A DNA stretch of 64,000 bases from Myxococcales bacterium (GTDB taxonomy: Bacteria; Myxococcota_A; Polyangia; Haliangiales; Haliangiaceae), in assembly GCA_016707895.1 (NCBI GenBank), contig JADJGV010000002.1, forward strand, positions 655,695 through 719,694. Direction: 5' to 3'. Shown in pieces: positions 1-64,000 of the stretch. Both the position numbers and the translations under genes were made by a program. The stretch's first letter is position 1. The number at the start of each line of letters is the position of its first letter. The notes under the pieces are model-generated. The model searched no databases. It was not told the origin of the DNA and saw only the letters and a program-made list of their open reading frames with translations.

Positions 1-15
1 AACCCGGTCGACTAC

Positions 16-1287
16 TTGACCTACGGCTACGTCGAGAACACCTACCTCCAGGCCGCGATCGACTGGGGCGTGCCCGCGACGCTGGCGTTGGTGCTGGCGC
101 TCGGCGCGCTCACGCGGGCCGCGGTGAAGCGGTGGCGCCACGGGCCGATCGAGGCCGGGGCGCTCGGGGCGCTGGCCTCGATCGCGATCCACGACGTCGT
201 CGATTTCAGCCTGGCCATGCCCGCGGTGGCGATGGCCGCGATCGCGATCGCCGCGCTGCTGGTGCCGGCGCGGCTCGGCACCGACGAGCACCGCGCGCCG
301 GTGGCGCGGGCGGTGCTGGGGCGACGCGCGGGCCTGCTGGCGGCGGCGGCGGCGGTGGTGGTGCTCGCGGCCACGCCGCTGGGCCGCGGCTTCCGGGTCG
401 AGCGCGCCGCGCTGCCCGCCGGCGCGTCGCCAGCGGAGGCGCTCGCGGTGCTCGAGCGTCACCCCGCCGATGGGCTGGCCGCCGGTCACGTCGCGGCGGC
501 GCTGTACGCGCGCCGCGATCCGCGCGCGCTGCCGATGATCCGCCACGCGCTGGCGCTGCGTCCCAACCACGGCGGGTTGCACCTGCTGGCCGCGCGGATG
601 ATGACCTCGACCCAGCGCCCGGACCAGGCCGCGGGCCAGTACGCCCAGGCGATCGTCTACACCCGGGCGATCGATCCGATCATCGACGAGATCCTGGCGC
701 GGTTGCCCGGCGTCGGCGCCGACGGCGTGCCGGAGGCGGCGCGGGCGCTGCCCGACGATCCCCGCCACGTCGGGCGGGTGTGCAGCGCGCTGGCCGCGCG
801 CGGTCGCCACGACGTCGCGCTGGCGTACACCGACGCGATCGCCGCTCGCGACCCCGACCGCGCCGACGTCCAGCTCAACCGCGCCGCCGCGGCGCTCAAG
901 CTCGGTCGCTGGGCGATCGCGCTGGCCGCGGCGCGGGCCCTCACCGGGCGCATGCCCGGGCCGCGGCCTGCGCTGATGCAGGCGTTTGCGCTCGACGGGA
1001 TGGGACGCCAGGCCGACGGCGTCGCGATCCTGGCCGCGCTGCCGCCGCCCGACACGGCGGCGGAGCGAGGGGAGGTCGCCCTGTACCTGGCCCACCTGCA
1101 GTCAAAGCTCGGTCGCCATCCGGCGGCGCGGGAGACGCTGATCGCGGTTGTGGACCAGCTCGATGGCTCTCCTCGGCTGGAGGCCGAGCTGCGCAGGCTG
1201 CTCGCGGTGGTCGAGGACGCGCTCGGCCACACCCAGGCCGCCGCGTGGGAACGAAAGCGCGCCGCCGAGCTCATTGGCTCTCCGTGA
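16..1287 (+). CDS. Wzy/O-antigen-ligase-like C-terminal membrane segment fused to TPR repeats (5' end outside window)
   Basis: ORF open from the window edge. Hydrophobic helices (IDWGVPATLALVLALGALT, IAIHDVVDFSLAMPAVAMAAIAIAALLV) typical of the end of a Wzy_C domain, followed by Ala/Leu/Arg-rich TPR-like repeats. Sits beside wzc and capD-like genes. Confidence 0.5.
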   Translation: MTYGYVENTYLQAAIDWGVPATLALVLALGALTRAAVKRWRHGPIEAGALGALASIAIHDVVDFSLAMPAVAMAAIAIAALLVPARLGTDEHRAPVARAVLGRRAGLLAAAAAVVVLAATPLGRGFRVERAALPAGASPAEALAVLERHPADGLAAGHVAAALYARRDPRALPMIRHALALRPNHGGLHLLAARMMTSTQRPDQAAGQYAQAIVYTRAIDPIIDEILARLPGVGADGVPEAARALPDDPRHVGRVCSALAARGRHDVALAYTDAIAARDPDRADVQLNRAAAALKLGRWAIALAAARALTGRMPGPRPALMQAFALDGMGRQADGVAILAALPPPDTAAERGEVALYLAHLQSKLGRHPAARETLIAVVDQLDGSPRLEAELRRLLAVVEDALGHTQAAAWERKRAAELIGSP

Positions 1288-1391
1288 TTTCAGGTACATG
1301 GGACGCAGCCAAGGAGCTGGATCTGCTCCCACAACTGTCGCAGGATGTGCGCCTGAACGCCCCGGACACCATGGGCGTCTAAGGATCCACT

Positions 1392-5566
<4,175 letters not shown>

Positions 5567-5662
5567 CCGCGTCGCACGCGCGTGTGCGGCGCGCCACGCC
5601 TCGGTGATTTTCTCGGGGTGCGGCGGCTCGTCGCAGCGGGGCGGGCCGGGTATCGTGCGCCG

Positions 5663-6121
5663 ATGCGCCGTACCCTCGCCTCGCTCCTCGCCTCGACCAC
5701 GCTGCTCCTTGTCGCCTGTGGCGACGACGGCGGCTCCACCCCGCCCATCGACGCGCCGGTGTCGATCGACGCGCCGGGCGCCGTCGATGCGCCGGCGACC
5801 ATCGACGCGCCGGTGGCGATCGACGCGCCTGCGGCCACGACGGTGGTCGAGGTCCCGTGCGCCGGCGCCACCATCGCCAGCGAGGTCAGCGCGCCGGGCT
5901 TCCAGTTCACGATCACCGACAGCACGATCGCGGTCGACGCGATCGTGCGTTTCACGATGCCGCTCTCGCACAGCGCCGTGAGCGGCAGCCCGGCCGGCAC
6001 CAACGACGGCAAGTTCACGGTCAGCTTCAACGAGACCAAGTGCCTGCGCTTCACCGCCGCCGGCACCTTCCCGTTCTGGTGCAACCCGCACCAGTTTACC
6101 GGCTCGATCACCGTGCAGTGA
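5663..6121 (+). CDS. Lipoprotein with (I/V)DAP pentapeptide repeats and a C-terminal cupredoxin-like domain
   Basis: Lipoprotein signal (LLLVACGDDGG). Five tandem xIDAP repeats. C-terminal WCNPHQFTGS matches the plastocyanin CxPHQ copper loop, but a Ser occupies the usual Met position. An upstream His (PLSHS) sits about 42 aa before the Cys. Confidence 0.55.
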   Translation: MRRTLASLLASTTLLLVACGDDGGSTPPIDAPVSIDAPGAVDAPATIDAPVAIDAPAATTVVEVPCAGATIASEVSAPGFQFTITDSTIAVDAIVRFTMPLSHSAVSGSPAGTNDGKFTVSFNETKCLRFTAAGTFPFWCNPHQFTGSITVQ

Positions 6122-6222
6122 TCCCGCCGCGCTGGTCGCCGCCCGACGTGTAGGTGCGGCGGGCGCCACGGCCCCGCGACCGGCGCTTGTGCGGGGCCGG
6201 CCGCTAGGCGATCCTGTCGGCC

Positions 6223-8316
6223 ATGAACCGTCGGGACTTCCTTCGCCTGTCCGGAACCTTCTTCGCCGCCGCCAGCCTCGGGGGCGTGGCCGCGTGTAGC
6301 GACGACGCCAAGCCCGCCACCGACGCCGGCATCGACGCGCCGCCGGTCGGGGCGTTCCTGTTCCCGCAGGGCGTCGGCTCGGGCGATCCGCGCGAGACGT
6401 CGGTCGTGCTGTGGACGCGCGCCGTGCCCGCGACCGGCGCCGCCAGCGTCGACCTCCGCGTCGAGGTCGCCAGCGACGCCGCCTTCGCGACGATCGTCGT
6501 GATGCAGTCGATCACCGCCGCCGCCGCCGCCGACCACACCGTGCGCGTCGTCGTCACTGGCCTGGCCGCCGACACGATCTACTACTACCGGTTCATCGCC
6601 GGCAGCGACTCGATCAACGGCCGCACCCGCACCGCGCCGGCCGCCAACGCCGACGTGCCGATCCGCATGGCGTGGGTCAGCTGCCAGGACTACGCCGCCG
6701 GCCAGTACCACGCCTACCGCCAGATGGTGCAGGACGACATGGCCCGCCCCGAGGCCGACCAGGTCCGCTTCGTGTTGCACCTGGGCGACTTCATCTACGA
6801 GACCCGCGGCGACGGCTTCCAGGCGGCGGTGGACGAGAACTTCCAGCCGATCACCGTCATGAACCAGGACGGGACGCCGCGCACGGTCGCCGCGTTCCCG
6901 TCGGGCGGCGGCACCGCCGGCACCTCGAACTTCGCCAAGACCGTCGAGGACTACCGCCACCTGTACAAGACCTTCGCCAGCGACCCCGACCTGCAGGCCG
7001 CGCGCGCCCGCTGGCCGTTCGTCCACACCTGGGACGATCACGAGTTCACCGACGACTGCTGGCAGTCGATGGCCAACTACACCGACGCCGAGGGGCTCGA
7101 CGAGCCGTCGCAGGCGCGGCGCTACGCCGCCAACCAGGCGTGGTTCGAGTTCGTCCCCTCGCAGCTGACGGGCGCGCTCGGCGTCACCGGCGTCACCCAG
7201 GACGCCCACGACTTCGCGACGGCGACGGTCGCCGACGCGCCGTTCACGACCGCGAACATCGACAACTTCGTGCCGGAGCCGAACAACGTCGCCGCGGTCG
7301 GCTCGATCACGATCTACCGCAGCCTGCGCTTCGGCCAGCACTACGAGCTGATCGTCACCGACGAGCGCTCGTACCGGAGCGACCACGCGATCCCGGAGGA
7401 GACGGCCGCGGTCGCTTTCGAGTACTTCAACCCGCGGTACGTCGTCCCGGCGGCCGACGTGGACGTCTGCGATGCTGGCAGTCTCAATCCGACGGGCGTC
7501 GTCTCGTCTCTCGGCGTGACCAACCCGCGCGCGACCGCGCCGGTCGGTACGATGCTGGGCAAGGCACAGAAGGACTGGTGGAAGGCCACGATGATGGGGT
7601 CGACGGCGACGTGGAAGGTCTGGGGCAACCAGGTCCCGTTCATGCGGTTCTTCATCAAGAACACCAACGGGTCGCTGGTCTCGGATCGCCTGATGGACGC
7701 CGACGCCTGGGACGGCTACCCGCGCGAGCGCCGCGAGCTGACGCAGTTCCTCGCGACCAACAACATCAAGAACGTGGTGCTCCTGACCGGCGACATCCAC
7801 GCGCACTTCGCCGGCACGGTGTCCGACGACTTCACGGCGGCGACGCCGACCGCGGTCGCCACCGAGTTCATCGCGGCGGGCATCTCGTCGAACTCGGTGT
7901 TCAGCTTCTACGAGGGCGCCTCGCGTGGCGGCACGGCGGCGGCGGCCCGCGCGCTGATCACCGTCGACGCCTCGGCCGGCGGCGGCAGCGCGTTCACCGA
8001 GAACATGAACCTGCTCTTGGTCCACGGCACCAACGCCGCCGGGACGTTCGCGCAGACGCGCGATCGGACAATGGCGCTGGCGGCGTCGGATCGCACGATC
8101 AACCCGCACCTCAAGTACGCCGACACCAACGCCCAGGGCTTCGGCATCGCCAAGTTCACCGCGACCCAGCTCGACGTCGTGCTGACCACGATGGAGCGCC
8201 CGATCGACAACTCGGCCGCCGTGAAGCGCACCGCCAGCTTCACCGTCCCCAAGGACAACCCCGCCGGCATGACCGGCCCCGAGCTCACCGGCACGTTGCC
8301 GTTCCCGCTGGCGTAA
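6223..8316 (+). CDS. phoD: Tat-secreted alkaline phosphatase / phosphodiesterase, PhoD family
   Basis: Twin-arginine signal (MNRRDFLRLSGTFFAAASLG). PhoD signatures HLGDFIYE and WDDHEF. 697 aa. Confidence 0.8.
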   Translation: MNRRDFLRLSGTFFAAASLGGVAACSDDAKPATDAGIDAPPVGAFLFPQGVGSGDPRETSVVLWTRAVPATGAASVDLRVEVASDAAFATIVVMQSITAAAAADHTVRVVVTGLAADTIYYYRFIAGSDSINGRTRTAPAANADVPIRMAWVSCQDYAAGQYHAYRQMVQDDMARPEADQVRFVLHLGDFIYETRGDGFQAAVDENFQPITVMNQDGTPRTVAAFPSGGGTAGTSNFAKTVEDYRHLYKTFASDPDLQAARARWPFVHTWDDHEFTDDCWQSMANYTDAEGLDEPSQARRYAANQAWFEFVPSQLTGALGVTGVTQDAHDFATATVADAPFTTANIDNFVPEPNNVAAVGSITIYRSLRFGQHYELIVTDERSYRSDHAIPEETAAVAFEYFNPRYVVPAADVDVCDAGSLNPTGVVSSLGVTNPRATAPVGTMLGKAQKDWWKATMMGSTATWKVWGNQVPFMRFFIKNTNGSLVSDRLMDADAWDGYPRERRELTQFLATNNIKNVVLLTGDIHAHFAGTVSDDFTAATPTAVATEFIAAGISSNSVFSFYEGASRGGTAAAARALITVDASAGGGSAFTENMNLLLVHGTNAAGTFAQTRDRTMALAASDRTINPHLKYADTNAQGFGIAKFTATQLDVVLTTMERPIDNSAAVKRTASFTVPKDNPAGMTGPELTGTLPFPLA

Positions 8317-8464
8317 GCGGGTTGCTCAGCGGCGGTCGGCGCGATAGTGCCGGGCCAGTCGTCGATGCTCGAGATCCACGACCCGGAAGGATGCCACCGC
8401 GTAGAATCGGTGGGTTGGCTCGCATTGTCGCTGGAATGCGGTCCGACCATGGTGCGGTTTGGGG

Positions 8465-8491
8465 AGATCGGCGGCGAGGGCGGCGTACTAT
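8465..8491 (+). promoter_or_regulatory. Conserved promoter block (AGATCGGCGG-N11-TACTAT) upstream of toxin-like gene copy 1
   Basis: The same block recurs with identical internal spacing (21 nt from the block start to the TA(C/G)TAT hexamer) upstream of copy 2 at 15149-15175. The -10-like hexamer lies 67 nt upstream of the ATG. Confidence 0.35.
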
Positions 8492-8557
8492 CTGCATCCC
8501 GTGGGAAACCGCGGCGCGTAGCGGCCGATAGCGGCGGCACCGGAGATCGAGGCACGC

Positions 8558-11500
8558 ATGAGCAGGGAACATCGCGATGAAGGCAAGGAAGCAGCACCGC
8601 CAGCGGCGAGCGTGGGCGCGAGCCCGACGCGCCGCGTGGACGCGCCTGTCGTGGACGCCGGCTACCAGGCTCAGTGCGACGCTCGCGTGCTCCAGTTTCT
8701 CAGCGCGCCGTTGCCGCTGACGCCGTCGGAGCGTGAGGCGCGCGAGGCTGGCGGTGATGCGAGCGGCGTGCACGCGGCCGCGGAGCGCGGTGTCTCGGGT
8801 GCTGCGACCGTGCTGCCGCACGGCGACACCATCCAGGCGGCCTTCGGCCCGCACGACATCTCTGGCGTGCGGGCCCACGTCGGCGGCGCCGCCGCCGACG
8901 CCTGCGGTGCGATGGGCGCGAGCGCCTACGCGACCGGCAACCAGGTCGCGTTCGCCGGCCAACCCGACCTGCACACGGCCGCTCACGAGGCCGCCCACGT
9001 CGTGCAGCAACGCCAGGGCGTCCAGCTGTATGGCGGCGTCGGCGAGGTCGGCGATGTCTACGAGCGGCAGGCGGATGTGGTGGCGGACGCGGTGGTGGCG
9101 GGCAAGTCGGCGGCGGGGCTCTTGGGGGCGCCGTCGGCGGAGGCTGTTTCAACGAAGTCAGTGCAGGCCTTCGGCGGGCTCTACATCGCAGGTGCGTCCC
9201 CAGCGGCGCAACCCGCCGCGAACGGCGGCGCGGCGCCGGCGTCGACCGCTGCGGTCACCGGTCCCAGCGTGAATCGGCTGGTGGCGACTGATCCGTCGGT
9301 CGAGTTCGGTCCGACGCCCGTCGGCGCGACGACGTACAAGCCGCTCACGTTCGTCAACCGGGGTGCCGAACCGGTGGAACCCAGCGACTTCGTCGTCCGT
9401 CCGGGTGTCAACGCTCAAGAGGACGACTTCAGCGTCGCCGGCGGCGACGCGACGAGCGGCGCCGCGCTCGCGCCGGGCGAAGCGATCTCGCTCCAGGTCG
9501 CGTTTCATCCGCACCCGCGTCCTGACCAGGATCCCAAGCGGTGGCCGGGGCGCGTCGCGCACATCGACGTGCTCGACCTCGCGGGCGCGCGGGCCGGTTC
9601 GGTCAAGGTGCGCGGGAAGCCGCGGCCGACCGATGAAGCGACGCAGGGGGCGCACGAGGCGGCAGAGTTGGTAGGTGCGAGCCGCAACCACGCCGACGTG
9701 GCGGCGCCGGTGTCGTACGCCGACATGCTCGCGAACCTGCGGGCCGCCCGTGAGCTGCTGTCGACCGGCGACCGTGATCACGCCCAGGCGCTGATCCACG
9801 CGGTGCGCGAGCGGATGGCCGGGACGCTACGCGAGGACAAGTCATGGCCGCGCCTGCGTGGGTTCGGCCTCGGCGCGCAGGCCGGCCTTCACCTGATCAA
9901 CGAAGCGTACGACGCGGTGGTGGCCGCCGACCGTGGCCTGGGTGCGGACTGGCGGGTCGACGGGGACAAGCTGGTGATGATGCTGGAAGCCGCGCGCGAG
10001 CCGATCCAGTTCGTCCTCAAAGAAACAAAGGACGCGCCGACGCTCCGCGCGTTCCACGACGCGTCGCCCGCGGTGATGGTGGGAAACGCGATCGAGGGGA
10101 TGGCCGAGCACACGATCGAGATGGTCACTGACGCCGAGTACACGGTCGGCTATCTCTCGGGCCTGGTCGAGGGCGCGTACGGCGCGGTCCGCGATCTCGT
10201 CATGGGCTTCGCCGACCTGGTCGGCATGACCGCCGACATCGTGAAGGCGATGTGGTCGCGCGGCTTCGTGGGCGCGGTCCAGCACTTCGGGCGCCAGGTC
10301 GCTGACATCTTCGACAAGGCGCCGGAGTTGCTCGAGGCGCTCGGTGCGGACTTCGCGCGCAAGTGGAACCAGCACGGCTCGTTCGACCGCGGGAACTTCC
10401 GCGGCGAGGTGATGGGCTACATCGCCATGCAGATCCTGCTCATCATCGCCACGGCCGGCGAGGGTGCCGCGGCCGCTGCGGGGCGGTGGCCGAAGGTGTT
10501 GCAGGTCATCCGCACGCTCGACGCCGCCGGCGACATCTTCACGTGGGCCGAGACGGCAGCCGACGGCGTCCGCGCGCTCCGCAAGGGCGCCAAGGCGGTC
10601 GGCAAGGCGGAGGACGCGGTCGACGCGGCCGGCAAGGGCGGGGGCAAGGTGCTGAAGATGGGCGGCGGCGGTGCGCCGGATGCGCCGTCGGCCGGCAAGG
10701 TCCCCGGTGGGCCGGAGGTCGACGCGCCGAAGGCGGGTGCGCCGCAGGCCGATGCGCCGCACGCCGATAGGCCGGCAAGCGCAGGCCCCGATGCTCCGCG
10801 CAAGGGCGGCCCGTACAAGGCCCCGGACGATCCGACGCGGGAGCCGCATCATCCCGTGCGCGCACTCGAGGATGACGAGCTCGCCAGCTCGAAGGACTTG
10901 CGCCCCGTTCAACGCGGACGAGACCTGGTCGCGGATGGCTCGCGCCCCGTTGGCAAGGTCCTGAAGACCCGAGCTGAAGGCGAAGCCATCCTCCAACTCC
11001 TCGCGCAAGGCGACCGAAACGCGCTCGCCGCACTCGACATCGTGGACATCCCGAAGAAGCTGAAAGTGACCGAGCGCGAGTGGGCGCTCGTGCAAACGCG
11101 CGATGGGTTTCTTGTGTACATCGGCGACGCGGCGAGGGTCGACTTGCCGGCGAATGTTCGCTCCGTAGCGCACAGCCATCCGACGCACAAGCAGGGAAAG
11201 CGCCTTGAGTTGGACGTCCCGGATGGAAAGGGCGGCGTAGCCTTCACGGATATCGTGAAAGATCCCCACAAGGCAGCGGACACGGGCCTTCTGCCGTCTG
11301 CCATGGATCTGCACGTCGTCTCCGATGGTACGGAACACACGCTCCATACGCAGTTCGTGATGGACTGGGATGGTACGATCACCAACGCGGTAGAGGGGGA
11401 CACGCGGCCACGCGTACAAGTACGCATCAGCAAGTCGCGGGTTATTCGCTACAACGAAGGCCGGAAAGGCTACTGGTATCAAGCGCAGTTGGACGTCAGC

Positions 11501-11632
11501 GCTGGCGGGCAGGCCATCTGGAGCGGCGACTTCTTCGGCCGAAGGTCCTTCATTGCCGCCGACGATCAGGTGAAGTTTCATCGTTTCCCGGAGCTGGAGT
11601 ACCCGCCGTCAGCGGACCAAGTCGATCCATGA
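8558..11632 (+). CDS. Large multidomain polymorphic-toxin-like protein, copy 1: N-terminal DUF4157 HExxH zincin-like domain, Ig-like (ASH/choice-of-anchor-D-like) domain, hydrophobic central domain, DAP-rich linker, conserved C-terminal domain of unknown function
   Basis: 1024 aa. N-terminus ([28 protein letters not shown] ... [16 protein letters not shown]) matches the DUF4157 pattern including HExxH. About 75% identical to the 15235-18342 paralog over the N- and C-terminal domains. 3' third is lower GC than the 5' part. Confidence 0.8.
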
Positions 11633-12519
11633 GTTGCTTCACCTATCCTGAGTTCTACACATGCTGTGACGGGCGGTTTCTCGTTCGCCGTCGTTTGATT
11701 CTGGGCACGGGGATCTACGACGGAATCCGGACTAGCGATCAGCGGCCTCTTCTCGTTACCAGCGTTCAGCCCCATCGACTCGATAGCTTGATCGATGCGA
11801 TCACGTATGAGGTACCAGGCACGACCAAGCTCCTGGGGGTTACACAGATCGATCTCGGCTCGTGGCAGCCGCAGCCAGGCGATGACCTTGACGATCCGTG
11901 CATCGACACAAAGGAGGACCTCCCTGAAGGATTCGTGCTGGTCGTCGAGACGCGGCCGGTTGGGCGGTCCCTTCGCATCCTGGGCCCAGGCGGGCCGCTG
12001 GGCGCTGTCGGTATCGGGCACGGGCTCCTTCTGACCGCGAGCGCCGCCGCACAAGCGGACGTGTTCCTCGAAGGGATCCGACCCGAGACCGTGTATGCGG
12101 ACGGCGACCTGTACAGCGGATGTCATGCACGCCTATGGCGCGTCGAGATGAGCCCACGGCGGCAAGCCGAGTTCCGTGGAGCCTTCGAACCCGGCGGCTT
12201 CTTTGCGCCGGAGATCCTGTGCTCTGAACCACCGACGCCGACCAGCGATGCGTTTGCGGCGGCGGCGGTACTCTGGTGGTTCGCCACTGGCAGCGATCCG
12301 TTCGGTGGTGCGAACGTGGACTTCACCCAGCGAATCGTCGACGGCCAGCTCGAGCCGTTCCAAGGACCTCCCGAACTCGGCGAGGTCCTGGTGCCGATGC
12401 TGGCGCGCGATCCCGCGGCCCGGCCGTCGGCGGCCGAGTCGGCGGATCGCCTCGCGGCGCTGGCCTGTCGCTGGGATGTGCCCATCGCGCCGTTTCCGCC
12501 GCCCGGGCTCGATCAGTGA
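11629..12519 (+). CDS. Pseudokinase-like partner protein (putative immunity/antidote) of toxin-like copy 1
   Basis: ATGA start/stop overlap with the upstream gene. Kinase-fold landmarks are present in order (Gly-loop [13 protein letters not shown]-like FAPEIL, subdomain [21 protein letters not shown], subdomain [12 protein letters not shown]). The beta3 Lys, HRD Asp and DFG are replaced (RPLLVT, GIRPE, YSG). Paralog of 18339-19223. Confidence 0.7.
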
Positions 12520-12538
12520 CCGTACGGGGAGCCAGCGA

Positions 12539-13033
12539 ATGAGCGGGTCGGATGAGCGATTCGACGACGTTGTCGACGTTGGCGAAGGACAGCATGCGCG
12601 CTTGCGCGACATCGCAAGACAGGACGCGAGTGCGGCATGTGCGGAGTTGGAGGCAATGCTGAGGAGCTCCAGCGGGTACCGGATCAGGCGATACGTCGAG
12701 GAGGTCCTCCTCGGCGGGGTAGATCACATGGCCTGGGCATCCGTGCACGGACGACTGCCCGACAAGGTAGCGCGCCTTGCTGGCGCGTTGGGGCGGCCGA
12801 TTGGCGATGCCGAGCTGAAATCGGTCGCGAGTGTTGCCGAGTTGCTGCCGATGCACGTCGCCGTCGTGCGCGAGTACTGTTCCAGGAAGGCTCTCGTCGC
12901 GGCGGTGCAGTACGTGCGATTCATCTGCGCGGCCAGGTTGGAGGTGGCGATGGACTATGTGGAGTATGTTGGAGCGGGTTCCATGCGTCACGACGACTGG
13001 GTTGCACGTCGCCTTCCGCACTTTGGCCCCTGA
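12539..13033 (+). CDS. Hypothetical cytoplasmic protein (lower-GC segment)
   Basis: ATG 19 nt after the upstream stop, with a GGGGA Shine-Dalgarno-like sequence. 164 aa. Codon usage has lower GC3 than host genes. No recognisable domain. Confidence 0.4.
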   Translation: MSGSDERFDDVVDVGEGQHARLRDIARQDASAACAELEAMLRSSSGYRIRRYVEEVLLGGVDHMAWASVHGRLPDKVARLAGALGRPIGDAELKSVASVAELLPMHVAVVREYCSRKALVAAVQYVRFICAARLEVAMDYVEYVGAGSMRHDDWVARRLPHFGP

Positions 13034-13737
13034 TGCGCCGGACGAAGTCGGTGCCCTGTGCGTGTACGCATGAGCCACGCGTCGCTGGTTGGTCGACCAC
13101 CGCGCGGCGGGTGTTCGAGCGGCACGCGACCGCGAACATCGTGGCGCTGATCGTGTGTGGGATTCCGGCGCTGTACCTCGTGACGCATGACCATGCGGTG
13201 CTGGGCGCGGCGCTGTGCGCCGGCCCTGCTGCGGCGCTGGCGTACGTGCACTGGTCCGCGCCGCCGCGGCAGCTGCGCCGGCTGGTTGCGAGGACCCGCG
13301 GACACCTTCCGTCGACGGACGGGCGCGTCGCGCTGCGAGGGCGGGTCGCGGCGATCGGTGCGCCGCTCGCCGTCCCCGCAACCGCGGCGGTGGGGGCGGC
13401 GTACTGGTGGCGCACCATCGACACCAGCGAAGGCAGCCCGGTGACGTCGGACGAAGGTGTCGACGCGACCGACTTCGTGTTGCGATGCGGCGACCAGTTG
13501 GTCGCGGTGGAAGGCCTGCGGGCGCGCGTGCTGTTCGATCCGCGGGACGCCGACGTCACCGATCGGGATGCCAGCGGCTGGCGCGAGGTCCAACTCGCGC
13601 GTGTGGGCGACGAGGTCGTCGTCGAGGGCTGGCTTCGTCTCGGTCCGAGCACCGATCCGCACCGCGCCGCGGCGACGCTGTCCGGGTCGGACGCGCAACC
13701 AACGATCGGGCTCATCGCCGGTGGCCGAGGGCGATGA
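13033..13737 (+). CDS. Hypothetical membrane protein
   Basis: TGATG overlap with the upstream stop. Hydrophobic helices IVALIVCGIPALYLV and LGAALCAGPAAALAYV. 234 aa. Confidence 0.4.
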   Translation: MRRTKSVPCACTHEPRVAGWSTTARRVFERHATANIVALIVCGIPALYLVTHDHAVLGAALCAGPAAALAYVHWSAPPRQLRRLVARTRGHLPSTDGRVALRGRVAAIGAPLAVPATAAVGAAYWWRTIDTSEGSPVTSDEGVDATDFVLRCGDQLVAVEGLRARVLFDPRDADVTDRDASGWREVQLARVGDEVVVEGWLRLGPSTDPHRAAATLSGSDAQPTIGLIAGGRGR

Positions 13738-23593: not shown

Positions 23594-24957
23594 GGCCGCG
23601 GATCGGGGCGGCGCTCCACCACGATCACGTGCTCGCGCTTGCCGCGCTCACCGAACGCGGTGCGCTCGAGCGCGCCGAGGATCGGCCGCTGCTGCGACGC
23701 CCACGCCACCACCGCCAGGCGATCGTCGAGCGCCGCGCGCAGATCGTCGTCGGCGTACATCGGCCGCACGCCGGCCATCGAGTCGCCGATCACGAACGCC
23801 GCCCACGCGCCCGGCACCATCACGCCGGCCAGCGCGTCGAGCCACGCGATCTGGCTCTCCTTCCAGCGCCGGGCCGCCTCGAGCGAGTTCGACGCGAAGC
23901 CGCGCCGCGTGCCCAGCTCGCCCTCGTCGAAGGCGCGGTGGCGGATGCCGAGGAAGTCGAAGCGCAGCCGGTGCTGATCGGCGTAGTCGTAGGTGCCGGG
24001 GTAGGGCGGCGAGGTGACGACCGCGCCGATCCGCGGCAGGCCCAGCGCGCCGAGCGTGCGGGCGTCGGCCTCGTGCACCACCGTCGGCGGCATCCGGCCC
24101 ACCGCGAGGTCCTGGATGCCGGCCACGATCATCGACACGCGCTCGCCGAACCAGCGGGCGGCCGCGCCGCGCGGCACGTGGCGCTCGACCCAGGTCGGGT
24201 CGGTGTCGCTCTTGCGGCTCGACACCTTGTACAGCACCGCCGACAGCGCGATCGTCAGCAGCTCGGCGACCTCGGGGTCGTCGTGGCGCACGTCGTCGAT
24301 CGCGGTGGCGATGGCCTCGAGCTCGCGGCGCACGTGCGGCGCGAACCACTTGCCGATCCGCCGCTGGCGCGCGTTGGGATCGAAGCCCTCGGGCGCGCGC
24401 ATCGGCGCCGCCGAGAACCCGGCGCGCCGCGCCTCCTTGCCCGACATCAGCACCTCGGCCGCGATGCGCAGGCCGGCGTCCTTGGCGTTGCGGCGGCGGG
24501 GCACCGGCGGGGTCCAGGTCTTGACCCGCGCCAGCCGCACCGCCAGCGGGTTGAGATCGACGCCGACCGCGACCACGCCCAGCGCGCGGGCCTCGACCAG
24601 CGTCGTGCCCGAGCCGCAGAACGGATCGAGCAGCGCGGTGCCGTCGGGCATGCGCTCGCTGACCACCTCGACCAGCGCGCGCGCGGTGGCGGGGTGGAGG
24701 CGCGCCGGGTAGGTGTGGACCGGGTGGGTCAGGCTGTCGGCGACGACGTCGTCGTGGGCGGCCGCGAGCAGCGCCTCGGCCAGCGCCTCGCTGATCGCGC
24801 GATCGCCGCCGATGTCGATGCGACCGGGGGCGCGCGGCATCGACAGGCCGCGGCGGGGGCCACCGGGCGCGCGCGGGCCGGGCGGCGGTCCGCTCGGGCG
24901 GGGGCGCGGGCGCGCGGGGCGTGGGCCGCGGCGCGGCGGTGGCGTACGTCCTGCCAT
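23590..24957 (-). CDS. SAM-dependent methyltransferase (putative N6-adenine/N2-guanine DNA or RNA methylase; start uncertain)
   Basis: Motif I LLDPFCGSGTTLVEA and motif IV VVTSPPYPG. The first roughly 40 codons are Pro/Arg-rich. An alternative start MPRAPGRIDIGG lies at 24840. Confidence 0.6.
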   Translation of the reverse strand: MAGRTPPPRRGPRPARPRPRPSGPPPGPRAPGGPRRGLSMPRAPGRIDIGGDRAISEALAEALLAAAHDDVVADSLTHPVHTYPARLHPATARALVEVVSERMPDGTALLDPFCGSGTTLVEARALGVVAVGVDLNPLAVRLARVKTWTPPVPRRRNAKDAGLRIAAEVLMSGKEARRAGFSAAPMRAPEGFDPNARQRRIGKWFAPHVRRELEAIATAIDDVRHDDPEVAELLTIALSAVLYKVSSRKSDTDPTWVERHVPRGAAARWFGERVSMIVAGIQDLAVGRMPPTVVHEADARTLGALGLPRIGAVVTSPPYPGTYDYADQHRLRFDFLGIRHRAFDEGELGTRRGFASNSLEAARRWKESQIAWLDALAGVMVPGAWAAFVIGDSMAGVRPMYADDDLRAALDDRLAVVAWASQQRPILGALERTAFGERGKREHVIVVERRPDPRP

Positions 24958-24977
24958 CCGCGCACCCTACCATCGAC

Positions 24978-25694
24978 TCACGCCGCGTGCGCCGCCAGCT
25001 CGTCGAGGAACGCCGCGCCCGCCGCGCCGTCGACGCCGGCCGCGGCCAGCCCCGGCAGCAGCACCTCGCGCATCGCCGCCAGGAACGCCGCCCGGCGCTG
25101 GGCGATCGGCGACGAGCCGTGGCGCGCCATCGCCGCCTCGTCACCGACGATCGCGTGCGGTCGGAACAGGTCGATGCGCACCGCGCCGCGCAGCATCGCC
25201 GGCAGGTGCGCCGCGATCGCCTGGGCGTGGGCGGCGTCGAGCGGGTGGGTGGCGAGGAACTGCCAGCCCAGCCGGCTGTGCTGGACCTCATCAGCGAGGA
25301 TCCGTCGCGCGGCGCGCTCGATCGCGCGGTCGTCGATCGCGGGCAGGCCGTCGGCGACCAGCGCGGTGTTCGAGGTCTCGGTGACGCAGCAGAACGCGAT
25401 CACCTCGTACAGCACGCGGGCGTGCGGCGACCAGCTCGGCGGCGCGACCTCGGGGGCGGGATCGTCGTCCGCCTGCCACGCCGCGCCGAACCGCGCCGCC
25501 AGGCCCGCGCACAGCTCGACGTGGGCGTGCTCCTGGCGCGCCGCCTCGCGGGCGGCGGCGATCAGCGCCGGCGCGCAGCCAGCCGCGGCCATGCGCTCGG
25601 CGAGTCGGGCGAAGCGGTGGGCCGCGCCCCACTCGACCGACGCGCGGTAGGCCCAGCGGCGGCCGAGCTCGGCGGTGGTGATCGCGTCGAGCAC
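24978..25694 (-). CDS. Ferritin-like di-iron domain protein
   Basis: Two ExxH motifs (EHAHVELCAG and ADEVQHSRLG) spaced as in ferritin-like four-helix bundles. 238 aa. Confidence 0.5.
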   Translation of the reverse strand: MLDAITTAELGRRWAYRASVEWGAAHRFARLAERMAAAGCAPALIAAAREAARQEHAHVELCAGLAARFGAAWQADDDPAPEVAPPSWSPHARVLYEVIAFCCVTETSNTALVADGLPAIDDRAIERAARRILADEVQHSRLGWQFLATHPLDAAHAQAIAAHLPAMLRGAVRIDLFRPHAIVGDEAAMARHGSSPIAQRRAAFLAAMREVLLPGLAAAGVDGAAGAAFLDELAAHAA

Positions 25695-25695
25695 G

Positions 25696-25983
25696 TCAGC
25701 CTCCGAACCAGCCGCGCACGCCGCCGGCCGCGGGGTCGGGCGTCGCGGGGGCCGGGGCCGCCGCCGGGGCCGCCGCCGGGGCCGGTGTCGTCGGCGCGGC
25801 GTGCGCGGTCGATGGCGCCGCGGCCGCGGGAGCGTCGGGCGCTGCGGCGGTCGGGGCCGGCGCCGCCTGCGCGTCGGGGCTGGGCGTGGTCGGCTGCCGC
25901 TGCGCGGGGCGATCGCAGGCGGCGGCCGTCAGCGCGCCGCCGATGACCAGGACGTTGTAGAGCTTCTTGATCGTGTCGTTCAC
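25696..25983 (-). CDS. Small Pro/Ala-rich lipoprotein
   Basis: Signal peptide plus lipobox (LTAAAC), then a PAxxP-rich low-complexity region. Its stop overlaps the next start. Confidence 0.45.
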   Translation of the reverse strand: MNDTIKKLYNVLVIGGALTAAACDRPAQRQPTTPSPDAQAAPAPTAAAPDAPAAAAPSTAHAAPTTPAPAAAPAAAPAPATPDPAAGGVRGWFGG

Positions 25984-26045
25984 GGGGGTCTCCTTGGTGA
26001 GTCACCCGAGCAACGGCGGCCGGCGGCGACCGGCGCATGGAATCG

Positions 26046-28052
26046 TCACGGATCGAGCGTGAGCGTGCCGAACCCGCTGGGCGCGTGGAAGTTGGGCTTG
26101 GCGGTGCGACCCGGGAACGCCATCAGGTAGCGGCGCGGCTTGCCGCCCTCCATGCGGTCGAGGCCGAGCGGCAGCACCGCGCCGGCGGTCAGCGCCGCGA
26201 TCAGCTCGGGGGCGGCGATCGTGAACTCGATCGTGGCGGTGCCGGCGGCGGCGTCGCGGGTGGTGCCGATCGTCAGCGCGCCGGACCACGCGGTGTCCTC
26301 CTTCTTGACGCCGGGGCGGCCGCTGCGATCGACCGCGATGTCGAACCAGTGGCCGAACGGGCCCACCTCGATCTCGAAGTAGCGCCGCGGCACCGCGGGA
26401 TCGGGCGCGATGAACACCTCGACGCAGTCCTCCTGGTACAGGCCCACGCGCTCGACGTCGGTGGGGCGGCTGGTGTCGACCTTGAGCCCGGTGCCCTCGA
26501 CCTGCCACAGCACGTGCAGGCCGCGGCTCGACCACAGGAAGCGCACCGTCGACGCGTGCGGCGTCTTGGCGCCCATCCAGTCGGTGGCGAAGCGGTGGGC
26601 CGGGGCGCGATCCCAGATCGGCTCGATCGCGCCGTCCATCGCCGGCACCTCGGCGTCGTCGACGCGGGCGGCGTGGACCTGGCGATCCTCGGCAGCGGCG
26701 ACGTCGTCGACGACGAAGTCGCCCATCGCGTACAGCCGCGCCGGTCGCCGCTGCGCCAGCAAGCCCGCGCCGTCGCCGGTGACCGGCGGATCGGCGAGGT
26801 CGATCCCGAACCGCGCGGCCGCGACCTCGAGCAGCGGCGAGGTGCGATGGCCGCCCAGCTCGGCGGCGAGGCCGGCGTGATCCCACAGCCCCAGGAGCTG
26901 CGCGCCGACGCGATCGACCAGCACCGGGTTGGTGCCGCCGACGGCCATCGCCTCGGCCGACGGGAACAGCACCTGGAAGCCGTCGCCGCTCATCGCCGGC
27001 GCGCCCTCGGCGAGGATCACGTGCGGGGTCTCGACCTCGAACACGTCGACCATGCGCTCGGCGAACTTCTCGAGCGCGGCGACGTAGACCTTGCGCGCGC
27101 GGGGGTCGCCCTTCTTCACCAGGTCGATCGCGGCGCCGACCTCCTTGTGGGTGCGCCACTTCTGCCGGTAGGCCGGCGCGGCGTCGCTGTACATCGCGGC
27201 GCCCTGCAGCGACTTGATCGCGATCGAGAACACCGCGAACCGGTGCGCCTTGAGCTTGGGCAGCGAGATGAACAGGCCGTGATCGAGGTGCGCGGCGACG
27301 ATCTTGGGGATCAGCAGCGTGGGCACGTGGGTGCCCGCCATGCCCGACAGCCCCAGCGGCTTGCCCGGCTGATCGCCCTCGACGTCGAACGTGCCGTCGT
27401 CGTCGAGCGCCACCAGCGGCACGCCCTCGTCGGCGCACATCTTGGCGTAGCCCGAGACGTCGATCAGCCGGTCCCAGTCCTTGGGCTGGCCGCCGAAGCC
27501 GTCGGCGACGGTGATCGCGGTGTGGCCGCGGGCCTTGAGGCAGCGGATCACGCCGCGCACGAACTCGGGATCGGTGGTGCGGCCGGCGACGCCGTTGTCG
27601 CCGCCGTTGGTCTTGGGGTTCTTGAACCAGTCGAAGCCGCTCATGTTGGGCTTGAGCAAGACCGGCGTGGCGGGCGGCCGTTTGGGCACGACCGCCTCGC
27701 ACAGCCGCTGGCCCAGCTCGCGCGCGGTGCCGCCCTGCAGGATCGTCACCGGCGAGCGATCGGCGGCCAGCCGCGCGCGGTTGGCCTTTCGCAGCGCCGC
27801 GCCGTCGACGGTGTCGCCGACGACCACCGGCGGCCCGGCCTGCCACGCCGGCGACGCGCCGGTCGTGGTGTCGACCGCTGGCACCGCGGCCACCGCGGCG
27901 TCGGCGCTGGCCGTCGGGCGCGCGTCGAGCGGCGGCGCCACCGCGAGCGCGGCGTCGGCGTTGGCCGGCGGCGCGGTGGGCTTCGGCGCGTCGCCCTTGC
28001 CGCAGGCGGCGGTGGCGATCGTCGCGAGGGCGAGGCGGGTCCACGGGCGCAT
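26046..28052 (-). CDS. Lipoprotein with a DUF362 domain and a C-terminal CBM9/DOMON-like domain
   Basis: Start set at MRPWTRLALATIATAACG (lipobox). DUF362-like core (KPNMSGFDWFKNPKTNGGDNGVAGRTTDPEFVRGVIRCL). C-terminal FEIEVGPFGHWFDI resembles CBM9. Confidence 0.55.
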   Translation of the reverse strand: MRPWTRLALATIATAACGKGDAPKPTAPPANADAALAVAPPLDARPTASADAAVAAVPAVDTTTGASPAWQAGPPVVVGDTVDGAALRKANRARLAADRSPVTILQGGTARELGQRLCEAVVPKRPPATPVLLKPNMSGFDWFKNPKTNGGDNGVAGRTTDPEFVRGVIRCLKARGHTAITVADGFGGQPKDWDRLIDVSGYAKMCADEGVPLVALDDDGTFDVEGDQPGKPLGLSGMAGTHVPTLLIPKIVAAHLDHGLFISLPKLKAHRFAVFSIAIKSLQGAAMYSDAAPAYRQKWRTHKEVGAAIDLVKKGDPRARKVYVAALEKFAERMVDVFEVETPHVILAEGAPAMSGDGFQVLFPSAEAMAVGGTNPVLVDRVGAQLLGLWDHAGLAAELGGHRTSPLLEVAAARFGIDLADPPVTGDGAGLLAQRRPARLYAMGDFVVDDVAAAEDRQVHAARVDDAEVPAMDGAIEPIWDRAPAHRFATDWMGAKTPHASTVRFLWSSRGLHVLWQVEGTGLKVDTSRPTDVERVGLYQEDCVEVFIAPDPAVPRRYFEIEVGPFGHWFDIAVDRSGRPGVKKEDTAWSGALTIGTTRDAAAGTATIEFTIAAPELIAALTAGAVLPLGLDRMEGGKPRRYLMAFPGRTAKPNFHAPSGFGTLTLDP

Positions 28053-28226
28053 GGTGCGAGCTTCGACGGCGCGCGTCCGCGAGGCAAGGCGCGCGCGCGT
28101 GCCGATCTGGCACTGGCCGCGCCGCTTTGGCGCTCCGCGGCTCGAGACGGGGGACTGCCCGATCGCCGCGCGGTATCGCGATGTTCGGCCCTTGCGGGTG
28201 GGATGGCACGGCCCCACGGTGGAGGC

Positions 28227-28583
28227 ATGCCAATCGAGGTCACGTTCCGTGGAATGGAGCCCTCCGAGTTCGTCGCTGCCCGCGCCCGTGAGTCCGCGGA
28301 GCAGCTCCTGGCCGGCGCGCCGGAGAGCGTCGGTTGCCGCGTCGTGATCGAGACCCCGCCCGGGCACCACAGCCACGGCCAACCGTTCCACGTCCGTGTC
28401 CACCTGATGGTGCCCGGTGACGACATCATCGTCGATCGCGATCCCGGCCGCGGCCCGCAGGCGCACGACGACGTCTACGTCGCACTCGCCGACGCGTTCC
28501 AGGTCGCGCGGCGCCGCGCCGATGAGCTCGGCCGCAAGCGCCGAGAGGCGCGCCGCCGCCACGACGTCGCTGCGTCGGAGTAG
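28227..28583 (+). CDS. hpf: Ribosome hibernation promoting factor / RaiA (HPF, YfiA) family protein
   Basis: MPIEVTFRGMEPSEFV...RVVIETPPGHHSHGQPFHVRVHLMVPGDDIIV matches the short HPF family. 118 aa. Confidence 0.65.
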   Translation: MPIEVTFRGMEPSEFVAARARESAEQLLAGAPESVGCRVVIETPPGHHSHGQPFHVRVHLMVPGDDIIVDRDPGRGPQAHDDVYVALADAFQVARRRADELGRKRREARRRHDVAASE

Positions 28584-28598
28584 CGTGGGCGCCCCGCG

Positions 28599-29375
28599 CT
28601 AGCGGCGATCCGCGGTGAAGCCGGTCGTGAACTTGATGCTGGCGCTGGCCACCAGCGCCTCGAGCTGGCCGTCCATGTTCGGGTCGCCGGCCCACAGGCA
28701 GCCGCCGGCGTAGCCGATCGTCACCAGGCCGGCGTCCATCGCGACCGCGCTCCAGTCGCCGGCGTCGGCCGTGCCCTCGGTGCGCAGCGACGCGTCGGCC
28801 ACCGACCAGCCGAGCACGGCGCAGTTGAAGCCGTTGGTCGCGATGCCGGCGCCGAGGTACAGCCGGAACGTCTCGCCGGTCTCGCCGATCACGCCGAAGG
28901 TCTCGCGGTTCTCGGTGACGACGTCGCCGGTGCACACGTCCTGGCAGTCCGGGTTGTTGGTGCCGGCGCCGCAGGTGCCGGCGGCCGGCCGCTCGAGCGC
29001 GCCGGTGCAGCGCTGGGTCGGCAGCGTCACGTACATGCGATGCTCGAAGCCCGCGTCGCGCTGCTCGGCCAGCACCGACGCCGGCCACGCCTCGCTCGGG
29101 CACAGCACCTCGGGGCGGCCGCAGTCGAGGTTGAAGCGGAACGGCCGGCCCTCGTGCGTGATGTCGATGACCCCGCCCTGCGCGCCGAGCTCACGCGTGT
29201 ACACCGCCGCGCCGATCTTCACCTCCACCCCGATCGTGTCGTCGTACGTCACGTCCCACCAGCCGTTCACGTCCGGCGCCGGCGACTTCGAGTTCGCCGC
29301 GCACCCGTCGCCCTTCGCGCCGCCGAGCAGAGGGAGAGCCAGGACCAGGATCGCCGAGAGCTGGATGTTGCGCAT
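28599..29375 (-). CDS. Secreted Cys-rich protein
   Basis: Start set at MRNIQLSAILVLALPLLGGAKG (signal peptide). 14 Cys. No recognisable catalytic motif. Confidence 0.5.
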   Translation of the reverse strand: MRNIQLSAILVLALPLLGGAKGDGCAANSKSPAPDVNGWWDVTYDDTIGVEVKIGAAVYTRELGAQGGVIDITHEGRPFRFNLDCGRPEVLCPSEAWPASVLAEQRDAGFEHRMYVTLPTQRCTGALERPAAGTCGAGTNNPDCQDVCTGDVVTENRETFGVIGETGETFRLYLGAGIATNGFNCAVLGWSVADASLRTEGTADAGDWSAVAMDAGLVTIGYAGGCLWAGDPNMDGQLEALVASASIKFTTGFTADRR

Positions 29376-29690
29376 GCCCCACCCCATCGCAACCCGCGTT
29401 CCACCCCCGATCGCCAACGCCCGTTCACGCTTCACATGGGGACAGGATCTACCCATCTACGCTGTTGATATTGTGGGACTTCTTAGCCCTCTTGCGTCGC
29501 AAAAGGGGACACCTTCTACGGGGGCAAGGATTTGAAATCGCTTAGGATATTATGGGAACTCGACTTGAGGCGAAACCCGACAGCGTCTCAAATGTCGTCA
29601 GCGAGGCGATTCCACAAGCGATTCTAACGGCTTACGACCCAGGAATGTGTCCCTTTCTGCGACACACGAGCCCGGAAAACCGTTTAGATA

Positions 29691-30059
29691 TCAGTGATCT
29701 GGATGGGGGGATCCTGTCCCCAGCCAGCGGTCGAGGCAGTGCTCGGCGGCCTCGAGGAGTGCCTGGGCGGCGGCCTGCTCGTCGGGGCTGGGCGTGGCGG
29801 CGCGAACGACGTCGGGGTGATCGAGGCCCCACTGGACGGCGAGGGCGGCGGCCTCGTCGGCGCACGCGGCGTCGGTGCAGGCGCAGGCCTGGTCGCGCTG
29901 GGCGGCGAGGGCGGCGAGGAGGGCGGCGGTGGCGGGATCGGGCGGCGGCGCGTCGACGGCGGCGTCGATGGGCGGCGGCGGCGGGACCGGGCGATCGGCG
30001 GGAGGCGGGGCGCCGCAGGCGGCCAGGCAGAGCAGGGCCAGCGCGGCGCGGGCGATCAC
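29691..30059 (-). CDS. Small lipoprotein coupled to frr
   Basis: GTG start overlapping the frr stop (GTGA). Lipobox LLCLAACG. Pro-rich then Ala/Cys-rich tail. 122 aa. Confidence 0.4.
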   Translation of the reverse strand: MIARAALALLCLAACGAPPPADRPVPPPPPIDAAVDAPPPDPATAALLAALAAQRDQACACTDAACADEAAALAVQWGLDHPDVVRAATPSPDEQAAAQALLEAAEHCLDRWLGTGSPHPDH

Positions 30060-30613
30060 AGCTCGGTGATCTCCTTCTCCTTGCCCTTCTCGAGCTCGTC
30101 GATCGAGGCGACGTAGCGATCGGTGAGGTCCTGGACCTTCTTCTCGCCGTTCTTCTTCTCGTCCTCGGTGATCGCCTTGTCCTTCTCGGCGTCCTTGAGC
30201 ATGTCCATCGCGTCGCGGCGCGCCGCGCGCACGGCCACCTTGGCGTCCTCGGAGGTCTTCTTGATGCCCTTGACCAGGTCGCGGCGGCGCTCGGCGGTGA
30301 GCGGCGGGATCGGCACGCGCACCAGGTCGTTGTCGGCCACCGGGTTGAGGCCCAGGTCGGCGGCGCGGATCGCCTTGTCGATCGCCGGGACCATCGACTT
30401 CTCCCACGGCTTCACCGACAGCATGCGGGCGTCGACCACGGTCACCGTCGACACCTGGTTCACCGGCGTCGGCGTGCCGTAGTAGTCGACGCGCACGCCG
30501 TCGAGCATCGCCGGCGACGCGCGCCCGGTGCGCACCTTGGCCAGCTCGCGCTTGAAGGCCTCGACGGCCTTCTTCATCCCGTCTTCCGCTTCGGTCGTGA
30601 TGTCGTTCAGCAT
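30056..30613 (-). CDS. frr: Ribosome recycling factor
   Basis: 185 aa with conserved RRF signature regions (VRTGRASPAMLDGVRVDYYG, RRDAMD). Confidence 0.9.
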   Translation of the reverse strand: MLNDITTEAEDGMKKAVEAFKRELAKVRTGRASPAMLDGVRVDYYGTPTPVNQVSTVTVVDARMLSVKPWEKSMVPAIDKAIRAADLGLNPVADNDLVRVPIPPLTAERRRDLVKGIKKTSEDAKVAVRAARRDAMDMLKDAEKDKAITEDEKKNGEKKVQDLTDRYVASIDELEKGKEKEITEL

Positions 30614-30628
30614 GGTTCCTCTTGGACT

Positions 30629-31379
30629 CTACGCGAAACGCGAGCCTTCGTTGTCCTTGACGATGCGGGTGCCCACGTCCTCGCCGCACACCACCCGCTG
30701 GATGTTCCCGGCCTTGGTCATGTCGAACACGTTCATCGGCAGCTCGTTGTCGCGGCACAGCGCGAACGCGGTGGCGTCCATGACGCCGAGGTCCTGCTTG
30801 AGCGCGTCGGTGAACGTCACCTGCGCGTAGCGCCGCGCGTCGGCGTGCTTGCGCGGGTCCTTGTCGTAGACGCCGTCGACCTTGGTCGCCTTGAGCAAGA
30901 TCTCGGCGCCGATCTCCATCGCCCGCAGCGCCGCGGCGGTGTCGGTGGTGAAGAACGGGTTGCCGGTGCCGGCGCCGAAGATCACGACGCGGCCCTTCTC
31001 GAGGTGGCGCATCGCGCGCCGCCGGATGTACGGCTCGGCCAGCTGCGACATCGGGATCGCCGACTGCACCCGCGTGGTCACGCCGGCGCGCTCGATCGCG
31101 TCCTGCAGCGACACCGCGTTCATCACCGTCGCCAGCATGCCGACGTAGTCGGCCGACGCCCGGTCCATGCCCTTGCTCGACTCGGTGAGCCCGCGGAAGA
31201 TGTTGCCGCCGCCGACCACGACCGCCAGCTCGACGCCGAGCTTCGCGGTCTCGGCGACCTCGGACGCGATGGTGCGGATGGTCTCGGGCGAGATCCCGTA
31301 GCCCTGGTTGCCCATCAGCGCCTCGCCCGACAGCTTGAGGAGCACCCGTTTGTACGCTGGTCGCGGCGCGGCGGTCATG
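30629..31379 (-). CDS. pyrH: UMP kinase
   Basis: Start set at [29 protein letters not shown] motif. 250 aa. The longer ORF in the track is an upstream extension. Confidence 0.85.
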
Positions 31380-31451
31380 TGCGCGGGAACGTACAGGCGC
31401 GCCGGGCGTTTGGCCAGGGCTCGCCGGGCACCCGGTGGTACGCTGGCTTGG

Positions 31452-31838
31452 ATGCAGGAACCCCGCGACACGATCGTCGATCCCCAGATCCGGCGTGAGG
31501 TCGAGCCGCCGCGCCCCGACGCGCGGCGCCCCGTGCTGTTGATCGCGATCGTCGTGACCGCGGCCCTCGCGGGCGCGGCGGCCATGGCCCTGATCCGCGG
31601 TCCCCGGGCCGCGCCGCCGCCGCCGCCGCGCGCGGTGGCCCCGCCGGCCGCGGTCGCCCCCGTCGCCCCGGTCGCGCCGGTGCCGCCGGCGCCGGCTCCT
31701 GTGGTCGCGCCGGTCGCGCCGGTCGCGCCGACCGCGCTGCCCACCTCCCACGCGGGGGGGCCCTGCGTCGACTACCACCAGAAGGGCCTCAGCGAGGATC
31801 AGCCGCGCCGCGTCGACTGCCTCGACGGCCCGCGCTAG
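31452..31838 (+). CDS. Possible small membrane-anchored Pro/Ala-rich protein
   Basis: ATG at 31452 followed by one TM helix ([20 protein letters not shown]) and PVAPVAP repeats. Divergent from pyrH. Weak support in a high-GC context. Confidence 0.3.
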
Positions 31839-31869
31839 CCGCGCGAGCATCCCGGGCGACGCGCTCCGG

Positions 31870-33141
31870 TCAGCGCGCGACCCGCGCCGTCAGCGCCACC
31901 AGCACCTGGCCGCCGACCGCGGCTCGCGGGGCGCGATCGCCGTCGAGCCGCGCGTACGGCGACAGCCCGAACTCGCCGTAGACGTCGGCGCGCACGACGT
32001 CGGACAGCGGGTGGCCGAACGACGCGGACACGCCCACCGCGCGGTCGGCGTAGGTGCCGGCGTCGCGGGTCCAGGTGCGGGTGCGGGTGGCGAACGGCGC
32101 CAGCGCGAAGCTGCCGGCACCGAGCGTGCCGTCGAAGCGCGCGCTCACGCGGTCCTCGGCGGCGACGTTGCCGTCGAACGTCGGGAAGACGCTGCGCGCG
32201 ACCGCGGCGCTGGCCCACAACTCCCCGGTGCGCACGCCGACCGCCAGCCCGCCGACCGGGATCGTCAGCTCGGGCAGGCCTTCGCCGTCGATGGTCTCGG
32301 TCCACTCGTCGACCACCTCGCCGTCGACCGTGGTCTGGCTCGACGCGGTCATCTGGCCGCCGGTGAAGCCCCAGCCGCCGTGCGCCGCGGCGTACCAGCC
32401 GTCGCGATCGATCCGCGCGCGCAGCGGCAGCAGCGTGAACGCGGTGCCGCCGCGGTCGTCGTCGCCGACCTTGAGCCCGGCGCCCTCGATGACCAGCGCC
32501 TCGACCTTGGCGTCGGTGGCGCGGCCGGCGTAGTGGTACCAGTAGGTCGACATGTCGATCTCGAGCTGCGCGCTCCGGCCGTCGCCGGTGTCGTCGTGCT
32601 GCGTGACCACGCCGTGGCCGATCGTCATCATGACGAACGCGTGGCGGTGCGGGGTGTCGCCCTTCCACAGCTCGCCGCCGCCGACCGTGACCCGCTCGGT
32701 CGAGCCGTCGTAGCGCCGCCGCCACAGCGACCGCCGACCGTCGAGCGCCGGCGCGACGCCGAGCTCGTGGACGCCGGTGATCTCGAACGTCAGCCCGACC
32801 CGCGACAGGCAGAAGCTCCACTGCGCGCTGCCGACCGCGCGCTGCGCCGCCAGCGGCCGCAGCCGACCTTGCACCGCGCCGCTGACGATGTCGCAGCCGA
32901 TGCCCGACACCGCCGCCGCGGCGCCGACGCCGACGTCGGGGCCGCTCCCGGTGCCGGCGGTGACCTGGGCGAAGGCCGCGCCGTGCCAGTAAGGGCCAGT
33001 GGCCTCGTCCGACAGCAGGTCGCGCCGCGGCGCCAGGTCGAGCTGCGCCGCGCCGACCGCCAGATCGGCTGGCTGGGCGTTCGCCACGCCGGTCAGCAGG
33101 GCGAGGATCCCGAGCGCGACGAGGCGGTCCATGTCCGCCAC
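31870..33141 (-). CDS. Secreted putative outer-membrane beta-barrel protein
   Basis: Signal peptide (MDRLVALGILALLTGVANAQP). Alternating amphipathic beta-strand-like segments. C-terminal aromatic-rich end. 423 aa. Confidence 0.5.
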   Translation of the reverse strand: MADMDRLVALGILALLTGVANAQPADLAVGAAQLDLAPRRDLLSDEATGPYWHGAAFAQVTAGTGSGPDVGVGAAAAVSGIGCDIVSGAVQGRLRPLAAQRAVGSAQWSFCLSRVGLTFEITGVHELGVAPALDGRRSLWRRRYDGSTERVTVGGGELWKGDTPHRHAFVMMTIGHGVVTQHDDTGDGRSAQLEIDMSTYWYHYAGRATDAKVEALVIEGAGLKVGDDDRGGTAFTLLPLRARIDRDGWYAAAHGGWGFTGGQMTASSQTTVDGEVVDEWTETIDGEGLPELTIPVGGLAVGVRTGELWASAAVARSVFPTFDGNVAAEDRVSARFDGTLGAGSFALAPFATRTRTWTRDAGTYADRAVGVSASFGHPLSDVVRADVYGEFGLSPYARLDGDRAPRAAVGGQVLVALTARVAR

Positions 33142-33318
33142 TGGTGCAACGGTCGGTCCAGTGCGCAGGATGTCGAGATGGTTGAGGTTGGTGGCGGGAT
33201 CCGTCCAGGATCGAACGGTGGTCGACCAGCCGATCCGTCAGGTTGAGGACGGGTGCCGCGTCTGGGACGCCGTGCGGGGCCTGCGCTTGGTGGCCTCGGC
33301 CTTGCTGTACCAGCGGGC

Positions 33319-34674
33319 ATGAAGCGCCTCCTGGTGATCGCTGGGTTCGTGGTCGCGGCCGGCACCTCCACGGCCACCGCACAGCCGTGCGATCCCGGGG
33401 GCGAGCTGGTCGAGGTGACCGAGTACAGCGGCCGACAGCACTACCACCTCGCGCTGGCCGCCGGCGCGGGCGAGGCGCTGGTGGGCTGGGCGCCCGAGGG
33501 GCCCAACGGTGACGTGCCGCGCGAGTTCACGATGAGCCGGGTGGCCGCGGACGGATCGACGTCGTCGATCCGCGTGCCGTTCCTCGGCCACGCTGCGATC
33601 GTCGGGACCCCGCCGATGACCAGCAGCGGCACCACCGCGATGCACACGTGGGGCGTGGGGGGCGTCGGCGTGATGCTGCGCGAGCCCGACGGCGCGGAGC
33701 GCGCCCCGATCCACCTCGACGACTACCGCAGCTACGGCGACAGCGTCGTCCGCGCGCGCTTCGACGGCACGCACTTCGTCGTGACCTGGGTCGCCGGCCC
33801 GCCCGAGGCCAGCGTCCTCAAGGCGGTGCGCTTCGACCCCGACGGCGTCCAGCTCGACGCCACGCCGCTCGTGCTCGGCCCGGCGTTCGCGTACAAGCCG
33901 TGGGCCGCGTCGACGCGCATCGGCGACGTCACCTGGGTGATGTGGTCGACGTTCACGTCGTCGGACGCCGAGTTCGTCAGCGGCACGAACCCCGATCTGG
34001 TCGGCGTCCGCATCGCCGACGACGGCCGGCTCCTCGACGCGACGCCGGTAGTGCTGGTCCCGGGCGCGCGCGGCGTCGCGCTGGCCGCCAACGGCGACAC
34101 CGCGCTGCTGCTGGTGATGGCCCCGGACGGTGGCTTCGACATGTCGACGATCGATCGCGACGGTGTCGTCACGCCGGGCGGCCACCTGGCGCTCGCCGAC
34201 GATGAGTTCTTGCTCGAGCTGCTGGCGGCCCCGGGCGGCGACGGCTTCACGGCGTGGACCACGCACCCCGTTAACACCGGCACGCCGATCCACGCCGAGG
34301 ACGAGGTCGCGGCCCGCACGATCAGCCGGACCGGCGTGGCCGCCGCGGCGCCGAGCCTGACGCTGGCCGGCCAGGCGTGGGCGATCTCCACCGACGGCCG
34401 CGACTACCTGCTGCTCGCCGTCGAGGAGACCGTCGCCGGGGCCACCGGCGAGGAGCGCCTGACCCTCCGGCGGTTCCGCGGCGGGACGTTCACGCCGGTC
34501 ACCGTCGGGACGACGCTCGTCGCCGCGCCGCTCACGCTCACCACCACGCAGTTCTGCAGCGGGCCCTACGAGCCGAACGACGGCTGCCAGGCGGGCGGCC
34601 CCGCGGGCGCGGGGACGATGGGGCTGATCGGGCTGGGCCTGCTCGCGCTCTGCCGCCGCCCGCGGCGCCGCTAG
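33319..34674 (+). CDS. Secreted protein with a MYXO-CTERM-like C-terminal sorting tail
   Basis: Signal peptide MKRLLVIAGFVVAAGTSTATAQP. C-terminal tail G-rich/C...GLIGLGLLALCRRPRRR (Cys, hydrophobic helix, Arg cluster). Confidence 0.6.
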   Translation: MKRLLVIAGFVVAAGTSTATAQPCDPGGELVEVTEYSGRQHYHLALAAGAGEALVGWAPEGPNGDVPREFTMSRVAADGSTSSIRVPFLGHAAIVGTPPMTSSGTTAMHTWGVGGVGVMLREPDGAERAPIHLDDYRSYGDSVVRARFDGTHFVVTWVAGPPEASVLKAVRFDPDGVQLDATPLVLGPAFAYKPWAASTRIGDVTWVMWSTFTSSDAEFVSGTNPDLVGVRIADDGRLLDATPVVLVPGARGVALAANGDTALLLVMAPDGGFDMSTIDRDGVVTPGGHLALADDEFLLELLAAPGGDGFTAWTTHPVNTGTPIHAEDEVAARTISRTGVAAAAPSLTLAGQAWAISTDGRDYLLLAVEETVAGATGEERLTLRRFRGGTFTPVTVGTTLVAAPLTLTTTQFCSGPYEPNDGCQAGGPAGAGTMGLIGLGLLALCRRPRRR

Positions 34675-34687
34675 CCGCCCCGAAACG

Positions 34688-34722
34688 ACGACGGGCCCGC
34701 CTCGCGGCGAGCCCGTGCGTCA
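34688..34722. terminator. Putative bidirectional hairpin between convergent genes
   Basis: ACGGGC-CCGCCTCGCGGCGA-GCCCGT stem-loop between the stops at 34674 (+) and 34740 (-). No strong T-tract. Confidence 0.3.
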
Positions 34723-34739
34723 CGCGACGTGGACCTGGA

Positions 34740-35396
34740 TCAGGCCATGCCGGCGGCCTTCGCCACCTCGGTCGCGAAGTCGTCCTTCTTCTTCTCGAGG
34801 CCCTCGCCCAGCTCGAAGCGGGCGAAGCGGCGGACCTTGATGTTCTCGCCGATCTTCGCGATCAGCTCCTGCTGGAGCTGCTCGATGGTCTTGTCGGGGT
34901 TCTTCACGAACGGCTGGTCGAGCAGGCAGATGTCCTTGAGCCACTTGCTGAGCTGGCCCTCGACCATCTTCTGCGCGATCGCCTCGGGCTTGCCGCTCTC
35001 GACGGCCTTGGCCACCAGCACGGCGCGCTCGCGGGCGATGACGTCCTCGGCGACCTCCTCGCGGCGGACGAACTGCGGGCCCATCGCGGCGATCTGCATC
35101 GCGACGTCCTTCGTGAAGCCGACGAAGTCCTCGTTGCGGGCGACGAAGTCGGTCTCGCAGTTGATCTCGACGAGGACGCCGATGCGGCCGCCGCCGTGGA
35201 TGTACGAGACGACGGCGCCCTCGGTGGCCTCGCGGCCGGCCTTCTTGGCGGCCTTGGCCAGGCCCTTGGCGCGGAGGAAGTCGATCGACTTCTCCATGTC
35301 GCCGTCGCACTCGACCAGCGCCTTCTTGCAGTCGGCCATGCCGGCGCCGGTGCGCTCGCGCAGATCCTTGATCATCGTGGCGGTCACTTCAGCCAT
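34740..35396 (-). CDS. tsf: Elongation factor Ts
   Basis: 218 aa. TGAGMMDCKKAL signature and conserved EF-Ts core. Confidence 0.9.
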   Translation of the reverse strand: MAEVTATMIKDLRERTGAGMADCKKALVECDGDMEKSIDFLRAKGLAKAAKKAGREATEGAVVSYIHGGGRIGVLVEINCETDFVARNEDFVGFTKDVAMQIAAMGPQFVRREEVAEDVIARERAVLVAKAVESGKPEAIAQKMVEGQLSKWLKDICLLDQPFVKNPDKTIEQLQQELIAKIGENIKVRRFARFELGEGLEKKKDDFATEVAKAAGMA

Positions 35397-35476
35397 GGGA
35401 GTCTCCTGATGCTCGATGCGAGAAAGCCGCGGACCTGGCCGCGGCGCGTTCAGTCAGTGGGAACGGGGCGCGGGAT

Positions 35477-36355
<879 letters not shown>

Positions 36356-36592
36356 GGTCGTAGCTCGCTTTCTTCCGTTGGGCCTCCGGCGCGTCGTCGG
36401 ACCCCTGACACCCGCTAGGCGGGCACGGACGAGGTCCTCGGCAACCGTGGGAGTTGTGGGAGCGCGCGATCTAGCACGCCCGAGCGGCGCGAGGCAAGGT
36501 CCTGGATCGACGGTGTTTCCTCAGTGATCGCGTAGTGTTGGCGCAGCGCAGGTGGCACCGGCGCTGGCGGTGGTGCGGCCCCTTGGTCGGCC

Positions 36593-37084
36593 CTAGCGGA
36601 TCGCGGCGATGACGGCGGGCAGGGCGGCGTAGTCGGAGGCGCGGGGCTCGTCGAGGCGCAGCCGGACCCGGCCGGCGGCGTCGACGATCAGCACGGTGGG
36701 CAGCTGGTGGACGCCGAGCGGCGGGCCCTCGACGGTCTGGGTGCGATCGCGGCCGATCGGGAAGCGGGCGGGGACCTCGGCGAGGAACGCGTCGACTGCG
36801 GCGTCGTCCTCGTCGACCGACAGCCCGAGCACTGCGACGGTGGGATCGGCGGCCAGGTCGTTGAGGTGCGGGAACGAGTGCTTGCAGGGCAGGCAGTAGC
36901 TGGCCCACACGTCGATCACGACGACCTTGCCGGCCAGCTCGGCGCTGGCCCAGGTGCCGCCGCCGCGCAGCGGGTAGCTCAGCGCGGGGAGCGGCGCCGC
37001 CTGCTCGGCGGGCACCGCGGTCGGCGGCGGCGGCGCGCTGGCGCACGCGGCGGCGAGGAGGGACGACAGCAGCAGCGAGCGCAT
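36593..37084 (-). CDS. TlpA/ResA-like periplasmic thiol-disulfide oxidoreductase
   Basis: Signal/lipoprotein N-terminus and a thioredoxin CxxC motif (WASYCLPCK). 163 aa. Confidence 0.7.
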   Translation of the reverse strand: MRSLLLSSLLAAACASAPPPPTAVPAEQAAPLPALSYPLRGGGTWASAELAGKVVVIDVWASYCLPCKHSFPHLNDLAADPTVAVLGLSVDEDDAAVDAFLAEVPARFPIGRDRTQTVEGPPLGVHQLPTVLIVDAAGRVRLRLDEPRASDYAALPAVIAAIR

Positions 37085-37278
37085 CGCCGCACCATAGCCC
37101 GCGCGGTTGCGCGCGCCACGCGATCGGCCAAGCTGCCGCGATGCGCATCCGGGTCGCGGTCGCCGCCGCGCTGATCATGCTCCCCGCCACCCCGCGGCTG
37201 GCCGAGGCTTGAGGCATCGGTGCGCCCGTCGGTCCGACGGGCTGTGAGGGGAACGCGCCGCCGACGACCACGTACTTC

Positions 37279-37857
37279 GTGAGCGTCGCGGCCGCGGCGG
37301 CGTCGACCCGGCTGGTGTTCGACGGCGATCGCGACGTCGAGCTCGACCAGCAGGCGATCACCGTGAGCGTCGGCCAGGTGCGGCCGTCGCGGTGGAGCGT
37401 GCGCGCGTCGCTGGGCGCGGTGCTCGACGGCGCGCTGGCCGGCGAGGGCCGGCGCTACCAGCTCGACCCTGGCGTGGTCGGCGCGATCGCGATCGCGCGG
37501 CCGTGGACCTGGGGGCCGTGGTTCGTGCACGGCACGGCGTCGCTGGGCGCGTCGCGGGTCACGACCACCGAGCGGGTGGCCGGCGCGCCGACCGAGGGCC
37601 TGGTGGCGATCGACGCGCGGATCGGCGCGACCGCCGGCCGCCAGCTGGGCCCGGTCATGCCCTACGCGCTGGCCCGCGCGTTCGGCGGGCCGGTGCTGTG
37701 GACGATCGACGGCGCCGGCGTGACCGGCACCGACGCCTACCACGTGCAGCTCGGCGCCGGCGCGACGCTGTCGATCGGCGACGCCTGGTCGGTGATGATC
37801 GACGTCGCCGCGCTGGGCGAGCGCGCCGCGTCGGTCGGCGTGAGCTGGCGGCGGTAG
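37279..37857 (+). CDS. Hypothetical Gly/Ala-rich protein; possibly the mature part of an exported protein whose signal peptide (37141-37209) is cut off by an in-frame TGA
   Basis: ORF in the same frame as the upstream signal-peptide mini-ORF MRIRVAVAAALIMLPATPRLAEA-TGA. See the finding at 37141-37300. Confidence 0.3.
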   Translation: MSVAAAAASTRLVFDGDRDVELDQQAITVSVGQVRPSRWSVRASLGAVLDGALAGEGRRYQLDPGVVGAIAIARPWTWGPWFVHGTASLGASRVTTTERVAGAPTEGLVAIDARIGATAGRQLGPVMPYALARAFGGPVLWTIDGAGVTGTDAYHVQLGAGATLSIGDAWSVMIDVAALGERAASVGVSWRR

Positions 37858-37875
37858 CGCGGCCGCGGCGCGACG

Positions 37876-38616
37876 CTAGCGTGGGGGCGAGGGCGTGAAC
37901 GCGGCGCGGATGTAGGCCAGCACCTGGCGCTGCTGCTCGGCGCTGAGGATCGCCCGCCACGCGGGCATCGCGCCGATGCGCCCGACCGTGCCGTCCGCGA
38001 TGCTGCGCAGGAGCGCGTCGTCGGGGCGCGCCAGCACGCGCGCGTCGCCGACGAAGTCGGCGGCCAGCTTCCCATCGAGGCCGCGGCCGTCGGCCTGGTG
38101 GCAGGCCTGGCAGTGCGTCGCGTAGATCGCGCGCCCCGGCAGGTCGCTGGCGGGGGCGGCGGTCGTGGGCAGGCCGACGCCGCGGGCCAACAGCGCGGCG
38201 CATGCGACGGCGATCACCAGGCAAGGGAGCTGCAGCACCGCGCAGCGCGACATCCGGGCAAACTGGCCCGGGCGCGGCTCGATCGGCTGCTTGCGCGCGT
38301 GGCGGAAGTGCCACGGCAGCACCACGTACTGCGGGTAGACCTCGAGCCCGACCATCGCGGCGATCGCACCCAGCTTCACCCAGAACACCGGGTTGGCGCT
38401 GTAGAAGGCCAGCGGCTTCTCGAGCTGCCCGAACAGCCGCCACAGCCCGCCGCCGAACAGCAGCAGCGCGGCGATGCCGTTGCCGTTGTCGGCGAAGCGG
38501 GTGGCGGCGACGTCCTGCCGTCGCAGCGCGACCAGCCGCAGCGCGCCGAACGCGGCGGCGAGCGCGAAGCCGCCCACATGGACGATCGAGGCGATGGCCG
38601 CGGTGAGGCCGGGCAT
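37876..38616 (-). CDS. Membrane protein (DUF2214-like N-terminus) fused to a C-terminal mono-haem cytochrome c domain
   Basis: Four or five TM helices, then CQACH haem-binding motif with a downstream Met. Confidence 0.65.
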   Translation of the reverse strand: MPGLTAAIASIVHVGGFALAAAFGALRLVALRRQDVAATRFADNGNGIAALLLFGGGLWRLFGQLEKPLAFYSANPVFWVKLGAIAAMVGLEVYPQYVVLPWHFRHARKQPIEPRPGQFARMSRCAVLQLPCLVIAVACAALLARGVGLPTTAAPASDLPGRAIYATHCQACHQADGRGLDGKLAADFVGDARVLARPDDALLRSIADGTVGRIGAMPAWRAILSAEQQRQVLAYIRAAFTPSPPR

Positions 38617-38646
38617 CGCGGCGATGGTACGAGCGATCGCCGCGCG

Positions 38647-40230
38647 CTACCAGGCGTCGCCGACGGTCGCGGTCGGCAGGGCGTCGTGGATGGCGCGGGC
38701 GAGGGCGGCGCGGCGGCCAGCGGGGACGCGCAGCCAGACCGCGACGACGCGGCGGCGATCGCGGTGGACGATCGCGCTGGGCCCGCTGTGCGCGGTGACG
38801 GTCACGAGGTCGCGCAGCGGGACCGCGCCGACGCGCGGCGAGGTGACGGTCAGGTCGAGGTGCGGCTCCTCGCCGGGCGGCCAGGCGATCCGGACCTCGA
38901 GCTCGTCGGGCCCGTCGACGACGTGGCTGAGCGGTGCGTCGCCCAGCGAGACCCGCAGCGCGTCGGCGACCGCGACCACCGGGACGCCGAGGTCGGCGGC
39001 GCGGGCGCGATCGATCGTGATCTCGCGGCTGACGGCCCGGCGCGGATCGACGAGCGGCGGGTAGCCGGCGGCGGTGAGCGCGGCGACGGCGCGCTCGCCG
39101 GTGGTCAGCGCGACGTCGAGGTCGGCGGCCGGCAGCAGCGCCTCGAGCGCGACCACGCCGCGCCCGGCCCAGCGGACCGCGCCGAGGCCGCGGCGCGCGA
39201 CGATCCCGTCGATCGCGGCCAGCGCGCGCTCGTCGACGCCCGCCGCGACCAGCACCTCGAGCGCGGGCGGCTCGCGGCGCACGCGCACGGCGGCGGCGCC
39301 GGCTCGCAGCAGCTCGCCGGCGATCGCGTCGACGTCGGCGTCGGCGTCGGGCAGCGCGACCAGCCCGACCACGGTCTGCGGCGGCAGCACCTCGGCCCCG
39401 CCGTCGCGCAGCGCCGCGGCCACCGCCCGTGCCGTCGCTGGCGACCGGACCTCGATCGCGACGATCAGCCCGGGCCCGGCCGGCGTGTGACCGACGCACG
39501 ACGCCACGGCGGCGCGCTCGAGGACCGCGACGTCGCGCAGCCGCACGCCGTCGCGCAGCGGCAGGCCTTCGAGGTCGGCGAGCCCGGCGCCGGTGGTGCG
39601 GATCGTCGTGGCGACGCCGGTGGCGTCGATGCGCCCGGCCGGCAGCGCGGTGTTGGCGCGCAGCGCCGCCAGCAGGTCCGTGGCGGTCAGCCCATACGCG
39701 GCCAGCCGCGCCGGATCGAGCCGCACCTGCAGCTGGTCGTCGACGAGGCCGCACACGTCGACCGCGGTCACGCCTTCCAGCACCTCGGTGCGCCGCTGCA
39801 GCTCGCGGCCGCGGTCGGTGGCGCGGCGCGGATCGTCGGTCGCCGGCAGCGGCACGATGGCGAGCACCGTCGGCGTGCGCCACGCGCGGGTGATCATCGG
39901 CGGCCGGGCGTCGGCCGGCAGTCGGGGCAGGGCGGTGCTGACCGCGTCGCGGGCCGCCGCGGCCAGCCGCTCGACGGCGGCCGGCGACCGCGCGGCCAGC
40001 TCGATGACGGCGACGTTCTCGACCGCGCGGCCGTCGACGCGCGCCACGCCTGGCAAGCCGGCGGTGGCGTCCTCGAGCGGGGTCAGCAGCTCGCGCTCGA
40101 CCGCCTCGGGCGACGCGCCCGGCCACGTGACCGTGATGCGCACCGCGCCGGGGGGCGGGCCCGCGGGCGCGTCACCGCCGCAGCCGATGAACGCGGCGAG
40201 CGCGGCGAGCGCGAGGGTGCGGCGACGCAT
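38647..40230 (-). CDS. Lipoprotein with RND (AcrB)-porter-domain-like repeats and no transmembrane segments
   Basis: Lipobox LAAFIGCGGD. ITVTWPGASPEAVERELLTPLEDATAGLPGV...ALPRLPADARPPMI parallels the AcrB N-terminal porter pattern (QYPGANP...SPLE...G...LPRLP). No hydrophobic helices in 527 aa. Confidence 0.4.
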   Translation of the reverse strand: MRRRTLALAALAAFIGCGGDAPAGPPPGAVRITVTWPGASPEAVERELLTPLEDATAGLPGVARVDGRAVENVAVIELAARSPAAVERLAAAARDAVSTALPRLPADARPPMITRAWRTPTVLAIVPLPATDDPRRATDRGRELQRRTEVLEGVTAVDVCGLVDDQLQVRLDPARLAAYGLTATDLLAALRANTALPAGRIDATGVATTIRTTGAGLADLEGLPLRDGVRLRDVAVLERAAVASCVGHTPAGPGLIVAIEVRSPATARAVAAALRDGGAEVLPPQTVVGLVALPDADADVDAIAGELLRAGAAAVRVRREPPALEVLVAAGVDERALAAIDGIVARRGLGAVRWAGRGVVALEALLPAADLDVALTTGERAVAALTAAGYPPLVDPRRAVSREITIDRARAADLGVPVVAVADALRVSLGDAPLSHVVDGPDELEVRIAWPPGEEPHLDLTVTSPRVGAVPLRDLVTVTAHSGPSAIVHRDRRRVVAVWLRVPAGRRAALARAIHDALPTATVGDAW

Positions 40231-40255
40231 GCGCGATCAGGTACCACACGCGCGA

Positions 40256-40621
40256 TCACTCCGCGGTGATGCCCCCGAACACCTGGTACTGGCCGGGCTG
40301 CACCTCGACCCGATCTAGCGTCAGCGTCCACAGGCCCGAGACGTTGTCGCTGCCGAGCTCGAAGGTGTCGAACAGCGCGCCGTCGACGCGGACCTCCAGC
40401 GCGCCGTTGGCGACGTCCCGGGGCGCGGTGAGCGTGGCCGCGGGGACGCTGCCGTAGTCGGTCGCGCCGACCTCGACCCGCAGCGTGACGTCGGCCTGGT
40501 TGTCGACCTGGATCTGCTTCTCGCCGGCGCCGTCGTCATCGGTGCAGGCGCCGGCGAGCGCGAGGCTGAGGGGGAGGAGCGCGGCGAGGCGGAGCGGGGA
40601 GGCGGGCATGGCCGCGACCAC
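40256..40621 (-). CDS. Small lipoprotein
   Basis: Signal plus lipobox (LSLALAGACTDDDG). Beta-rich. 121 aa. Confidence 0.45.
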   Translation of the reverse strand: MVAAMPASPLRLAALLPLSLALAGACTDDDGAGEKQIQVDNQADVTLRVEVGATDYGSVPAATLTAPRDVANGALEVRVDGALFDTFELGSDNVSGLWTLTLDRVEVQPGQYQVFGGITAE

Positions 40622-40732
40622 AGCAACCCGCGGGCCAGCGGTCGCGACCGCGACCGGCGCCCGCCTGGCCCGCCGTCATGACCGCGCGTTCACGGCGCGT
40701 GCGTCGCCGGATGGTCGCGGTAGCCTCGACGT

Positions 40733-41134
40733 GTGATCGTCACCCCGGTGCGCTGCGAGACCCAGCCGCCGCCGCGCGTGGCCCCGCCGGTCGCGCGCGC
40801 GCCGGACGACGAGGACGCCGACGCGCCGGCCGGCGACCTGGTGTGCGCGACGTGCGGGCGGCGGGTCACCCACGACGACCACCGCGTCGCGGTCAACGGC
40901 GCGCACGAGCACACGTTCGTCAACCCCGGCGGCTTCGTCCACGTCGTCGGCTGCTTCGCGCTGGCCACCGGCCTGGCCTACGTCGGTGATCCGCAGTCGG
41001 CGTTCTCGTGGTTCCCCGGCTTCCGCTGGCAGATCGCCGCGTGCGGCGGCTGCGGCGTGCACCTCGGCTGGATCTTCCGCGCCGCCGGCGATCAGTTTCA
41101 CGGCCTGTTGCCGGCGCAGCTACGGCGCGGCTGA
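40733..41134 (+). CDS. Bacterial cereblon-like CULT domain protein (Yippee/Mis18/CULT fold)
   Basis: Two CxxC pairs (CATCGRR ... CGGCGVHLGW) flanking a conserved Trp triad region (FSWFPGFRWQ). Size and motif order as in single-domain bacterial cereblon homologues. Confidence 0.6.
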   Translation: MIVTPVRCETQPPPRVAPPVARAPDDEDADAPAGDLVCATCGRRVTHDDHRVAVNGAHEHTFVNPGGFVHVVGCFALATGLAYVGDPQSAFSWFPGFRWQIAACGGCGVHLGWIFRAAGDQFHGLLPAQLRRG

Positions 41135-41824
41135 CGCGCGCACGACGCCGACCCGGCTGCCGCGCGGCACGCCGTCGGTGAGCATCGCCGCCGCGGCGTC
41201 GGCGTAGGGCACCGTCATCGCGCCGAGCTGCGCCAGGAAGCGCGGCAACAGCAACGCCGCCGGCAGCGGCGGCCCCGCCATCGGCAGGCGATCGATCGCC
41301 AGCCGCGTGCGCGCCGGCCCGAGCGCGGGCCCCTCGAGCATCGGCCCCGGGCACAAGAGCCGCCAGTCGATCGTCGACGCCTGCAGCCGGCGCAGGTTGG
41401 CGCCGTGCGGCCAGAACAGCGCGCGCACGCCGGGCAGGTCCATGCCGGTGCGGCCGCTGTCACCGAGCTCGAGCAGGCCGGCGCCGGCGGTGAACCACGC
41501 CGCCGGGCGCGCGTCCGGCGGCAGCGCCTCGAGCGCGGTCACGAGCCGATCGACCAGCGCGACGAAGCGATCGCCGTCGCCGAGCTTGCCGGCGGTGTTG
41601 ATCGCGAGGTCGTGGCCGTCCAGCAGCGCGGCCAGCGCCGCCGGCGCGATCGCCGTCAGATCGGCGGCGTGGACGGCGACCCGATCGCGCCAGCCGACCG
41701 GCAGCCGCGCCGGGGTGCGGACGATCACCGTCACCTGGTGGCCGGCGCGCAGCGCGGCGGCGCCGACGTGCTTGCCGAGCGCGCCGGTGGCCCCGAGGAT
41801 GACGACGCGGCGCGGCGCGGTCAC
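41120..41824 (-). CDS. NAD(P)-binding Rossmann protein (NmrA/atypical-SDR-like)
   Basis: GTG start. VVILGATGALGKHVGAAALRAGHQVTVIVR Rossmann motif. 234 aa. Convergent 15-nt overlap with the CULT gene. Confidence 0.55.
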   Translation of the reverse strand: MTAPRRVVILGATGALGKHVGAAALRAGHQVTVIVRTPARLPVGWRDRVAVHAADLTAIAPAALAALLDGHDLAINTAGKLGDGDRFVALVDRLVTALEALPPDARPAAWFTAGAGLLELGDSGRTGMDLPGVRALFWPHGANLRRLQASTIDWRLLCPGPMLEGPALGPARTRLAIDRLPMAGPPLPAALLLPRFLAQLGAMTVPYADAAAAMLTDGVPRGSRVGVVRASAAP

Positions 41825-43527
41825 GCGAGCAGCAACCGCTCGATCTCGCGCAGCGTCTCGGCGTCGTCGCCGATCATCTCCTTCATCGCCTGCAGCCGGC
41901 CGGCGACGACCCGCGCCAGCTTGTCCTCGATGGTGCCGTCGGCGTAGGCCCAGTACACCTGCGCGAAGCGGCCGTCGCGGTGGCAGCGGCCCTCGATCTG
42001 CGCCATCTGGATCGCCGACCAGCGCAGGTCGTGGATCACCTCGGACCGCGGCGCGTCGTTGTGCTCGCCCTGGTGCAGCGAGATGCCCTCCTCGACGGTG
42101 AACAGCACCACCTTGGCGTCGCCGCGCTGGAACCGCAGCCGCTCGGCCTCGCGGGCGGCGGCGCCCAGCCCGCCGTGGATCACCGCGCACGGCACGGCGC
42201 CCAGGCCGCTGCCCAGCTCGCCCTTGATCGCCTCGAGGGTCTCGACGAACGCCACCGACACCGCGACCTGGTGGCCGTTGTCGAGCAGCTCGCGCACCAG
42301 CTCGACCGTGCCCGGCGCGCGCAGCAGCGAGCTCTTCTGCCGCAGCCGCAGCGCCGCCGCCAGCGCCGACTTGGGATCGCGGCCGCGCGGCGCCAGCTCG
42401 AGCTCGCGGCGGAACGCGGTCCACGCCTGCTGGTACAGCTCGCGCGCCGAGCCGTCGAGCTCGATCGGCGTGAGGATGCGGTTGATCGCCGGCCACCCGG
42501 CGATGTCCTCGGGGCGGCGGCGCAGGCCGGCCGGGCCGTGGCCGCGGGCCGGCTCGAACAGCATCGCGCGCACCCGCTCGCAGTCGTTGCGATCGCCGCG
42601 CCACAGCCACTTGCCGTAGGTGCCGCGGCTGATGCCGAGGCCCTGATCGAGGCACCACTGCTCGAAGTCCTTGAGGTCGGCGGCGCGGGCGCCGGTGGTC
42701 GCGGCCAGGAGCGGCGCCAGGTACGACAGCTCGAGCGGGTTCTGCCCGGCGGTGGCCGACAGCCACAGGCAGAAGCCGGCCTCGGCCACCAGCTTGGCGG
42801 CCAGCTTCGAGCGCGCCGCGGTGGGGTTCTTGCAGCGGTGGCTCTCGTCGAGCACGACCACGTCGAACGCCGGCGCGGTGCCGACCCGGGCCAGGCCCTT
42901 CTTGGTGCGGACCTTCTTGCGCGCCGCGGCGCTGACCTCGAACAGCTTGCCCAGGCGATCGTAGTTGATGACGACGATGTCCTTGCCGCCGTCGCCCATC
43001 GCCTCGATGGTGCGGCGCCAGTGGGCGATCACCGCCAGCGGGCAGACGATCAGCACCCGCGCCGAGGATCGCGCGCCGAGGATCGCGGCCCACGCGGTGA
43101 TGGTCTTGCCCAGACCGACGTCGTCGGCGAGCAAGAACCCGGGGCGGCCGGCGGCGCGGGCGGCGGCGATCGCCGCGACCGCCTCGGTCTGGTGCGCGCG
43201 CAGCGCGATCGTCCCGGTCGGCGTCGACGGCGGCGGCAGCGCGGCGTCGGTCAACGTGCGCTCGACGTGGCGCTCCCACGAGTACGGCGCGGCCGCGAAC
43301 GGCGCCAGCGCGGCCGGCAGCGCGGCGCCCTCCCACACGTGCACGCCGTGGTCGGCGTCCCAGCGCGCGCCGGCGGCGGCGGCCACCGCGCGCATCGCGA
43401 ACGGCACGTCGAGCACGTGCAGCGACGGCGCGGCGCGTGGCGGCGGCGCGGCCGCGCGGGTGGCGGCGGCCGGGCGGCTCGCGCGCAGGGGAGCGGACAC
43501 GGTGCGCTTGGCGCGGATGATCGACAC
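41821..43527 (-). CDS. SNF2-family DNA-dependent ATPase/helicase
   Basis: Walker A LADDVGLGKTITA, DESH box (VVLDESHRCKN), HELICc region. N-terminal VPFAMRAVAAAAGARWD motif. Start uncertain: the track ORF extends to 43743, which would overlap the divergent gene, so a GTG at 43527 is chosen. Confidence 0.7.
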   Translation of the reverse strand: MSIIRAKRTVSAPLRASRPAAATRAAAPPPRAAPSLHVLDVPFAMRAVAAAAGARWDADHGVHVWEGAALPAALAPFAAAPYSWERHVERTLTDAALPPPSTPTGTIALRAHQTEAVAAIAAARAAGRPGFLLADDVGLGKTITAWAAILGARSSARVLIVCPLAVIAHWRRTIEAMGDGGKDIVVINYDRLGKLFEVSAAARKKVRTKKGLARVGTAPAFDVVVLDESHRCKNPTAARSKLAAKLVAEAGFCLWLSATAGQNPLELSYLAPLLAATTGARAADLKDFEQWCLDQGLGISRGTYGKWLWRGDRNDCERVRAMLFEPARGHGPAGLRRRPEDIAGWPAINRILTPIELDGSARELYQQAWTAFRRELELAPRGRDPKSALAAALRLRQKSSLLRAPGTVELVRELLDNGHQVAVSVAFVETLEAIKGELGSGLGAVPCAVIHGGLGAAAREAERLRFQRGDAKVVLFTVEEGISLHQGEHNDAPRSEVIHDLRWSAIQMAQIEGRCHRDGRFAQVYWAYADGTIEDKLARVVAGRLQAMKEMIGDDAETLREIERLLLA

Positions 43528-43643
43528 GGTCGGCGCAGCGTACACGCGCGGCGATCGGCGCGCGCGGGGCGGGATCGCGTCGCCGTCGCGGCGCGGTGAT
43601 ACCCTCGTCCCGGCGACGCGTGCGGGCGTCGCGGGAGTCGTCC

Positions 43644-45212
43644 ATGCCGCTCGAGTCGTTCGCGAGTCGTCCCGTGCGCGCGCTGCGCGTCGTCGTCCTG
43701 AGCGCCGCCGCGGCCGCGCTGGCCTGCGGCAGGGCGCCGCCACCCACAGCCCCGCCGCCCAAGCCGGCCGCGATCGCGGCGCGGGTGATCGATCAGGTGC
43801 CCAGCGACACGCCGTACGCGATGGCGTTCGATCAGAACATGCTGTCGACCGCCACGCTCGAGGTCACCGCGGTGCGGACGATGGTCGAGGCCGCGCTGCG
43901 CGAGGCGGTGTTGAGCCCCGCGGCCGCGGCGAGCGCCAGCGTCGAGGACCGGCTCGGCAGCGAGTTCGCGCGCGAGCTGCTGCCGTTCGACGACGCGGCG
44001 CTACGCCGCGTCGGATGGCTGCCGGGCGAGAGCGAGCTCGTGCTGTACGGCGAGGGGCTGATCCCGGTCATGCGACTCCGCGCCGACGGCCGCGCCGCCC
44101 ACGCCGCCTGGAAGCGGATCAGCGCGCGGGCCGAGCTGCGCCTGCCCGAGGCGTCCTGGCACGGTGTGCCCTACATCCTGGTCCCGCCGCGCGACAAGCG
44201 CACCCAGACGATCGTCGTCGCGTTCCTGCCGCACCAGGTGGCGGCGTCGGTGGTGATGCACCCCGAGGCGATCCTCGACCACCTGATCGACGAGGCGCCG
44301 GCCGCCGCGCCGTTGCTGCCGCGGTGGCGGCGCGGCCACGTCGATCCCGCGACCCCGGCGGACTCGTGGCCGCTGATGTGGCTGAACCCCGCCGTCGCGG
44401 CGCCGCGGCTGCGCGCGAGCGACGACCTGGCGCAGCTCGGAGAGGTGGTGCCGGCGGCGTGCCGGGCGGCGGCCGCCGCCGCCGTCGCGGTGGTGCCCTC
44501 GATGAGCGTGATGTACTGGCGCGACGGCGACGAGCTGGTCGCGAGCTACGCGATGCCGCTGCCCGACGCGCTGCGGCCGCTGGTCGCCGGCGAGCGAGCG
44601 GTCGCCCACTGGCTCGCCGACGCCAGCCCCGGGATGCAGTTCGCGTGGCGGGTGCCGGCCGACGAGCTGGTGGGTGGCGCGTCGGCGATCGCGGCGCCGA
44701 TCCTGGCGGCGTTCCGCGCCTGCGGTGACCCGGTCGACGATCCGCTCGCGGCGCTCGGCGCCTTGCCGCTGCGGCAGCTGCGCGGCGGCACGGTCGCGAT
44801 GGAGGTGACCGACGGCCAGGCCGCGGTGGTGATCGCGCTCGAGGCCCTCGACGTCGGCGCGCTGTGGGGCTGGTTGCAGAGCGCGCTGCCGCTGGGCCCG
44901 TTCCCGCGCCCGGGCGAGGTGCAGGCAGTGCCGCTGATGCCGGGGCAGACGCTGTTCGCGATCGCCACCAGCCGGGAGGTCGCGTTCAGCCTGGGCTGGC
45001 CGGCGGCCGCGCGGCTGCAGGCGCTCCTGGCCAGCGGAGGTCACCCCGCGTCGGTCATGCTCGACTACGATCAGGGGGCCATGTCCGGCGCCCGCTTCCT
45101 GGGCCGCGTCCTCGACGACGACGGCGACACCGACCGCCGGAGCGTGATGACGATCGACGCGCACGGGTTGATCGGCCGCAGCCGCACGCCGCTGCCACCC
45201 GGCTGGCGCTGA
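43644..45212 (+). CDS. Hypothetical lipoprotein
   Basis: Start at MPLESFASRPVRALRVVVLSAAAAALACG (lipobox). 522 aa. No recognisable domain. Confidence 0.5.
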   Translation: MPLESFASRPVRALRVVVLSAAAAALACGRAPPPTAPPPKPAAIAARVIDQVPSDTPYAMAFDQNMLSTATLEVTAVRTMVEAALREAVLSPAAAASASVEDRLGSEFARELLPFDDAALRRVGWLPGESELVLYGEGLIPVMRLRADGRAAHAAWKRISARAELRLPEASWHGVPYILVPPRDKRTQTIVVAFLPHQVAASVVMHPEAILDHLIDEAPAAAPLLPRWRRGHVDPATPADSWPLMWLNPAVAAPRLRASDDLAQLGEVVPAACRAAAAAAVAVVPSMSVMYWRDGDELVASYAMPLPDALRPLVAGERAVAHWLADASPGMQFAWRVPADELVGGASAIAAPILAAFRACGDPVDDPLAALGALPLRQLRGGTVAMEVTDGQAAVVIALEALDVGALWGWLQSALPLGPFPRPGEVQAVPLMPGQTLFAIATSREVAFSLGWPAAARLQALLASGGHPASVMLDYDQGAMSGARFLGRVLDDDGDTDRRSVMTIDAHGLIGRSRTPLPPGWR

Positions 45213-45222
45213 CCGCGCGCGG

Positions 45223-46656
<1,434 letters not shown>

Positions 46657-46695
46657 GACCCGATCGTACCGCGGATGCGCGGCGCGGTTACGCGA

Positions 46696-47337
46696 TCACG
46701 GCGCGAGGCGCGTGCGGGTCCAGCCGGCGTCGCCCTGGCGGTACTGCACGCGATCGTGCAGCCGCGACGGCTGCCCCTGCCAGAACTCGATCTCGCGCGG
46801 CACCACGCGGTAGCCGCCCCAGCTCGCCGGCCGCGGCGGGGCGGCGCCATCCAGGGTCGCCTCGACCGCGTCGAGCCGCGCCACCAGCTCGGCGCGCGAC
46901 GGCAGCGGCTGCGACTGCGGCGACGCCACCGCGGCCACCTGGCTGCCGCGCGGGCGCACCGCGAAGTACGCGTCCGACTCGGCGGCGGTGACCTGCTCGA
47001 CGTCGCCCTCGATCCGCACCTGGCGATCGAGCGCCGGCCAGAAGAACACCAGCGCGGCGTGGGGCCGGGCCGCCAGGTCGCGGCCCTTCTTGCTGTCGTA
47101 GTTGGTGAAGAACACGAAGCCGCGGTCGTCGAGCTCCTTCAGCAGCACGACCCGCGCCGCCGGGCGGCCGTCGGCGTCGACGGTGGCCAGCGTCATCGCG
47201 TTGACCTTGTCGGGCGCCGCGGCGGTGGCGGCCGCGAACCAGTCGCGGAACAGCGGCAGCGGATCGTCGGGGCAACCGGCCGGATCGAGGTGATCGCCGG
47301 CGTACTGATCGCCGTGGTGCCAGTAGCGCTCGCTCAC
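46696..47337 (-). CDS. pdxH: Pyridoxamine 5'-phosphate oxidase
   Basis: GTG start overlapping the upstream stop. PNPOx FMN-binding core (MTLATVDADGRPAARVVLLKELDDRGFVFFTNYDSKKGRDL ... IEFWQGQPSRLHDR). 213 aa. Confidence 0.85.
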   Translation of the reverse strand: MSERYWHHGDQYAGDHLDPAGCPDDPLPLFRDWFAAATAAAPDKVNAMTLATVDADGRPAARVVLLKELDDRGFVFFTNYDSKKGRDLAARPHAALVFFWPALDRQVRIEGDVEQVTAAESDAYFAVRPRGSQVAAVASPQSQPLPSRAELVARLDAVEATLDGAAPPRPASWGGYRVVPREIEFWQGQPSRLHDRVQYRQGDAGWTRTRLAP

Positions 47338-47786
47338 TTGTCGGCCATCGGCAGGAGCTCGATCAGCGCGTGGAACGCGTCGTGGGCCGGCGCGAACAGC
47401 TCGTCGAAGTTCTCGGCGTCGTGCTGCGCGCAGTCCTCGGTCAGCGCCACCCACCGCGCCTGCAGCTCGCCCAGCCGCGCCATCCAGGTCGCGGCGTCGA
47501 CGCCCTCGGGGGCGCCGGCGGCCGCGACGCCGTCGAGCATCGCGCCCATCGGCTCGACCTCGTTGCAGGTGGCGGTGGCGCGGTCGGGCCCGGTCGGCAT
47601 GTGCCACAGCGGCGACAGGTGCTCGTGGAACTCGTGGAGCGCCGGCGGCATCGTCGGGTGATCGCCCTCGTGGGCCGCGTGATCGGCGTGGGCCATGGTG
47701 TCGACGTGCTCGGCCGAGCCAGTCTTGGGCTTGCCGCCGCACGCGGCGACGACGAGCAGGAGCGCGAACCCGAGGCGGTGCAGCAT
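47334..47786 (-). CDS. His-rich lipoprotein (possible metal-binding)
   Basis: Lipobox LLVVAACGG. His-rich tract HVDTMAHADHAAHEGDH and HEFHEH. Translationally coupled to pdxH. Confidence 0.5.
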   Translation of the reverse strand: MLHRLGFALLLVVAACGGKPKTGSAEHVDTMAHADHAAHEGDHPTMPPALHEFHEHLSPLWHMPTGPDRATATCNEVEPMGAMLDGVAAAGAPEGVDAATWMARLGELQARWVALTEDCAQHDAENFDELFAPAHDAFHALIELLPMADK

Positions 47787-47852
47787 GCGGACTGCTTCCC
47801 ACGCGATGCGGTAGCTGTCAACGCGACCCGCGGGCGCGCGGGCCGCGACCCA

Positions 47853-48392
47853 TCAGCGCAAGGCCTTGAGGCCCCGCTGGGCGCGCGCGTGGTTGATCGT
47901 GCGCACGATCTGCGGGTCCACCGTCAGGAACTTCGCCAGCGCGGCGCTGCCCAGGCCGACCCGCGCCGCGGTGGTCGCGACCTCGGCGCCGCACGCCAGC
48001 GTCACGTCGAGCAGCTCGGCGATCGCCAGCCAGAACTCGGCGGTCTGGCGGGTCTTCTCGCCGAGCCGCGCGGTGCCGCCGGCCAGGAACCCCGCCAGCC
48101 GCGGGCTGGGCGCCCAGGTCGCCAGGTCGATCGGCTCGCGCACCTCGAGCGCCAGGTGCGCGCGCAGCCGCTTGACCGCCCGGGCGCGGTTCTCGTGCTG
48201 CGAGCGGCTGTCGTCGGCGTGGGTGATGACGCCGGTGGCCCGGTGGCGCAGCCGCACCGCGCTCTCGGTCTTGTTGCGGTGCTGGCCGCCGGGGCCGCTG
48301 GCCCGGTAGCGGTCGACCTCGCACTGCCGCAGCAGCTCGTCGTCGGACGCCGCGATCGCCGCGTCGCGGACGCCGGGTGCGGGGCTGGTCAA
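47853..48392 (-). CDS. arfB: Peptidyl-tRNA hydrolase ArfB (YaeJ) family, GGQ-motif ribosome rescue factor
   Basis: SGPGGQHRNKTES GGQ motif with a basic C-terminal tail. TTG start overlapping the upstream stop (TTGA). The track ORF's N-terminus is an artefactual extension. Confidence 0.6.
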   Translation of the reverse strand: MTSPAPGVRDAAIAASDDELLRQCEVDRYRASGPGGQHRNKTESAVRLRHRATGVITHADDSRSQHENRARAVKRLRAHLALEVREPIDLATWAPSPRLAGFLAGGTARLGEKTRQTAEFWLAIAELLDVTLACGAEVATTAARVGLGSAALAKFLTVDPQIVRTINHARAQRGLKALR

Positions 48393-49357
48393 TTGCTCTG
48401 GCTCGGGCTCTTGCTCGGCTCGGCCGGCGCCGGGCCACCGCCGCCGCGCGTGCCCTGCCGCGCCTCGCCCGGCTCGACGTAGACGTCGACGCCGCCGCGA
48501 TCGCCGGCGCGGCCGACCTCGACCTTGACGATGCCGTCGCTGGTCAGCGCGTTGAGCAGCCGCTCGAGGCGCTCCTCGCGGTCGGTCTTCATCGTCAGGC
48601 ACAGCCGATCGACCAGGTCGAGCGGCATGCCGGGCGCGACCGCCGACGTGCGCACCACCGCGCCGCCGCGCACCCGCACGGTGATCGCGAAGCCCGGGTG
48701 CGGCGCGCCGCGGAACAGCTCGACCGTCTCCGACGGCAGCGGCGTCCCGGCGAAGTGGATGAACGACGCCTCGAGCGCGTCGACCTGGGCGTCGACGCTG
48801 TCGCCGGGGATCGCGAACTCGAACTCCGAGTAGGCGCGCTCGCCGATCGCCTGCGCGAACCGCTCGATGTGGTCGACCTTGTGCTCGGCGACCCACTGCT
48901 TGAGCTTGAACTTGGCCTCGTGGGTGCCGAACAGCGGCTCGATCTTGGCCCACGGCTGCGGGTCGACGAAGTGCCAGCCGGTCGTGACCTTGCCGCCCCA
49001 CACGCCGACCCACGGACCGACCAGCCGCGGCTCGAGCTTCTCGCCGATCGTGTCGAGCACCGCGGCGTCGCTGGCCGCGACGTTGCACAGCTTCAGGTAG
49101 TCGGCGAGCTTGGGCACCATGCCCGCGGGGTCGCCCCACGCGCCCCACCACAGCCGGCGCAGGTCGCTGCCCAGCATCGCCAGGTAGCTGACCATCGTGC
49201 CCGGCGGCATCTCCGGCGGCGTCGGCAGGTGCTCCAGGAAGCGATCGAGGTGGATGTCCATCCACTCCTCGACCACCGGCAGGTTGGACAGCGTGATCTG
49301 CAGGTTGAGGCGGATCGACAAGGCGCGATTGAGCGCGCTCTCGAGCGGATGGCTCAT
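48389..49357 (-). CDS. Hypothetical protein
   Basis: 322 aa with protein-like composition (K, W, F, Y-rich segments). No motif recognised. Coupled to arfB. Confidence 0.5.
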
Positions 49358-49464
49358 GGGTCCCCGGGGCCGCGGGCGGGCCTGGCGATCAGGATGCCAC
49401 GCCGACCGCCGCCGCGGCTATCGCCGCCGCCGGGGTTCGCCCGGTGCCACGCGAACGCGCGCGG

Positions 49465-50007
49465 CTAGCGCCCGTCCTCGCGCTCGGTCCGGATGCGCGG
49501 CAGGAGCGTCACGAAGTTGCAGGGGCGGTGCCGGCTGTCGAGCTGGGGGATCAGGATCTGCTCCATGCCCAGCCGGACCCCGCCGGTCGACCCCGGCAGC
49601 AAGAACACGTAGGTCTGGTCGCACAGCGCGGCCTCGGCGCGGCTCTGGATGGTCGAGGTGCCGATCTCGGCGAACGACAGGTAGCGGAACAGCTCGCCGA
49701 AGCCGGGGATCGGCTTGGTCACCAGCGGCGCCAGCGCCTCGGGCGTCACGTCGCGCGGCGTCACGCCGGTGCCGCCGGTGGCGATGATCACGTCGACCCC
49801 GGGGTCGGCGATCCACGCCGTGAGCGCGGCGCCGATCGCGTCGCGGTTGTCCTTGACGATCGCCCGCCCCGCGATCCGGTGGCCGGCGGCGGTCAGCAGC
49901 TCGACGATCAGCCCGCCGCTGCCGTCGTTCGCCTCGGTCCGGGTGTCGGACACGGTCAGCACGCCGACGTTGGCGGGGTGGAACGGGCGCGAGGGGTCGA
50001 TCGGCAT
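49465..50007 (-). CDS. Molybdenum cofactor biosynthesis protein, MoaB/MogA family
   Basis: GVLTVSDTR ... [18 protein letters not shown] ... LPGSTGG signatures. 180 aa. Confidence 0.75.
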
Positions 50008-50053
50008 GGGCGCATTGTGCGCCGGCCCCGCGCCCCTGGCGAGCGGGCCGCGG

Positions 50054-51268
50054 CTACGCGTACTCGATCTGGATCGTCTCGATGATCGTCGTCACCGCGC
50101 GCTTGACCTGCTCGACGTCGGGATCGCGGACGACGACGTAGCCGTCGCCCTCGTAGCTGTCGGAGCGCGGCGCGCCGATCGTGGGCAGGCGCGACTCGAC
50201 CGCGAGGTGGCCGACCAGCGCGTTGGCGCGGTCGACGCCGCGCACCGCCTTGACCCGGCCGCGGCCGACGCCGCGCAGGTAGGCGACGCCGACCGCGTAC
50301 TTGCGGGTCCACGGGCCGTCGAAGGCGTCGTCGATCACCGCCCGGGCCCAGGCGCGGTACAGGTCGGCGTCGTGGGCGTAGCCGTTGGCCAGCACGATGT
50401 GCGCGCCGGGCGGGCGCGCGGCGATCTCGCCGATCGCCAGCGAGCCGTCGTCGCGGCGGAACCACTCCATGTGGGTGAAGCCGGTCTCCAGGCCGAGCGC
50501 GGCCACCGCCTTGACGCCCAGCGCGCGGGCGTCGGCGAACTCGGGGCCGTCGATGTCGCGCGGCAGCACGACGACCCACTGGATCCACGGCGTCTCCATC
50601 ACCTCGAGCGGCGTCGGGTAGTAGCGCGAGCACGACTGGAAGCGGACCTGGCCGCCGATCGTGATGGTCTCGAAGCTGTACTCGCGGCCGCGCAAGAACT
50701 CCTCGGCCAGCGCCGGCCGCTCGGGGCTGGCGTGCAGCGCCCGCAGCGCGGCGCGCAGCTCGTCGAGCGAGCCGATCCGCCACGTCGACTTGCAGCCCAT
50801 GCCGGCCGGCGGCTTGAGCACCAGCGGCAGCCCGACCTCGGCGACGAACGCCTCGGCGTCGCCCCAGGTGCGGATCAGCTTGTGGCGCGCGCACGGCAGG
50901 CCGTGGCGGCGCAGCTCGTCCTTCATCCGCGCCTTGTCGCGGAACAGCTCGGCGGTGCGCGGCGAGGTGCCGGGCACGCCCAGCGCCTGCCGCACCTCGG
51001 CCAGCTGCACCTGCAGCGGCTCGAGGATGCCGAGCACGCGGTGCAGCTTGCCGTGGCGGCGCTCGAGCGCGCGGGCGCCGGCGATCAGCTGCTCGGTGTC
51101 GAGGCCGTCGGCCACGGTGACGACGTCGGCGAACAGCTTGGCGTCGTCGCCGCGCGGCGGCTCCTGGGCCAGGCCCAGCAGGCGGACGCCGTCGAGGCGG
51201 GCCGCGGCGCGCGCGAAGCGCAGCGTGGTCTCGAGCGGGAACGGCGCGGCGAACACCACGTTGCGCAT
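50054..51268 (-). CDS. ATP-grasp domain amidoligase (paralog A)
   Basis: 404 aa. ATP-grasp core ([17 protein letters not shown] ... [14 protein letters not shown] ... [24 protein letters not shown]). Paralogous to 51330-52547 and 58740-59969. Confidence 0.7.
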
Positions 51269-51329
51269 CGCCGCGTTGTACCATGCGAGGTGGCGGGCCC
51301 GCGGGCTCGCCGAAGGAGCTCGCGCCCCC

Positions 51330-52547
51330 GTGAAGGTCGTCTTCCTCGCGCCCGCCTATCCCCCCGAGATGCAGCAGTACACGCGCGGCCTGGCCGAGGT
51401 CGGCGCCAGCGTGTACGGCGTCGGCGACGCGCCGGTCGCGTCGCTGCCGCGCTCGCTCAAGCAACACCTGACCGACTACCTGCAGGTGCCGCGGCTCCTC
51501 GACGAGGCCGACGTCACCGAGCGGGTCTACCAGTGGGTGCGTGGCCGCGGCGTCGATCGCGTGCTGGCCAACTGGGAGGTCATGGTCTTGACCGCGGCGC
51601 GGCTGCGCGAGCGCCTCGGCGTGCCCGGCATGAGCTACGACGCGGTGCGCGGGTTCCGCGACAAGCAGCTGATGAAGGAGCGCGTGGCCGCCGCCGGCCT
51701 GCGGGTGCCGCGCGCGGTCCGGGTGCGCAGCGCCGCCGAGGCCCGGGCCGGGGCTGCGCAGCTCGGCTACCCGCTGGTGCTCAAGCCGATCGCCGGCGCC
51801 GGCAGCGCCGACACCTTCCAGGTCGACAGCGACGCCGACCTCGAGCGGGCGCTCACCGCCACGCAGCACGTGCCGGAGTGCAGCCTCGAGGAGTTCATCG
51901 AGGGCGACGAGTTCACGTTCGACACCGTGTGCATCGGCGGCAAGCCGGCGTTCATGAACGTCGCGCAGTACCTGCCCAAGCCGCTGATCGCCCGCACCAA
52001 CGAGTGGATCAGCCCGGTCATCGTCACCGTGCGCAACCTCGAGCAGCCGGCGCTGACCGGCGGCGTGGCGCTCGGCAAGCGCGTGCTCACCGCGCTGGGC
52101 ATGGGCGACGGCTTCACCCACATGGAGTGGTTCAGCAAGCCGTCGGGCGAGGTGGTGTTCGGCGAGATCGGCTGCCGCCCGGGCGGCGCCCACCTCGTCG
52201 ATCAGATGAACTACACCTGCGACATCGACCTGTTCCGCGAGTGGGCGCGGGTGTCGTGCTGGGGCAGCTTCGAGGCGCCGACCACCCGCAAGTACAACGT
52301 CGCGATCATCTTCAAGCGGGCGCGGGGCCAGGGCCGCATCACCCGGATCACCGGGCTGCGCGAGTTCCTGCGCGCCCACGGCGAGCACGTCGTCGAGTCC
52401 AAGCTGCTGCCGGTCGGCGCCCAGCGCCGCAACTGGAAGCAGACCCTGGTCTCCGACGGCTACATCCTGCTCCGGCACCCCGACTGGCGCACCGCGGTCG
52501 AGCTGGCCAACATCGTCGCGACCGACGTCACGATGTACGCGGAGTAG
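51330..52547 (+). CDS. ATP-grasp domain amidoligase (paralog B)
   Basis: GTG start at VKVVFLAPAYP. Same architecture as paralog A (GYPLVLKPIAGAGSADT ... THMEWFSKPSGEVVFGEIGCRPGG). Divergently transcribed from paralog A. Confidence 0.7.
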   Translation: MKVVFLAPAYPPEMQQYTRGLAEVGASVYGVGDAPVASLPRSLKQHLTDYLQVPRLLDEADVTERVYQWVRGRGVDRVLANWEVMVLTAARLRERLGVPGMSYDAVRGFRDKQLMKERVAAAGLRVPRAVRVRSAAEARAGAAQLGYPLVLKPIAGAGSADTFQVDSDADLERALTATQHVPECSLEEFIEGDEFTFDTVCIGGKPAFMNVAQYLPKPLIARTNEWISPVIVTVRNLEQPALTGGVALGKRVLTALGMGDGFTHMEWFSKPSGEVVFGEIGCRPGGAHLVDQMNYTCDIDLFREWARVSCWGSFEAPTTRKYNVAIIFKRARGQGRITRITGLREFLRAHGEHVVESKLLPVGAQRRNWKQTLVSDGYILLRHPDWRTAVELANIVATDVTMYAE

Positions 52548-54594
52548 GATCGGCGGGCGCGCCGCGCGGCGTGTCGAGGGTGCGGTCGGGGACGTCGTCG
52601 TCGGCGGGCTCGCTGTCGGCCTTGGCCACCGCCACCGCGCTGCGGTCGAGGCTGTCGCTGGTGCGGTCGGGCCCGTCCTTGGACAGCTGGTCCTCGAGCA
52701 TCCGCGAGGCGATGTCCATGAAGTCTTCCTCGGTGACGATCCCGACCAGCCGGCCCTCGTCGACCACGGGCAGGCAGCCGACCTTGAGCCGGCGCATCAG
52801 CTGCAGCGCCTCGAGCGTGCGGGTCGCGGGCGTCACCGTCGTCGGGTCGCGCTTCATGATCTCGGCCACCGGCGTGCGCCGCGCCGAGCCGCCGTCCATG
52901 ATGAAGCGCAGCACCGCGCGGTGGGTCACCACGCCGACCAGCCGGTGGTCCTTGTCCTCGACCGGGACGTGGCGGATGCGCTCCCAGATCATCAGGTTGG
53001 CGACCATCTCGATGGCGTCGTCGGCCTGCACCGTGAACAGGTCGCTGGTCATGTAGTGCTCGATGCGCCGGTAGTTGCCGCCCTTGGCGTGGGCCTCGTC
53101 GAGCCGGGCCCGCTCCCACTCCGACACCGGGCGCCCCGAGTCCTGGCGGGCGACGGTCGCGGCCACCAGCGCGTTGGCGCGCTCGGCCGGCGTCGAGCGA
53201 TCGCGCAGCGAGTTCCACGACGACAGCTGCCAGCGGGCGCCGGTGCGCGCGGTGCGGACCCGCTCCTCGATGACGCCGAGGTAGCGCTTGACGTCGGTCG
53301 GCACGACGCCCTGGCGGCGCAGCCCGGCCTCGGCCAGCGGCAAGAGCCGCTCGAGCATCAGCTCGCGCGCCGAGATGTCCTCGCCGTCGAGCCAGGTGAA
53401 GTGCGCGCCGATGCCCTCGCGGGCCGCGGTGTAGAAGTTGGCGCCGGCCTGATCGAAGTCCATCCGGCGAGGCACGTCGTCGAGCCGGTGGCCCAGCTCG
53501 ACCATCAGCCCGCACCACAGCGCGGCGTTGGCCATCTCGTCGAGCGTGCTGGGCCCGGCCGGCATGATCCGGTTCTCGATGCGCAGGTGCGGCTTGCCGT
53601 CGATGATGCCGTAGCAGGCGCGGTTCCAGCGGTAGATCGTGCCGTTGTGCAGGCGCAGCGCCTTGAGCTGGGGCGCCTCGCCGCGATCGAGCATCGCCAT
53701 GGGATCCTCGTCGAGGTCGGTGCCGACCAGCGGCCGGAACCGGGCGATGTCCTCCTTGAAGATCTCGACCACCGACTGCCGCACCCAGCGGGTGCCGAAG
53801 CTGACCCGGGCCTCCTGCTCGCGGATCGTGCCGCCCTTGGCGCGGGTGTCGACCGCCTGCCGGAACAGCGCGATGCGGGTCTCGGCCCACAGCCGCTTGC
53901 CGAACAGGATGGGCGAGTTCGACGACACCGACATCAGCGGCCCGGCCAGCAGCTGGGCCAGGTTGTAGTAGCGCGCGAACTCCTCGGGGCTGACCTGCAG
54001 GTGGACCTGGAAGCTCGAGTTGCAGGCCTCGACCATCACCGAGTCGTGCTCGATGGTCAGCTCGTCGAGCCCCTTGATCGCGAACTCGAAGCGGCCGCCG
54101 CGCATCGCGGTCAGCACCTTGTTGAGCTGCAGGTAGCGCTTGCTCGGCACCATGCCGTCGAGGCCCAGGTGGCTCTGGCGCATCGTGGGCAGGATGCCCA
54201 TCAGCACCACCTCCATGCCCAGCTCGCGGGCCGCGGTGCGCGCCTTGCCGACCAGCAGGTCGAGCTGGGCGTGCATCTTCGACAGGCCGTCGCCGCCGAA
54301 CACCTGCGGGTCGCAGTTGGCCTCGAGCTGGAACTGGCCGAGCTCGGTGGTGTAGTGCGGGTCGGGCCGCAGCTTGTCGAGCAGCGCCAGCACGCCCCGG
54401 GCCGGCGCCCACTGCTCGTCGATCAGGAACAGCTCCTGCTCGGCGCCGATCCGCCGCACGCCGGTCTCGAACCGGCGCTCGGCGATCATCCGGTCGAGCG
54501 CGCGCAGGTCGGCGAGCACCGCGCTGGTGAACTCGCGCTGGCGCTCGGCGTCGAGGGCGCCGTCGGTGTCCTTGTGCTCCCGCGTCGTCGTCAT
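52528..54594 (-). CDS. Glutamate-cysteine ligase family 2 (GCS2/YbdK-like carboxylate-amine ligase) fused to tandem C-terminal CBS domains
   Basis: N-terminal GCS2-like core (RIGAEQELFLID ... NSSFQVHLQV ...). C-terminal CBS pair (HYMTSDLFTVQADDAIEMVANLM ... GCLPVVDEGRLVGIVTEEDFMD). Start set at MTTTREHKD with ATGA coupling to the upstream esterase. Confidence 0.7.
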   Translation of the reverse strand: MTTTREHKDTDGALDAERQREFTSAVLADLRALDRMIAERRFETGVRRIGAEQELFLIDEQWAPARGVLALLDKLRPDPHYTTELGQFQLEANCDPQVFGGDGLSKMHAQLDLLVGKARTAARELGMEVVLMGILPTMRQSHLGLDGMVPSKRYLQLNKVLTAMRGGRFEFAIKGLDELTIEHDSVMVEACNSSFQVHLQVSPEEFARYYNLAQLLAGPLMSVSSNSPILFGKRLWAETRIALFRQAVDTRAKGGTIREQEARVSFGTRWVRQSVVEIFKEDIARFRPLVGTDLDEDPMAMLDRGEAPQLKALRLHNGTIYRWNRACYGIIDGKPHLRIENRIMPAGPSTLDEMANAALWCGLMVELGHRLDDVPRRMDFDQAGANFYTAAREGIGAHFTWLDGEDISARELMLERLLPLAEAGLRRQGVVPTDVKRYLGVIEERVRTARTGARWQLSSWNSLRDRSTPAERANALVAATVARQDSGRPVSEWERARLDEAHAKGGNYRRIEHYMTSDLFTVQADDAIEMVANLMIWERIRHVPVEDKDHRLVGVVTHRAVLRFIMDGGSARRTPVAEIMKRDPTTVTPATRTLEALQLMRRLKVGCLPVVDEGRLVGIVTEEDFMDIASRMLEDQLSKDGPDRTSDSLDRSAVAVAKADSEPADDDVPDRTLDTPRGAPADPTPRTS

Positions 54595-55349
54595 CGCACC
54601 CCTTCGCGTAGCCACTGCTCGAGGATCTGCGGCAACATCTTACGCCAGGTGATCCAGTCGTGGGGCCAGTCGGGGCCCCAGGAGTCGACCCGGTTGGGCA
54701 CCCCGGCCTTGCCCAGCACCTTGGCCAGGTTCCACGACTCGCCGATGTCCTCGGCCTTGCCCTCGCCCGAGACGATGTGGACGTAGCGGGTCCGCAGCAC
54801 CTCGAGGTGGCGGCCGCCCAGGGTCGGCACGAAGTGCAGCGGCGACGACACCCAGAAGTGGTCGGTGAACTCGCGGGCGTCGTAGAACCGGCGCAGGTCG
54901 TAGGTGCCGCTCATCGCGATCGCGCGGGTGAAGACGTCGGGGAACCGGCACACCACCGCCGCGGCGTGGAACGCGCCGATCGACGCGCCCGCGGTCCAGA
55001 TCGGGAGGTCGGCGGTCTTGCAGTCGGCGCGGATCGCCGGCACCACCTCCTGGCGGACGTAGTGGTGGAACTGGTTCTGCAGCCACATCTGGTGCTGCGG
55101 CGACCGCTCGCGGGTGAGCAGCGCCTTGCCGGCCACCGAGTCGCACGAGTAGACCTTGAGCTGGCCGCTGTCGAGCAGCGGGGCCAGCACGTCCATCATC
55201 TGGAACCGCTCGACCTCCTCGGCGTCGCCGCCGGCGGTCGGGAACAGCAGCAGCGGCTGGCCGATGGTGCCCCACTTGACCATCGTGACGTCGCGCTCGA
55301 GGCGGTCGCTGCGCCAGCGGCCGACGACCTTGTCGCCGCGCTCACCCAT
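54591..55349 (-). CDS. Alpha/beta-hydrolase esterase (putative esterase family)
   Basis: GASIGAF nucleophile elbow. Esterase-D/Fes-like C-terminal domain. 252 aa. Confidence 0.6.
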   Translation of the reverse strand: MGERGDKVVGRWRSDRLERDVTMVKWGTIGQPLLLFPTAGGDAEEVERFQMMDVLAPLLDSGQLKVYSCDSVAGKALLTRERSPQHQMWLQNQFHHYVRQEVVPAIRADCKTADLPIWTAGASIGAFHAAAVVCRFPDVFTRAIAMSGTYDLRRFYDAREFTDHFWVSSPLHFVPTLGGRHLEVLRTRYVHIVSGEGKAEDIGESWNLAKVLGKAGVPNRVDSWGPDWPHDWITWRKMLPQILEQWLREGVR

Positions 55350-56610
55350 GGCTGGCACCACCCGCGGGGCCCCCGGTGCCGGGCTCGGCGCGCCACGCCT
55401 GGATGCGCTTCCAGAACAGCTCGGTGAACGGCTCGACCTCGTGCTTGGGGAACAGCGCCGCGACCTTGGCCCGCACCGCGCCCTTGGCGGTCTCGGTGCC
55501 GAAGAACTCCCACGCCACCTCGTCGAGGTTGGCCAGGTGGGTGGCGCAGAACTCCTCGAAGCGGTCGGCCTCGAAGCGCTGCTTGGCGATCGCCGCGTAG
55601 GCCCGCAGCTTGTCGCGGTACGGCCGGTCGCGATCGGCGGCGATCGCGTAGAACGGCTCCCAGTCCAGCGTCTTGCGCATCGGCCGCTTGGTCACCGCGC
55701 AGAAGATCGACCACCGCAGGTTGGCCTTCACCAGCCACGGGAAGTGGCGGTGGAGCGACGTCACCTGCGAGTCGGGGCACGGGTTGGCGAAGTCGATCGG
55801 GAACCAGTCGCCGCCCTTGCGCAGCGCCTCGCACGAGTTGAAGTCCCAGCCGAAGAACGCGTTGATCGTCAGCGTCGTGTCGCGCAGGATCTCGGCCTCG
55901 TCGGCCGACACGAAGTCGGTGGCCTGGGTGTAGCGATCGTGGAGCGCGGCGTCGGGGTCGTACTTGACCAGGTGGGTCTGCGGGCCCAGCCCGATGCAGC
56001 GCACGAAGCTGTCGAACGGGTGCACCGCGGCCTGCAGGTGCATGACGCTCTTGCCGCTCTCCTCGTAGCGGGCCTTGAGCTGGGCCTCGTCGGCGCAGCG
56101 GCTGACCGCGCGCCAGCCGCCGCCGTCGTACGGCTTCATGAACAGCGGGTAGCCGAGCTGCTGGCCGATCGCGCGCAGGTCGAACAGCTTGGCGTAGCGC
56201 TTGAGCGTCGGCGCCAGGTCGGGCAGCGGCTCGTAGTCCTTGGGCGGCACCATCCAGGTGGCGGGGATGGGCATGCCCAGCGCCATCATCGCGCAGTACG
56301 AGGTGTGCTTCTCGTTGGCCTGCACCGACCACGGGTTGTTGAGGACGTAGAGGCCGTCCATCAGGATGGCCTTTTTGATCCACTCGCGGCTGGTGTGGTA
56401 CCAGTGGGTCAGCCGGTCGAGGACGACGTCGTACTTGCACGGCTGGCGCAGGTCGAACGGCTCGATCGTGACGCGCTCGGTGGCGATCTTGACGGTGTCG
56501 CCCTGCCACGGGATGGCGAGGTCGAGCTTGCCGAGGATCTGCTCGTAGCAGATCGGCCAGCAGATGTCGGCGCCCAGCGAGAGACCAATGGTGCGGGTGA
56601 CGGGGGCCAT
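55342..56610 (-). CDS. Glutathionylspermidine-synthase-like (GSP-synth, YgiC/YjfC family) ATP-grasp amidoligase
   Basis: LNNPWSVQANEKHTSY and LFMKPYDGGGWRAVSR parallel the YgiC motifs LEPAWKSIISNKALL and VVKPIFSREGANVSI. Start set at the second Met, with AGGA 8 nt upstream. Confidence 0.55.
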   Translation of the reverse strand: MAPVTRTIGLSLGADICWPICYEQILGKLDLAIPWQGDTVKIATERVTIEPFDLRQPCKYDVVLDRLTHWYHTSREWIKKAILMDGLYVLNNPWSVQANEKHTSYCAMMALGMPIPATWMVPPKDYEPLPDLAPTLKRYAKLFDLRAIGQQLGYPLFMKPYDGGGWRAVSRCADEAQLKARYEESGKSVMHLQAAVHPFDSFVRCIGLGPQTHLVKYDPDAALHDRYTQATDFVSADEAEILRDTTLTINAFFGWDFNSCEALRKGGDWFPIDFANPCPDSQVTSLHRHFPWLVKANLRWSIFCAVTKRPMRKTLDWEPFYAIAADRDRPYRDKLRAYAAIAKQRFEADRFEEFCATHLANLDEVAWEFFGTETAKGAVRAKVAALFPKHEVEPFTELFWKRIQAWRAEPGTGGPAGGASHG

Positions 56611-56620
56611 CGCTTCCATC

Positions 56621-57757
56621 CTATTCGTAGACGAGCAAGAACGGGCCCGGCAGCAGCCACGACAGCGCGTCGCGCAGGCGATCGCGCCAGTTCTCCCAGT
56701 TGTGACCGTCCCGGGCTTCCACGTAGCGGACATCCATGCCTGTGCCGAGCAGCATCGGCACCAGCGAGCGGTTCTCGTAGATCAGCGACTCGTACATGCC
56801 GCAGCTGACGAACACCCGCTCCGAGACCGCGGTCGGCTCGGCGCGGAACCGGTTCATGAACGCGACCACCGGGTCGAACAGCGGGCCGCGGTGGTTGCGG
56901 TCGCCGATGTCGGTGAAGGCGAAGCTGCCCGACTGCAGCAGCAGCCGGCCGTAGAAGCCGGGGTAGCGGCACGCGGTCGACAGCGCGGCGACCGCGCCGA
57001 AGCTGGCGCCCATCAGGCACCGGCTCTGCGGCACCGCCTCGAGCGGGAAGGTGCGCTCGACGAACGGCACCAGGTCCTCGGTCACGTAGCGGGCGTGGCG
57101 CTCGTCGTCGGCGTACTCGCGCAGCCGGTCGGGCGAGCTGGTGAACACGACGATCGCGTCGGCGACCTCGAGCCGATCGATCAGGTTGTCGAGCACGGTG
57201 CCCATCGACGCGTAGCGCAGGTAGTCGTGGCCGTCGTGCACGACCAGGAGCGGGTAGCGCCGGCTGCGCTTGAACCGCGCCGGCACGTACAGCCCGAAGC
57301 TGCGCCGGCCGAAGGTCTTGGAGTCGAGGAAGATCTCGTCGAGGCGGCCCGGCGGCGCGGCGCGGTCGTGGTGGATCCAGCCCGGCACCTCGTAGCCGGT
57401 GCCGTGGGCCACCGAGTTGGCGCCGAACGGATCGCGGGCCAGCGCCCCGTTGAGCGGGTCCTGGATCCACTCGCCCTTGCCGTGGCGGACGACCTCGAGC
57501 TTGTACTCGACGCGCGAGCCCGGCGGCAGCTGCATCGTCAGGTGCCAGACGTCGGTGCCGTCGACCCGGGCCAGCGACTGCGACGACGGCAGGCCGAACA
57601 CCCAGTGCTTGAGGTGCACCGCCTCGGCGTCGCCGCGCCAGACGAACGTGATCGACGGGCCGACCACCACCGGGAACTTGTGGCGGCCCATCCACGCGTC
57701 GACCGCCTCGCGGGTGCGCGGGGTGGCCTCGAGCTCGGCGATCGCGGCCGCGCTCAT
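56621..57757 (-). CDS. Esterase with N-terminal Ig-like domain (enterochelin-esterase/putative-esterase family)
   Basis: Start MSAAAIAELE. VVHDGHDY and GASFGAVAAL nucleophile elbow. C-terminal HNWENW. ATGA overlap with the upstream gene. Confidence 0.6.
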   Translation of the reverse strand: MSAAAIAELEATPRTREAVDAWMGRHKFPVVVGPSITFVWRGDAEAVHLKHWVFGLPSSQSLARVDGTDVWHLTMQLPPGSRVEYKLEVVRHGKGEWIQDPLNGALARDPFGANSVAHGTGYEVPGWIHHDRAAPPGRLDEIFLDSKTFGRRSFGLYVPARFKRSRRYPLLVVHDGHDYLRYASMGTVLDNLIDRLEVADAIVVFTSSPDRLREYADDERHARYVTEDLVPFVERTFPLEAVPQSRCLMGASFGAVAALSTACRYPGFYGRLLLQSGSFAFTDIGDRNHRGPLFDPVVAFMNRFRAEPTAVSERVFVSCGMYESLIYENRSLVPMLLGTGMDVRYVEARDGHNWENWRDRLRDALSWLLPGPFLLVYE

Positions 57758-58740
57758 GGCGTCACCTCGTCGAGGCTGTCGGCGAGCGCGCGGACCGCCG
57801 GATCGTCGGGGCGCCCGCTCCACGCGGCGTCGATGCCGCCGTCGGGCCGCAGGTGGCGGCCGCGGCCGGCGACCAGCGCGCCGTCGACGAAGTCGAGCCG
57901 GGCGCCGAGGTCCATGCCGACGCACACCGCCGGCGCCATCCGCCGCGCGAACCGCGCGATCGCCGGGCCGGTGTCGGGGTTGAGCCGCCGGCTGGGATCG
58001 GGCATCACGACCACGCCGGGCGCGACGCCGAAGCCGCTGTCGAGCACCTGCGCGACGTCGGAGCCGTACGGCGGGTAGTCGTGATAGAGGACGATGCGGT
58101 CGGTGAGCACCATCGCGCCGGCGCCCCAGGCGATGATCGGCTTGCCGGCGGCCAGGCCCAGCAGGTCGAACAGCTCGAGCCGGTTGTGCAAGGACGCGAC
58201 GTGGCCGCCGGCGATGACCACCGCCTCGACCGGGGCCAGCAGCGCCGCCAGCTCGGCCCGGTGGCGCGCCACCGTCGGCCGATCGGTCGGGTGCCACAGC
58301 GCGGCGAACGCGGTGCGCACCTGCTCGCAGCGGATGACGTGGTTGGCGTCGAGCTGCCGGAACTGCTCGACCGACACCGCGTCCTCGCCCTCGAGCAGCT
58401 CGGGCTCGAAGTAGCGCAGCGCGATCGTCCGGGCCGCGTCCTCGGTCTTCTCGAGCCGCACCCGGTAGCAGCTCTGCATGTGGCGGAGCAGCGCCTGGCG
58501 ATCGCGGTAGGCGGTAGTGAACGAGGGATCGTCGGCGAACACCGCGCTGGCCCGCGCGTGCAGCGCCAGGTTGATCGCTGGCACGCCCAGCGCCGCGACC
58601 AGCGGACCGTCGTCGGCCTCGCGCTCCTGGTAGCCGGCGCGCACGATCGCGATCGGGCCGCGCAGGCCGCGCTCGCGCACCACCGCGCCGACGTCGGGCG
58701 TGGCGTGCTGCGAGCCGAGCACGATCACCTCGGCGGCCAT
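57754..58740 (-). CDS. Class-I glutamine-amidotransferase-like / peptidase E (S51, cyanophycinase)-like protein
   Basis: VVIAGGHVASLHNRLELFDLLG ... PIIAWGAGAMVL resembles the GG ... G(T/x)SAGA pattern of S51 peptidases, but the nucleophile Ser position appears to be Gly. ATGA coupled to the upstream ATP-grasp gene. Confidence 0.4.
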   Translation of the reverse strand: MAAEVIVLGSQHATPDVGAVVRERGLRGPIAIVRAGYQEREADDGPLVAALGVPAINLALHARASAVFADDPSFTTAYRDRQALLRHMQSCYRVRLEKTEDAARTIALRYFEPELLEGEDAVSVEQFRQLDANHVIRCEQVRTAFAALWHPTDRPTVARHRAELAALLAPVEAVVIAGGHVASLHNRLELFDLLGLAAGKPIIAWGAGAMVLTDRIVLYHDYPPYGSDVAQVLDSGFGVAPGVVVMPDPSRRLNPDTGPAIARFARRMAPAVCVGMDLGARLDFVDGALVAGRGRHLRPDGGIDAAWSGRPDDPAVRALADSLDEVTP

Positions 58741-59969
58741 CAGCGCGCGTGGACCTTCAGCGTGCGGCCGACCGCGTCGAGGATCTGCCGGCAGCGGTCG
58801 TAGTCCTCGTGCTTCATCCGCACCCAGGCGTTGGCCATGTAGCCGGCCTCGACGCCCTGGGTCGGCGTGCCCGGCGGCGGCAGGTGCCAGTCGATCAGGT
58901 TGGCGCCGAACGCCTCGCGGATCGCGTCGACGCCGTCGTAGTGGCTGATCCGGCCGTCGCGGTCGGGGCGCAGCGCGATGATGCCGGCGGCCATCCGCCG
59001 CGACGGGCGCTGGCTGGGCCGGCCGGCGGCGATCAGCATCGCCCACTCGCGGTACAGGTCCATGTCGTTGCCGACGTTGTAGAGGTCCCACGCGCGCACG
59101 CCCGGCGGGCGGCAGCCGATCTCGGAGAACTTCAGGCCCTTGGGCCCGAAGAACCACTCCATGTGGGTGGCCGAGGTCTCGATGCCGAGCAGCTCGATCA
59201 CCTTGGCCGCCATGGCCTTGATCTCGCGGTAGCCGTCGGCCTGGTCGATGCGGTTGGTGGTGATGAACTGCGGCGAGATCCACCGCGTGCGCATCGCCTC
59301 CAGCACGTTGGGGTAGTAGTGGGTCGCGAACTCGTGGACCACGCGGCCGCGGAGGGTCAGCGTGTCGAAGAAGCCCTCGTGGCCCTCGATGAACTCCTCG
59401 ACCGCGATCGACCGACCGTGCTGCAGGTGCAGCGCGGCGGCCGCGGCCTCGAGCTCGCGGTCGTTGTCGACCCGGGCCGCGCCCGAGGCGCCGGCGCCGT
59501 CGCGCGGCTTGACCAGGATCGGGTAGCCGACCTGCTCGGCGAAGGCCCGGACCTCGGCCAGCGAGCCGGCGGCGGTCGACTGCGCGCATGGCACGCCACC
59601 GGCGCGCAGCACCTCCTTCATCGCCGGCTTGTCGCGGCACAGGAACGCGGTGCGCGCGCTGGTGCCGGGGATGCCGGCCGCCTCGCGGACGTGGGCGGTG
59701 GGCAGGATGTGAGCCTCGACCGAGGCCTCGAGCCGATCGACGTGGGCGTGGCGCTGGATGAACCGCACCTTGGCCAGCACCTGCTGCTCGTCGCAGACGT
59801 TGGTGACCTCCTCGTAGTGGGTCAGCCAGCGCTTGAGGTCGTCGTCGAGCGACGCCTTGCTGCCCTCGCCGATCGCGCTGATCGTCGCGCCGACCTCGGC
59901 CAGCGCGCGGATGAACTGCTTCTGGTTGGCGGGGAACCGCGGCTCGATGAAGACGACGTGCATGGCCAT
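58740..59969 (-). CDS. ATP-grasp domain amidoligase (paralog C)
   Basis: 409 aa. GYPILVKPRDGAGASG ... EEFIEGHEGFFDT ... THMEWFFGPKGLKFSEIGCRPPG. Paralog of the 50054 and 51330 genes. Confidence 0.7.
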   Translation of the reverse strand: MAMHVVFIEPRFPANQKQFIRALAEVGATISAIGEGSKASLDDDLKRWLTHYEEVTNVCDEQQVLAKVRFIQRHAHVDRLEASVEAHILPTAHVREAAGIPGTSARTAFLCRDKPAMKEVLRAGGVPCAQSTAAGSLAEVRAFAEQVGYPILVKPRDGAGASGAARVDNDRELEAAAAALHLQHGRSIAVEEFIEGHEGFFDTLTLRGRVVHEFATHYYPNVLEAMRTRWISPQFITTNRIDQADGYREIKAMAAKVIELLGIETSATHMEWFFGPKGLKFSEIGCRPPGVRAWDLYNVGNDMDLYREWAMLIAAGRPSQRPSRRMAAGIIALRPDRDGRISHYDGVDAIREAFGANLIDWHLPPPGTPTQGVEAGYMANAWVRMKHEDYDRCRQILDAVGRTLKVHAR

Positions 59970-59985
59970 TCTCTCCCTCGGGATC

Positions 59986-61425
59986 TCAGCGGTCGGTGCC
60001 GATCAGCTTCTCGTAGACGTACTCGTAGCGGCGGGCCTGGCGGTCCCACGAGAAGTCGGCGGCCATGCCGTTGTCGATCAGCCGCGACCACGCCGGCGCG
60101 TCGCGGTAGGTCGCGAGCGCGGCCTGCATCGCCCAGCGCACGCCGGCGGCGTCGTGGTGCTCGAAGACGAAGCCGGTGCCGGTGCGGGTGCGCGGGTGCC
60201 ACGGCCGCACGGTGTCGGCGAGGCCGCCGGTCTTGTGGACGATCGGCACGGTGCCGTAGCGCAGGCTGTACAGCTGGTTGAGGCCGCACGGCTCGTAGCG
60301 CGACGGCATCAGGAACATGTCGGCGCCGGCCTCGATCTGGTGCGCCAGCTTGTTGCTGAAGCCCTGGTAGAAGCAGACCTGGCGCGGGAACGCGCGCTGC
60401 AGGCGGGTGAACATGTCCTCGAGGCCCGGCTCGCCGCTGCCGAGGACCGTGAGCTGGAAGCCGTTGCGCTGGAGCAGGCCCGGCAGCACCTCGCCGAGCA
60501 GGTCGAAGCCCTTCTGGCTCGCCATCCGCGACACGATGCCGACCACCGGCGCGCTGGGCACGTAGGGGAGCCCGAGGCTCTCGACCAGCGCCTGCTTGCA
60601 CACCGCCTTGTTGCTGCGATCGGCGGCGGAGTAGCGCGCGGGCAGGTAGCGATCGTTCTCGGGCGACCACTCGTCGTAGTCGACGCCGTTCAAGATGCCG
60701 ACGACGGTGGTCTTGCGCGCGCGCAGGAAGCCGTCGAGGCCGGCGCCGTGGGCCGGCGTCTGGATCTCCTGCGCGTAGGTCGGGCTGACCGTCGACACGC
60801 CGTCGGCGTAGAGGATGCCCTGCAGGAGGAAGTTGACCCGGCCGGCCTTGAGCAGCTCCTGGTGGAACAGGTGCGCGAACTGGGTGAGGTTGGTGTCGGG
60901 GCCGATCGAGTCGGGGAACCCGCCCTGGTAGTTGAGGTTGTGGATCGTCAGCAGCGACCGCGCGCCGGCGAGGTGGCGGTTCCGCGCGTAGATGGTCTTG
61001 AGGAGCAGCGGGATCAGCGCGGCCTGCCAGTCGTGGCAGTGGACGACGTCGGGCGCGAAGTCGAGCCGGCCGCACAGCTCGAGCGCGGCGTACGACAGGA
61101 GCAAGAACCGGCGGTGCTCGTCGGCGTCGCTGGTGTAGAGGCGGCCGCGGGCGTAGAGCGGCGGGCAGTGCAGGAAGTAGATCGTGGGCGCGGTGCCCAG
61201 CGCCAGCACCCGCACCTGATAACGGTGGGGGCCGAGCGGGATGGTCAGCTCGGCGACCTGGGTCAGCGTCACGCCGTCGAGCTTCGCCGTGTCGTACAGC
61301 GGCACGACGATGCGGACGTCGTGGCCGGCCCGGGCCAGGGTTTTGGGCAGCGCGGCCACGACGTCGGCCAGGCCACCGGTCTTGGCGTAGGGCGCCAGCT
61401 CAGAAGCAACGAACAGCAGCTTCAC
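59986..61425 (-). CDS. glgA: Glycogen synthase (ADP-glucose type)
   Basis: MKLLFVASELAPYAKTGGLADVV N-terminal signature. GT-B C-terminal domain. 479 aa. Confidence 0.85.
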   Translation of the reverse strand: MKLLFVASELAPYAKTGGLADVVAALPKTLARAGHDVRIVVPLYDTAKLDGVTLTQVAELTIPLGPHRYQVRVLALGTAPTIYFLHCPPLYARGRLYTSDADEHRRFLLLSYAALELCGRLDFAPDVVHCHDWQAALIPLLLKTIYARNRHLAGARSLLTIHNLNYQGGFPDSIGPDTNLTQFAHLFHQELLKAGRVNFLLQGILYADGVSTVSPTYAQEIQTPAHGAGLDGFLRARKTTVVGILNGVDYDEWSPENDRYLPARYSAADRSNKAVCKQALVESLGLPYVPSAPVVGIVSRMASQKGFDLLGEVLPGLLQRNGFQLTVLGSGEPGLEDMFTRLQRAFPRQVCFYQGFSNKLAHQIEAGADMFLMPSRYEPCGLNQLYSLRYGTVPIVHKTGGLADTVRPWHPRTRTGTGFVFEHHDAAGVRWAMQAALATYRDAPAWSRLIDNGMAADFSWDRQARRYEYVYEKLIGTDR

Positions 61426-61480
61426 GAGCCCCCGACGATACCAGAGCGCGCGGGCCGGCGCGCCGGCGTGGGGCCGGTTG

Positions 61481-62383
61481 TTACCACCAGGCGGCGAGGG
61501 CCGCGGCCAGCGGGGCGGCGAGGCGCGCGACCTGGGCCGCGCCGATGCGCATCTCGGCGAACGGCGACCACGGATCGGCCAGCAGATCGCGGCGGACCTC
61601 TAGGCACAGCGTGCGGCCTGGCAGGGCGAGCACGTGGGCGTAGGCCTGGGTGCTGGGGTGGAGCGGATAGGTGGCGCCTCCGGCGACGTCGAGGCCGAGC
61701 GCGGTGGCGGCGGTGGTGAGGGCCGCGACGACGGCCGGCGGCGCGTGGTCGACGCCGTCGAGGGTGCGGGCGATGACGTCGAGCGCCGGGCGGAGCGGCC
61801 AGGTGTCGGCCCGATCGGGCGCGTAGGCGCGCCGCAGGTTGGGCACGATCTCGTGATCGACCTGCACGTCGACGGTGCGCGGCGCGTAGGTGTGCAGCAT
61901 TAGCATCGCGCCATCGGCGGCCAGCGCGGCGCGCGCGGCCATGACGGTGGCGACGTAGGCGTCGAACACGCCGCGCAAGAGCACGCGGTCGGCGTCGGTC
62001 GCGATCCACGGCATCAGCCCGGGGCCGACCTTGCCGGTGCGGAAGTCCTCGGGCGACGCGTCGATCTGCCGGTTGCAGTCGATGAACGTCCGCGGCACGC
62101 GGCAGCGGAGGATGAGGACGCTGCGGGTTGGCTGCGCTGCGACCAGCGCGTGCGCCGTGGCGGTGGCTAGCTCGGGCGCGCCGGCGTCGGTGTTGACGTG
62201 GAAGAAGTCGCTGAGGTCCGCCGGCAGCGGGCTCGTCAGCTGCGCCGCGTAGTGATCGTAGTCGGAGGTGCGCGTCGCGCCGTGCGGGATCTCGATCAGC
62301 AGATCGGGCGCGGGGCCGGCGGCCGCGCCGCGGATCAGCTCGACATCGACGACGTGGGGGATGGACGACGGCAGCGAAGTCAC
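61481..62383 (-). CDS. N-formylglutamate amidohydrolase (FGase) family protein
   Basis: LLIEIPHGATR ... DCNR motifs typical of the FGase/HutG-like zinc amidohydrolase family. 300 aa. Confidence 0.6.
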   Translation of the reverse strand: MTSLPSSIPHVVDVELIRGAAAGPAPDLLIEIPHGATRTSDYDHYAAQLTSPLPADLSDFFHVNTDAGAPELATATAHALVAAQPTRSVLILRCRVPRTFIDCNRQIDASPEDFRTGKVGPGLMPWIATDADRVLLRGVFDAYVATVMAARAALAADGAMLMLHTYAPRTVDVQVDHEIVPNLRRAYAPDRADTWPLRPALDVIARTLDGVDHAPPAVVAALTTAATALGLDVAGGATYPLHPSTQAYAHVLALPGRTLCLEVRRDLLADPWSPFAEMRIGAAQVARLAAPLAAALAAWW

Positions 62384-62831
62384 GCGGCCACGTTGCCATG
62401 AATCGGTGCTCCCCGGTTCACGCGATCGCGATCGCGATCCCGATCCGCGACACCGACCGCTGCTGGCCGACCTTGTTCACCAGCCGGCGGCGGGCCGCGA
62501 CAGCGCGTCTGGTTGCGGGATCGACGCGCGCATGCACCACCTCGGCGATGCGCGGCGTGAAGAATGCCGACGTCTACACGTTAGGCAAGCCCACGCAGCC
62601 CGATAGCCCCGGTCGACAGCACCTGGCCGCGCCCGCGACCCAGCGAGCCCGCAGCCGGCAGCAGGGCCCGGCAACGCCCATCCTGAAGGGGTCGCGTTCT
62701 CGCGCGACGCTCGACGCGGCGGTGGCCGAAGTGGCGCTCGTCGCTGACGGTGTACGCGTACCCGATCCCGCTGGCCGACACCGCCGAGGACTACTTCCAA
62801 CGGCATACGAGATGCGCCTTGCCTGCAAGCA

Positions 62832-62845
62832 AGTAAGTGCTTACT
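62832..62845. promoter_or_regulatory. Perfect inverted repeat AGTAAG-TG-CTTACT, putative TetR operator
   Basis: Palindrome lies 10 nt upstream of the TetR ATG (62855). Confidence 0.45.
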
Positions 62846-62854
62846 CTCCGGCGC

Positions 62855-63475
62855 ATGGGCGAGCTGCGGCGCACATCCTTGGATCGACAGGTCGAGCTGA
62901 CCGACGCCGCGCTGCACATCATCGCGACCAAGGGCATCGCGGCTCTGAGCACGCGCAGCCTCGCGGCGCAGGTCGGGCTCTCGAGCGGCGCGATCTTCAG
63001 GCACTTCGCATCCCTCGAGGCGCTGCTCGACGCGGTCGTGGCGCGCGTCGAGGCTGTGCTCGCGTCCACCTATCCGCCGTCGACGCTGCCTCCCGTGGAG
63101 CGCCTCGAACGCTTCGTCGAGGCTCGCAGCACCGCGGTGGGCAAGCAGCTCGGCATTCTGCGGCTCGTCCTCTCGGAGCAGTTCCTGCTCGCGCTCCCTC
63201 AGCGCGGCTCGGCCCGCCTGGCGGCCTGCGTGCAGCAGACGCGCGCGTTCGTGCTCGCGTGCGTTCGCGAGGGCCAGGACGCAGGCGCGCTGCGCTCAGA
63301 TCTCCCCGCCGAGACGCTCGTACCGATCGTCATGGGCACCGTGCAGGTGCTGGCGCTCTCGCCGTCGAAGCCTCGGCAGCGAGATGCCGAAGCGCGCGCA
63401 GTCCTGGGCAGCCTGCTCGCGCTCCTCCGTTCGCCCGCTGTCGCTCCCACGTCGAGCAGAAAGAGTTCCCCATGA
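62855..63475 (+). CDS. TetR-family transcriptional regulator
   Basis: N-terminal HTH (IAALSTRSLAAQVGLSSGAIFRHFASLEALL). 206 aa. Confidence 0.8.
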   Translation: MGELRRTSLDRQVELTDAALHIIATKGIAALSTRSLAAQVGLSSGAIFRHFASLEALLDAVVARVEAVLASTYPPSTLPPVERLERFVEARSTAVGKQLGILRLVLSEQFLLALPQRGSARLAACVQQTRAFVLACVREGQDAGALRSDLPAETLVPIVMGTVQVLALSPSKPRQRDAEARAVLGSLLALLRSPAVAPTSSRKSSP

Positions 63476-63909
63476 TGCGCCTGATTCTCGCCTCCACCGT
63501 CACGGTCGCTGCGCTGTCCCTTGGCGGCTGTGCCACGCCGTCCGCGGCGCCGCACCACGCACCCACGCTCGGCGGACCAGCCCGTCGCGTCGTCGAGCTC
63601 CCCGGCACGCCGAGCGCGGGCGAGCCGCGCGAGGTCCGGGTGCTCGTCGACGAGCCCGCGTTGAAGCTCGCGAGCATCGTGCTGCGGGCCGGCACCGTGC
63701 TGCCGACGCACCACTCCGAGGTGCCGGTGACGATCACGGCGCTTCACGGCAGCGGCACCGTGGTGGCCGGCGCCGAGCGGCTGCGCCTCGACCCCACCCA
63801 CGCGGTCGTCCTGGCGCCTGACGTTCCGCACGCCGTCGAGCCGGACCCCGGGACCGACCTCGTGCTGCTCGTGCATCACCTCGGACGTGGAGAGGAGCAT
63901 CACCAATGA
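63472..63909 (+). CDS. Cupin-domain lipoprotein
   Basis: ATGA overlap with the TetR stop. Lipobox LSLGGCATP. Cupin motifs (LPTHHSEVPVTITALHGSG ... HAV). Confidence 0.55.
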   Translation: MMRLILASTVTVAALSLGGCATPSAAPHHAPTLGGPARRVVELPGTPSAGEPREVRVLVDEPALKLASIVLRAGTVLPTHHSEVPVTITALHGSGTVVAGAERLRLDPTHAVVLAPDVPHAVEPDPGTDLVLLVHHLGRGEEHHQ

Positions 63910-64000
63910 AGACCGGTCGCTACAACGTCGGCGTGGGCCTGCTCGTCATGGCGGGCTTCATGCTGTACGGGTTCCTCCTCATCTACCTGCGTGACTTCGC
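63906..64000 (+). CDS. Membrane protein, 5' fragment (continues beyond window)
   Basis: ATGA overlap with the cupin stop. MKTGRYNVGVGLLVMAGFMLYGFLLIYL transmembrane helix. Confidence 0.35.
   Translation, partial: MKTGRYNVGVGLLVMAGFMLYGFLLIYLRDF

Follow-up and report, generated by a model that had tools for sequence, protein, structure and literature searches.

In the CdiA-CT/CdiI and Rhs-CT/RhsI systems, the toxic tip and its cognate partner are swapped together at a conserved junction located just upstream of the toxin domain. In such CDI and Rhs loci, the G+C content of the swapped cassettes often departs from that of the remaining gene, and orphan immunity genes build up downstream. These systems have been reviewed (PMC9086364). 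The locus described here, present in a window of 64,000 nucleotides (the whole stretch of DNA analyzed), resembles these systems by the joint swap of tip and partner, the G+C contrast, and the downstream orphan. It differs from them by its delivery domain, which is DUF4157 rather than a filamentous haemagglutinin or an Rhs shell, by its junction, which is a low-complexity Pro/Ala/Asp linker rather than a VENN or PxxxxDPxGL motif, and by the absence of a displaced old tip downstream in the window.

Toxins containing DUF4157 (PVC-metallopeptidase) and variable C-terminal domains have been described, and polymorphic toxins are regarded as being defined by cassette recombination (Zhang et al., 2012, PMC3482391; Geller et al., 2021, PMC8213781). 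The PVC-metallopeptidase polymorphic toxins and the eCIS toxins share with our locus the DUF4157 domain with its HExxH motif, the long linker, the variable tip exchanged by recombination, the partner directly downstream, an orphan partner gene following the main gene, and the adjoining AAA+ ATPase. Unlike these toxins, those found here lack genes for a sheath, tube or baseplate within 64 kb, occur as two tandem copies with homologous but anciently diverged tips in one locus, and have a tip and a partner that fall outside the Pfam, NCBIfam, and Tox-/Imm- families testable here. Cassette exchange in the DUF4157 class had previously been deduced from domain architectures and not seen at the breakpoint. 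The replacement of tip and partner in copy 1 is ordinary behavior for a polymorphic toxin, here with an exact breakpoint, and provides a clean, datable example for this class of injected toxins.

The locus, from an uncultured Myxococcota bacterium, appears to comprise two tandem DUF4157 (PVC-metallopeptidase or eCIS core) toxins, each followed by a partner gene. All features located below are on the + strand, except the accessory segment, to which no strand was assigned. Toxin copy 1 (8558..11632; 1024 aa) was identified by Pfam PF13699; six independent public assemblies, which match the window at 99.7-100% and contain the same junction, also have a gene call for it. It opens at the N-terminus with an eCIS_core/DUF4157 domain (aa 92-154, HEAAH), followed by an Ig-like stretch, a hydrophobic pre-toxin region rich in Gly and Ala, a linker rich in Pro, Ala, and Asp, and finally the C-terminal domain, CT_A' (10764..11632; GC3 0.75). 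The start of partner 1 (11629..12519; 296 aa) overlaps the stop of copy 1 (ATGA). The resident paralogue, toxin copy 2 (15235-18342; 1035 aa; GC3 0.96), is followed by partner 2 (18339-19223; GC3 0.92); the start of copy 2 was taken from public gene calls and a GC3 step at codon 31. Orthologues of copy 2 were found at 88-97% nucleotide identity in L011, L019-L022, and L024. Both toxins display the N-terminal DUF4157/eCIS_core domain with HExxH that characterizes eCIS-associated toxins (47.2 and 33.2 bits for copies 1 and 2, respectively; PF13699 cut-off of 22). The operon containing sheath, tube, baseplate, and spike genes that also characterizes them is absent within the 64-kb window, in which Pfam scans of the large ORFs revealed no structural gene of a contractile injection system. 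An AAA+ ATPase carrying a winged-helix domain at its N-terminus (19278..21275; Pfam AAA 1.1e-30, WHD 5e-14) adjoins copy 2 in the window and in relatives (95.6% amino acid identity in L024), and belongs to a type seen in extracellular contractile injection system loci. Apart from this gene, the scanned ORFs were housekeeping, polysaccharide-synthesis, kinase, and glycogen genes. Delivery of the toxins by a contractile injection system appears plausible.

The original prediction, made by inspection of the sequence, reported a drop in GC content inside copy 1 from about position 10900, following host-like 5' two-thirds. Raw GC fell from 0.75-0.77 at 10500-10950 to 0.56-0.63 at 10950-11850, was 0.64-0.70 past 11850 to about 13200, and then reached 0.72-0.76. 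In comparison to a GC3 baseline of 0.958 ± 0.015 (minimum 0.92) for the 24 host genes of the window, GC3 within copy 1 was 0.849 at 8558-10027, 0.949 at 10028-10735, and 0.748 at 10736-11629, and was also low downstream, in partner 1 (0.736) and in the ORF at 12539-13033 (0.750). The change point from 0.95 to 0.75 was located at nt 10736 (LR 26.4; support interval 10646-10766) and was reached in none of 2000 permutations. Thus, the break is real and lies inside copy 1, about 150 nt upstream from the proposed position. The AT-ending codons cited in support of it were indeed enriched: GTT accounted for 14 of the 758 codons of the low-GC3 block, and for none of the 594 codons of the copy-2 homologues or the 2097 codons of the host genes, the corresponding counts being 7, 0, and 0 for TTT, 4, 0, and 0 for AAA, and 11, 3, and 3 for CGA. 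The 5' two-thirds of copy 1 were host-like in raw GC, but not in GC3, since codons 1-490 (0.849) differed from the adjacent PhoD gene (0.971; p = 2e-14) and only the patch at 10028..10735, delimited by GC3 change points, was at the host level. This patch spans the hydrophobic pre-toxin region, which is weakly common to copy 2, and is also host-like in the orthologues of L011 and L012 (GC3 0.93-0.96). At the other end, the atypical stretch does not stop at 13.1 kb, as had been proposed, since GC3 was still 0.84-0.85 in the genes at 13033-13737 and 13734-14531 and returned to the host level only from copy 2, at 15235.

The GC3 drop was specific to copy 1. The homologous C-terminal domains of copies 1 and 2 had GC3 values of 0.748 and 0.937, respectively (Fisher p = 1e-9), and partners 1 and 2 had values of 0.736 and 0.918 (p = 4e-9). 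The description of copy 2 as uniformly high in GC held for GC3 (0.93-1.0) but not for raw GC, which dipped to 0.64-0.68 over the homologous domain, where GC1 and GC2 were low. The raw fall at the C-terminal domain was therefore shared by the two copies (0.092 in copy 1 and 0.042 in copy 2), indicating that roughly half (~45%) of the visible drop in copy 1 results from amino acid composition. Raw GC thus overstated the break about twofold, which calls for caution in its use.

Comparison with orthologous loci in other genomes showed the replacement directly, all comparators being metagenome contigs, some of them short. The sister genome L011 was 88.7% identical to the window at the nucleotide level up to 10763, inside the GC3 change-point interval, and homology resumed at 15242 (88.3%). 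When the window was compared with itself, high blastn similarity to copy 2 started at about 10711-10764 (the blastn part alone was used, tblastx being swamped by high-GC noise). In a three-way alignment, copy 1 turned from L011-like to copy-2-like at GCGCCGCACG, the string shared at the junction. The GC3 interval, the blastn ends, and the alignment together define a breakpoint zone in the Pro/Ala/Asp-rich linker (10646..10766). The orthologues of copy 1, P0004 (L010/L011) and P0005 (L012), are 90% and 76% identical to it, respectively, in the N-terminal and middle parts (amino acid level). They have residues 1-735/696 of copy 1 in common and then a wholly different C-terminus, CT_B, whose partner proteins (212/144 aa) have no similarity to partner 1. 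In L011, an IS66 element found in this genome only has displaced the remainder of the CT_B domain and its partner (L11_135 and L11_144). These results indicate that the GC3 break coincides with the comparative breakpoint and that toxin tip and partner were replaced jointly, in agreement with the prediction that recombination had exchanged a C-terminal cassette for a diverged homologue. Two features of polymorphic toxins were accordingly observed, namely a conserved N-terminal part associated with alternative, unrelated C-terminal domains among orthologues, and a downstream partner gene that changes along with the toxin domain.

We consider it very probable that this is a polymorphic toxin locus in which the tip and partner of copy 1 were replaced by recombination in the linker after the split from L011. 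In the lineage of the window, an earlier cassette, CT_B/P_B, which persists in L011 and L012, would have given way to CT_A'/P_A', a homologue that separated long ago from the resident copy-2 cassette, through recombination at 10646-10766, most likely at 10755-10763. The mechanism was probably homologous recombination in the linker. The incoming cassette and the orphan partner behind it would have retained an AT-richer synonymous composition (GC3 0.73-0.75 versus 0.96 in the host), hence the composition break noticed at first reading.

Parsimony favors the direction CT_B to CT_A'. The window and L011 are sisters (90% amino acid identity in the N-terminal and middle parts) and L012 lies outside (76% and 71% with the window and L011, respectively), so that CT_B would be ancestral. 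The reverse swap, with CT_A'/P_A' ancestral and CT_B incoming in the lineages of L011 and L012, would require two gains of CT_B, or one gain and a reversal, and the 60% identity of CT_B between L011 and L012 fits vertical descent. This alternative draws on the fact that only three genomes carry the segment, their kinship being deduced from the copy 1 gene alone, and on the low GC3 of CT_B (0.68-0.77 at the same site in L011 and L012), which could therefore equally be the incomer. We regard it as improbable. Since CT_B also has a low GC3, the break is a standing property of the cassette position, not the mark of the last swap alone, and low synonymous GC should not be read as a time stamp: composition by itself neither dates nor proves a particular swap.

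Copy 1 belongs to an accessory segment of about 6.7 kb (8317..15072, about 8.3-15.07 kb), flanked by the PhoD gene and copy 2, which also contains partner 1 and three small genes. Genome L024 (MAG Myxococcales bacterium JAEUJY010000085) matches the window to ~8297 and again from 15072, and therefore lacks the whole segment, which is present in L010/L011 and L012. The segment is thus polymorphic for presence or absence. Its GC3 is below the host level throughout, except at 10028-10735. Both its composition (GC3 0.73-0.85 versus 0.96) and its absence in L024 are those of a genomic island. Other attributes of islands are lacking in the window, with no tRNA gene, no integrase or transposase among the ORFs scanned, and no attachment repeats; long repeats are confined to the 5' regions of the two paralogous toxins, which lie in direct orientation 6677-6684 nt apart. 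The absence in L024 and the atypical GC3 could be taken to mean that the whole segment arrived by one horizontal transfer, with a GC3 mosaic already present in the donor and no internal swap. But identity to L011 is as high in the N-terminal and middle parts (88.7%) as in the flanking resident genes (88.3%), indicating that they were inherited together, and the tip and partner are wholly different between the two genomes. The event therefore occurred inside the segment after the split, and a single transfer is very unlikely. Four natural states of the locus can be compared: no segment (L024), old tip intact (L012), old tip split by IS66 (L011), and new tip (the window).

The incoming cassette is 74.6% identical to the copy-2 cassette over 10711-12512 (blastn) and 73-74% identical to every copy-2 orthologue, while these orthologues are 88-97% identical to copy 2 of the window. 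The equal distance excludes a recent intragenomic origin, and the cassette is an old homologue of the copy-2 cassette rather than a recent copy. The identity of 74.6% and a dS of 1.26 likewise ruled out copy 2 as the source of a recent duplication or gene conversion. Between the two cassettes, dN/dS was 0.155 (C-terminal domain) and 0.189 (partner), and it ranged from 0.10 to 0.19 in every comparison made; reading frames were intact and all invariant motif residues were kept. The cassette is thus under purifying selection. Decay of a redundant paralogue tip, under relaxed selection and AT-biased mutation, might be suggested by the synonymous differences from copy 2, which run almost exclusively from GC to AT (51:5 and 53:12), and by the presence of a functional paralogue 6.7 kb away. 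Such decay is highly unlikely in view of the dN/dS values of 0.1-0.19, which rule out a pseudogene, of the position of the copy 1 tip as outgroup to all copy-2 orthologues, and of the different domain at this site in the sister genome. A drop due to amino acid composition only, or to chimeric assembly, is scarcely credible: although copy 2 accounts for ~45% of the raw fall with a GC of 0.64-0.68 over the same domain and the window comes from a metagenome-assembled genome, the homologous domains differ by 0.19 in GC3 (p = 1e-9) and the junction is present in six contigs at 99.7-100% from different samples and assemblers.

The cassette may originate from an AT-richer pool. The lower-GC donor invoked in the original prediction was not found: the closest known relative of the cassette, L001 (82% amino acid and 77% nucleotide identity), is AT-richer still (GC3 0.64 and 0.57) yet adjoins a gene fragment with a GC3 of 0.96, and a metagenome scan with partner 1 yielded only copy-2-type partners (76-78%). 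Low GC3 thus accompanies the cassette in other high-GC hosts as well.

The CT_A' domain belongs to a family that comprises 88 cluster representatives in a set of 1.84 billion proteins and has no match in Pfam. It contains a JAMM-like motif, E..HxHP..SxxD (E841, H872, H874, P875, S914, and D917 in copy 1), and the family positions E67, H98, H100, P101, S140, and D143 show little or no variation among 29 sequences sharing 26-73% identity. The family thus appears to carry the JAMM signature E ... HxH ... S..D, and CT_A' is a predicted JAMM-type metallohydrolase. The pattern E, H[ST]H, S, D is listed as conserved in the Tox-JAB-2 entry of the catalogue of Zhang et al. (PMC3482391) and is invariant in the CT_A' family. 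The family differs from JAB/JAMM enzymes by an insert of ~38 residues between HxHP and PSxxD and by an additional C-terminal β-sheet, and from Tox-JAB by a kinase-like partner in place of Imm65 or Imm-NTF2-2. No Pfam match to JAB, Prok-JAB, RadC, DUF4329, or Toxin-JAB1 was obtained for the 29 members at E values up to 10, and a PDB profile search gave no JAB-type match. Cystatin/affimer-like PDB matches (E 0.03-0.1), limited to the last β-sheet, were attributed to chance or to a shared hairpin.

A homologue of the kinase-like partner was found directly downstream of the C-terminal domain in all seven distant loci (7/7). The partners match the Pkinase C-lobe at 18.8 and 15.8 bits, below the Pfam cut-off of 31.7, and NCBIfam also gave weak kinase matches for partner 1. 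The family has an invariant G[IL]RPE where kinases have HRDLKPEN, and no DFG. With a sub-threshold score and without the HRD Asp, the Asn, and DFG, partner 1 would not qualify as a member of the protein kinase superfamily, and is best described as pseudokinase-like, possibly of a kinase-like fold devoid of catalytic residues. It is the presumed immunity or neutralizing protein cognate to the toxin. Toxicity of CT_A' and its neutralization by partner 1 are candidate roles, and the uncharacterized JAMM-like domain and pseudokinase-like partner, a by-product of this analysis, are directly testable. The pairing of a JAMM toxin with a pseudokinase antidote is not found among the matching Tox-JAB/Imm entries of the same catalogue (PMC3482391). 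We tentatively propose, at somewhat less than an even chance, that these proteins represent an undescribed family of JAMM-type toxins with a catalytically dead, kinase-fold immunity protein, and that the cassettes form a persistently AT-richer pool that resists amelioration among high-GC Myxococcota, the copy-2 lineage alone being at host composition in this locus.

The ORF at 12539-13033 (164 aa; GC3 0.75) lies outside the toxin/partner cassette and is an orphan partner: it represents a third type of cassette, the toxin of which is missing in the window. Its homologues P0210 (76%) and P0211 (40%) immediately follow another toxin C-terminus in L030-L035, and nucleotide homology between the window and L030 is limited to this module (12531..13042). 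A putative orphan immunity gene near the main gene is a further feature of polymorphic toxins. A 157-aa "gene" behind the partner in L013 is unrelated to this ORF and looks like an out-of-frame artefact. Neither the ORF nor the next two genes, identified by gene calls, has a match in Pfam or NCBIfam. These two genes, which are translationally coupled, encode a 234-aa protein with hydrophobic helices (13033-13737) and a 265-aa protein with a lipoprotein-like N-terminus (13734-14531). Past the cassette, the next sequence alignable to L011 lies at 13808-14514 and is only 71% identical, and 14515-15241 gave no alignment; the alignment to L011 thus does not delimit the replaced stretch on its 3' side. 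The L011 homologue of the 265-aa gene is 62% identical to it at the amino acid level and 71% at the nucleotide level.

The G+C content of the window is 72.9%, and the G+C content at third codon positions (GC3) of its 24 clear host genes is 0.958 ± 0.015, with a minimum of 0.92. The three open reading frames named in the original prediction, toxin copy 1 (8558-11632, 1024 aa), partner 1 (11629-12519, 296 aa), and a third gene (12539-13033, 164 aa), exist, and all three are annotated as genes in six public metagenome assemblies matching the window at 99.7-100%. A paralogue of the toxin, copy 2 (15235-18342, 1035 aa), is followed by a paralogue of the partner, partner 2 (18339-19223), and by a gene encoding an AAA+ ATPase with a winged-helix N-terminus (19278-21275). 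The longest ORF of copy 2 opens at the ATG at 15196, and its first 31 codons have a GC3 of 0.71; public gene calls start at 15235, from where the N-terminus matches the start of copy 1, and 15235 rather than 15196 is probably the true start. Both toxins harbor an N-terminal eCIS_core/DUF4157 domain containing HEAAH (Pfam scores of 47.2 and 33.2 bits, cut-off 22).

A GC drop inside copy 1 had been claimed from the sequence alone. Raw GC is 0.75-0.77 ahead of the drop, 0.56-0.63 from 10.9 to 11.85 kb, and 0.64-0.70 from there up to about 13.2 kb. The main GC3 change point is located at nt 10736 (likelihood ratio of 26.4; 0 of 2000 permutations as high; support interval 10646-10766). Within copy 1, GC3 is 0.849 for 8558-10027, 0.949 for 10028-10735, and 0.748 for 10736-11629; it is 0.736 for partner 1 and 0.750 for the 164-aa gene. 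The AT-ending codons that had been listed were indeed enriched in the low-GC block, as exemplified by GTT (14/758 versus 0/594 in the copy-2 homologues and 0/2097 in host genes), and the same applied to TTT, AAA, CGA, GCA, and CTT.

Copy 2 had been described as uniformly high in GC. This does not hold for raw GC, which is 0.64-0.68 over the homologous domain because codon positions 1 and 2 are GC-poor there, but GC3 is high (0.937). In view of this similar dip, amino-acid composition explains about 45% of the fall in raw GC seen in copy 1 (0.042 of 0.092). The break is nevertheless real after this correction, since GC3 differs between copies 1 and 2 both for the C-terminal domain (0.748 versus 0.937, p = 1e-9) and for the partner (0.736 versus 0.918, p = 4e-9). 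Thus, the signal specific to copy 1 is GC3, as opposed to raw GC. Likewise, the 5' part of copy 1 is host-like in raw GC, as predicted, but not in GC3 (0.849 versus 0.971 for the neighbouring PhoD gene, p = 2e-14). The segment 10028-10735, which spans the hydrophobic Gly/Ala-rich pre-toxin region, forms a patch of host-level GC3 (0.95) in an otherwise atypical gene. This patch is also kept in the orthologues of L011 and L012, two loci of related metagenome contigs, and conversion with resident paralogues is one possible origin.

Orthologues of copy 1, searched with residues 1-726 as the query, differed in length (P0004, 852 aa, 90% identity; P0005, 923 aa, 76% identity) and were encoded on contigs syntenic with the window. 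In L011/L010, positions 1145-3478 align with window positions 8439-10763 (88.7% identity), as do positions 8641-13744 with 15242-20329, the stretch of copy 2, partner 2, and the ATPase (88.3%); the intervening sequence is unrelated except for one gene at 71%. The order in L012 is PhoD (90.7%), the copy-1 orthologue (78% up to window position 10603), a 212-aa gene, and, immediately after it, the start of copy 2. In both L011 and L012, the protein runs after the linker into a different C-terminal domain, CT_B, whose similarity to the domain family of the window is limited to the first half (hhalign probability 69%, E 4.5e-5, 77 columns including HTHP). The partner of CT_B displays no similarity to partner 1. 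CT_B of L011 is split by an IS66-family element (L011 3773-6249, L010 6588-9064; three genes, GC3 0.94-0.96), which strands the last 135 CT_B codons and the partner downstream. The 135-aa ORF past the element represents the C-terminal end of CT_B (60% identity with residues 788-923 of P0005), and the 144-aa ORF next in line is a homologue of the 212-aa partner of L012. In a three-way alignment, copy 1 is L011-like up to ...GCGCCGCACG (~10755-10763) and of the copy-2 type beyond. This breakpoint sits in a Pro/Ala/Asp-rich linker with DAPxxD-like repeats and falls within the GC3 change-point interval. The comparison with L011 therefore provides independent support for the proposed replacement of a cassette comprising the C-terminal domain and the partner gene.

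For the N-terminal and middle parts, the window and L011 are sisters (90% amino-acid identity), with L012 as their outgroup (76% and 71%). On this branching order, CT_B is most parsimoniously ancestral, and the swap probably occurred in the window lineage, which gained the copy-1 C-terminal domain, CT_A', together with partner 1 after the split from L011. The similarity of the N-terminal and middle parts between the window and L011 equals that of the flanking resident genes, indicating that these regions were inherited together and that the swap was an event inside the segment.

The two toxin copies share a promoter-proximal region and N-terminus (8462-9103 versus 15146-15825, 69% nucleotide identity) and a block extending from the linker to the end of the partner (10711-12512 versus 17418-19216, 74.6% over 1813 nt); their middle parts are essentially unrelated in protein and nucleotide alignments. 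Decay of the copy-1 cassette as a pseudogene was rejected, as both parts are selectively maintained (dS of 1.26 and dN/dS of 0.155 for the domain, 0.87 and 0.189 for the partner). A recent duplication of, or conversion by, copy 2 was ruled out because the copy-1 cassette stands at 73-74% identity to all copy-2 orthologues recovered from relatives; these orthologues are themselves 88-97% identical to copy 2 of the window. This equal distance points to an old, maintained homologue of the copy-2 cassette. At synonymous sites, A/T in copy 1 facing G/C in copy 2 prevailed over the reverse in both the domain (51 versus 5) and the partner (53 versus 12).

The original prediction attributed the break to a lower-GC donor. 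Four observations weigh against recent arrival from a lower-GC genome. First, the nearest known relative of the copy-1 cassette, P0001 (L001/L002; 82% amino-acid identity, dN of 0.126 versus ~0.2 to the copy-2 clade), has a still lower GC3 (0.64, and 0.57 for its partner fragment), although the gene fragment immediately upstream has a GC3 of 0.96, indicating that its host is also high in GC. Second, GC3 is 0.68-0.82 for CT_B and its partner in L011 and L012, whose orthologues repeat the three-step GC3 profile of copy 1. Third, domain and partner have GC3 values of 0.70-0.83 beside genes of 0.89-0.98 in five Myxococcota/Kofleriaceae contigs (L013, L026-L029), high values being found only in the copy-2 lineage and L025. 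Fourth, the N-terminal and middle parts kept their GC3 while the flanks diverged by 11%. The break is therefore a lasting feature of the site that the cassettes occupy, and the cassettes bring their low GC3 with them. The simplest explanation would be a source pool that is AT-richer, either another lineage or a mobile element; homologue and contig/metagenome searches found no donor. In L001, a truncated C-terminal domain follows, out of frame, the opening 11 codons of a DUF4157 toxin, an arrangement that resembles a deletion remnant or an orphan. L003 (67-510) encodes a fusion between the end of a copy-2-type domain and the N-terminus of a Gfo/Idh/MocA-like oxidoreductase, which reflects a rearrangement unless the contig is chimeric.

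The 6.7 kb extending from ~8.3 to 15.07 kb form an accessory segment, since L024 (MAG: Myxococcales bacterium, a GTDB species representative) matches the window to ~8297 and again from 15072, PhoD being directly followed by the region upstream of copy 2. Window positions 8317-15072, i.e. the whole copy-1 segment, are missing at L024 3417-3475. The sole toxin gene of L024 has a GC3 of 0.965. The segment lies between direct repeats of toxin 5' sequence (spacing of 6677-6684 nt, 69-85% identical), and no tRNA gene or integrase was found for it. The repeats and the absence in L024 would fit either acquisition or loss through unequal recombination.

The GC3 of the 164-aa gene (12539-13033) equals that of the cassette. 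Its homologues P0210 (76%) and P0211 (40%) directly follow, with overlapping stop and start codons, a different, unannotated toxin C-terminus in L030-L035 (...ENKLNFQREW...SFGxHRAxRGY...VDLGPP...). Nucleotide similarity between the window and L030 is limited to 12531-13042, no partner-1-like gene lies upstream of these homologues in L030-L035, and none of the seven other domain/partner loci has a homologue of the 164-aa gene after the pair. The gene is thus best read as lying outside the copy-1 cassette, as an orphan, immunity-like partner of a third cassette type. Orphan partner genes are typical of polymorphic toxin loci (PMC3482391). Downstream, genes for a 234-aa membrane-like protein (13033-13737) and a 265-aa lipoprotein-like protein (13734-14531) form a translationally coupled pair of intermediate GC3 (0.84-0.85). 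The latter gene is either fast-evolving or itself exchanged, because its product is only 62% identical to the L011 homologue despite flanks at ~88% nucleotide identity.

Scanned in full with HMMER, a set of 1.84 billion cluster representatives contained 88 proteins with the C-terminal domain, mostly at the extreme end of polypeptides of 260 to 4700 aa, many of them with DUF4157 N-termini. In an alignment of 29 sequences, H98, H100, P101, S140, and D143 are invariant and E67 and W68 nearly so (E841, H872, H874, P875, S914, and D917 in copy-1 numbering of the motif). As read from this alignment, the conserved residues correspond to a JAMM metalloenzyme pattern, the one listed for Tox-JAB-2 (PMC3482391). 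The last beta-sheet (profile positions 191-249, copy-1 residues ~965-1020) gave weak PDB matches to cystatin/affimer structures (E 0.03-0.1), which probably reflect chance or a shared hairpin motif.

The partner gave sub-threshold matches to the protein-kinase C-lobe. Its family has G[IL]RPE in place of the kinase HRDLKPEN, lacks DFG, and retains DxW/RP-type C-lobe motifs, which suggests a catalytically dead, pseudokinase-like fold. If so, the fold would be an uncommon one among immunity proteins. The partner may alternatively act as a co-effector or loading factor. A cognate neutralising role would fit the overlap of the partner-1 start with the toxin stop (ATGA), the adjacency of domain and partner in 7/7 distant loci, down to 37% and 28% identity, respectively, and the replacement of the partner along with the toxin domain. 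DUF4157 is a marker of the toxins that belong to extracellular contractile injection systems, in which it is usually N-terminal and separated by a long linker from a variable toxin domain (PMC8213781); the two toxins of the window are assumed to be delivered in this way. Genes for a sheath, tube, or baseplate were absent from the 64-kb window, whose other genes are polysaccharide-synthesis, PhoD, ribosome-recycling, UMP-kinase-like, kinase, and glycogen-synthase genes.

The swap is the expected behaviour of a polymorphic toxin locus, and its novelty is limited to that of a well-resolved instance. Additional interest lies in the combination of an uncharacterised JAMM-like domain with a pseudokinase-like partner, in the orphan partner gene, and in the persistence of AT-rich cassettes in several high-GC hosts. 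The AAA+/winged-helix ATPase of the window partially matches the model of the anti-phage ATPase IteA (111 bits versus a cut-off of 510).

Follow-up and report, generated by a model that had tools for sequence, protein, structure and literature searches.

Two pseudokinases encoded directly downstream of DUF4157 toxin-like proteins with putative JAMM-like C-terminal domains in a Myxococcales genome

The window analysed here, a stretch of 64,000 nucleotides from a Myxococcales bacterium, encodes two proteins, partner 1 and partner 2, that are pseudokinases: the protein kinase fold has been kept under selection and the catalytic motifs are gone. Each lies directly downstream of a toxin-like protein, T1 or T2. 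The partner is strictly coupled to the C-terminal domain of the toxin-like protein, behaves with it as a cassette and is under purifying selection. We consider it probable that each partner is the cognate immunity protein, acting as a stoichiometric inhibitor, of the tentatively JAMM-like C-terminal domain encoded upstream of it. The coordinates of the features are collected in Table 1.

Table 1. Features of the two cassettes and their surroundings (positions within the window)
Feature	Positions	Strand	Basis or remark
T1, toxin-like protein, 1024 aa	8558..11632	+	ORF; PF13699
DUF4157/eCIS_core ("PVC-metallopeptidase") domain of T1	8831..9019	+	HEAAH at 8984-8998
C-terminal domain of T1, modelled fragment	10805..11629	+	Conserved core is the last ~235 aa
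T1 signature	E841, 11078-11080; H872-S-H874-P, 11171-11182; P913-S-A-M-D917, 11294-11308	+
Partner 1, 296-aa pseudokinase	11629..12519	+	ATG overlaps T1 stop (ccATGAgt)
Beta3 position T44 of partner 1	11758-11760	+	Weaker assignment (see text)
Catalytic-loop remnant (11 residues) of partner 1	12064-12096	+
DFG equivalent YSG of partner 1	12112-12120	+
APE of partner 1	12205-12213	+
Subdomain IX of partner 1	12244-12291	+
GPPELG of partner 1	12364-12381	+
Subdomain XI of partner 1	12400-12426	+
Pro-rich tail PFPPPGLD of partner 1	12490-12513	+
Small ORF, 164 aa, soluble	12539-13033	+	GC3 and translation
Small ORF, 234 aa, hydrophobic	13033-13737	+	GC3 and translation
Small ORF, 265 aa, lipobox-like LGAC	13734-14531	+	GC3 and translation
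T2, toxin-like protein, 1048 aa	15196..18342	+	ORF; PF13699
DUF4157 domain of T2	15586-15747	+
C-terminal domain of T2, tentatively JAMM-like	about 17515-18339	+
T2 signature	REWALV, 17782-17799; HTHP, 17878-17889; PSAMD, 18001-18015	+
Partner 2, 294-aa pseudokinase	18339..19223	+	ATG overlaps T2 stop (ccATGAgc)
Catalytic-loop remnant (11 residues) of partner 2	18774-18806	+
DFG equivalent YAG of partner 2	18822-18830	+
FFAPEIL of partner 2	18909-18929	+
AAA+ ATPase, N-terminal winged-helix variant	19278..21275	+	PF00004 1.1e-30; PF22977 5e-14

Kinase fold of the partner proteins

Both open reading frames were confirmed, and the two proteins are 76% identical. The original prediction described them as complete protein-kinase folds, and structure prediction agrees, returning a kinase fold rather than any other. 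The AF2 model of the partner (pLDDT 71.6, pTM 0.78) matched 1982 kinase chains of the PDB in Foldseek at E<=1e-3, and among the matches listed all 50 of 50 are protein kinases or pseudokinases, including Nek7, Abl, PknB, PknA and Trib1. As these alignments span about 290 columns, with TM about 0.6-0.65, both kinase lobes are present. Profile comparison by hhalign of the partner family with four real Hanks kinases gave a probability of 98.7% (E 4.3e-16) over residues 106-278, and the family profile matched 810 kinase sequences of the PDB at E<1, the best at 1.5e-6. Pfam alone makes no kinase call, the partners scoring 18.8 and 15.8 bits over the C-lobe only against a PF00069 cut-off of 31.7. 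The partners are members of the protein kinase-like superfamily with a two-lobed architecture (an N-lobe beta-sheet with alphaC and a helical C-lobe), and the sequences closest to theirs outside the family belong to bacterial Ser/Thr kinases. The activation segment is variable and predicted to be disordered, and neither a signal peptide nor a transmembrane segment was predicted from the sequence.

Membership of the defence and lanthipeptide kinase families (MAD6, LanL, PD-T4-6) was rejected because coverage and scores lie far under the cut-offs and the expected context is missing. All of these matches are sub-threshold and confined to the C-lobe; those to mad6 and PD-T4-6 are limited to partner residues 190-278 at 24-35 bits, the NCBIfam MAD6 model gives 24.4 bits against a cut-off of 460, and the neighbouring defence genes expected for mad6 or PD-T4-6 are absent from the partner loci.

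Loss of the catalytic residues

The kinase landmarks named in the original prediction, namely the catalytic-loop remnant, the APE motif and subdomains IX and XI, could be placed by alignment and coordinates. The catalytic loop of partner 1, L147-E148-G149-I150-R151-P152-E153-T154, aligns to H-R-D-x-K-P-x-N, the Hanks "KPxN" being "RPE" in the partners, and the DFG motif corresponds to Y162-S163-G164, its Asp facing either a gap or the Tyr. Partner 1 retains APE (A193-P194-E195), the subdomain IX Asp (D207) and the subdomain XI Arg (R265). The proposed Gly-rich loop stood only in part: the hairpin is partly kept, with G26 and G32 conserved, but an insertion in most relatives makes it read roughly G-x4-G-x3-G, not the canonical GxGxxG. 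The predicted replacement of the beta3 Lys, the HRD Asp and the DFG Asp holds, these being T44, G149 and Y162 in the window partners, and the catalytic Asn is replaced by T154. T44 probably marks the beta3 Lys position, judging by the pattern and the predicted strand; this placement is less secure than the others, since only structure aligns the N-lobe. Partner 1 has no Lys in residues 1-66, and alignment with Hanks kinases confirmed the motif loss, the catalytic Lys and Asp not being conserved at shifted positions.

An exhaustive search placed the partners in a family of 265 clusters at E<1e-10, so they belong to a large, old family and are not a local oddity. Column statistics on 69 small family representatives reveal the same catalytic losses throughout: the beta3 Lys position is T/A/S, the HRD Asp is G, the catalytic Asn is L/T/V and the DFG Asp is L/F/V/Y. 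The N-lobe holds no conserved basic residue in these representatives, the only conserved acidic residues are the structural E107, E153, E195 and D207, and the alphaC acidic residue is not conserved. A WNK-like relocated Lys or a shifted Asp is rejected, as the same statistics offer no candidate residue. Three residues, Gly149, Arg151 and Arg168, have become newly fixed in the former catalytic cleft. As the catalytic residues are absent family-wide while new cleft residues are conserved, the scaffold has been kept for a role other than phosphotransfer. The idea that the partners are decaying, functionless remnants of ordinary kinase genes would fit their sub-threshold Pfam scores and the loss of all catalytic motifs, but it is refuted by the conservation data and can be given practically no credence, given two copies with intact reading frames, a dN/dS of 0.27, shared non-catalytic residues across the 265 clusters and a confident full-length fold.

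Multi-domain relatives of the family mix intact and dead kinase domains. Databases label the small pseudokinases as "hypothetical" or, wrongly, as "serine/threonine kinase".

Toxin-like proteins and their C-terminal domain

By their domain matches, T1 and T2 fit the layout of DUF4157/eCIS-associated toxins, with an N-terminal PF13699 domain (47.2 bits in T1 and 33.2 bits in T2, cut-off 22) and a variable C-terminal domain; the meaning of DUF4157/eCIS_core follows PMC8213781 and PMC3482391. T1 consists of the N-terminal DUF4157/eCIS_core domain, a variable middle with an Ig-like region, a conserved, hydrophobic, Pro/Ala-rich pre-toxin region and the C-terminal domain. The two proteins are homologous at the N-terminus and over the last ~510 aa and differ in the middle; their C-terminal domains are 73% identical. 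Other C-terminal domains also occur on DUF4157 relatives, for example CdiA_C at locus L013.

The last ~235 aa of T1 and T2 may be a JAMM-like domain that has no Pfam model. Its signature is E...H[ST]HP...PSxxD, in which all four JAMM elements are invariant among the members, with 39 residues between HxH and Ser compared with about 7 in the JAMM motif. The label is tentative because sequence searches of Pfam, NCBIfam and the PDB were all negative: eight domain members matched no Pfam family at E<=10 (JAB, Prok-JAB, RadC and DUF4329 included), and the C-terminal domain had no match in NCBIfam or the PDB. The closest likeness is to the toxin domains Tox-JAB-2/DUF4329 and Tox-JAB-1, which go with the immunity proteins Imm-NTF2-2 and Imm65. 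The signature given for Tox-JAB-2 in the polymorphic-toxin catalogue, "E, H[ST]H, S, D" (PMC3482391), matches the invariant E841, H872-S-H874, S914 and D917. In contrast to Tox-JAB-2/DUF4329, the domain here has an insertion of ~30 aa between HxH and SxxD and an extra C-terminal beta-sheet half. Homologue searches with the domain returned 1 and then 7 proteins, and a genome scan yielded just 2 species representatives, which makes the close family a rare one among reference genomes.

Genetic coupling of partner and domain

In both cassettes of the window the partner start overlaps the toxin stop as ATGA, and in relatives the two frames either overlap likewise or are separated by a few bases. 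Of 19 locus groups whose flanks could be read, 18 have the pseudokinase beside the JAMM-like domain and the remaining one is an orphan copy; the five metagenome contigs that could be read downstream all show the pair as well. The same-strand, immediately downstream order was seen in L001-4, L007-17 and L024-29. The N-termini in front of the pair vary: the JAMM-like domain with its pseudokinase occurs in DUF4157 proteins of 1056 and 1678 aa (L007, L017), the pairing is kept on a 1092-aa protein without DUF4157 (L010), and a short, orphan-like cassette of 426 aa is placed after a DUF4157 plus CdiA_C toxin (L013/L014). The pseudokinase thus tracks the JAMM-like domain and not the DUF4157 scaffold or any other N-terminus.

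More elaborate loci also keep the pairing. In L031 and L018 the JAMM-like domain is joined to an extra C-terminal domain, and a further ORF separates this toxin from the pseudokinase downstream; in L021 a toxin of the same layout precedes a single protein in which an N-terminal extension is fused to the pseudokinase. Two JAMM-like domains are followed by three pseudokinase domains in L023, and there is an orphan pseudokinase, P0013, at a distance of 1 kb on the downstream side of another pair. The extra domains of relatives had no family match. These arrangements support the partners as specific cognate partners of the C-terminal domain, and the ATGA overlap and the co-occurrence in 18 of 19 locus groups substantiate the initial view of them as cognate to a toxin-like protein.

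Cassette gain and neighbourhood

The syntenic contig of Myxococcales MAG-81 (90-92% nucleotide identity) carries only cassette 2. Relative to it, the window has an extra segment of about 6.7 kb (about 8350-15070) that holds cassette 1. GC3 is 0.73-0.75 in the C-terminal domain and partner of cassette 1 and 0.92-0.96 in cassette 2, the codon usage of the additional cassette being foreign. The T2 ortholog in MAG-81 is 90.6% identical. Partner 2 is under purifying selection relative to its MAG-81 ortholog (dN/dS 0.27) and is also the fastest-evolving protein nearby, with the highest dN and 84% amino-acid identity against 91-99% for its neighbours.

Three chained ORFs (12539..14531) travel with cassette 1 and are absent from the MAG-81 contig. 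They had no match in Pfam, NCBIfam or PADLOC, and their place in the toxin/partner system is uncertain. The AAA+ ATPase directly downstream of cassette 2 has only generic AAA matches in NCBIfam and PADLOC and is possibly an Afp15-like eCIS ATPase; AAA is among the eCIS core domains (PMC8213781). It is the only eCIS-type component besides DUF4157 in the 64-kb window, where no Pfam domains of contractile-injection structural genes (sheath, tube, baseplate) occur among the ORFs. The Ser/Thr kinase noted earlier at 45223-46656 is a Hanks kinase of the usual kind with its motifs intact (VALK, HRDFKPDN, DFG, APE), and no link between it and the cassettes was found.

An immunity role for the pseudokinases

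The relatives lie beside one uncharacterised toxin-like domain, and the partners are therefore most likely a new kind of immunity protein. Toxin and partner would be co-produced from the overlapping reading frames, and the inert kinase scaffold of the cytoplasmic pseudokinase would serve as a binding surface, probably formed by the re-fixed cleft residues Gly149, Arg151 and Arg168 together with the variable alphaD-alphaE and activation-segment regions. Bound to the toxin domain, the pseudokinase would keep the E/HxH/SxxD site blocked up to the export of the toxin, which would leave without its partner. We infer that the domain is toxic, that the partner binds and neutralises it physically, and that delivery is by an eCIS encoded elsewhere or by another route.

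Several lines of evidence point this way. The partner is directly downstream of the toxin and translationally coupled to it, follows the JAMM-like domain behind several different N-termini, and corresponds to it domain by domain in L031, L018, L021 and L023. An orphan copy exists (P0013), and orphan copies are common for immunity genes. The cassette is mobile, as judged from the absence of cassette 1 in MAG-81 and the GC3 contrast. The partner has neither signal peptide nor transmembrane segment, combines purifying selection with the fastest evolution nearby, and belongs to a family that lost its catalytic residues while conserving new cleft residues. Against this, ~295 aa is large for an immunity protein, the internal JAMM-like domain of L018, L021, L023 and L031 could be a processing peptidase instead of a toxin, immunity genes are lacking for many DUF4157/eCIS toxins (PMC8213781), and the window is without eCIS structural genes. 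A chaperone or cofactor would also give adjacency and co-inheritance.

The last point leads to the foremost alternative, which we nevertheless regard as unlikely: that the pseudokinase is a chaperone, loading adaptor or regulator, which might keep the JAMM-like domain stable, restrain an autoprocessing peptidase from acting before export, or be required for loading onto a contractile injection particle. Strict coupling gives no direction, the AAA+ ATPase directly follows cassette 2, and the many eCIS toxins without immunity genes (PMC8213781) would be in keeping with such a role. Several relatives carry the JAMM-like domain in the interior of the protein, ahead of further toxin domains, which is where the releasing peptidases of polymorphic toxins usually sit according to the catalogue's account of them (PMC3482391). 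In T1 and T2, however, the domain is the very C-terminus, so there would be nothing for it to release, and the orphan P0013 and the multi-copy array of L023 suit immunity better. Chaperones and adaptors of effectors are usually encoded upstream, whereas the gene just downstream is typically an immunity gene.

Next, and improbable as well, is a refinement of the immunity idea in which the partner is a decoy. The JAMM-like peptidase, or another enzyme, would attack kinase-fold proteins such as Hanks-type Ser/Thr kinases, and the pseudokinase, descended from the target, would soak up the toxin as an uncleavable pseudo-substrate; Ser/Thr kinases as the target of the toxin are thus a minority hypothesis. 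Hanks-type Ser/Thr kinases are abundant in myxobacteria, and plants are known to use pseudokinases as decoys for effectors (ZED1, PBL2). The partners keep the complete fold with its substrate-side landmarks (APE, alphaF Asp, subdomain XI Arg) and have lost the chemistry alone, bacterial Ser/Thr kinases are their nearest relatives outside the family, and intact and dead kinase domains are mixed in multi-domain relatives. However, the newly conserved residues of the cleft suggest a purpose-built interface over simple mimicry, and the activation segment, a likely cleavage site, is variable and predicted to be disordered. Toxin JAB domains may also be nucleases rather than peptidases, as Zhang et al. 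argue (PMC3482391). If true, the decoy would be a bacterial counterpart of the plant pseudokinase decoys, shielding the producer's own large kinase set; it would be the first toxin-immunity pair whose immunity protein is a fossil of the target, and Ser/Thr kinases would emerge as a target of interbacterial or predator toxins.

Far less probable is an atypical enzyme on a kinase fold that inactivates the toxin chemically or repairs its damage. Kinase folds with non-kinase chemistry exist (the SidJ glutamylase, the SelO AMPylase), SidJ reportedly neutralises SidE toxins (bioRxiv 10.1101/2021.04.13.439722), and Arg151, Arg168 and Glu153 are conserved in the cleft. But the family has no conserved Lys, Asp or Asn for binding nucleotide or metal, nor a conserved alphaC acidic residue.

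Comparison with known systems

The cassettes share with polymorphic toxin and immunity cassettes (Zhang et al. 2012; PMC3482391) and DUF4157 eCIS toxins (Geller et al. 2021; PMC8213781) the N-terminal DUF4157, long linker and variable C-terminal domain, as well as a small coupled downstream gene, cassette gain between close relatives, foreign codon usage and orphan cassettes. They differ in that the downstream protein has a kinase fold, the toxin domain has no Pfam family and the window has no contractile-injection structural genes. Compared with the Tox-JAB immunity proteins, the partner is no lipoprotein, and its fold is that of a kinase and not NTF2. The accessible text of the 2012 catalogue (PMC3482391) never uses the term "pseudokinase", and the passages listed for "kinase" all concern toxin domains or toxin targets. 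The literature search gave no precedent for a pseudokinase or kinase-fold immunity protein, only T7SS EssB/YukC, HipBST and Legionella atlases surfacing, in line with the original view of such a partner as unusual.

With bacterial Hanks-type kinases (PknB, PknA and the kinase at 45223-46656) the partners share the two-lobed fold and a homologous C-lobe (APE, alphaF Asp, subdomain XI Arg), but they are stand-alone proteins of ~295 aa with a dedicated genomic partner, without the four catalytic residues and without transmembrane or sensor domains. Plant decoys (ZED1, PBL2/RKS1), dead kinase folds bound by an effector, offer a mechanistic analogy only, the kinship being that of the kinase superfamily. 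They trigger NLR immune receptors, whereas the partner would just neutralise the cell's own toxin. T7SS EssB/YukC, Legionella SidJ and HipS/HipT are likewise kinase folds employed outside ordinary signalling and in conflict systems. EssB/YukC is a membrane component of a secretion machine, SidJ an active glutamylase where the partner is predicted to be inert, and the kinase of HipBST is itself the toxin where the pseudokinase is partner to a toxin-like protein; a stand-alone, inert protein paired with a C-terminal toxin domain is not found among them.

Implications

Two unannotated families are defined together here, a widespread clade of small pseudokinases from bacteria (the 265 clusters) and a JAMM-like toxin domain, tentatively so named, that lacks a Pfam model. 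The strict pairing provides a simple genomic marker for this domain in DUF4157/eCIS-type and other polymorphic toxins. It also gives the pseudokinases a concrete role open to testing, something seldom available for bacterial pseudokinases. If the partners are immunity proteins, the protein-kinase fold would join the known immunity scaffolds.

A kinase fold without catalytic residues

The two partner proteins (296 and 294 amino acids) are encoded by intact open reading frames at 11629-12519 and 18339-19223 and share 76% identity. As single sequences they score 18.8 and 15.8 bits against Pfam Pkinase, below the cut-off of 31.7 and through the C-lobe only. A profile built from 11 family members matched 810 kinase sequences of the PDB at E<1 (best 1.5e-6), and hhalign aligned partner residues 106-278 to Hanks kinases (PknB, the window's own kinase and two actinobacterial kinases) with a probability of 98.7% and an E-value of 4.3e-16. 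The AF2 model (pLDDT 71.6, pTM 0.78) gave 1982 Foldseek matches in the PDB at E<=1e-3; the 50 listed are all kinases or pseudokinases, among them Nek7, Abl, PknB, PknA and Trib1, aligned over ~290 columns with TM ~0.6-0.65. In the predicted structure the fold is complete, with both N-lobe and C-lobe present and aligned, in agreement with the original prediction; the Gly-rich loop of that prediction is present, although only loosely canonical.

The catalytic Lys and Asp were also predicted to be replaced, and this is borne out across an alignment of 69 representatives (240-320 amino acids, from an exhaustive HMMER search). The N-lobe could be aligned to kinases by structure only; in that register the beta3 pattern LLVT of partner 1 puts T44 at the lysine position, and its first lysine does not occur before residue 67. 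Among the representatives the beta3 Lys position holds T/A/S, the HRD Asp position G (52 of 69), the catalytic Asn position L/T/V and the DFG Asp position L/F/V/Y. No conserved N-lobe basic residue and no extra conserved acidic residue were found in these 69 proteins, and catalytic residues at shifted positions are therefore not present. Around the former cleft new residues have become fixed: of the 69 proteins, 52 have G149, 54 have R151, 67 have P152 and 62 have R168. R265 is invariant.

The Pro-rich tail (W-x-[IV]-x-x-[AP]-P-F-P-P-P-G-L), kept in many but not all family members and modeled with high confidence over residues 281-290, may fold back onto the kinase like AGC-kinase tails, or touch the toxin. 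The beta4-beta5 insertion, conserved in close family members, absent from distant ones and predicted to be disordered (pLDDT below 50), is a candidate specificity loop.

Features of the cassettes and their neighborhood (motif residues in hhalign register)
Feature	Protein position	Window position	Strand
Extra segment relative to MAG-81		~8350-15070	
Ig-like (ASH / choice-of-anchor D) segment	T1 232-318		
Weak LysM-like segment	T2 435-472		
JAMM-like C-terminal domain, T1		10805-11629	
JAMM-like C-terminal domain, T2		17515-18339	
Beta4-beta5 insertion, D[11 protein letters not shown]	partner 1 75-98	11851-11922	+
H-R-D-x-K-P-x-N	partner 1 L147-E148-G149-I150-R151-P152-E153-T154		+
D-F-G (Asp faces gap or Tyr)	partner 1 Y162-S163-G164		+
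APE	partner 1 A193-P194-E195		+
AlphaF Asp	partner 1 D207		+
Subdomain XI Arg	partner 1 R265		+
Pro-rich tail, partner 1	282-295	12472-12513	+
Pro-rich tail, partner 2		19176-19217	+
Chained small ORFs (stops/starts overlap)		12539-13033, 13033-13737, 13734-14531	+
AAA+ ATPase, N-terminal winged-helix variant (PF22977 + PF00004)		19278-21275	+
AAA+ ATPase and DUF1579 protein		19278-21806	+
DUF72 and DNA-methylase-like (N6_N4_Mtase / UPF0020) proteins		22580-24957	-
Hanks-type kinase		45223-46656	-
ATP-grasp cluster		50054-60002	-
Its two ATP-grasp ligase genes		50054-51355, 58740-60002	-
Its GCS2 glutamate-cysteine-ligase-like protein with CBS domains		52528-54639	-

Coupling to a JAMM-like, putatively toxic domain

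The ATG of each partner gene shares bases with the stop of the toxin-like gene upstream, T1 (8558-11632) or T2 (15196-18342); the overlaps read ccATGAgt for partner 1 and ccATGAgc for partner 2. T1 and T2 have homologous N-termini with a DUF4157/eCIS_core domain containing HEAAH (47.2 and 33.2 bits, cut-off 22), a marker described as the "PVC-metallopeptidase" of toxins tied to extracellular contractile injection systems (PMC8213781, PMC3482391). Their middle regions are unrelated; both then carry a hydrophobic and Pro/Ala-rich region, and the last ~510 residues are homologous (57% identity), rising to 73% in the C-terminal domain. Sequence searches of Pfam, NCBIfam and the PDB gave no match for this domain. 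Its invariant residues, E841, H872-S-H874-P and P-S914-x-x-D917, form a JAMM-like signature (E/H[ST]HP/PSxxD) and correspond to the signature "E, H[ST]H, S, D" that Zhang et al. give for Tox-JAB-2 (PMC3482391). Some 30 conserved residues are inserted between the HxH and SxxD motifs, and there is an extra beta-sheet half; the domain may represent a new toxin family.

The coupling of pseudokinase and JAMM-like domain is our strongest result. When HMMs of both were run over every locus retrieved, the pseudokinase shared an operon with the JAMM-like domain in 18 of the 19 locus groups with readable flanks, and directly after it in the window (twice) and in L001-4, L007-9, L010-12, L013/14, L015, L016, L017, L024, L025, L026, L028 and L029. 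The link is kept behind DUF4157 proteins of 1056 and 1678 residues, behind a 1092-residue protein without DUF4157 (L010), and in a 426-residue orphan-like cassette (L013/14) placed after a DUF4157+CdiA_C toxin and the small gene of that toxin. In distant relatives, where the JAMM-like domain is internal and another domain follows, the downstream gene layout mirrors the toxin layout. In L031 the JAMM-like domain and an extra 230 residues are followed by a 256-residue ORF and the pseudokinase; in L018 (3-3764) a partial JAMM-like region and a transglutaminase domain by an 89-residue ORF and the pseudokinase; and in L021 the JAMM-like domain and an extra ~370 residues by a single protein in which a 250-residue extension is fused to the pseudokinase. 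In L023 (JBEEQC010231193.1, 2-5760) one protein with two JAMM-like domains, the second motif degenerate, is followed by a DUF4279 gene and then by two genes that together encode three pseudokinase domains. Only P0013 lacks a JAMM-like domain directly upstream among the 19 groups, and it is an orphan 1 kb downstream of another pair. The L018 protein, of at least 1253 residues, also has a CrtO-like hydrophobic region, and its C-terminal transglutaminase part is microbial-transglutaminase-like.

Cassette gain and genomic setting

A contig of the close relative Myxococcales MAG-81 (JAEUJY010000085.1, L015) has the same gene order as the window, with 90-92% nucleotide identity in the flanks. It has only the T2/partner 2 cassette, its T2 ortholog being 90.6% identical. 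The whole cassette 1 module (T1, partner 1 and three small ORFs, ~6.7 kb) is present in the window's genome and absent from this relative. GC3 is 0.73-0.75 across the T1 C-terminal domain and partner 1 (10805-12519), against 0.92-0.96 in cassette 2 (17515-19223) and above 0.9 in most other window genes; this points to acquisition from elsewhere and suggests a lower-GC donor. The small ORFs encode a 164-residue soluble protein, a 234-residue hydrophobic protein and a 265-residue protein with a lipobox-like LGAC; none of the three has a family match, and they could be orphan remnants or else additional genes for immunity or accessory functions.

Compared with MAG-81, no protein of the neighborhood evolves faster than partner 2 (84% amino-acid identity, dN 0.092), although its dN/dS of 0.27 still indicates purifying selection. 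Identity is 94% for the toxin domain (dN/dS 0.14) and 91-99% for neighboring genes. The DNA-methylase-like gene is the most conserved, at 99% amino-acid identity.

No sheath, tube or baseplate genes occur in the 64-kb window. The AAA+ ATPase, encoded with the DUF1579 protein directly after cassette 2 and conserved in MAG-81, is the only eCIS-type element besides DUF4157, and may be an Afp15-like loading ATPase with no contractile-injection structural genes nearby. Elsewhere in the window, the ATP-grasp cluster may encode a pathway for peptide ligation or for a small molecule.

A probable immunity protein

We consider it probable that the partner uses a dead kinase scaffold to act as the cognate immunity protein, or as a stoichiometric inhibitor, and would bind and neutralize a putatively toxic C-terminal domain. 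We favor immunity because a polymorphic-toxin C-terminal domain with its immunity cassette fits the gene order and translational coupling, the specificity of the pseudokinase for one domain whatever the scaffold, the domain-by-domain match in multi-domain relatives, the orphan and arrayed copies, the cassette gain with foreign codon usage, and a cytoplasmic partner that is catalytically inert yet conserved.

An accessory protein, chaperone or processing regulator would suit the relatives with an internal JAMM-like domain, and many eCIS toxins lack immunity genes; we nevertheless regard this role as unlikely. Slightly less likely again, and nested within immunity, is the original suggestion of a decoy or of a toxin directed at kinases. 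The window's intact, ordinary Hanks-type kinase (VALK, HRDFKPDN, DFG, APE; C-terminal transmembrane segment and TPR-like tail) showed no link to the cassettes. The loss of all nucleotide- or metal-binding residues makes an atypical enzyme highly improbable, and conservation excludes a decaying gene.

On this reading the cassettes are of a toxin-immunity type already known, with an unannotated toxin domain and a kinase immunity fold for which the literature searched gave no precedent, which is not proof of novelty. In the text searched of the 2012 immunity catalogue (PMC3482391) "pseudokinase" does not occur, the "kinase" passages retrieved all concern toxin domains or targets, and the immunity partners of its Tox-JAB families are Imm65 and Imm-NTF2-2. 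Full-text literature, with subscription journals thinly covered, returned only EssB/YukC (a T7SS component), HipBST and Legionella surveys for a pseudokinase or kinase-fold immunity protein, and nothing linking pseudokinases to contractile injection systems.

Extent of the family

Of the 9978 proteins that the exhaustive search found at E<=1e-3 most are ordinary kinases; at E<1e-10 there were 265 clusters. Among the matches listed after the query family, HRDxKxxN was missing by pattern in 132 of 148 proteins. Giant relatives with 3-8 tandem pseudokinase domains (P0019, 1715 residues; P0149, 2911 residues; P0095, P0035, P0119), which sometimes mix in intact kinase domains, could be poly-immunity proteins or have an entirely different role. 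Family members are mostly stand-alone proteins of 260-290 residues, some with an N-terminal extension or with 2-8 pseudokinase domains in tandem, and are named "hypothetical protein" or "serine/threonine protein kinase" in the databases. The partner pseudokinases are not a local oddity.

Follow-up and report, generated by a model that had tools for sequence, protein, structure and literature searches.

The window studied here (the whole stretch of 64,000 nucleotides that was analyzed) has a GC content of 70–78%, and spurious open reading frames (ORFs) are abundant in its six-frame listing. Between positions 50054 and 62383, GC3 frame plot and ORF analysis resolve ten genes, numbered G1 to G10, which fill the interval exactly as a tightly packed operon, with one clear gene per interval of the frame plot and a coding share of 99% (12,234 nt of the 12,330-nt span). 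Independent gene calls and precomputed Pfam matches at an orthologous locus agree with this ten-gene model. The dense ligase/hydrolase cluster described in the initial annotation of this DNA is therefore real, and the nine genes listed there are all confirmed, a full-length glgA having been missed. The ATGA coupling it reported also stands: G7/G6 and G4/G3 overlap in this manner, pointing to translational coupling, and the G8/G7 junction reads TGATG. Elsewhere, G5 and G4 overlap by 8 nt, G6 and G5 are separated by 1 nt, and the convergent G2 and G3 overlap by 20 nt at their 3′ ends. The precursor peptide said to be absent is indeed missing from 50054–62383: the largest intergenic gap is 61 nt, and no small ORF is conserved among the 160 loci where the cluster was recovered. 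The cluster proteins carry no signal peptide and, by a crude hydrophobicity check, no obvious transmembrane segment, and no competing assignment emerged from PADLOC, Rfam, or NCBIfam equivalogs.

Ligases, hydrolases, and a glycogen synthase

As far as sequence comparison goes, three of the proteins are shown to be ligases of the L-amino-acid-ligase ATP-grasp class: G1 (404 aa; 50054–51268, minus strand), which lies head-to-head with G2 (405 aa; 51330–52547, a plus-strand gene in the frame plot), and G8 (409 aa; 58740–59969, minus strand). They are 32–37% identical to one another over their full length (G1–G2 36.7%, G1–G8 32.4%) and match the Pfam families ATP-grasp (37 bits) and, weakly, LAL_C2 in the case of G1, ATP-grasp_4, ATP-grasp, and ATPgrasp_N in the case of G2, and ATP-grasp, CPSase_L_D2, and, weakly, LAL_C2 in the case of G8. 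The best PDB relatives of G8 are the L-amino-acid ligases RizA (4wd3, 3.6e-13), BL00235 (3vot), and BacD. The three share the ATP-grasp core of BacD/YwfE, RizA/RizB, BL00235, and DdaF, but score far under the equivalog cutoffs (BacD 40 vs. 850; DdaF 24 vs. 840).

The fourth ligase, G3 (688 aa; 52528–54594, minus strand), joins a GCS2-type carboxylate-amine ligase part of about 500 aa (31–33 bits; cutoff 21), whose Glu, His, and Arg residues are invariant in 22 orthologs, to a C-terminal pair of CBS domains (92.6 bits). Its ligase domain has no sequence relative in the PDB. The CBS region is reached by all 39 orthologs aligned from close to the N-terminus, except one cut by a contig end. G5 (425 aa; 55342–56619, minus strand), the anchor gene of the cluster, is shown by fold and catalytic residues to be a RimK/LysX-like ATP-grasp enzyme and represents a new family of this type without a Pfam model; the earlier glutathionylspermidine-synthetase-like label is dropped. 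It is only about 12% identical to RimK and LysX/ArgX, scores 24 bits against TIGR00768 (cutoff 143), and has an additional C-terminal helical domain of about 120 residues; graspetide ligases are among its top fold matches. No cluster ligase falls into a characterized housekeeping equivalog, the NCBIfam scores all being far under the cutoffs (Ddl 37/243; cyanophycin synthetase 46/877; purK 43/318; RimK family 24–30 bits for a cutoff of 143).

Interleaved with the ligases are two esterases of family PF00756. G4 (252 aa; 54591–55349, minus strand), the partner of G3 in one of the ATGA overlaps, is a small alpha/beta-hydrolase (Esterase 34.6 bits) with the nucleophile motif GASIG. G6 (378 aa; 56621–57757, minus strand) is a Fes/CE1-type serine esterase preceded by an Enterochelin_N/CBM48-like beta-sandwich domain (Esterase 72 bits and Enterochelin_N 32 bits, in 28/28 orthologs), in which GASFG, His352, and further residues are invariant. 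Related in the PDB to Fes (2b20) and to a CBM48-CE1 feruloyl esterase (6rzo), it resembles Fes/IroD and the CBM48-CE1 feruloyl/acetyl-xylan esterases in its two-domain architecture and intact GxSxG and His; unlike them, it is cytoplasmic, without a signal peptide, has an invariant C-terminal extension unique to it, and sits in a cluster with no siderophore or xylan genes. Its score against the enterochelin esterase model NF007758 is 96 bits (cutoff 222), and NCBIfam also gives a weak S-formylglutathione hydrolase match.

G7 (328 aa; 57754–58740, minus strand) was rightly read as S51/GATase1-like: it has the cyanophycinase (S51) fold, with a long helical hairpin inserted. What had escaped notice is that its nucleophile position is occupied by Gly; across the family this position is Ser, Gly, or Ala, and Ser is missing from the G7 of the window and from 10 of 37 relatives. 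Its top structural match is a pseudo-CphB. Given the absent Ser, G7 probably serves as a scaffold or binding subunit rather than as a peptidase. G10 (300 aa; 61481–62383, minus strand), the first gene of the operon, encodes an FGase-family amidohydrolase (PF05013; 35.1 bits, cutoff 28.9). G9 (479 aa; 59986–61425, minus strand) looks like an entirely canonical GlgA, the ADP-glucose-type glycogen synthase (GT5): it exceeds the cutoffs of TIGR02095 (536.7 bits; cutoff 328) and NF001899 (465 bits; cutoff 459), matches Glyco_transf_5 (244 bits), carries the KTGGL motif, and aligns over its full length with Escherichia coli GlgA (2qzs; E 3.5e-90). The cluster holds no further glycogen genes.

Conservation across phyla and linkage to glgA

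The cluster was recovered at 160 loci in Myxococcota, Acidobacteriota, Planctomycetota, Gammaproteobacteria, Eisenbacteria, and Binatia, taxonomic labels that may be wrong for some metagenome-assembled genomes, and roughly 600 or more species representatives carry it. Among the 59 loci that span 15 kb or more, 45 contain at least six of the ten genes, the most frequent being G6 and G7 (56 each), followed by G4 (51), G8 (45), G9 (39), G3 (36), G2 (34), and G1 (30). Adjacent genes also recur: G6 immediately precedes G5 in 66/73 loci, G4 adjoins G5 in 53/60, G1 adjoins G2 in 24/25, and G8 adjoins G9 in 32/39. Ortholog identities range from 64% to 84% for G5 across genome loci, from 60% to 81% for G8, and from 42% to 81% for G1 (28 genome loci); the values for G5 and G8 are what a housekeeping-like role would give, although horizontal transfer could account for part of the high identity between phyla.

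This co-location, recurring at 160 independent loci, is far beyond chance, and the near gene-for-gene conservation in at least six phyla indicates a widespread uncharacterized pathway rather than a local oddity. The triple ATP-grasp set, the divergent pair, and the CBS fusion, which the initial annotation had taken as marks of an unusual instance, turn out to be standard across the phyla of the family. That annotation would have been undermined by genes unlinked in related genomes or by ligases of characterized housekeeping families; linkage persists in close and distant relatives alike, and all NCBIfam matches of the ligases fall far short of their cutoffs, so that neither objection holds and its reading as a genuine, functionally linked amidoligase and hydrolase cluster is upheld.

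The recovered family includes glgA, which belongs to the cluster as a conserved and integral part: 47 of its 52 copies at the 160 loci adjoin a paralog of the G1/G2/G8 type, and this adjacency survives inversion or displacement of the block in Steroidobacteraceae (L044, L055, L080), Acidobacteriota (L065), and Planctomycetota (L068). Other parts vary. FGase is found in only 17 of the 160 loci; an AstE/AspA-like deacylase gene directly follows G3 in 23 others, and both enzymes occur together in only 2, so that the two are largely alternatives across lineages. Some genomes have five L-amino-acid-ligase-type paralogs. At one divergent locus (L088), a deep G5 relative (43% identical) still has a G4-like esterase gene beside it and is linked to a canonical GCS2 gene, in keeping with the pathway favored below. 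As several loci have G7–G6–G5 alone within ±10 kb (e.g. L026, L030, L033, L052, L074) and some have G5–G8 alone (L096, L117, L120), the ten genes may form two to four cooperating modules rather than one linear pathway. A purely amide-linked product would need no pair of PF00756 esterases, a point against the pathway favored below.

A putative cytoplasmic pathway and its alternatives

By family-level analogy, the interpretation we favor, and in which we place roughly even confidence, is that the window may hold one instance of a common and vertically conserved pathway for making and breaking peptide bonds in the cytoplasm, genetically coupled to glycogen synthesis. Amide, possibly ester, bonds would be formed without ribosome, NRPS, or precursor peptide. 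G1, G2, and G8 would each convert a carboxylate into an acyl-phosphate and join an amino acid to it, for which action in series as in RizA/RizB is a plausible model; G5 would extend a peptide or protein at a C-terminal carboxylate or at one on a side chain; and G3 would make a gamma-glutamyl-type amide, perhaps gated by an adenine nucleotide bound to its CBS pair, as the known behavior of such pairs suggests. G4, G6, and the metal amidohydrolase G10, elsewhere replaced by the AstE/AspA-type enzyme, would then trim or recycle the product, with G7 as a scaffold or binding subunit. N-acyl-Glu and N-acyl-Asp are the substrates cleaved by FGase, AstE, and AspA alike, which makes acidic residues in the product probable. 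The co-inheritance of glgA, the CBS sensor, and an operon that combines synthases and hydrolases suggest a reserve or stress compound inside the cell, or else a tail on a protein, turned over with carbon and energy status; the product does not resemble a secreted natural product.

The searchable literature yielded nothing on the ten-gene cluster. Iyer, Abhiman, Burroughs, and Aravind reportedly predicted by computation, in 2009 (Mol Biosyst 5:1636), neighborhoods of ATP-grasp, GCS2 (COG2170), and FGase genes; these reportedly likewise unite ATP-grasp and glutamine-synthetase-like/GCS2 ligases with amidohydrolases (FGase, peptidase-like proteins) in one operon and were also predicted to synthesize peptides or peptide tags independently of the ribosome. 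We could not trace to earlier work the integral glgA, the Pfam-less RimK/LysX-like anchor gene, the two Fes/CE1 esterases, the nucleophile-less S51-fold protein, or the invariant -Tyr-Glu esterase C-terminus.

G8 is kin to the dipeptide-antibiotic ligases RizA, BacD, and BL00235, and so, through paralogy, are G1 and G2, which could instead hint at a small soluble metabolite, whether a glutathione-like thiol, a gamma-glutamyl peptide osmolyte, or an ATP-grasp-type peptide antibiotic or siderophore on the model of rhizocticin, bacilysin, or dapdiamide. GCS2 is the gamma-Glu-Cys ligase family, PF00756 includes the S-formylglutathione hydrolase that G6 weakly matches, and at the divergent locus L088 an MFS transporter lies between the GCS2 and esterase genes. 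We nevertheless consider such a metabolite unlikely: unlike dipeptide or oligopeptide antibiotic pathways, the ten-gene cluster lacks antibiotic tailoring and export genes, the main family shows no conserved gene for transport, tailoring, or resistance, and 60–84% identity across phyla in some 600 or more species representatives resembles primary metabolism and is atypical for a secondary-metabolite cluster. Moreover, ten genes with four hydrolase-like proteins are too many for an osmolyte or thiol, and glgA would be left without explanation.

Slightly less probable is a system of protein C-terminal tagging and trimming, in which G5 would add amino acids to, or dock on, the C-terminal Glu of G6, and FGase or AstE/AspA (M14-like), with the S51-like protein, would remove or read this tail. 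Its models would be RimK, which adds poly-Glu tails to ribosomal protein S6, LysX/ArgX, which act on the amino-group carrier protein LysW, and the tubulin cycle of TTL and CCP; C-terminal Glu is the acceptor for RimK, LysX, and TTL. In line with this idea, G6 ends in exactly Tyr-Glu in 135 of 138 orthologs (tail motif ...PGPxxx[V/I]-Tyr-Glu), with synonymous codon and stop-codon variation, and keeps this end at 13 loci where it is not beside G5; the tail extends past the Pfam esterase model, G6 alone among the cluster proteins has its C-terminus conserved, it is the usual upstream neighbor of G5, and the AstE/AspA-like family matches Peptidase_M14, if only faintly (E 0.36). Yet the cluster encodes no small acidic carrier resembling S6 or LysW, and its sole candidate acceptor tail (PGPLxMVYE) is hydrophobic, in contrast to the acidic disordered tails of S6, LysW, and tubulin, and could be a structural strand or oligomer contact. 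G5 also occurs without a nearby G6 (L096, L117, L120, L088), and tagging would leave three to five L-amino-acid-ligase paralogs and GlgA unexplained.

Just as doubtful is a cyanophycin-like reserve polyamide, an ATP-grasp-made nitrogen store kept beside glycogen and degraded by the S51-like protein and other hydrolases. The shared operon of synthases, hydrolases, and glgA and the CBS energy sensor of G3 make a storage setting plausible, as in cyanophycin metabolism, where synthesis and degradation genes are also clustered, and homo-oligomers are among the products that RimK-type enzymes and certain L-amino-acid ligases can form. However, the cluster lacks both the CphA architecture and a Mur-ligase domain, G7 departs from CphB in its variable nucleophile and its hairpin, and the presence of five different ligases, each conserved in its own right, suggests a product of defined sequence more than a homopolymer.

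The persistence of glgA through rearrangements and across phyla, together with two CE1/Fes-family enzymes, would also suit a glycan-linked product, in which the ligases aminoacylate the alpha-glucan of GlgA through esters, or assemble a peptide on that glucan, while the esterases remove these decorations. ATP-grasp enzymes such as VanA and the graspetide ligases, the latter close to G5 in fold, can form esters, but we know of no precedent for aminoacylated glycogen. This reading is more doubtful again: G7–G6–G5 occurs at many loci without glgA inside 10 kb, and GlgA itself looks in every respect like the canonical enzyme. G6 does have the CBM48-CE1 architecture of 6rzo, but the CBM48 domains of CE1 esterases bound neither starch nor the other glycans tried, so that its N-terminal domain is no evidence of glycogen binding (PMC8040265). 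Finally, a chance neighborhood of unrelated housekeeping genes, or an annotation artifact of high-GC DNA rich in spurious ORFs, is refuted by the synteny at 160 loci, together with ligases that reach no housekeeping equivalog cutoff, an unambiguous frame plot, and concordant gene calls at the orthologous locus.

A conserved ten-gene cluster of amidoligases and hydrolases

Because the GC content of the window is 70-78%, its six-frame ORF list consists mostly of artefacts, and genes were called from third-position GC frame plots and inspection of start codons, which gave a single clear gene per interval across 50054-62383. The dense amidoligase/amidohydrolase cluster that the initial annotation had placed in this region is confirmed, except that one gene had been left out (the glycogen synthase gene glgA, here G9) and another mislabelled (the ATP-grasp gene G5). 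The first two of the ten genes, G1 (50054-51268, minus strand, 404 aa) and G2 (51330-52547, plus strand, 405 aa), encode ATP-grasp enzymes of the L-amino-acid ligase (LAL) type and stand head to head with 61 nt between them, the largest intergenic gap in the cluster. The other eight form one minus-strand operon, which runs from the FGase gene G10 (61481-62383, 300 aa) through G9 (59986-61425, 479 aa), the third LAL-type gene G8 (58740-59969, 409 aa), the S51-fold gene G7 (57754-58740, 328 aa), the esterase gene G6 (56621-57757, 378 aa), G5 (55342-56619, 425 aa) and a second esterase gene, G4 (54591-55349, 252 aa), to G3 (52528-54594, 688 aa), a GCS2 ligase fused to CBS domains. Gaps within the operon measure 55 nt (G10/G9), 16 nt (G9/G8) and 1 nt (G6/G5), and the remaining junctions overlap by 1 nt (G8/G7, TGATG), 4 nt (G7/G6 and G4/G3, both ATGA) or 8 nt (G5/G4); summed over the ten genes, coding sequence accounts for 12,234 nt of the 12,330-nt span. 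The convergent G2 and G3 share 20 nt at their 3′ ends (52528-52547). A crude hydrophobicity check found no signal peptide or obvious membrane segment in any of the ten proteins.

Scanning one genome per species with G5 returned at least 597 relatives, and a metagenome scan provided 80 further loci which, together with the best 80 of the genomic ones, made up a set of 160 loci that we searched with G1-G10 by tblastn. The best 80 genomic loci, 64-84% identical to G5, are labelled as Myxococcota (Kofleriaceae, Haliangiales, Polyangiaceae, Archangiaceae, Labilithrix, Sandaracinaceae, and Bradymonadia), Acidobacteriota, Planctomycetota, Gammaproteobacteria (Steroidobacteraceae, Nevskiaceae, and Rhodanobacteraceae), Eisenbacteria, and Binatia. 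The single-protein metagenome scan gave main-family loci only and served as an independent replicate, and a degenerate-pattern scan of metagenomes for the distant G5 clades found none. One 8.3-kb contig from a JGI metagenome (Ga0073899_10009402, L142) encodes proteins 95-100% identical to those of G5-G10 in the window, which implies that the organism of the window, or one very close to it, was present in that sample.

Of the loci, 59 are 15 kb or longer, and 45 of these contain six or more of the ten cluster genes. G6 and G7 are the most constant companions of G5 (56/59 each), followed by G4 (51), G8 (45), G9 (39), G3 (36), G2 (34), G1 (30) and, far less often, G10 (12). Adjacency is likewise maintained for G5-G6 (66/73 loci), G6-G7 (67/69), G5-G4 (53/60), G4-G3 (39/43), G8-G9 (32/39), and G1-G2 (24/25). 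Independent gene calls and precomputed Pfam assignments at an orthologous locus reproduce the same gene model, with two more ATP-grasp paralogs after G1. The glgA gene stays with the cluster despite inversion or relocation of blocks: the G2-G9-G8 block is relocated downstream in Steroidobacteraceae and G8/G9 are inverted in Planctomycetota and Acidobacteriota, and 47 of the 52 copies of glgA lie within 400 nt of a paralog of the G1/G2/G8 type. The ten predicted cytoplasmic proteins are not only co-transcribed and translationally coupled but also inherited jointly across phyla, with a housekeeping-like conservation comparable to that of core metabolic enzymes.

The initial annotation had singled out the triple ATP-grasp set, its divergent pair and the CBS fusion as peculiar to this instance; since all three are conserved across loci, they are family traits, and what had been called an unusual instance is better described as a widespread, highly conserved, and uncharacterized pathway. 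It occurs in some 600 or more species-level genomes, from groups abundant in soil and freshwater, and G5 and several of its neighbors are labelled "hypothetical" wherever a source names them, as in a "Myxococcus sp." ortholog entry annotated "hypothetical protein."

The number of G1/G2/G8-type ligases differs between lineages, since two loci (L009 and L067) carry an extra copy and another (L161/L162:16602-21248) has four consecutive genes of this type, making five with its G8 ortholog versus three in the window. A divergent variant of lower GC (0.57; L088:3347-7729) encodes a canonical GCS2 ligase (199 bits, without CBS), an MFS transporter, an esterase resembling G4, and a ligase sharing 43% identity with G5, in that order, a pattern suggesting that G3, G4, and G5 make up the most ancient module.

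Features of the ligases and hydrolases

Pfam, NCBIfam, and alignment agree that G1, G2, and G8 are three full-length ATP-grasp paralogs (32-37% mutual identity), scoring above the Pfam gathering cutoff of 27 bits with PF02222 (37 bits for G1, 36.4 for G8) or PF13535 (30.1 for G2). An LAL_C2 domain is matched weakly by G1 and G8 (22.3 and 16.6 bits, below the gathering score of 29.4), and a PDB search run for G8 returned RizA (4wd3, 3.6e-13), BL00235 (3vot), and BacD as best relatives. NCBIfam scores of the three proteins fall far under the equivalog cutoffs for BacD, DdaF, Ddl, PurK, PurT, GshB-like, and CphA families.

G5, the anchor of the cluster, has an ATP-grasp fold whose nearest structures are RimK and LysX, and it stays well outside both sequence families (TIGR00768, 24.1 bits vs. 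143.4; TIGR02144, 24.9 vs. 275.6). The label of glutathionylspermidine synthetase-like, given to it by the initial annotation, does not hold, as G5 lacks the GSP_synth domain (PF03738) and GspS is not its nearest structure. No Pfam model matched at E<=10, and an exact-match look-up of the sequence returned no record. Its homologs number more than 6,700 in a large protein collection (the best 120 of these being 77-97% identical), and the G5 profile retrieved only 299 clusters of 50%-identity representatives at E-values under 1e-30, fragments in many cases, indicating a compact and distinct family. G5 represents a new ATP-grasp family without a Pfam model. K162 (in MKPYDGGGW), E264, D276, and N279 do not vary among 32 close and 8 distant sequences, the latter aligning too divergently for profile searching, and are predicted by analogy to bind nucleotide and Mg2+. 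C20, C24, C263, and C281 are invariant in the main clade and not in distant clades, and may form a structural metal site. A C-terminal helical domain of ~120 residues has no counterpart in RimK. Apparent Rosetta-stone fusions of G5 (P0246, P0264, P0269, P0296, P0363, and P0279) proved to be frameshifted run-ons of adjoining genes.

In G3, a GCS2 ligase domain (PF04107, 31.4-32.7 bits vs. a gathering score of 21, the match being confined to model positions 2-181 of 291) is fused to a CBS pair with a strong score, and all orthologs of G3 that align from near the N-terminus extend to the CBS region, except one cut by a contig end. Its ligase domain found no relative among PDB sequences, either as a single sequence or as a 22-sequence profile. 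Glu, His, and Arg residues are conserved in this putative ligase of gamma-glutamyl-cysteine or of another gamma-glutamyl-amine. The ligases fall outside characterized families, for none reaches any NCBIfam equivalog cutoff.

Both esterases belong to PF00756 (72.4 bits for G6 and 34.6 for G4, gathering 22). The GxSxG nucleophile and catalytic His of G6 are intact (all 28 orthologs share G250, A251, S252, G254, and H352), and the nucleophile motif of G4 reads GASIG. G6 also has an Enterochelin_N beta-sandwich, with PDB matches to Fes and to CBM48-CE1 feruloyl esterases; it falls below the enterochelin esterase equivalog NF007758 (96.2 bits vs. 222), and siderophore or xylan genes were found neither in the window nor in the loci. 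G6 adjoins, on the upstream side, the RimK/LysX-like ligase G5.

G7 has an S51/class-I amidotransferase-like fold; the window protein lacks the Ser nucleophile, its G-x-S-A-G elbow reading AW-G-AGA. Across the family this position holds S in 27 sequences, G in 7, and A in 3, and it aligns weakly, in a profile search of the PDB, with the G-T-C-A-G elbow of PdxT; beyond this, neither single-sequence nor profile searches of PDB sequences gave a usable relative. H180, H220, D221, S227, D228, Q231, D234, D248, and R251 are invariant, unlike the canonical nucleophile position, and those other than Q231 and D234 could form a different site. G7 may be viewed as a natural pseudo-S51 protein. Its residues 72-149 make up a long two-helix hairpin inserted in the fold.

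G9 is unambiguously an ADP-glucose-type glycogen synthase, as it exceeds both TIGR02095 (536.7 bits vs. 328.45) and NF001899 (465.2 vs. 459), aligns over residues 1-474 to E. coli GlgA (2qzs, E 3.5e-90) and carries the KxGGL motif (AKTGGLADV, residues 13-21). G10 matches the FGase family (PF05013, 35.1 bits vs. a gathering score of 28.9), with no match in NCBIfam or, as a single sequence, in PDB sequences, and the cluster and scanned flanks contain no histidine-utilization (hut) genes. In 23 loci an AstE/AspA-like gene (succinylglutamate desuccinylase/aspartoacylase; PF24827, 61 bits), absent from the window, lies directly downstream of G3 (e.g., L015:13582-14685 and L022:9593-10465, within the range L012-L160) and constitutes an eleventh cluster member. 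It co-occurs with FGase in two loci only, and enzymes of either family depend on a metal to hydrolyze N-acyl-Glu or N-acyl-Asp; this near-exclusivity and common chemistry suggest that the two replace each other nonorthologously and that their substrate carries an N-acylated acidic residue.

Candidate products and alternative explanations

Judged by sequence, the cluster encodes five ligases that activate carboxylates with ATP and represent two superfamilies (four ATP-grasp and one GCS2). Alongside them are three apparently active hydrolases (G4, G6, and G10), one S51 fold without its nucleophile, and a canonical GlgA. The five ligases would assemble a defined nonribosomal peptide or peptide tail and, because they are five distinct and individually conserved enzymes, would form several distinct bonds rather than a homopolymer. 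The product may contain acidic residues, as the alternation of FGase and AstE/AspA hints, and would be an intracellular compound or modification turned over with carbon and energy status, given that ligases and hydrolases share an operon with a CBS adenine-nucleotide sensor and glgA. To this general mechanism, in which a nonribosomal peptide or tail is built and trimmed in connection with carbon and energy status, we give an even chance. The initial interpretation is supported in part, its claim of an unusual instance being rejected. The five dedicated ligases would imply that current maps of bacterial metabolism lack a defined nonribosomal peptide or peptide modification, and the robust linkage of the pathway both to glycogen synthase and to a CBS energy sensor suggests an additional layer of control over carbon, nitrogen, or energy reserves.

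A bolder version, which we consider rather unlikely, is that G5, three to five LAL paralogs, and the CBS-gated GCS2 ligase build a peptide on the C-terminal Glu of G6 or on the GlgA glucan, with M14-like/FGase deacylases and esterases erasing it, in a hitherto unrecognized bacterial writer/eraser "code" that would modify proteins post-translationally or modify polymers, would be tied to glycogen and energy status, and would have a loose parallel in the cycle of tubulin tyrosination and glutamylation. If the coupling to glycogen or to a C-terminal tail were mechanistic, such a system would be categorically new.

Foremost among the rival explanations, albeit improbable, is that the ligases make a soluble metabolite, for example a thiol, an osmolyte, or an antibiotic, which their similarity to LALs and GCS2 supports; yet no transporter family recurs in the loci that could act as exporter, the conservation pattern does not fit, and glgA would be left unexplained.

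Less probable still is that G5 tags the C-terminus of G6. This esterase ends in PGPxxx[V/I/T]-Tyr-Glu-stop (window 56621-56653, minus strand), beyond the stretch covered by the Pfam esterase model, and exactly Tyr-Glu is found in 135 of 138 orthologs. The codons vary (GAG 70 and GAA 65 for the terminal Glu; TAC 115 and TAT 21 for Tyr), all three stop codons occur, and the ending is retained in 13 loci where G6 lies apart from G5, which argues for selection on the exact protein C-terminus rather than on an overlapping ribosome-binding site. Conservation of the C-terminus is not seen in any other protein of the cluster. The invariant Tyr-Glu of this esterase is the sole lead for a protein C-terminal Glu as acceptor of G5, whose RimK/LysX-like fold would suit such a role; the tail is nevertheless hydrophobic, and some G5 loci lack G6.

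Equally doubtful is a cyanophycin-like reserve polyamide. The S51 fold of G7 and the presence of glgA would be in line with a reserve, but CphA combines ATP-grasp and Mur-ligase domains, whereas the best cluster score against it is 45.8 bits versus 877 (TIGR02068/NF010623), no cluster protein has a Mur-ligase domain, and the S51 nucleophile is missing.

The least probable of these rivals is an aminoacyl or peptidyl modification of glucan, to which the linkage with glgA and the presence of CE1-type esterases point, but for which there is no sign of glycan binding. The N-domain of G6, considered as a glycogen binder, matched CBM_48 in only one of 28 orthologs, a weak resemblance, and hhalign against an AMPK-beta CBM sequence gave a probability of 32%. 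CBM48 modules of CE1 esterases have moreover been reported not to bind starch (PMC8040265), and glycogen binding by G6 was on both grounds dropped as evidence. Chance juxtaposition is excluded.

With regard to known systems, the cluster would work like ATP-grasp peptide-ligase pathways and belongs to no characterized one, since it lacks at least one defining feature of each of BacD, RizA, DdaF, Ddl, CphA, the RimK family, GspS, Fes, and active S51 enzymes. RiPP and graspetide clusters have a precursor-peptide gene by the ligase; here, as first noted, there is none, intergenic gaps being at most 61 nt and no small ORF being conserved in or around the cluster in the 160 loci beyond low-complexity off-frame artefacts. 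PADLOC anti-phage defence models matched none of the ten proteins. Full-text searches of the literature yielded no account of such ligases joined with glgA, Fes-type esterases, and an S51-like protein. The closest described kind is the ATP-grasp/GCS2/FGase amidoligase neighborhoods that comparative genomics by Iyer and colleagues in 2009 reportedly predicted.

Regulatory signals and genomic surroundings

Scans for sigma-70 promoters and terminators gave no signal over a shuffled background, and Rfam had no match in 49-64 kb at E<=0.1. A TACAAC/TACAAG hexamer lies ~8-14 nt upstream of the G1 start (window 51269-51290) and is conserved in Kofleriaceae- and Haliangiales-type loci, between G2 and G1 in L002-L022 and L067; in some of these, only 21-24 nt separate the divergent genes. 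It may act as the -10 element of a transcript with a short leader or none. Neither immediate neighbor is conserved with the cluster: a MogA-like gene on one side (49465-50007) and, on the other, a TetR-family gene (62837-63475, plus strand), divergent from G10 across ~450 nt, which may encode a lineage-specific regulator.

Elsewhere in the window, within 15151-21275 on the plus strand, a 1063-aa eCIS_core protein (PF13699) is encoded upstream of an AAA+ ATPase with a winged-helix domain; both may be left over from an extracellular contractile injection system or accessory to one. The segment 1383-8316, still further upstream, holds polysaccharide genes of Wzz/tyrosine-kinase-like and CapD-like type along with one for a PhoD phosphatase.
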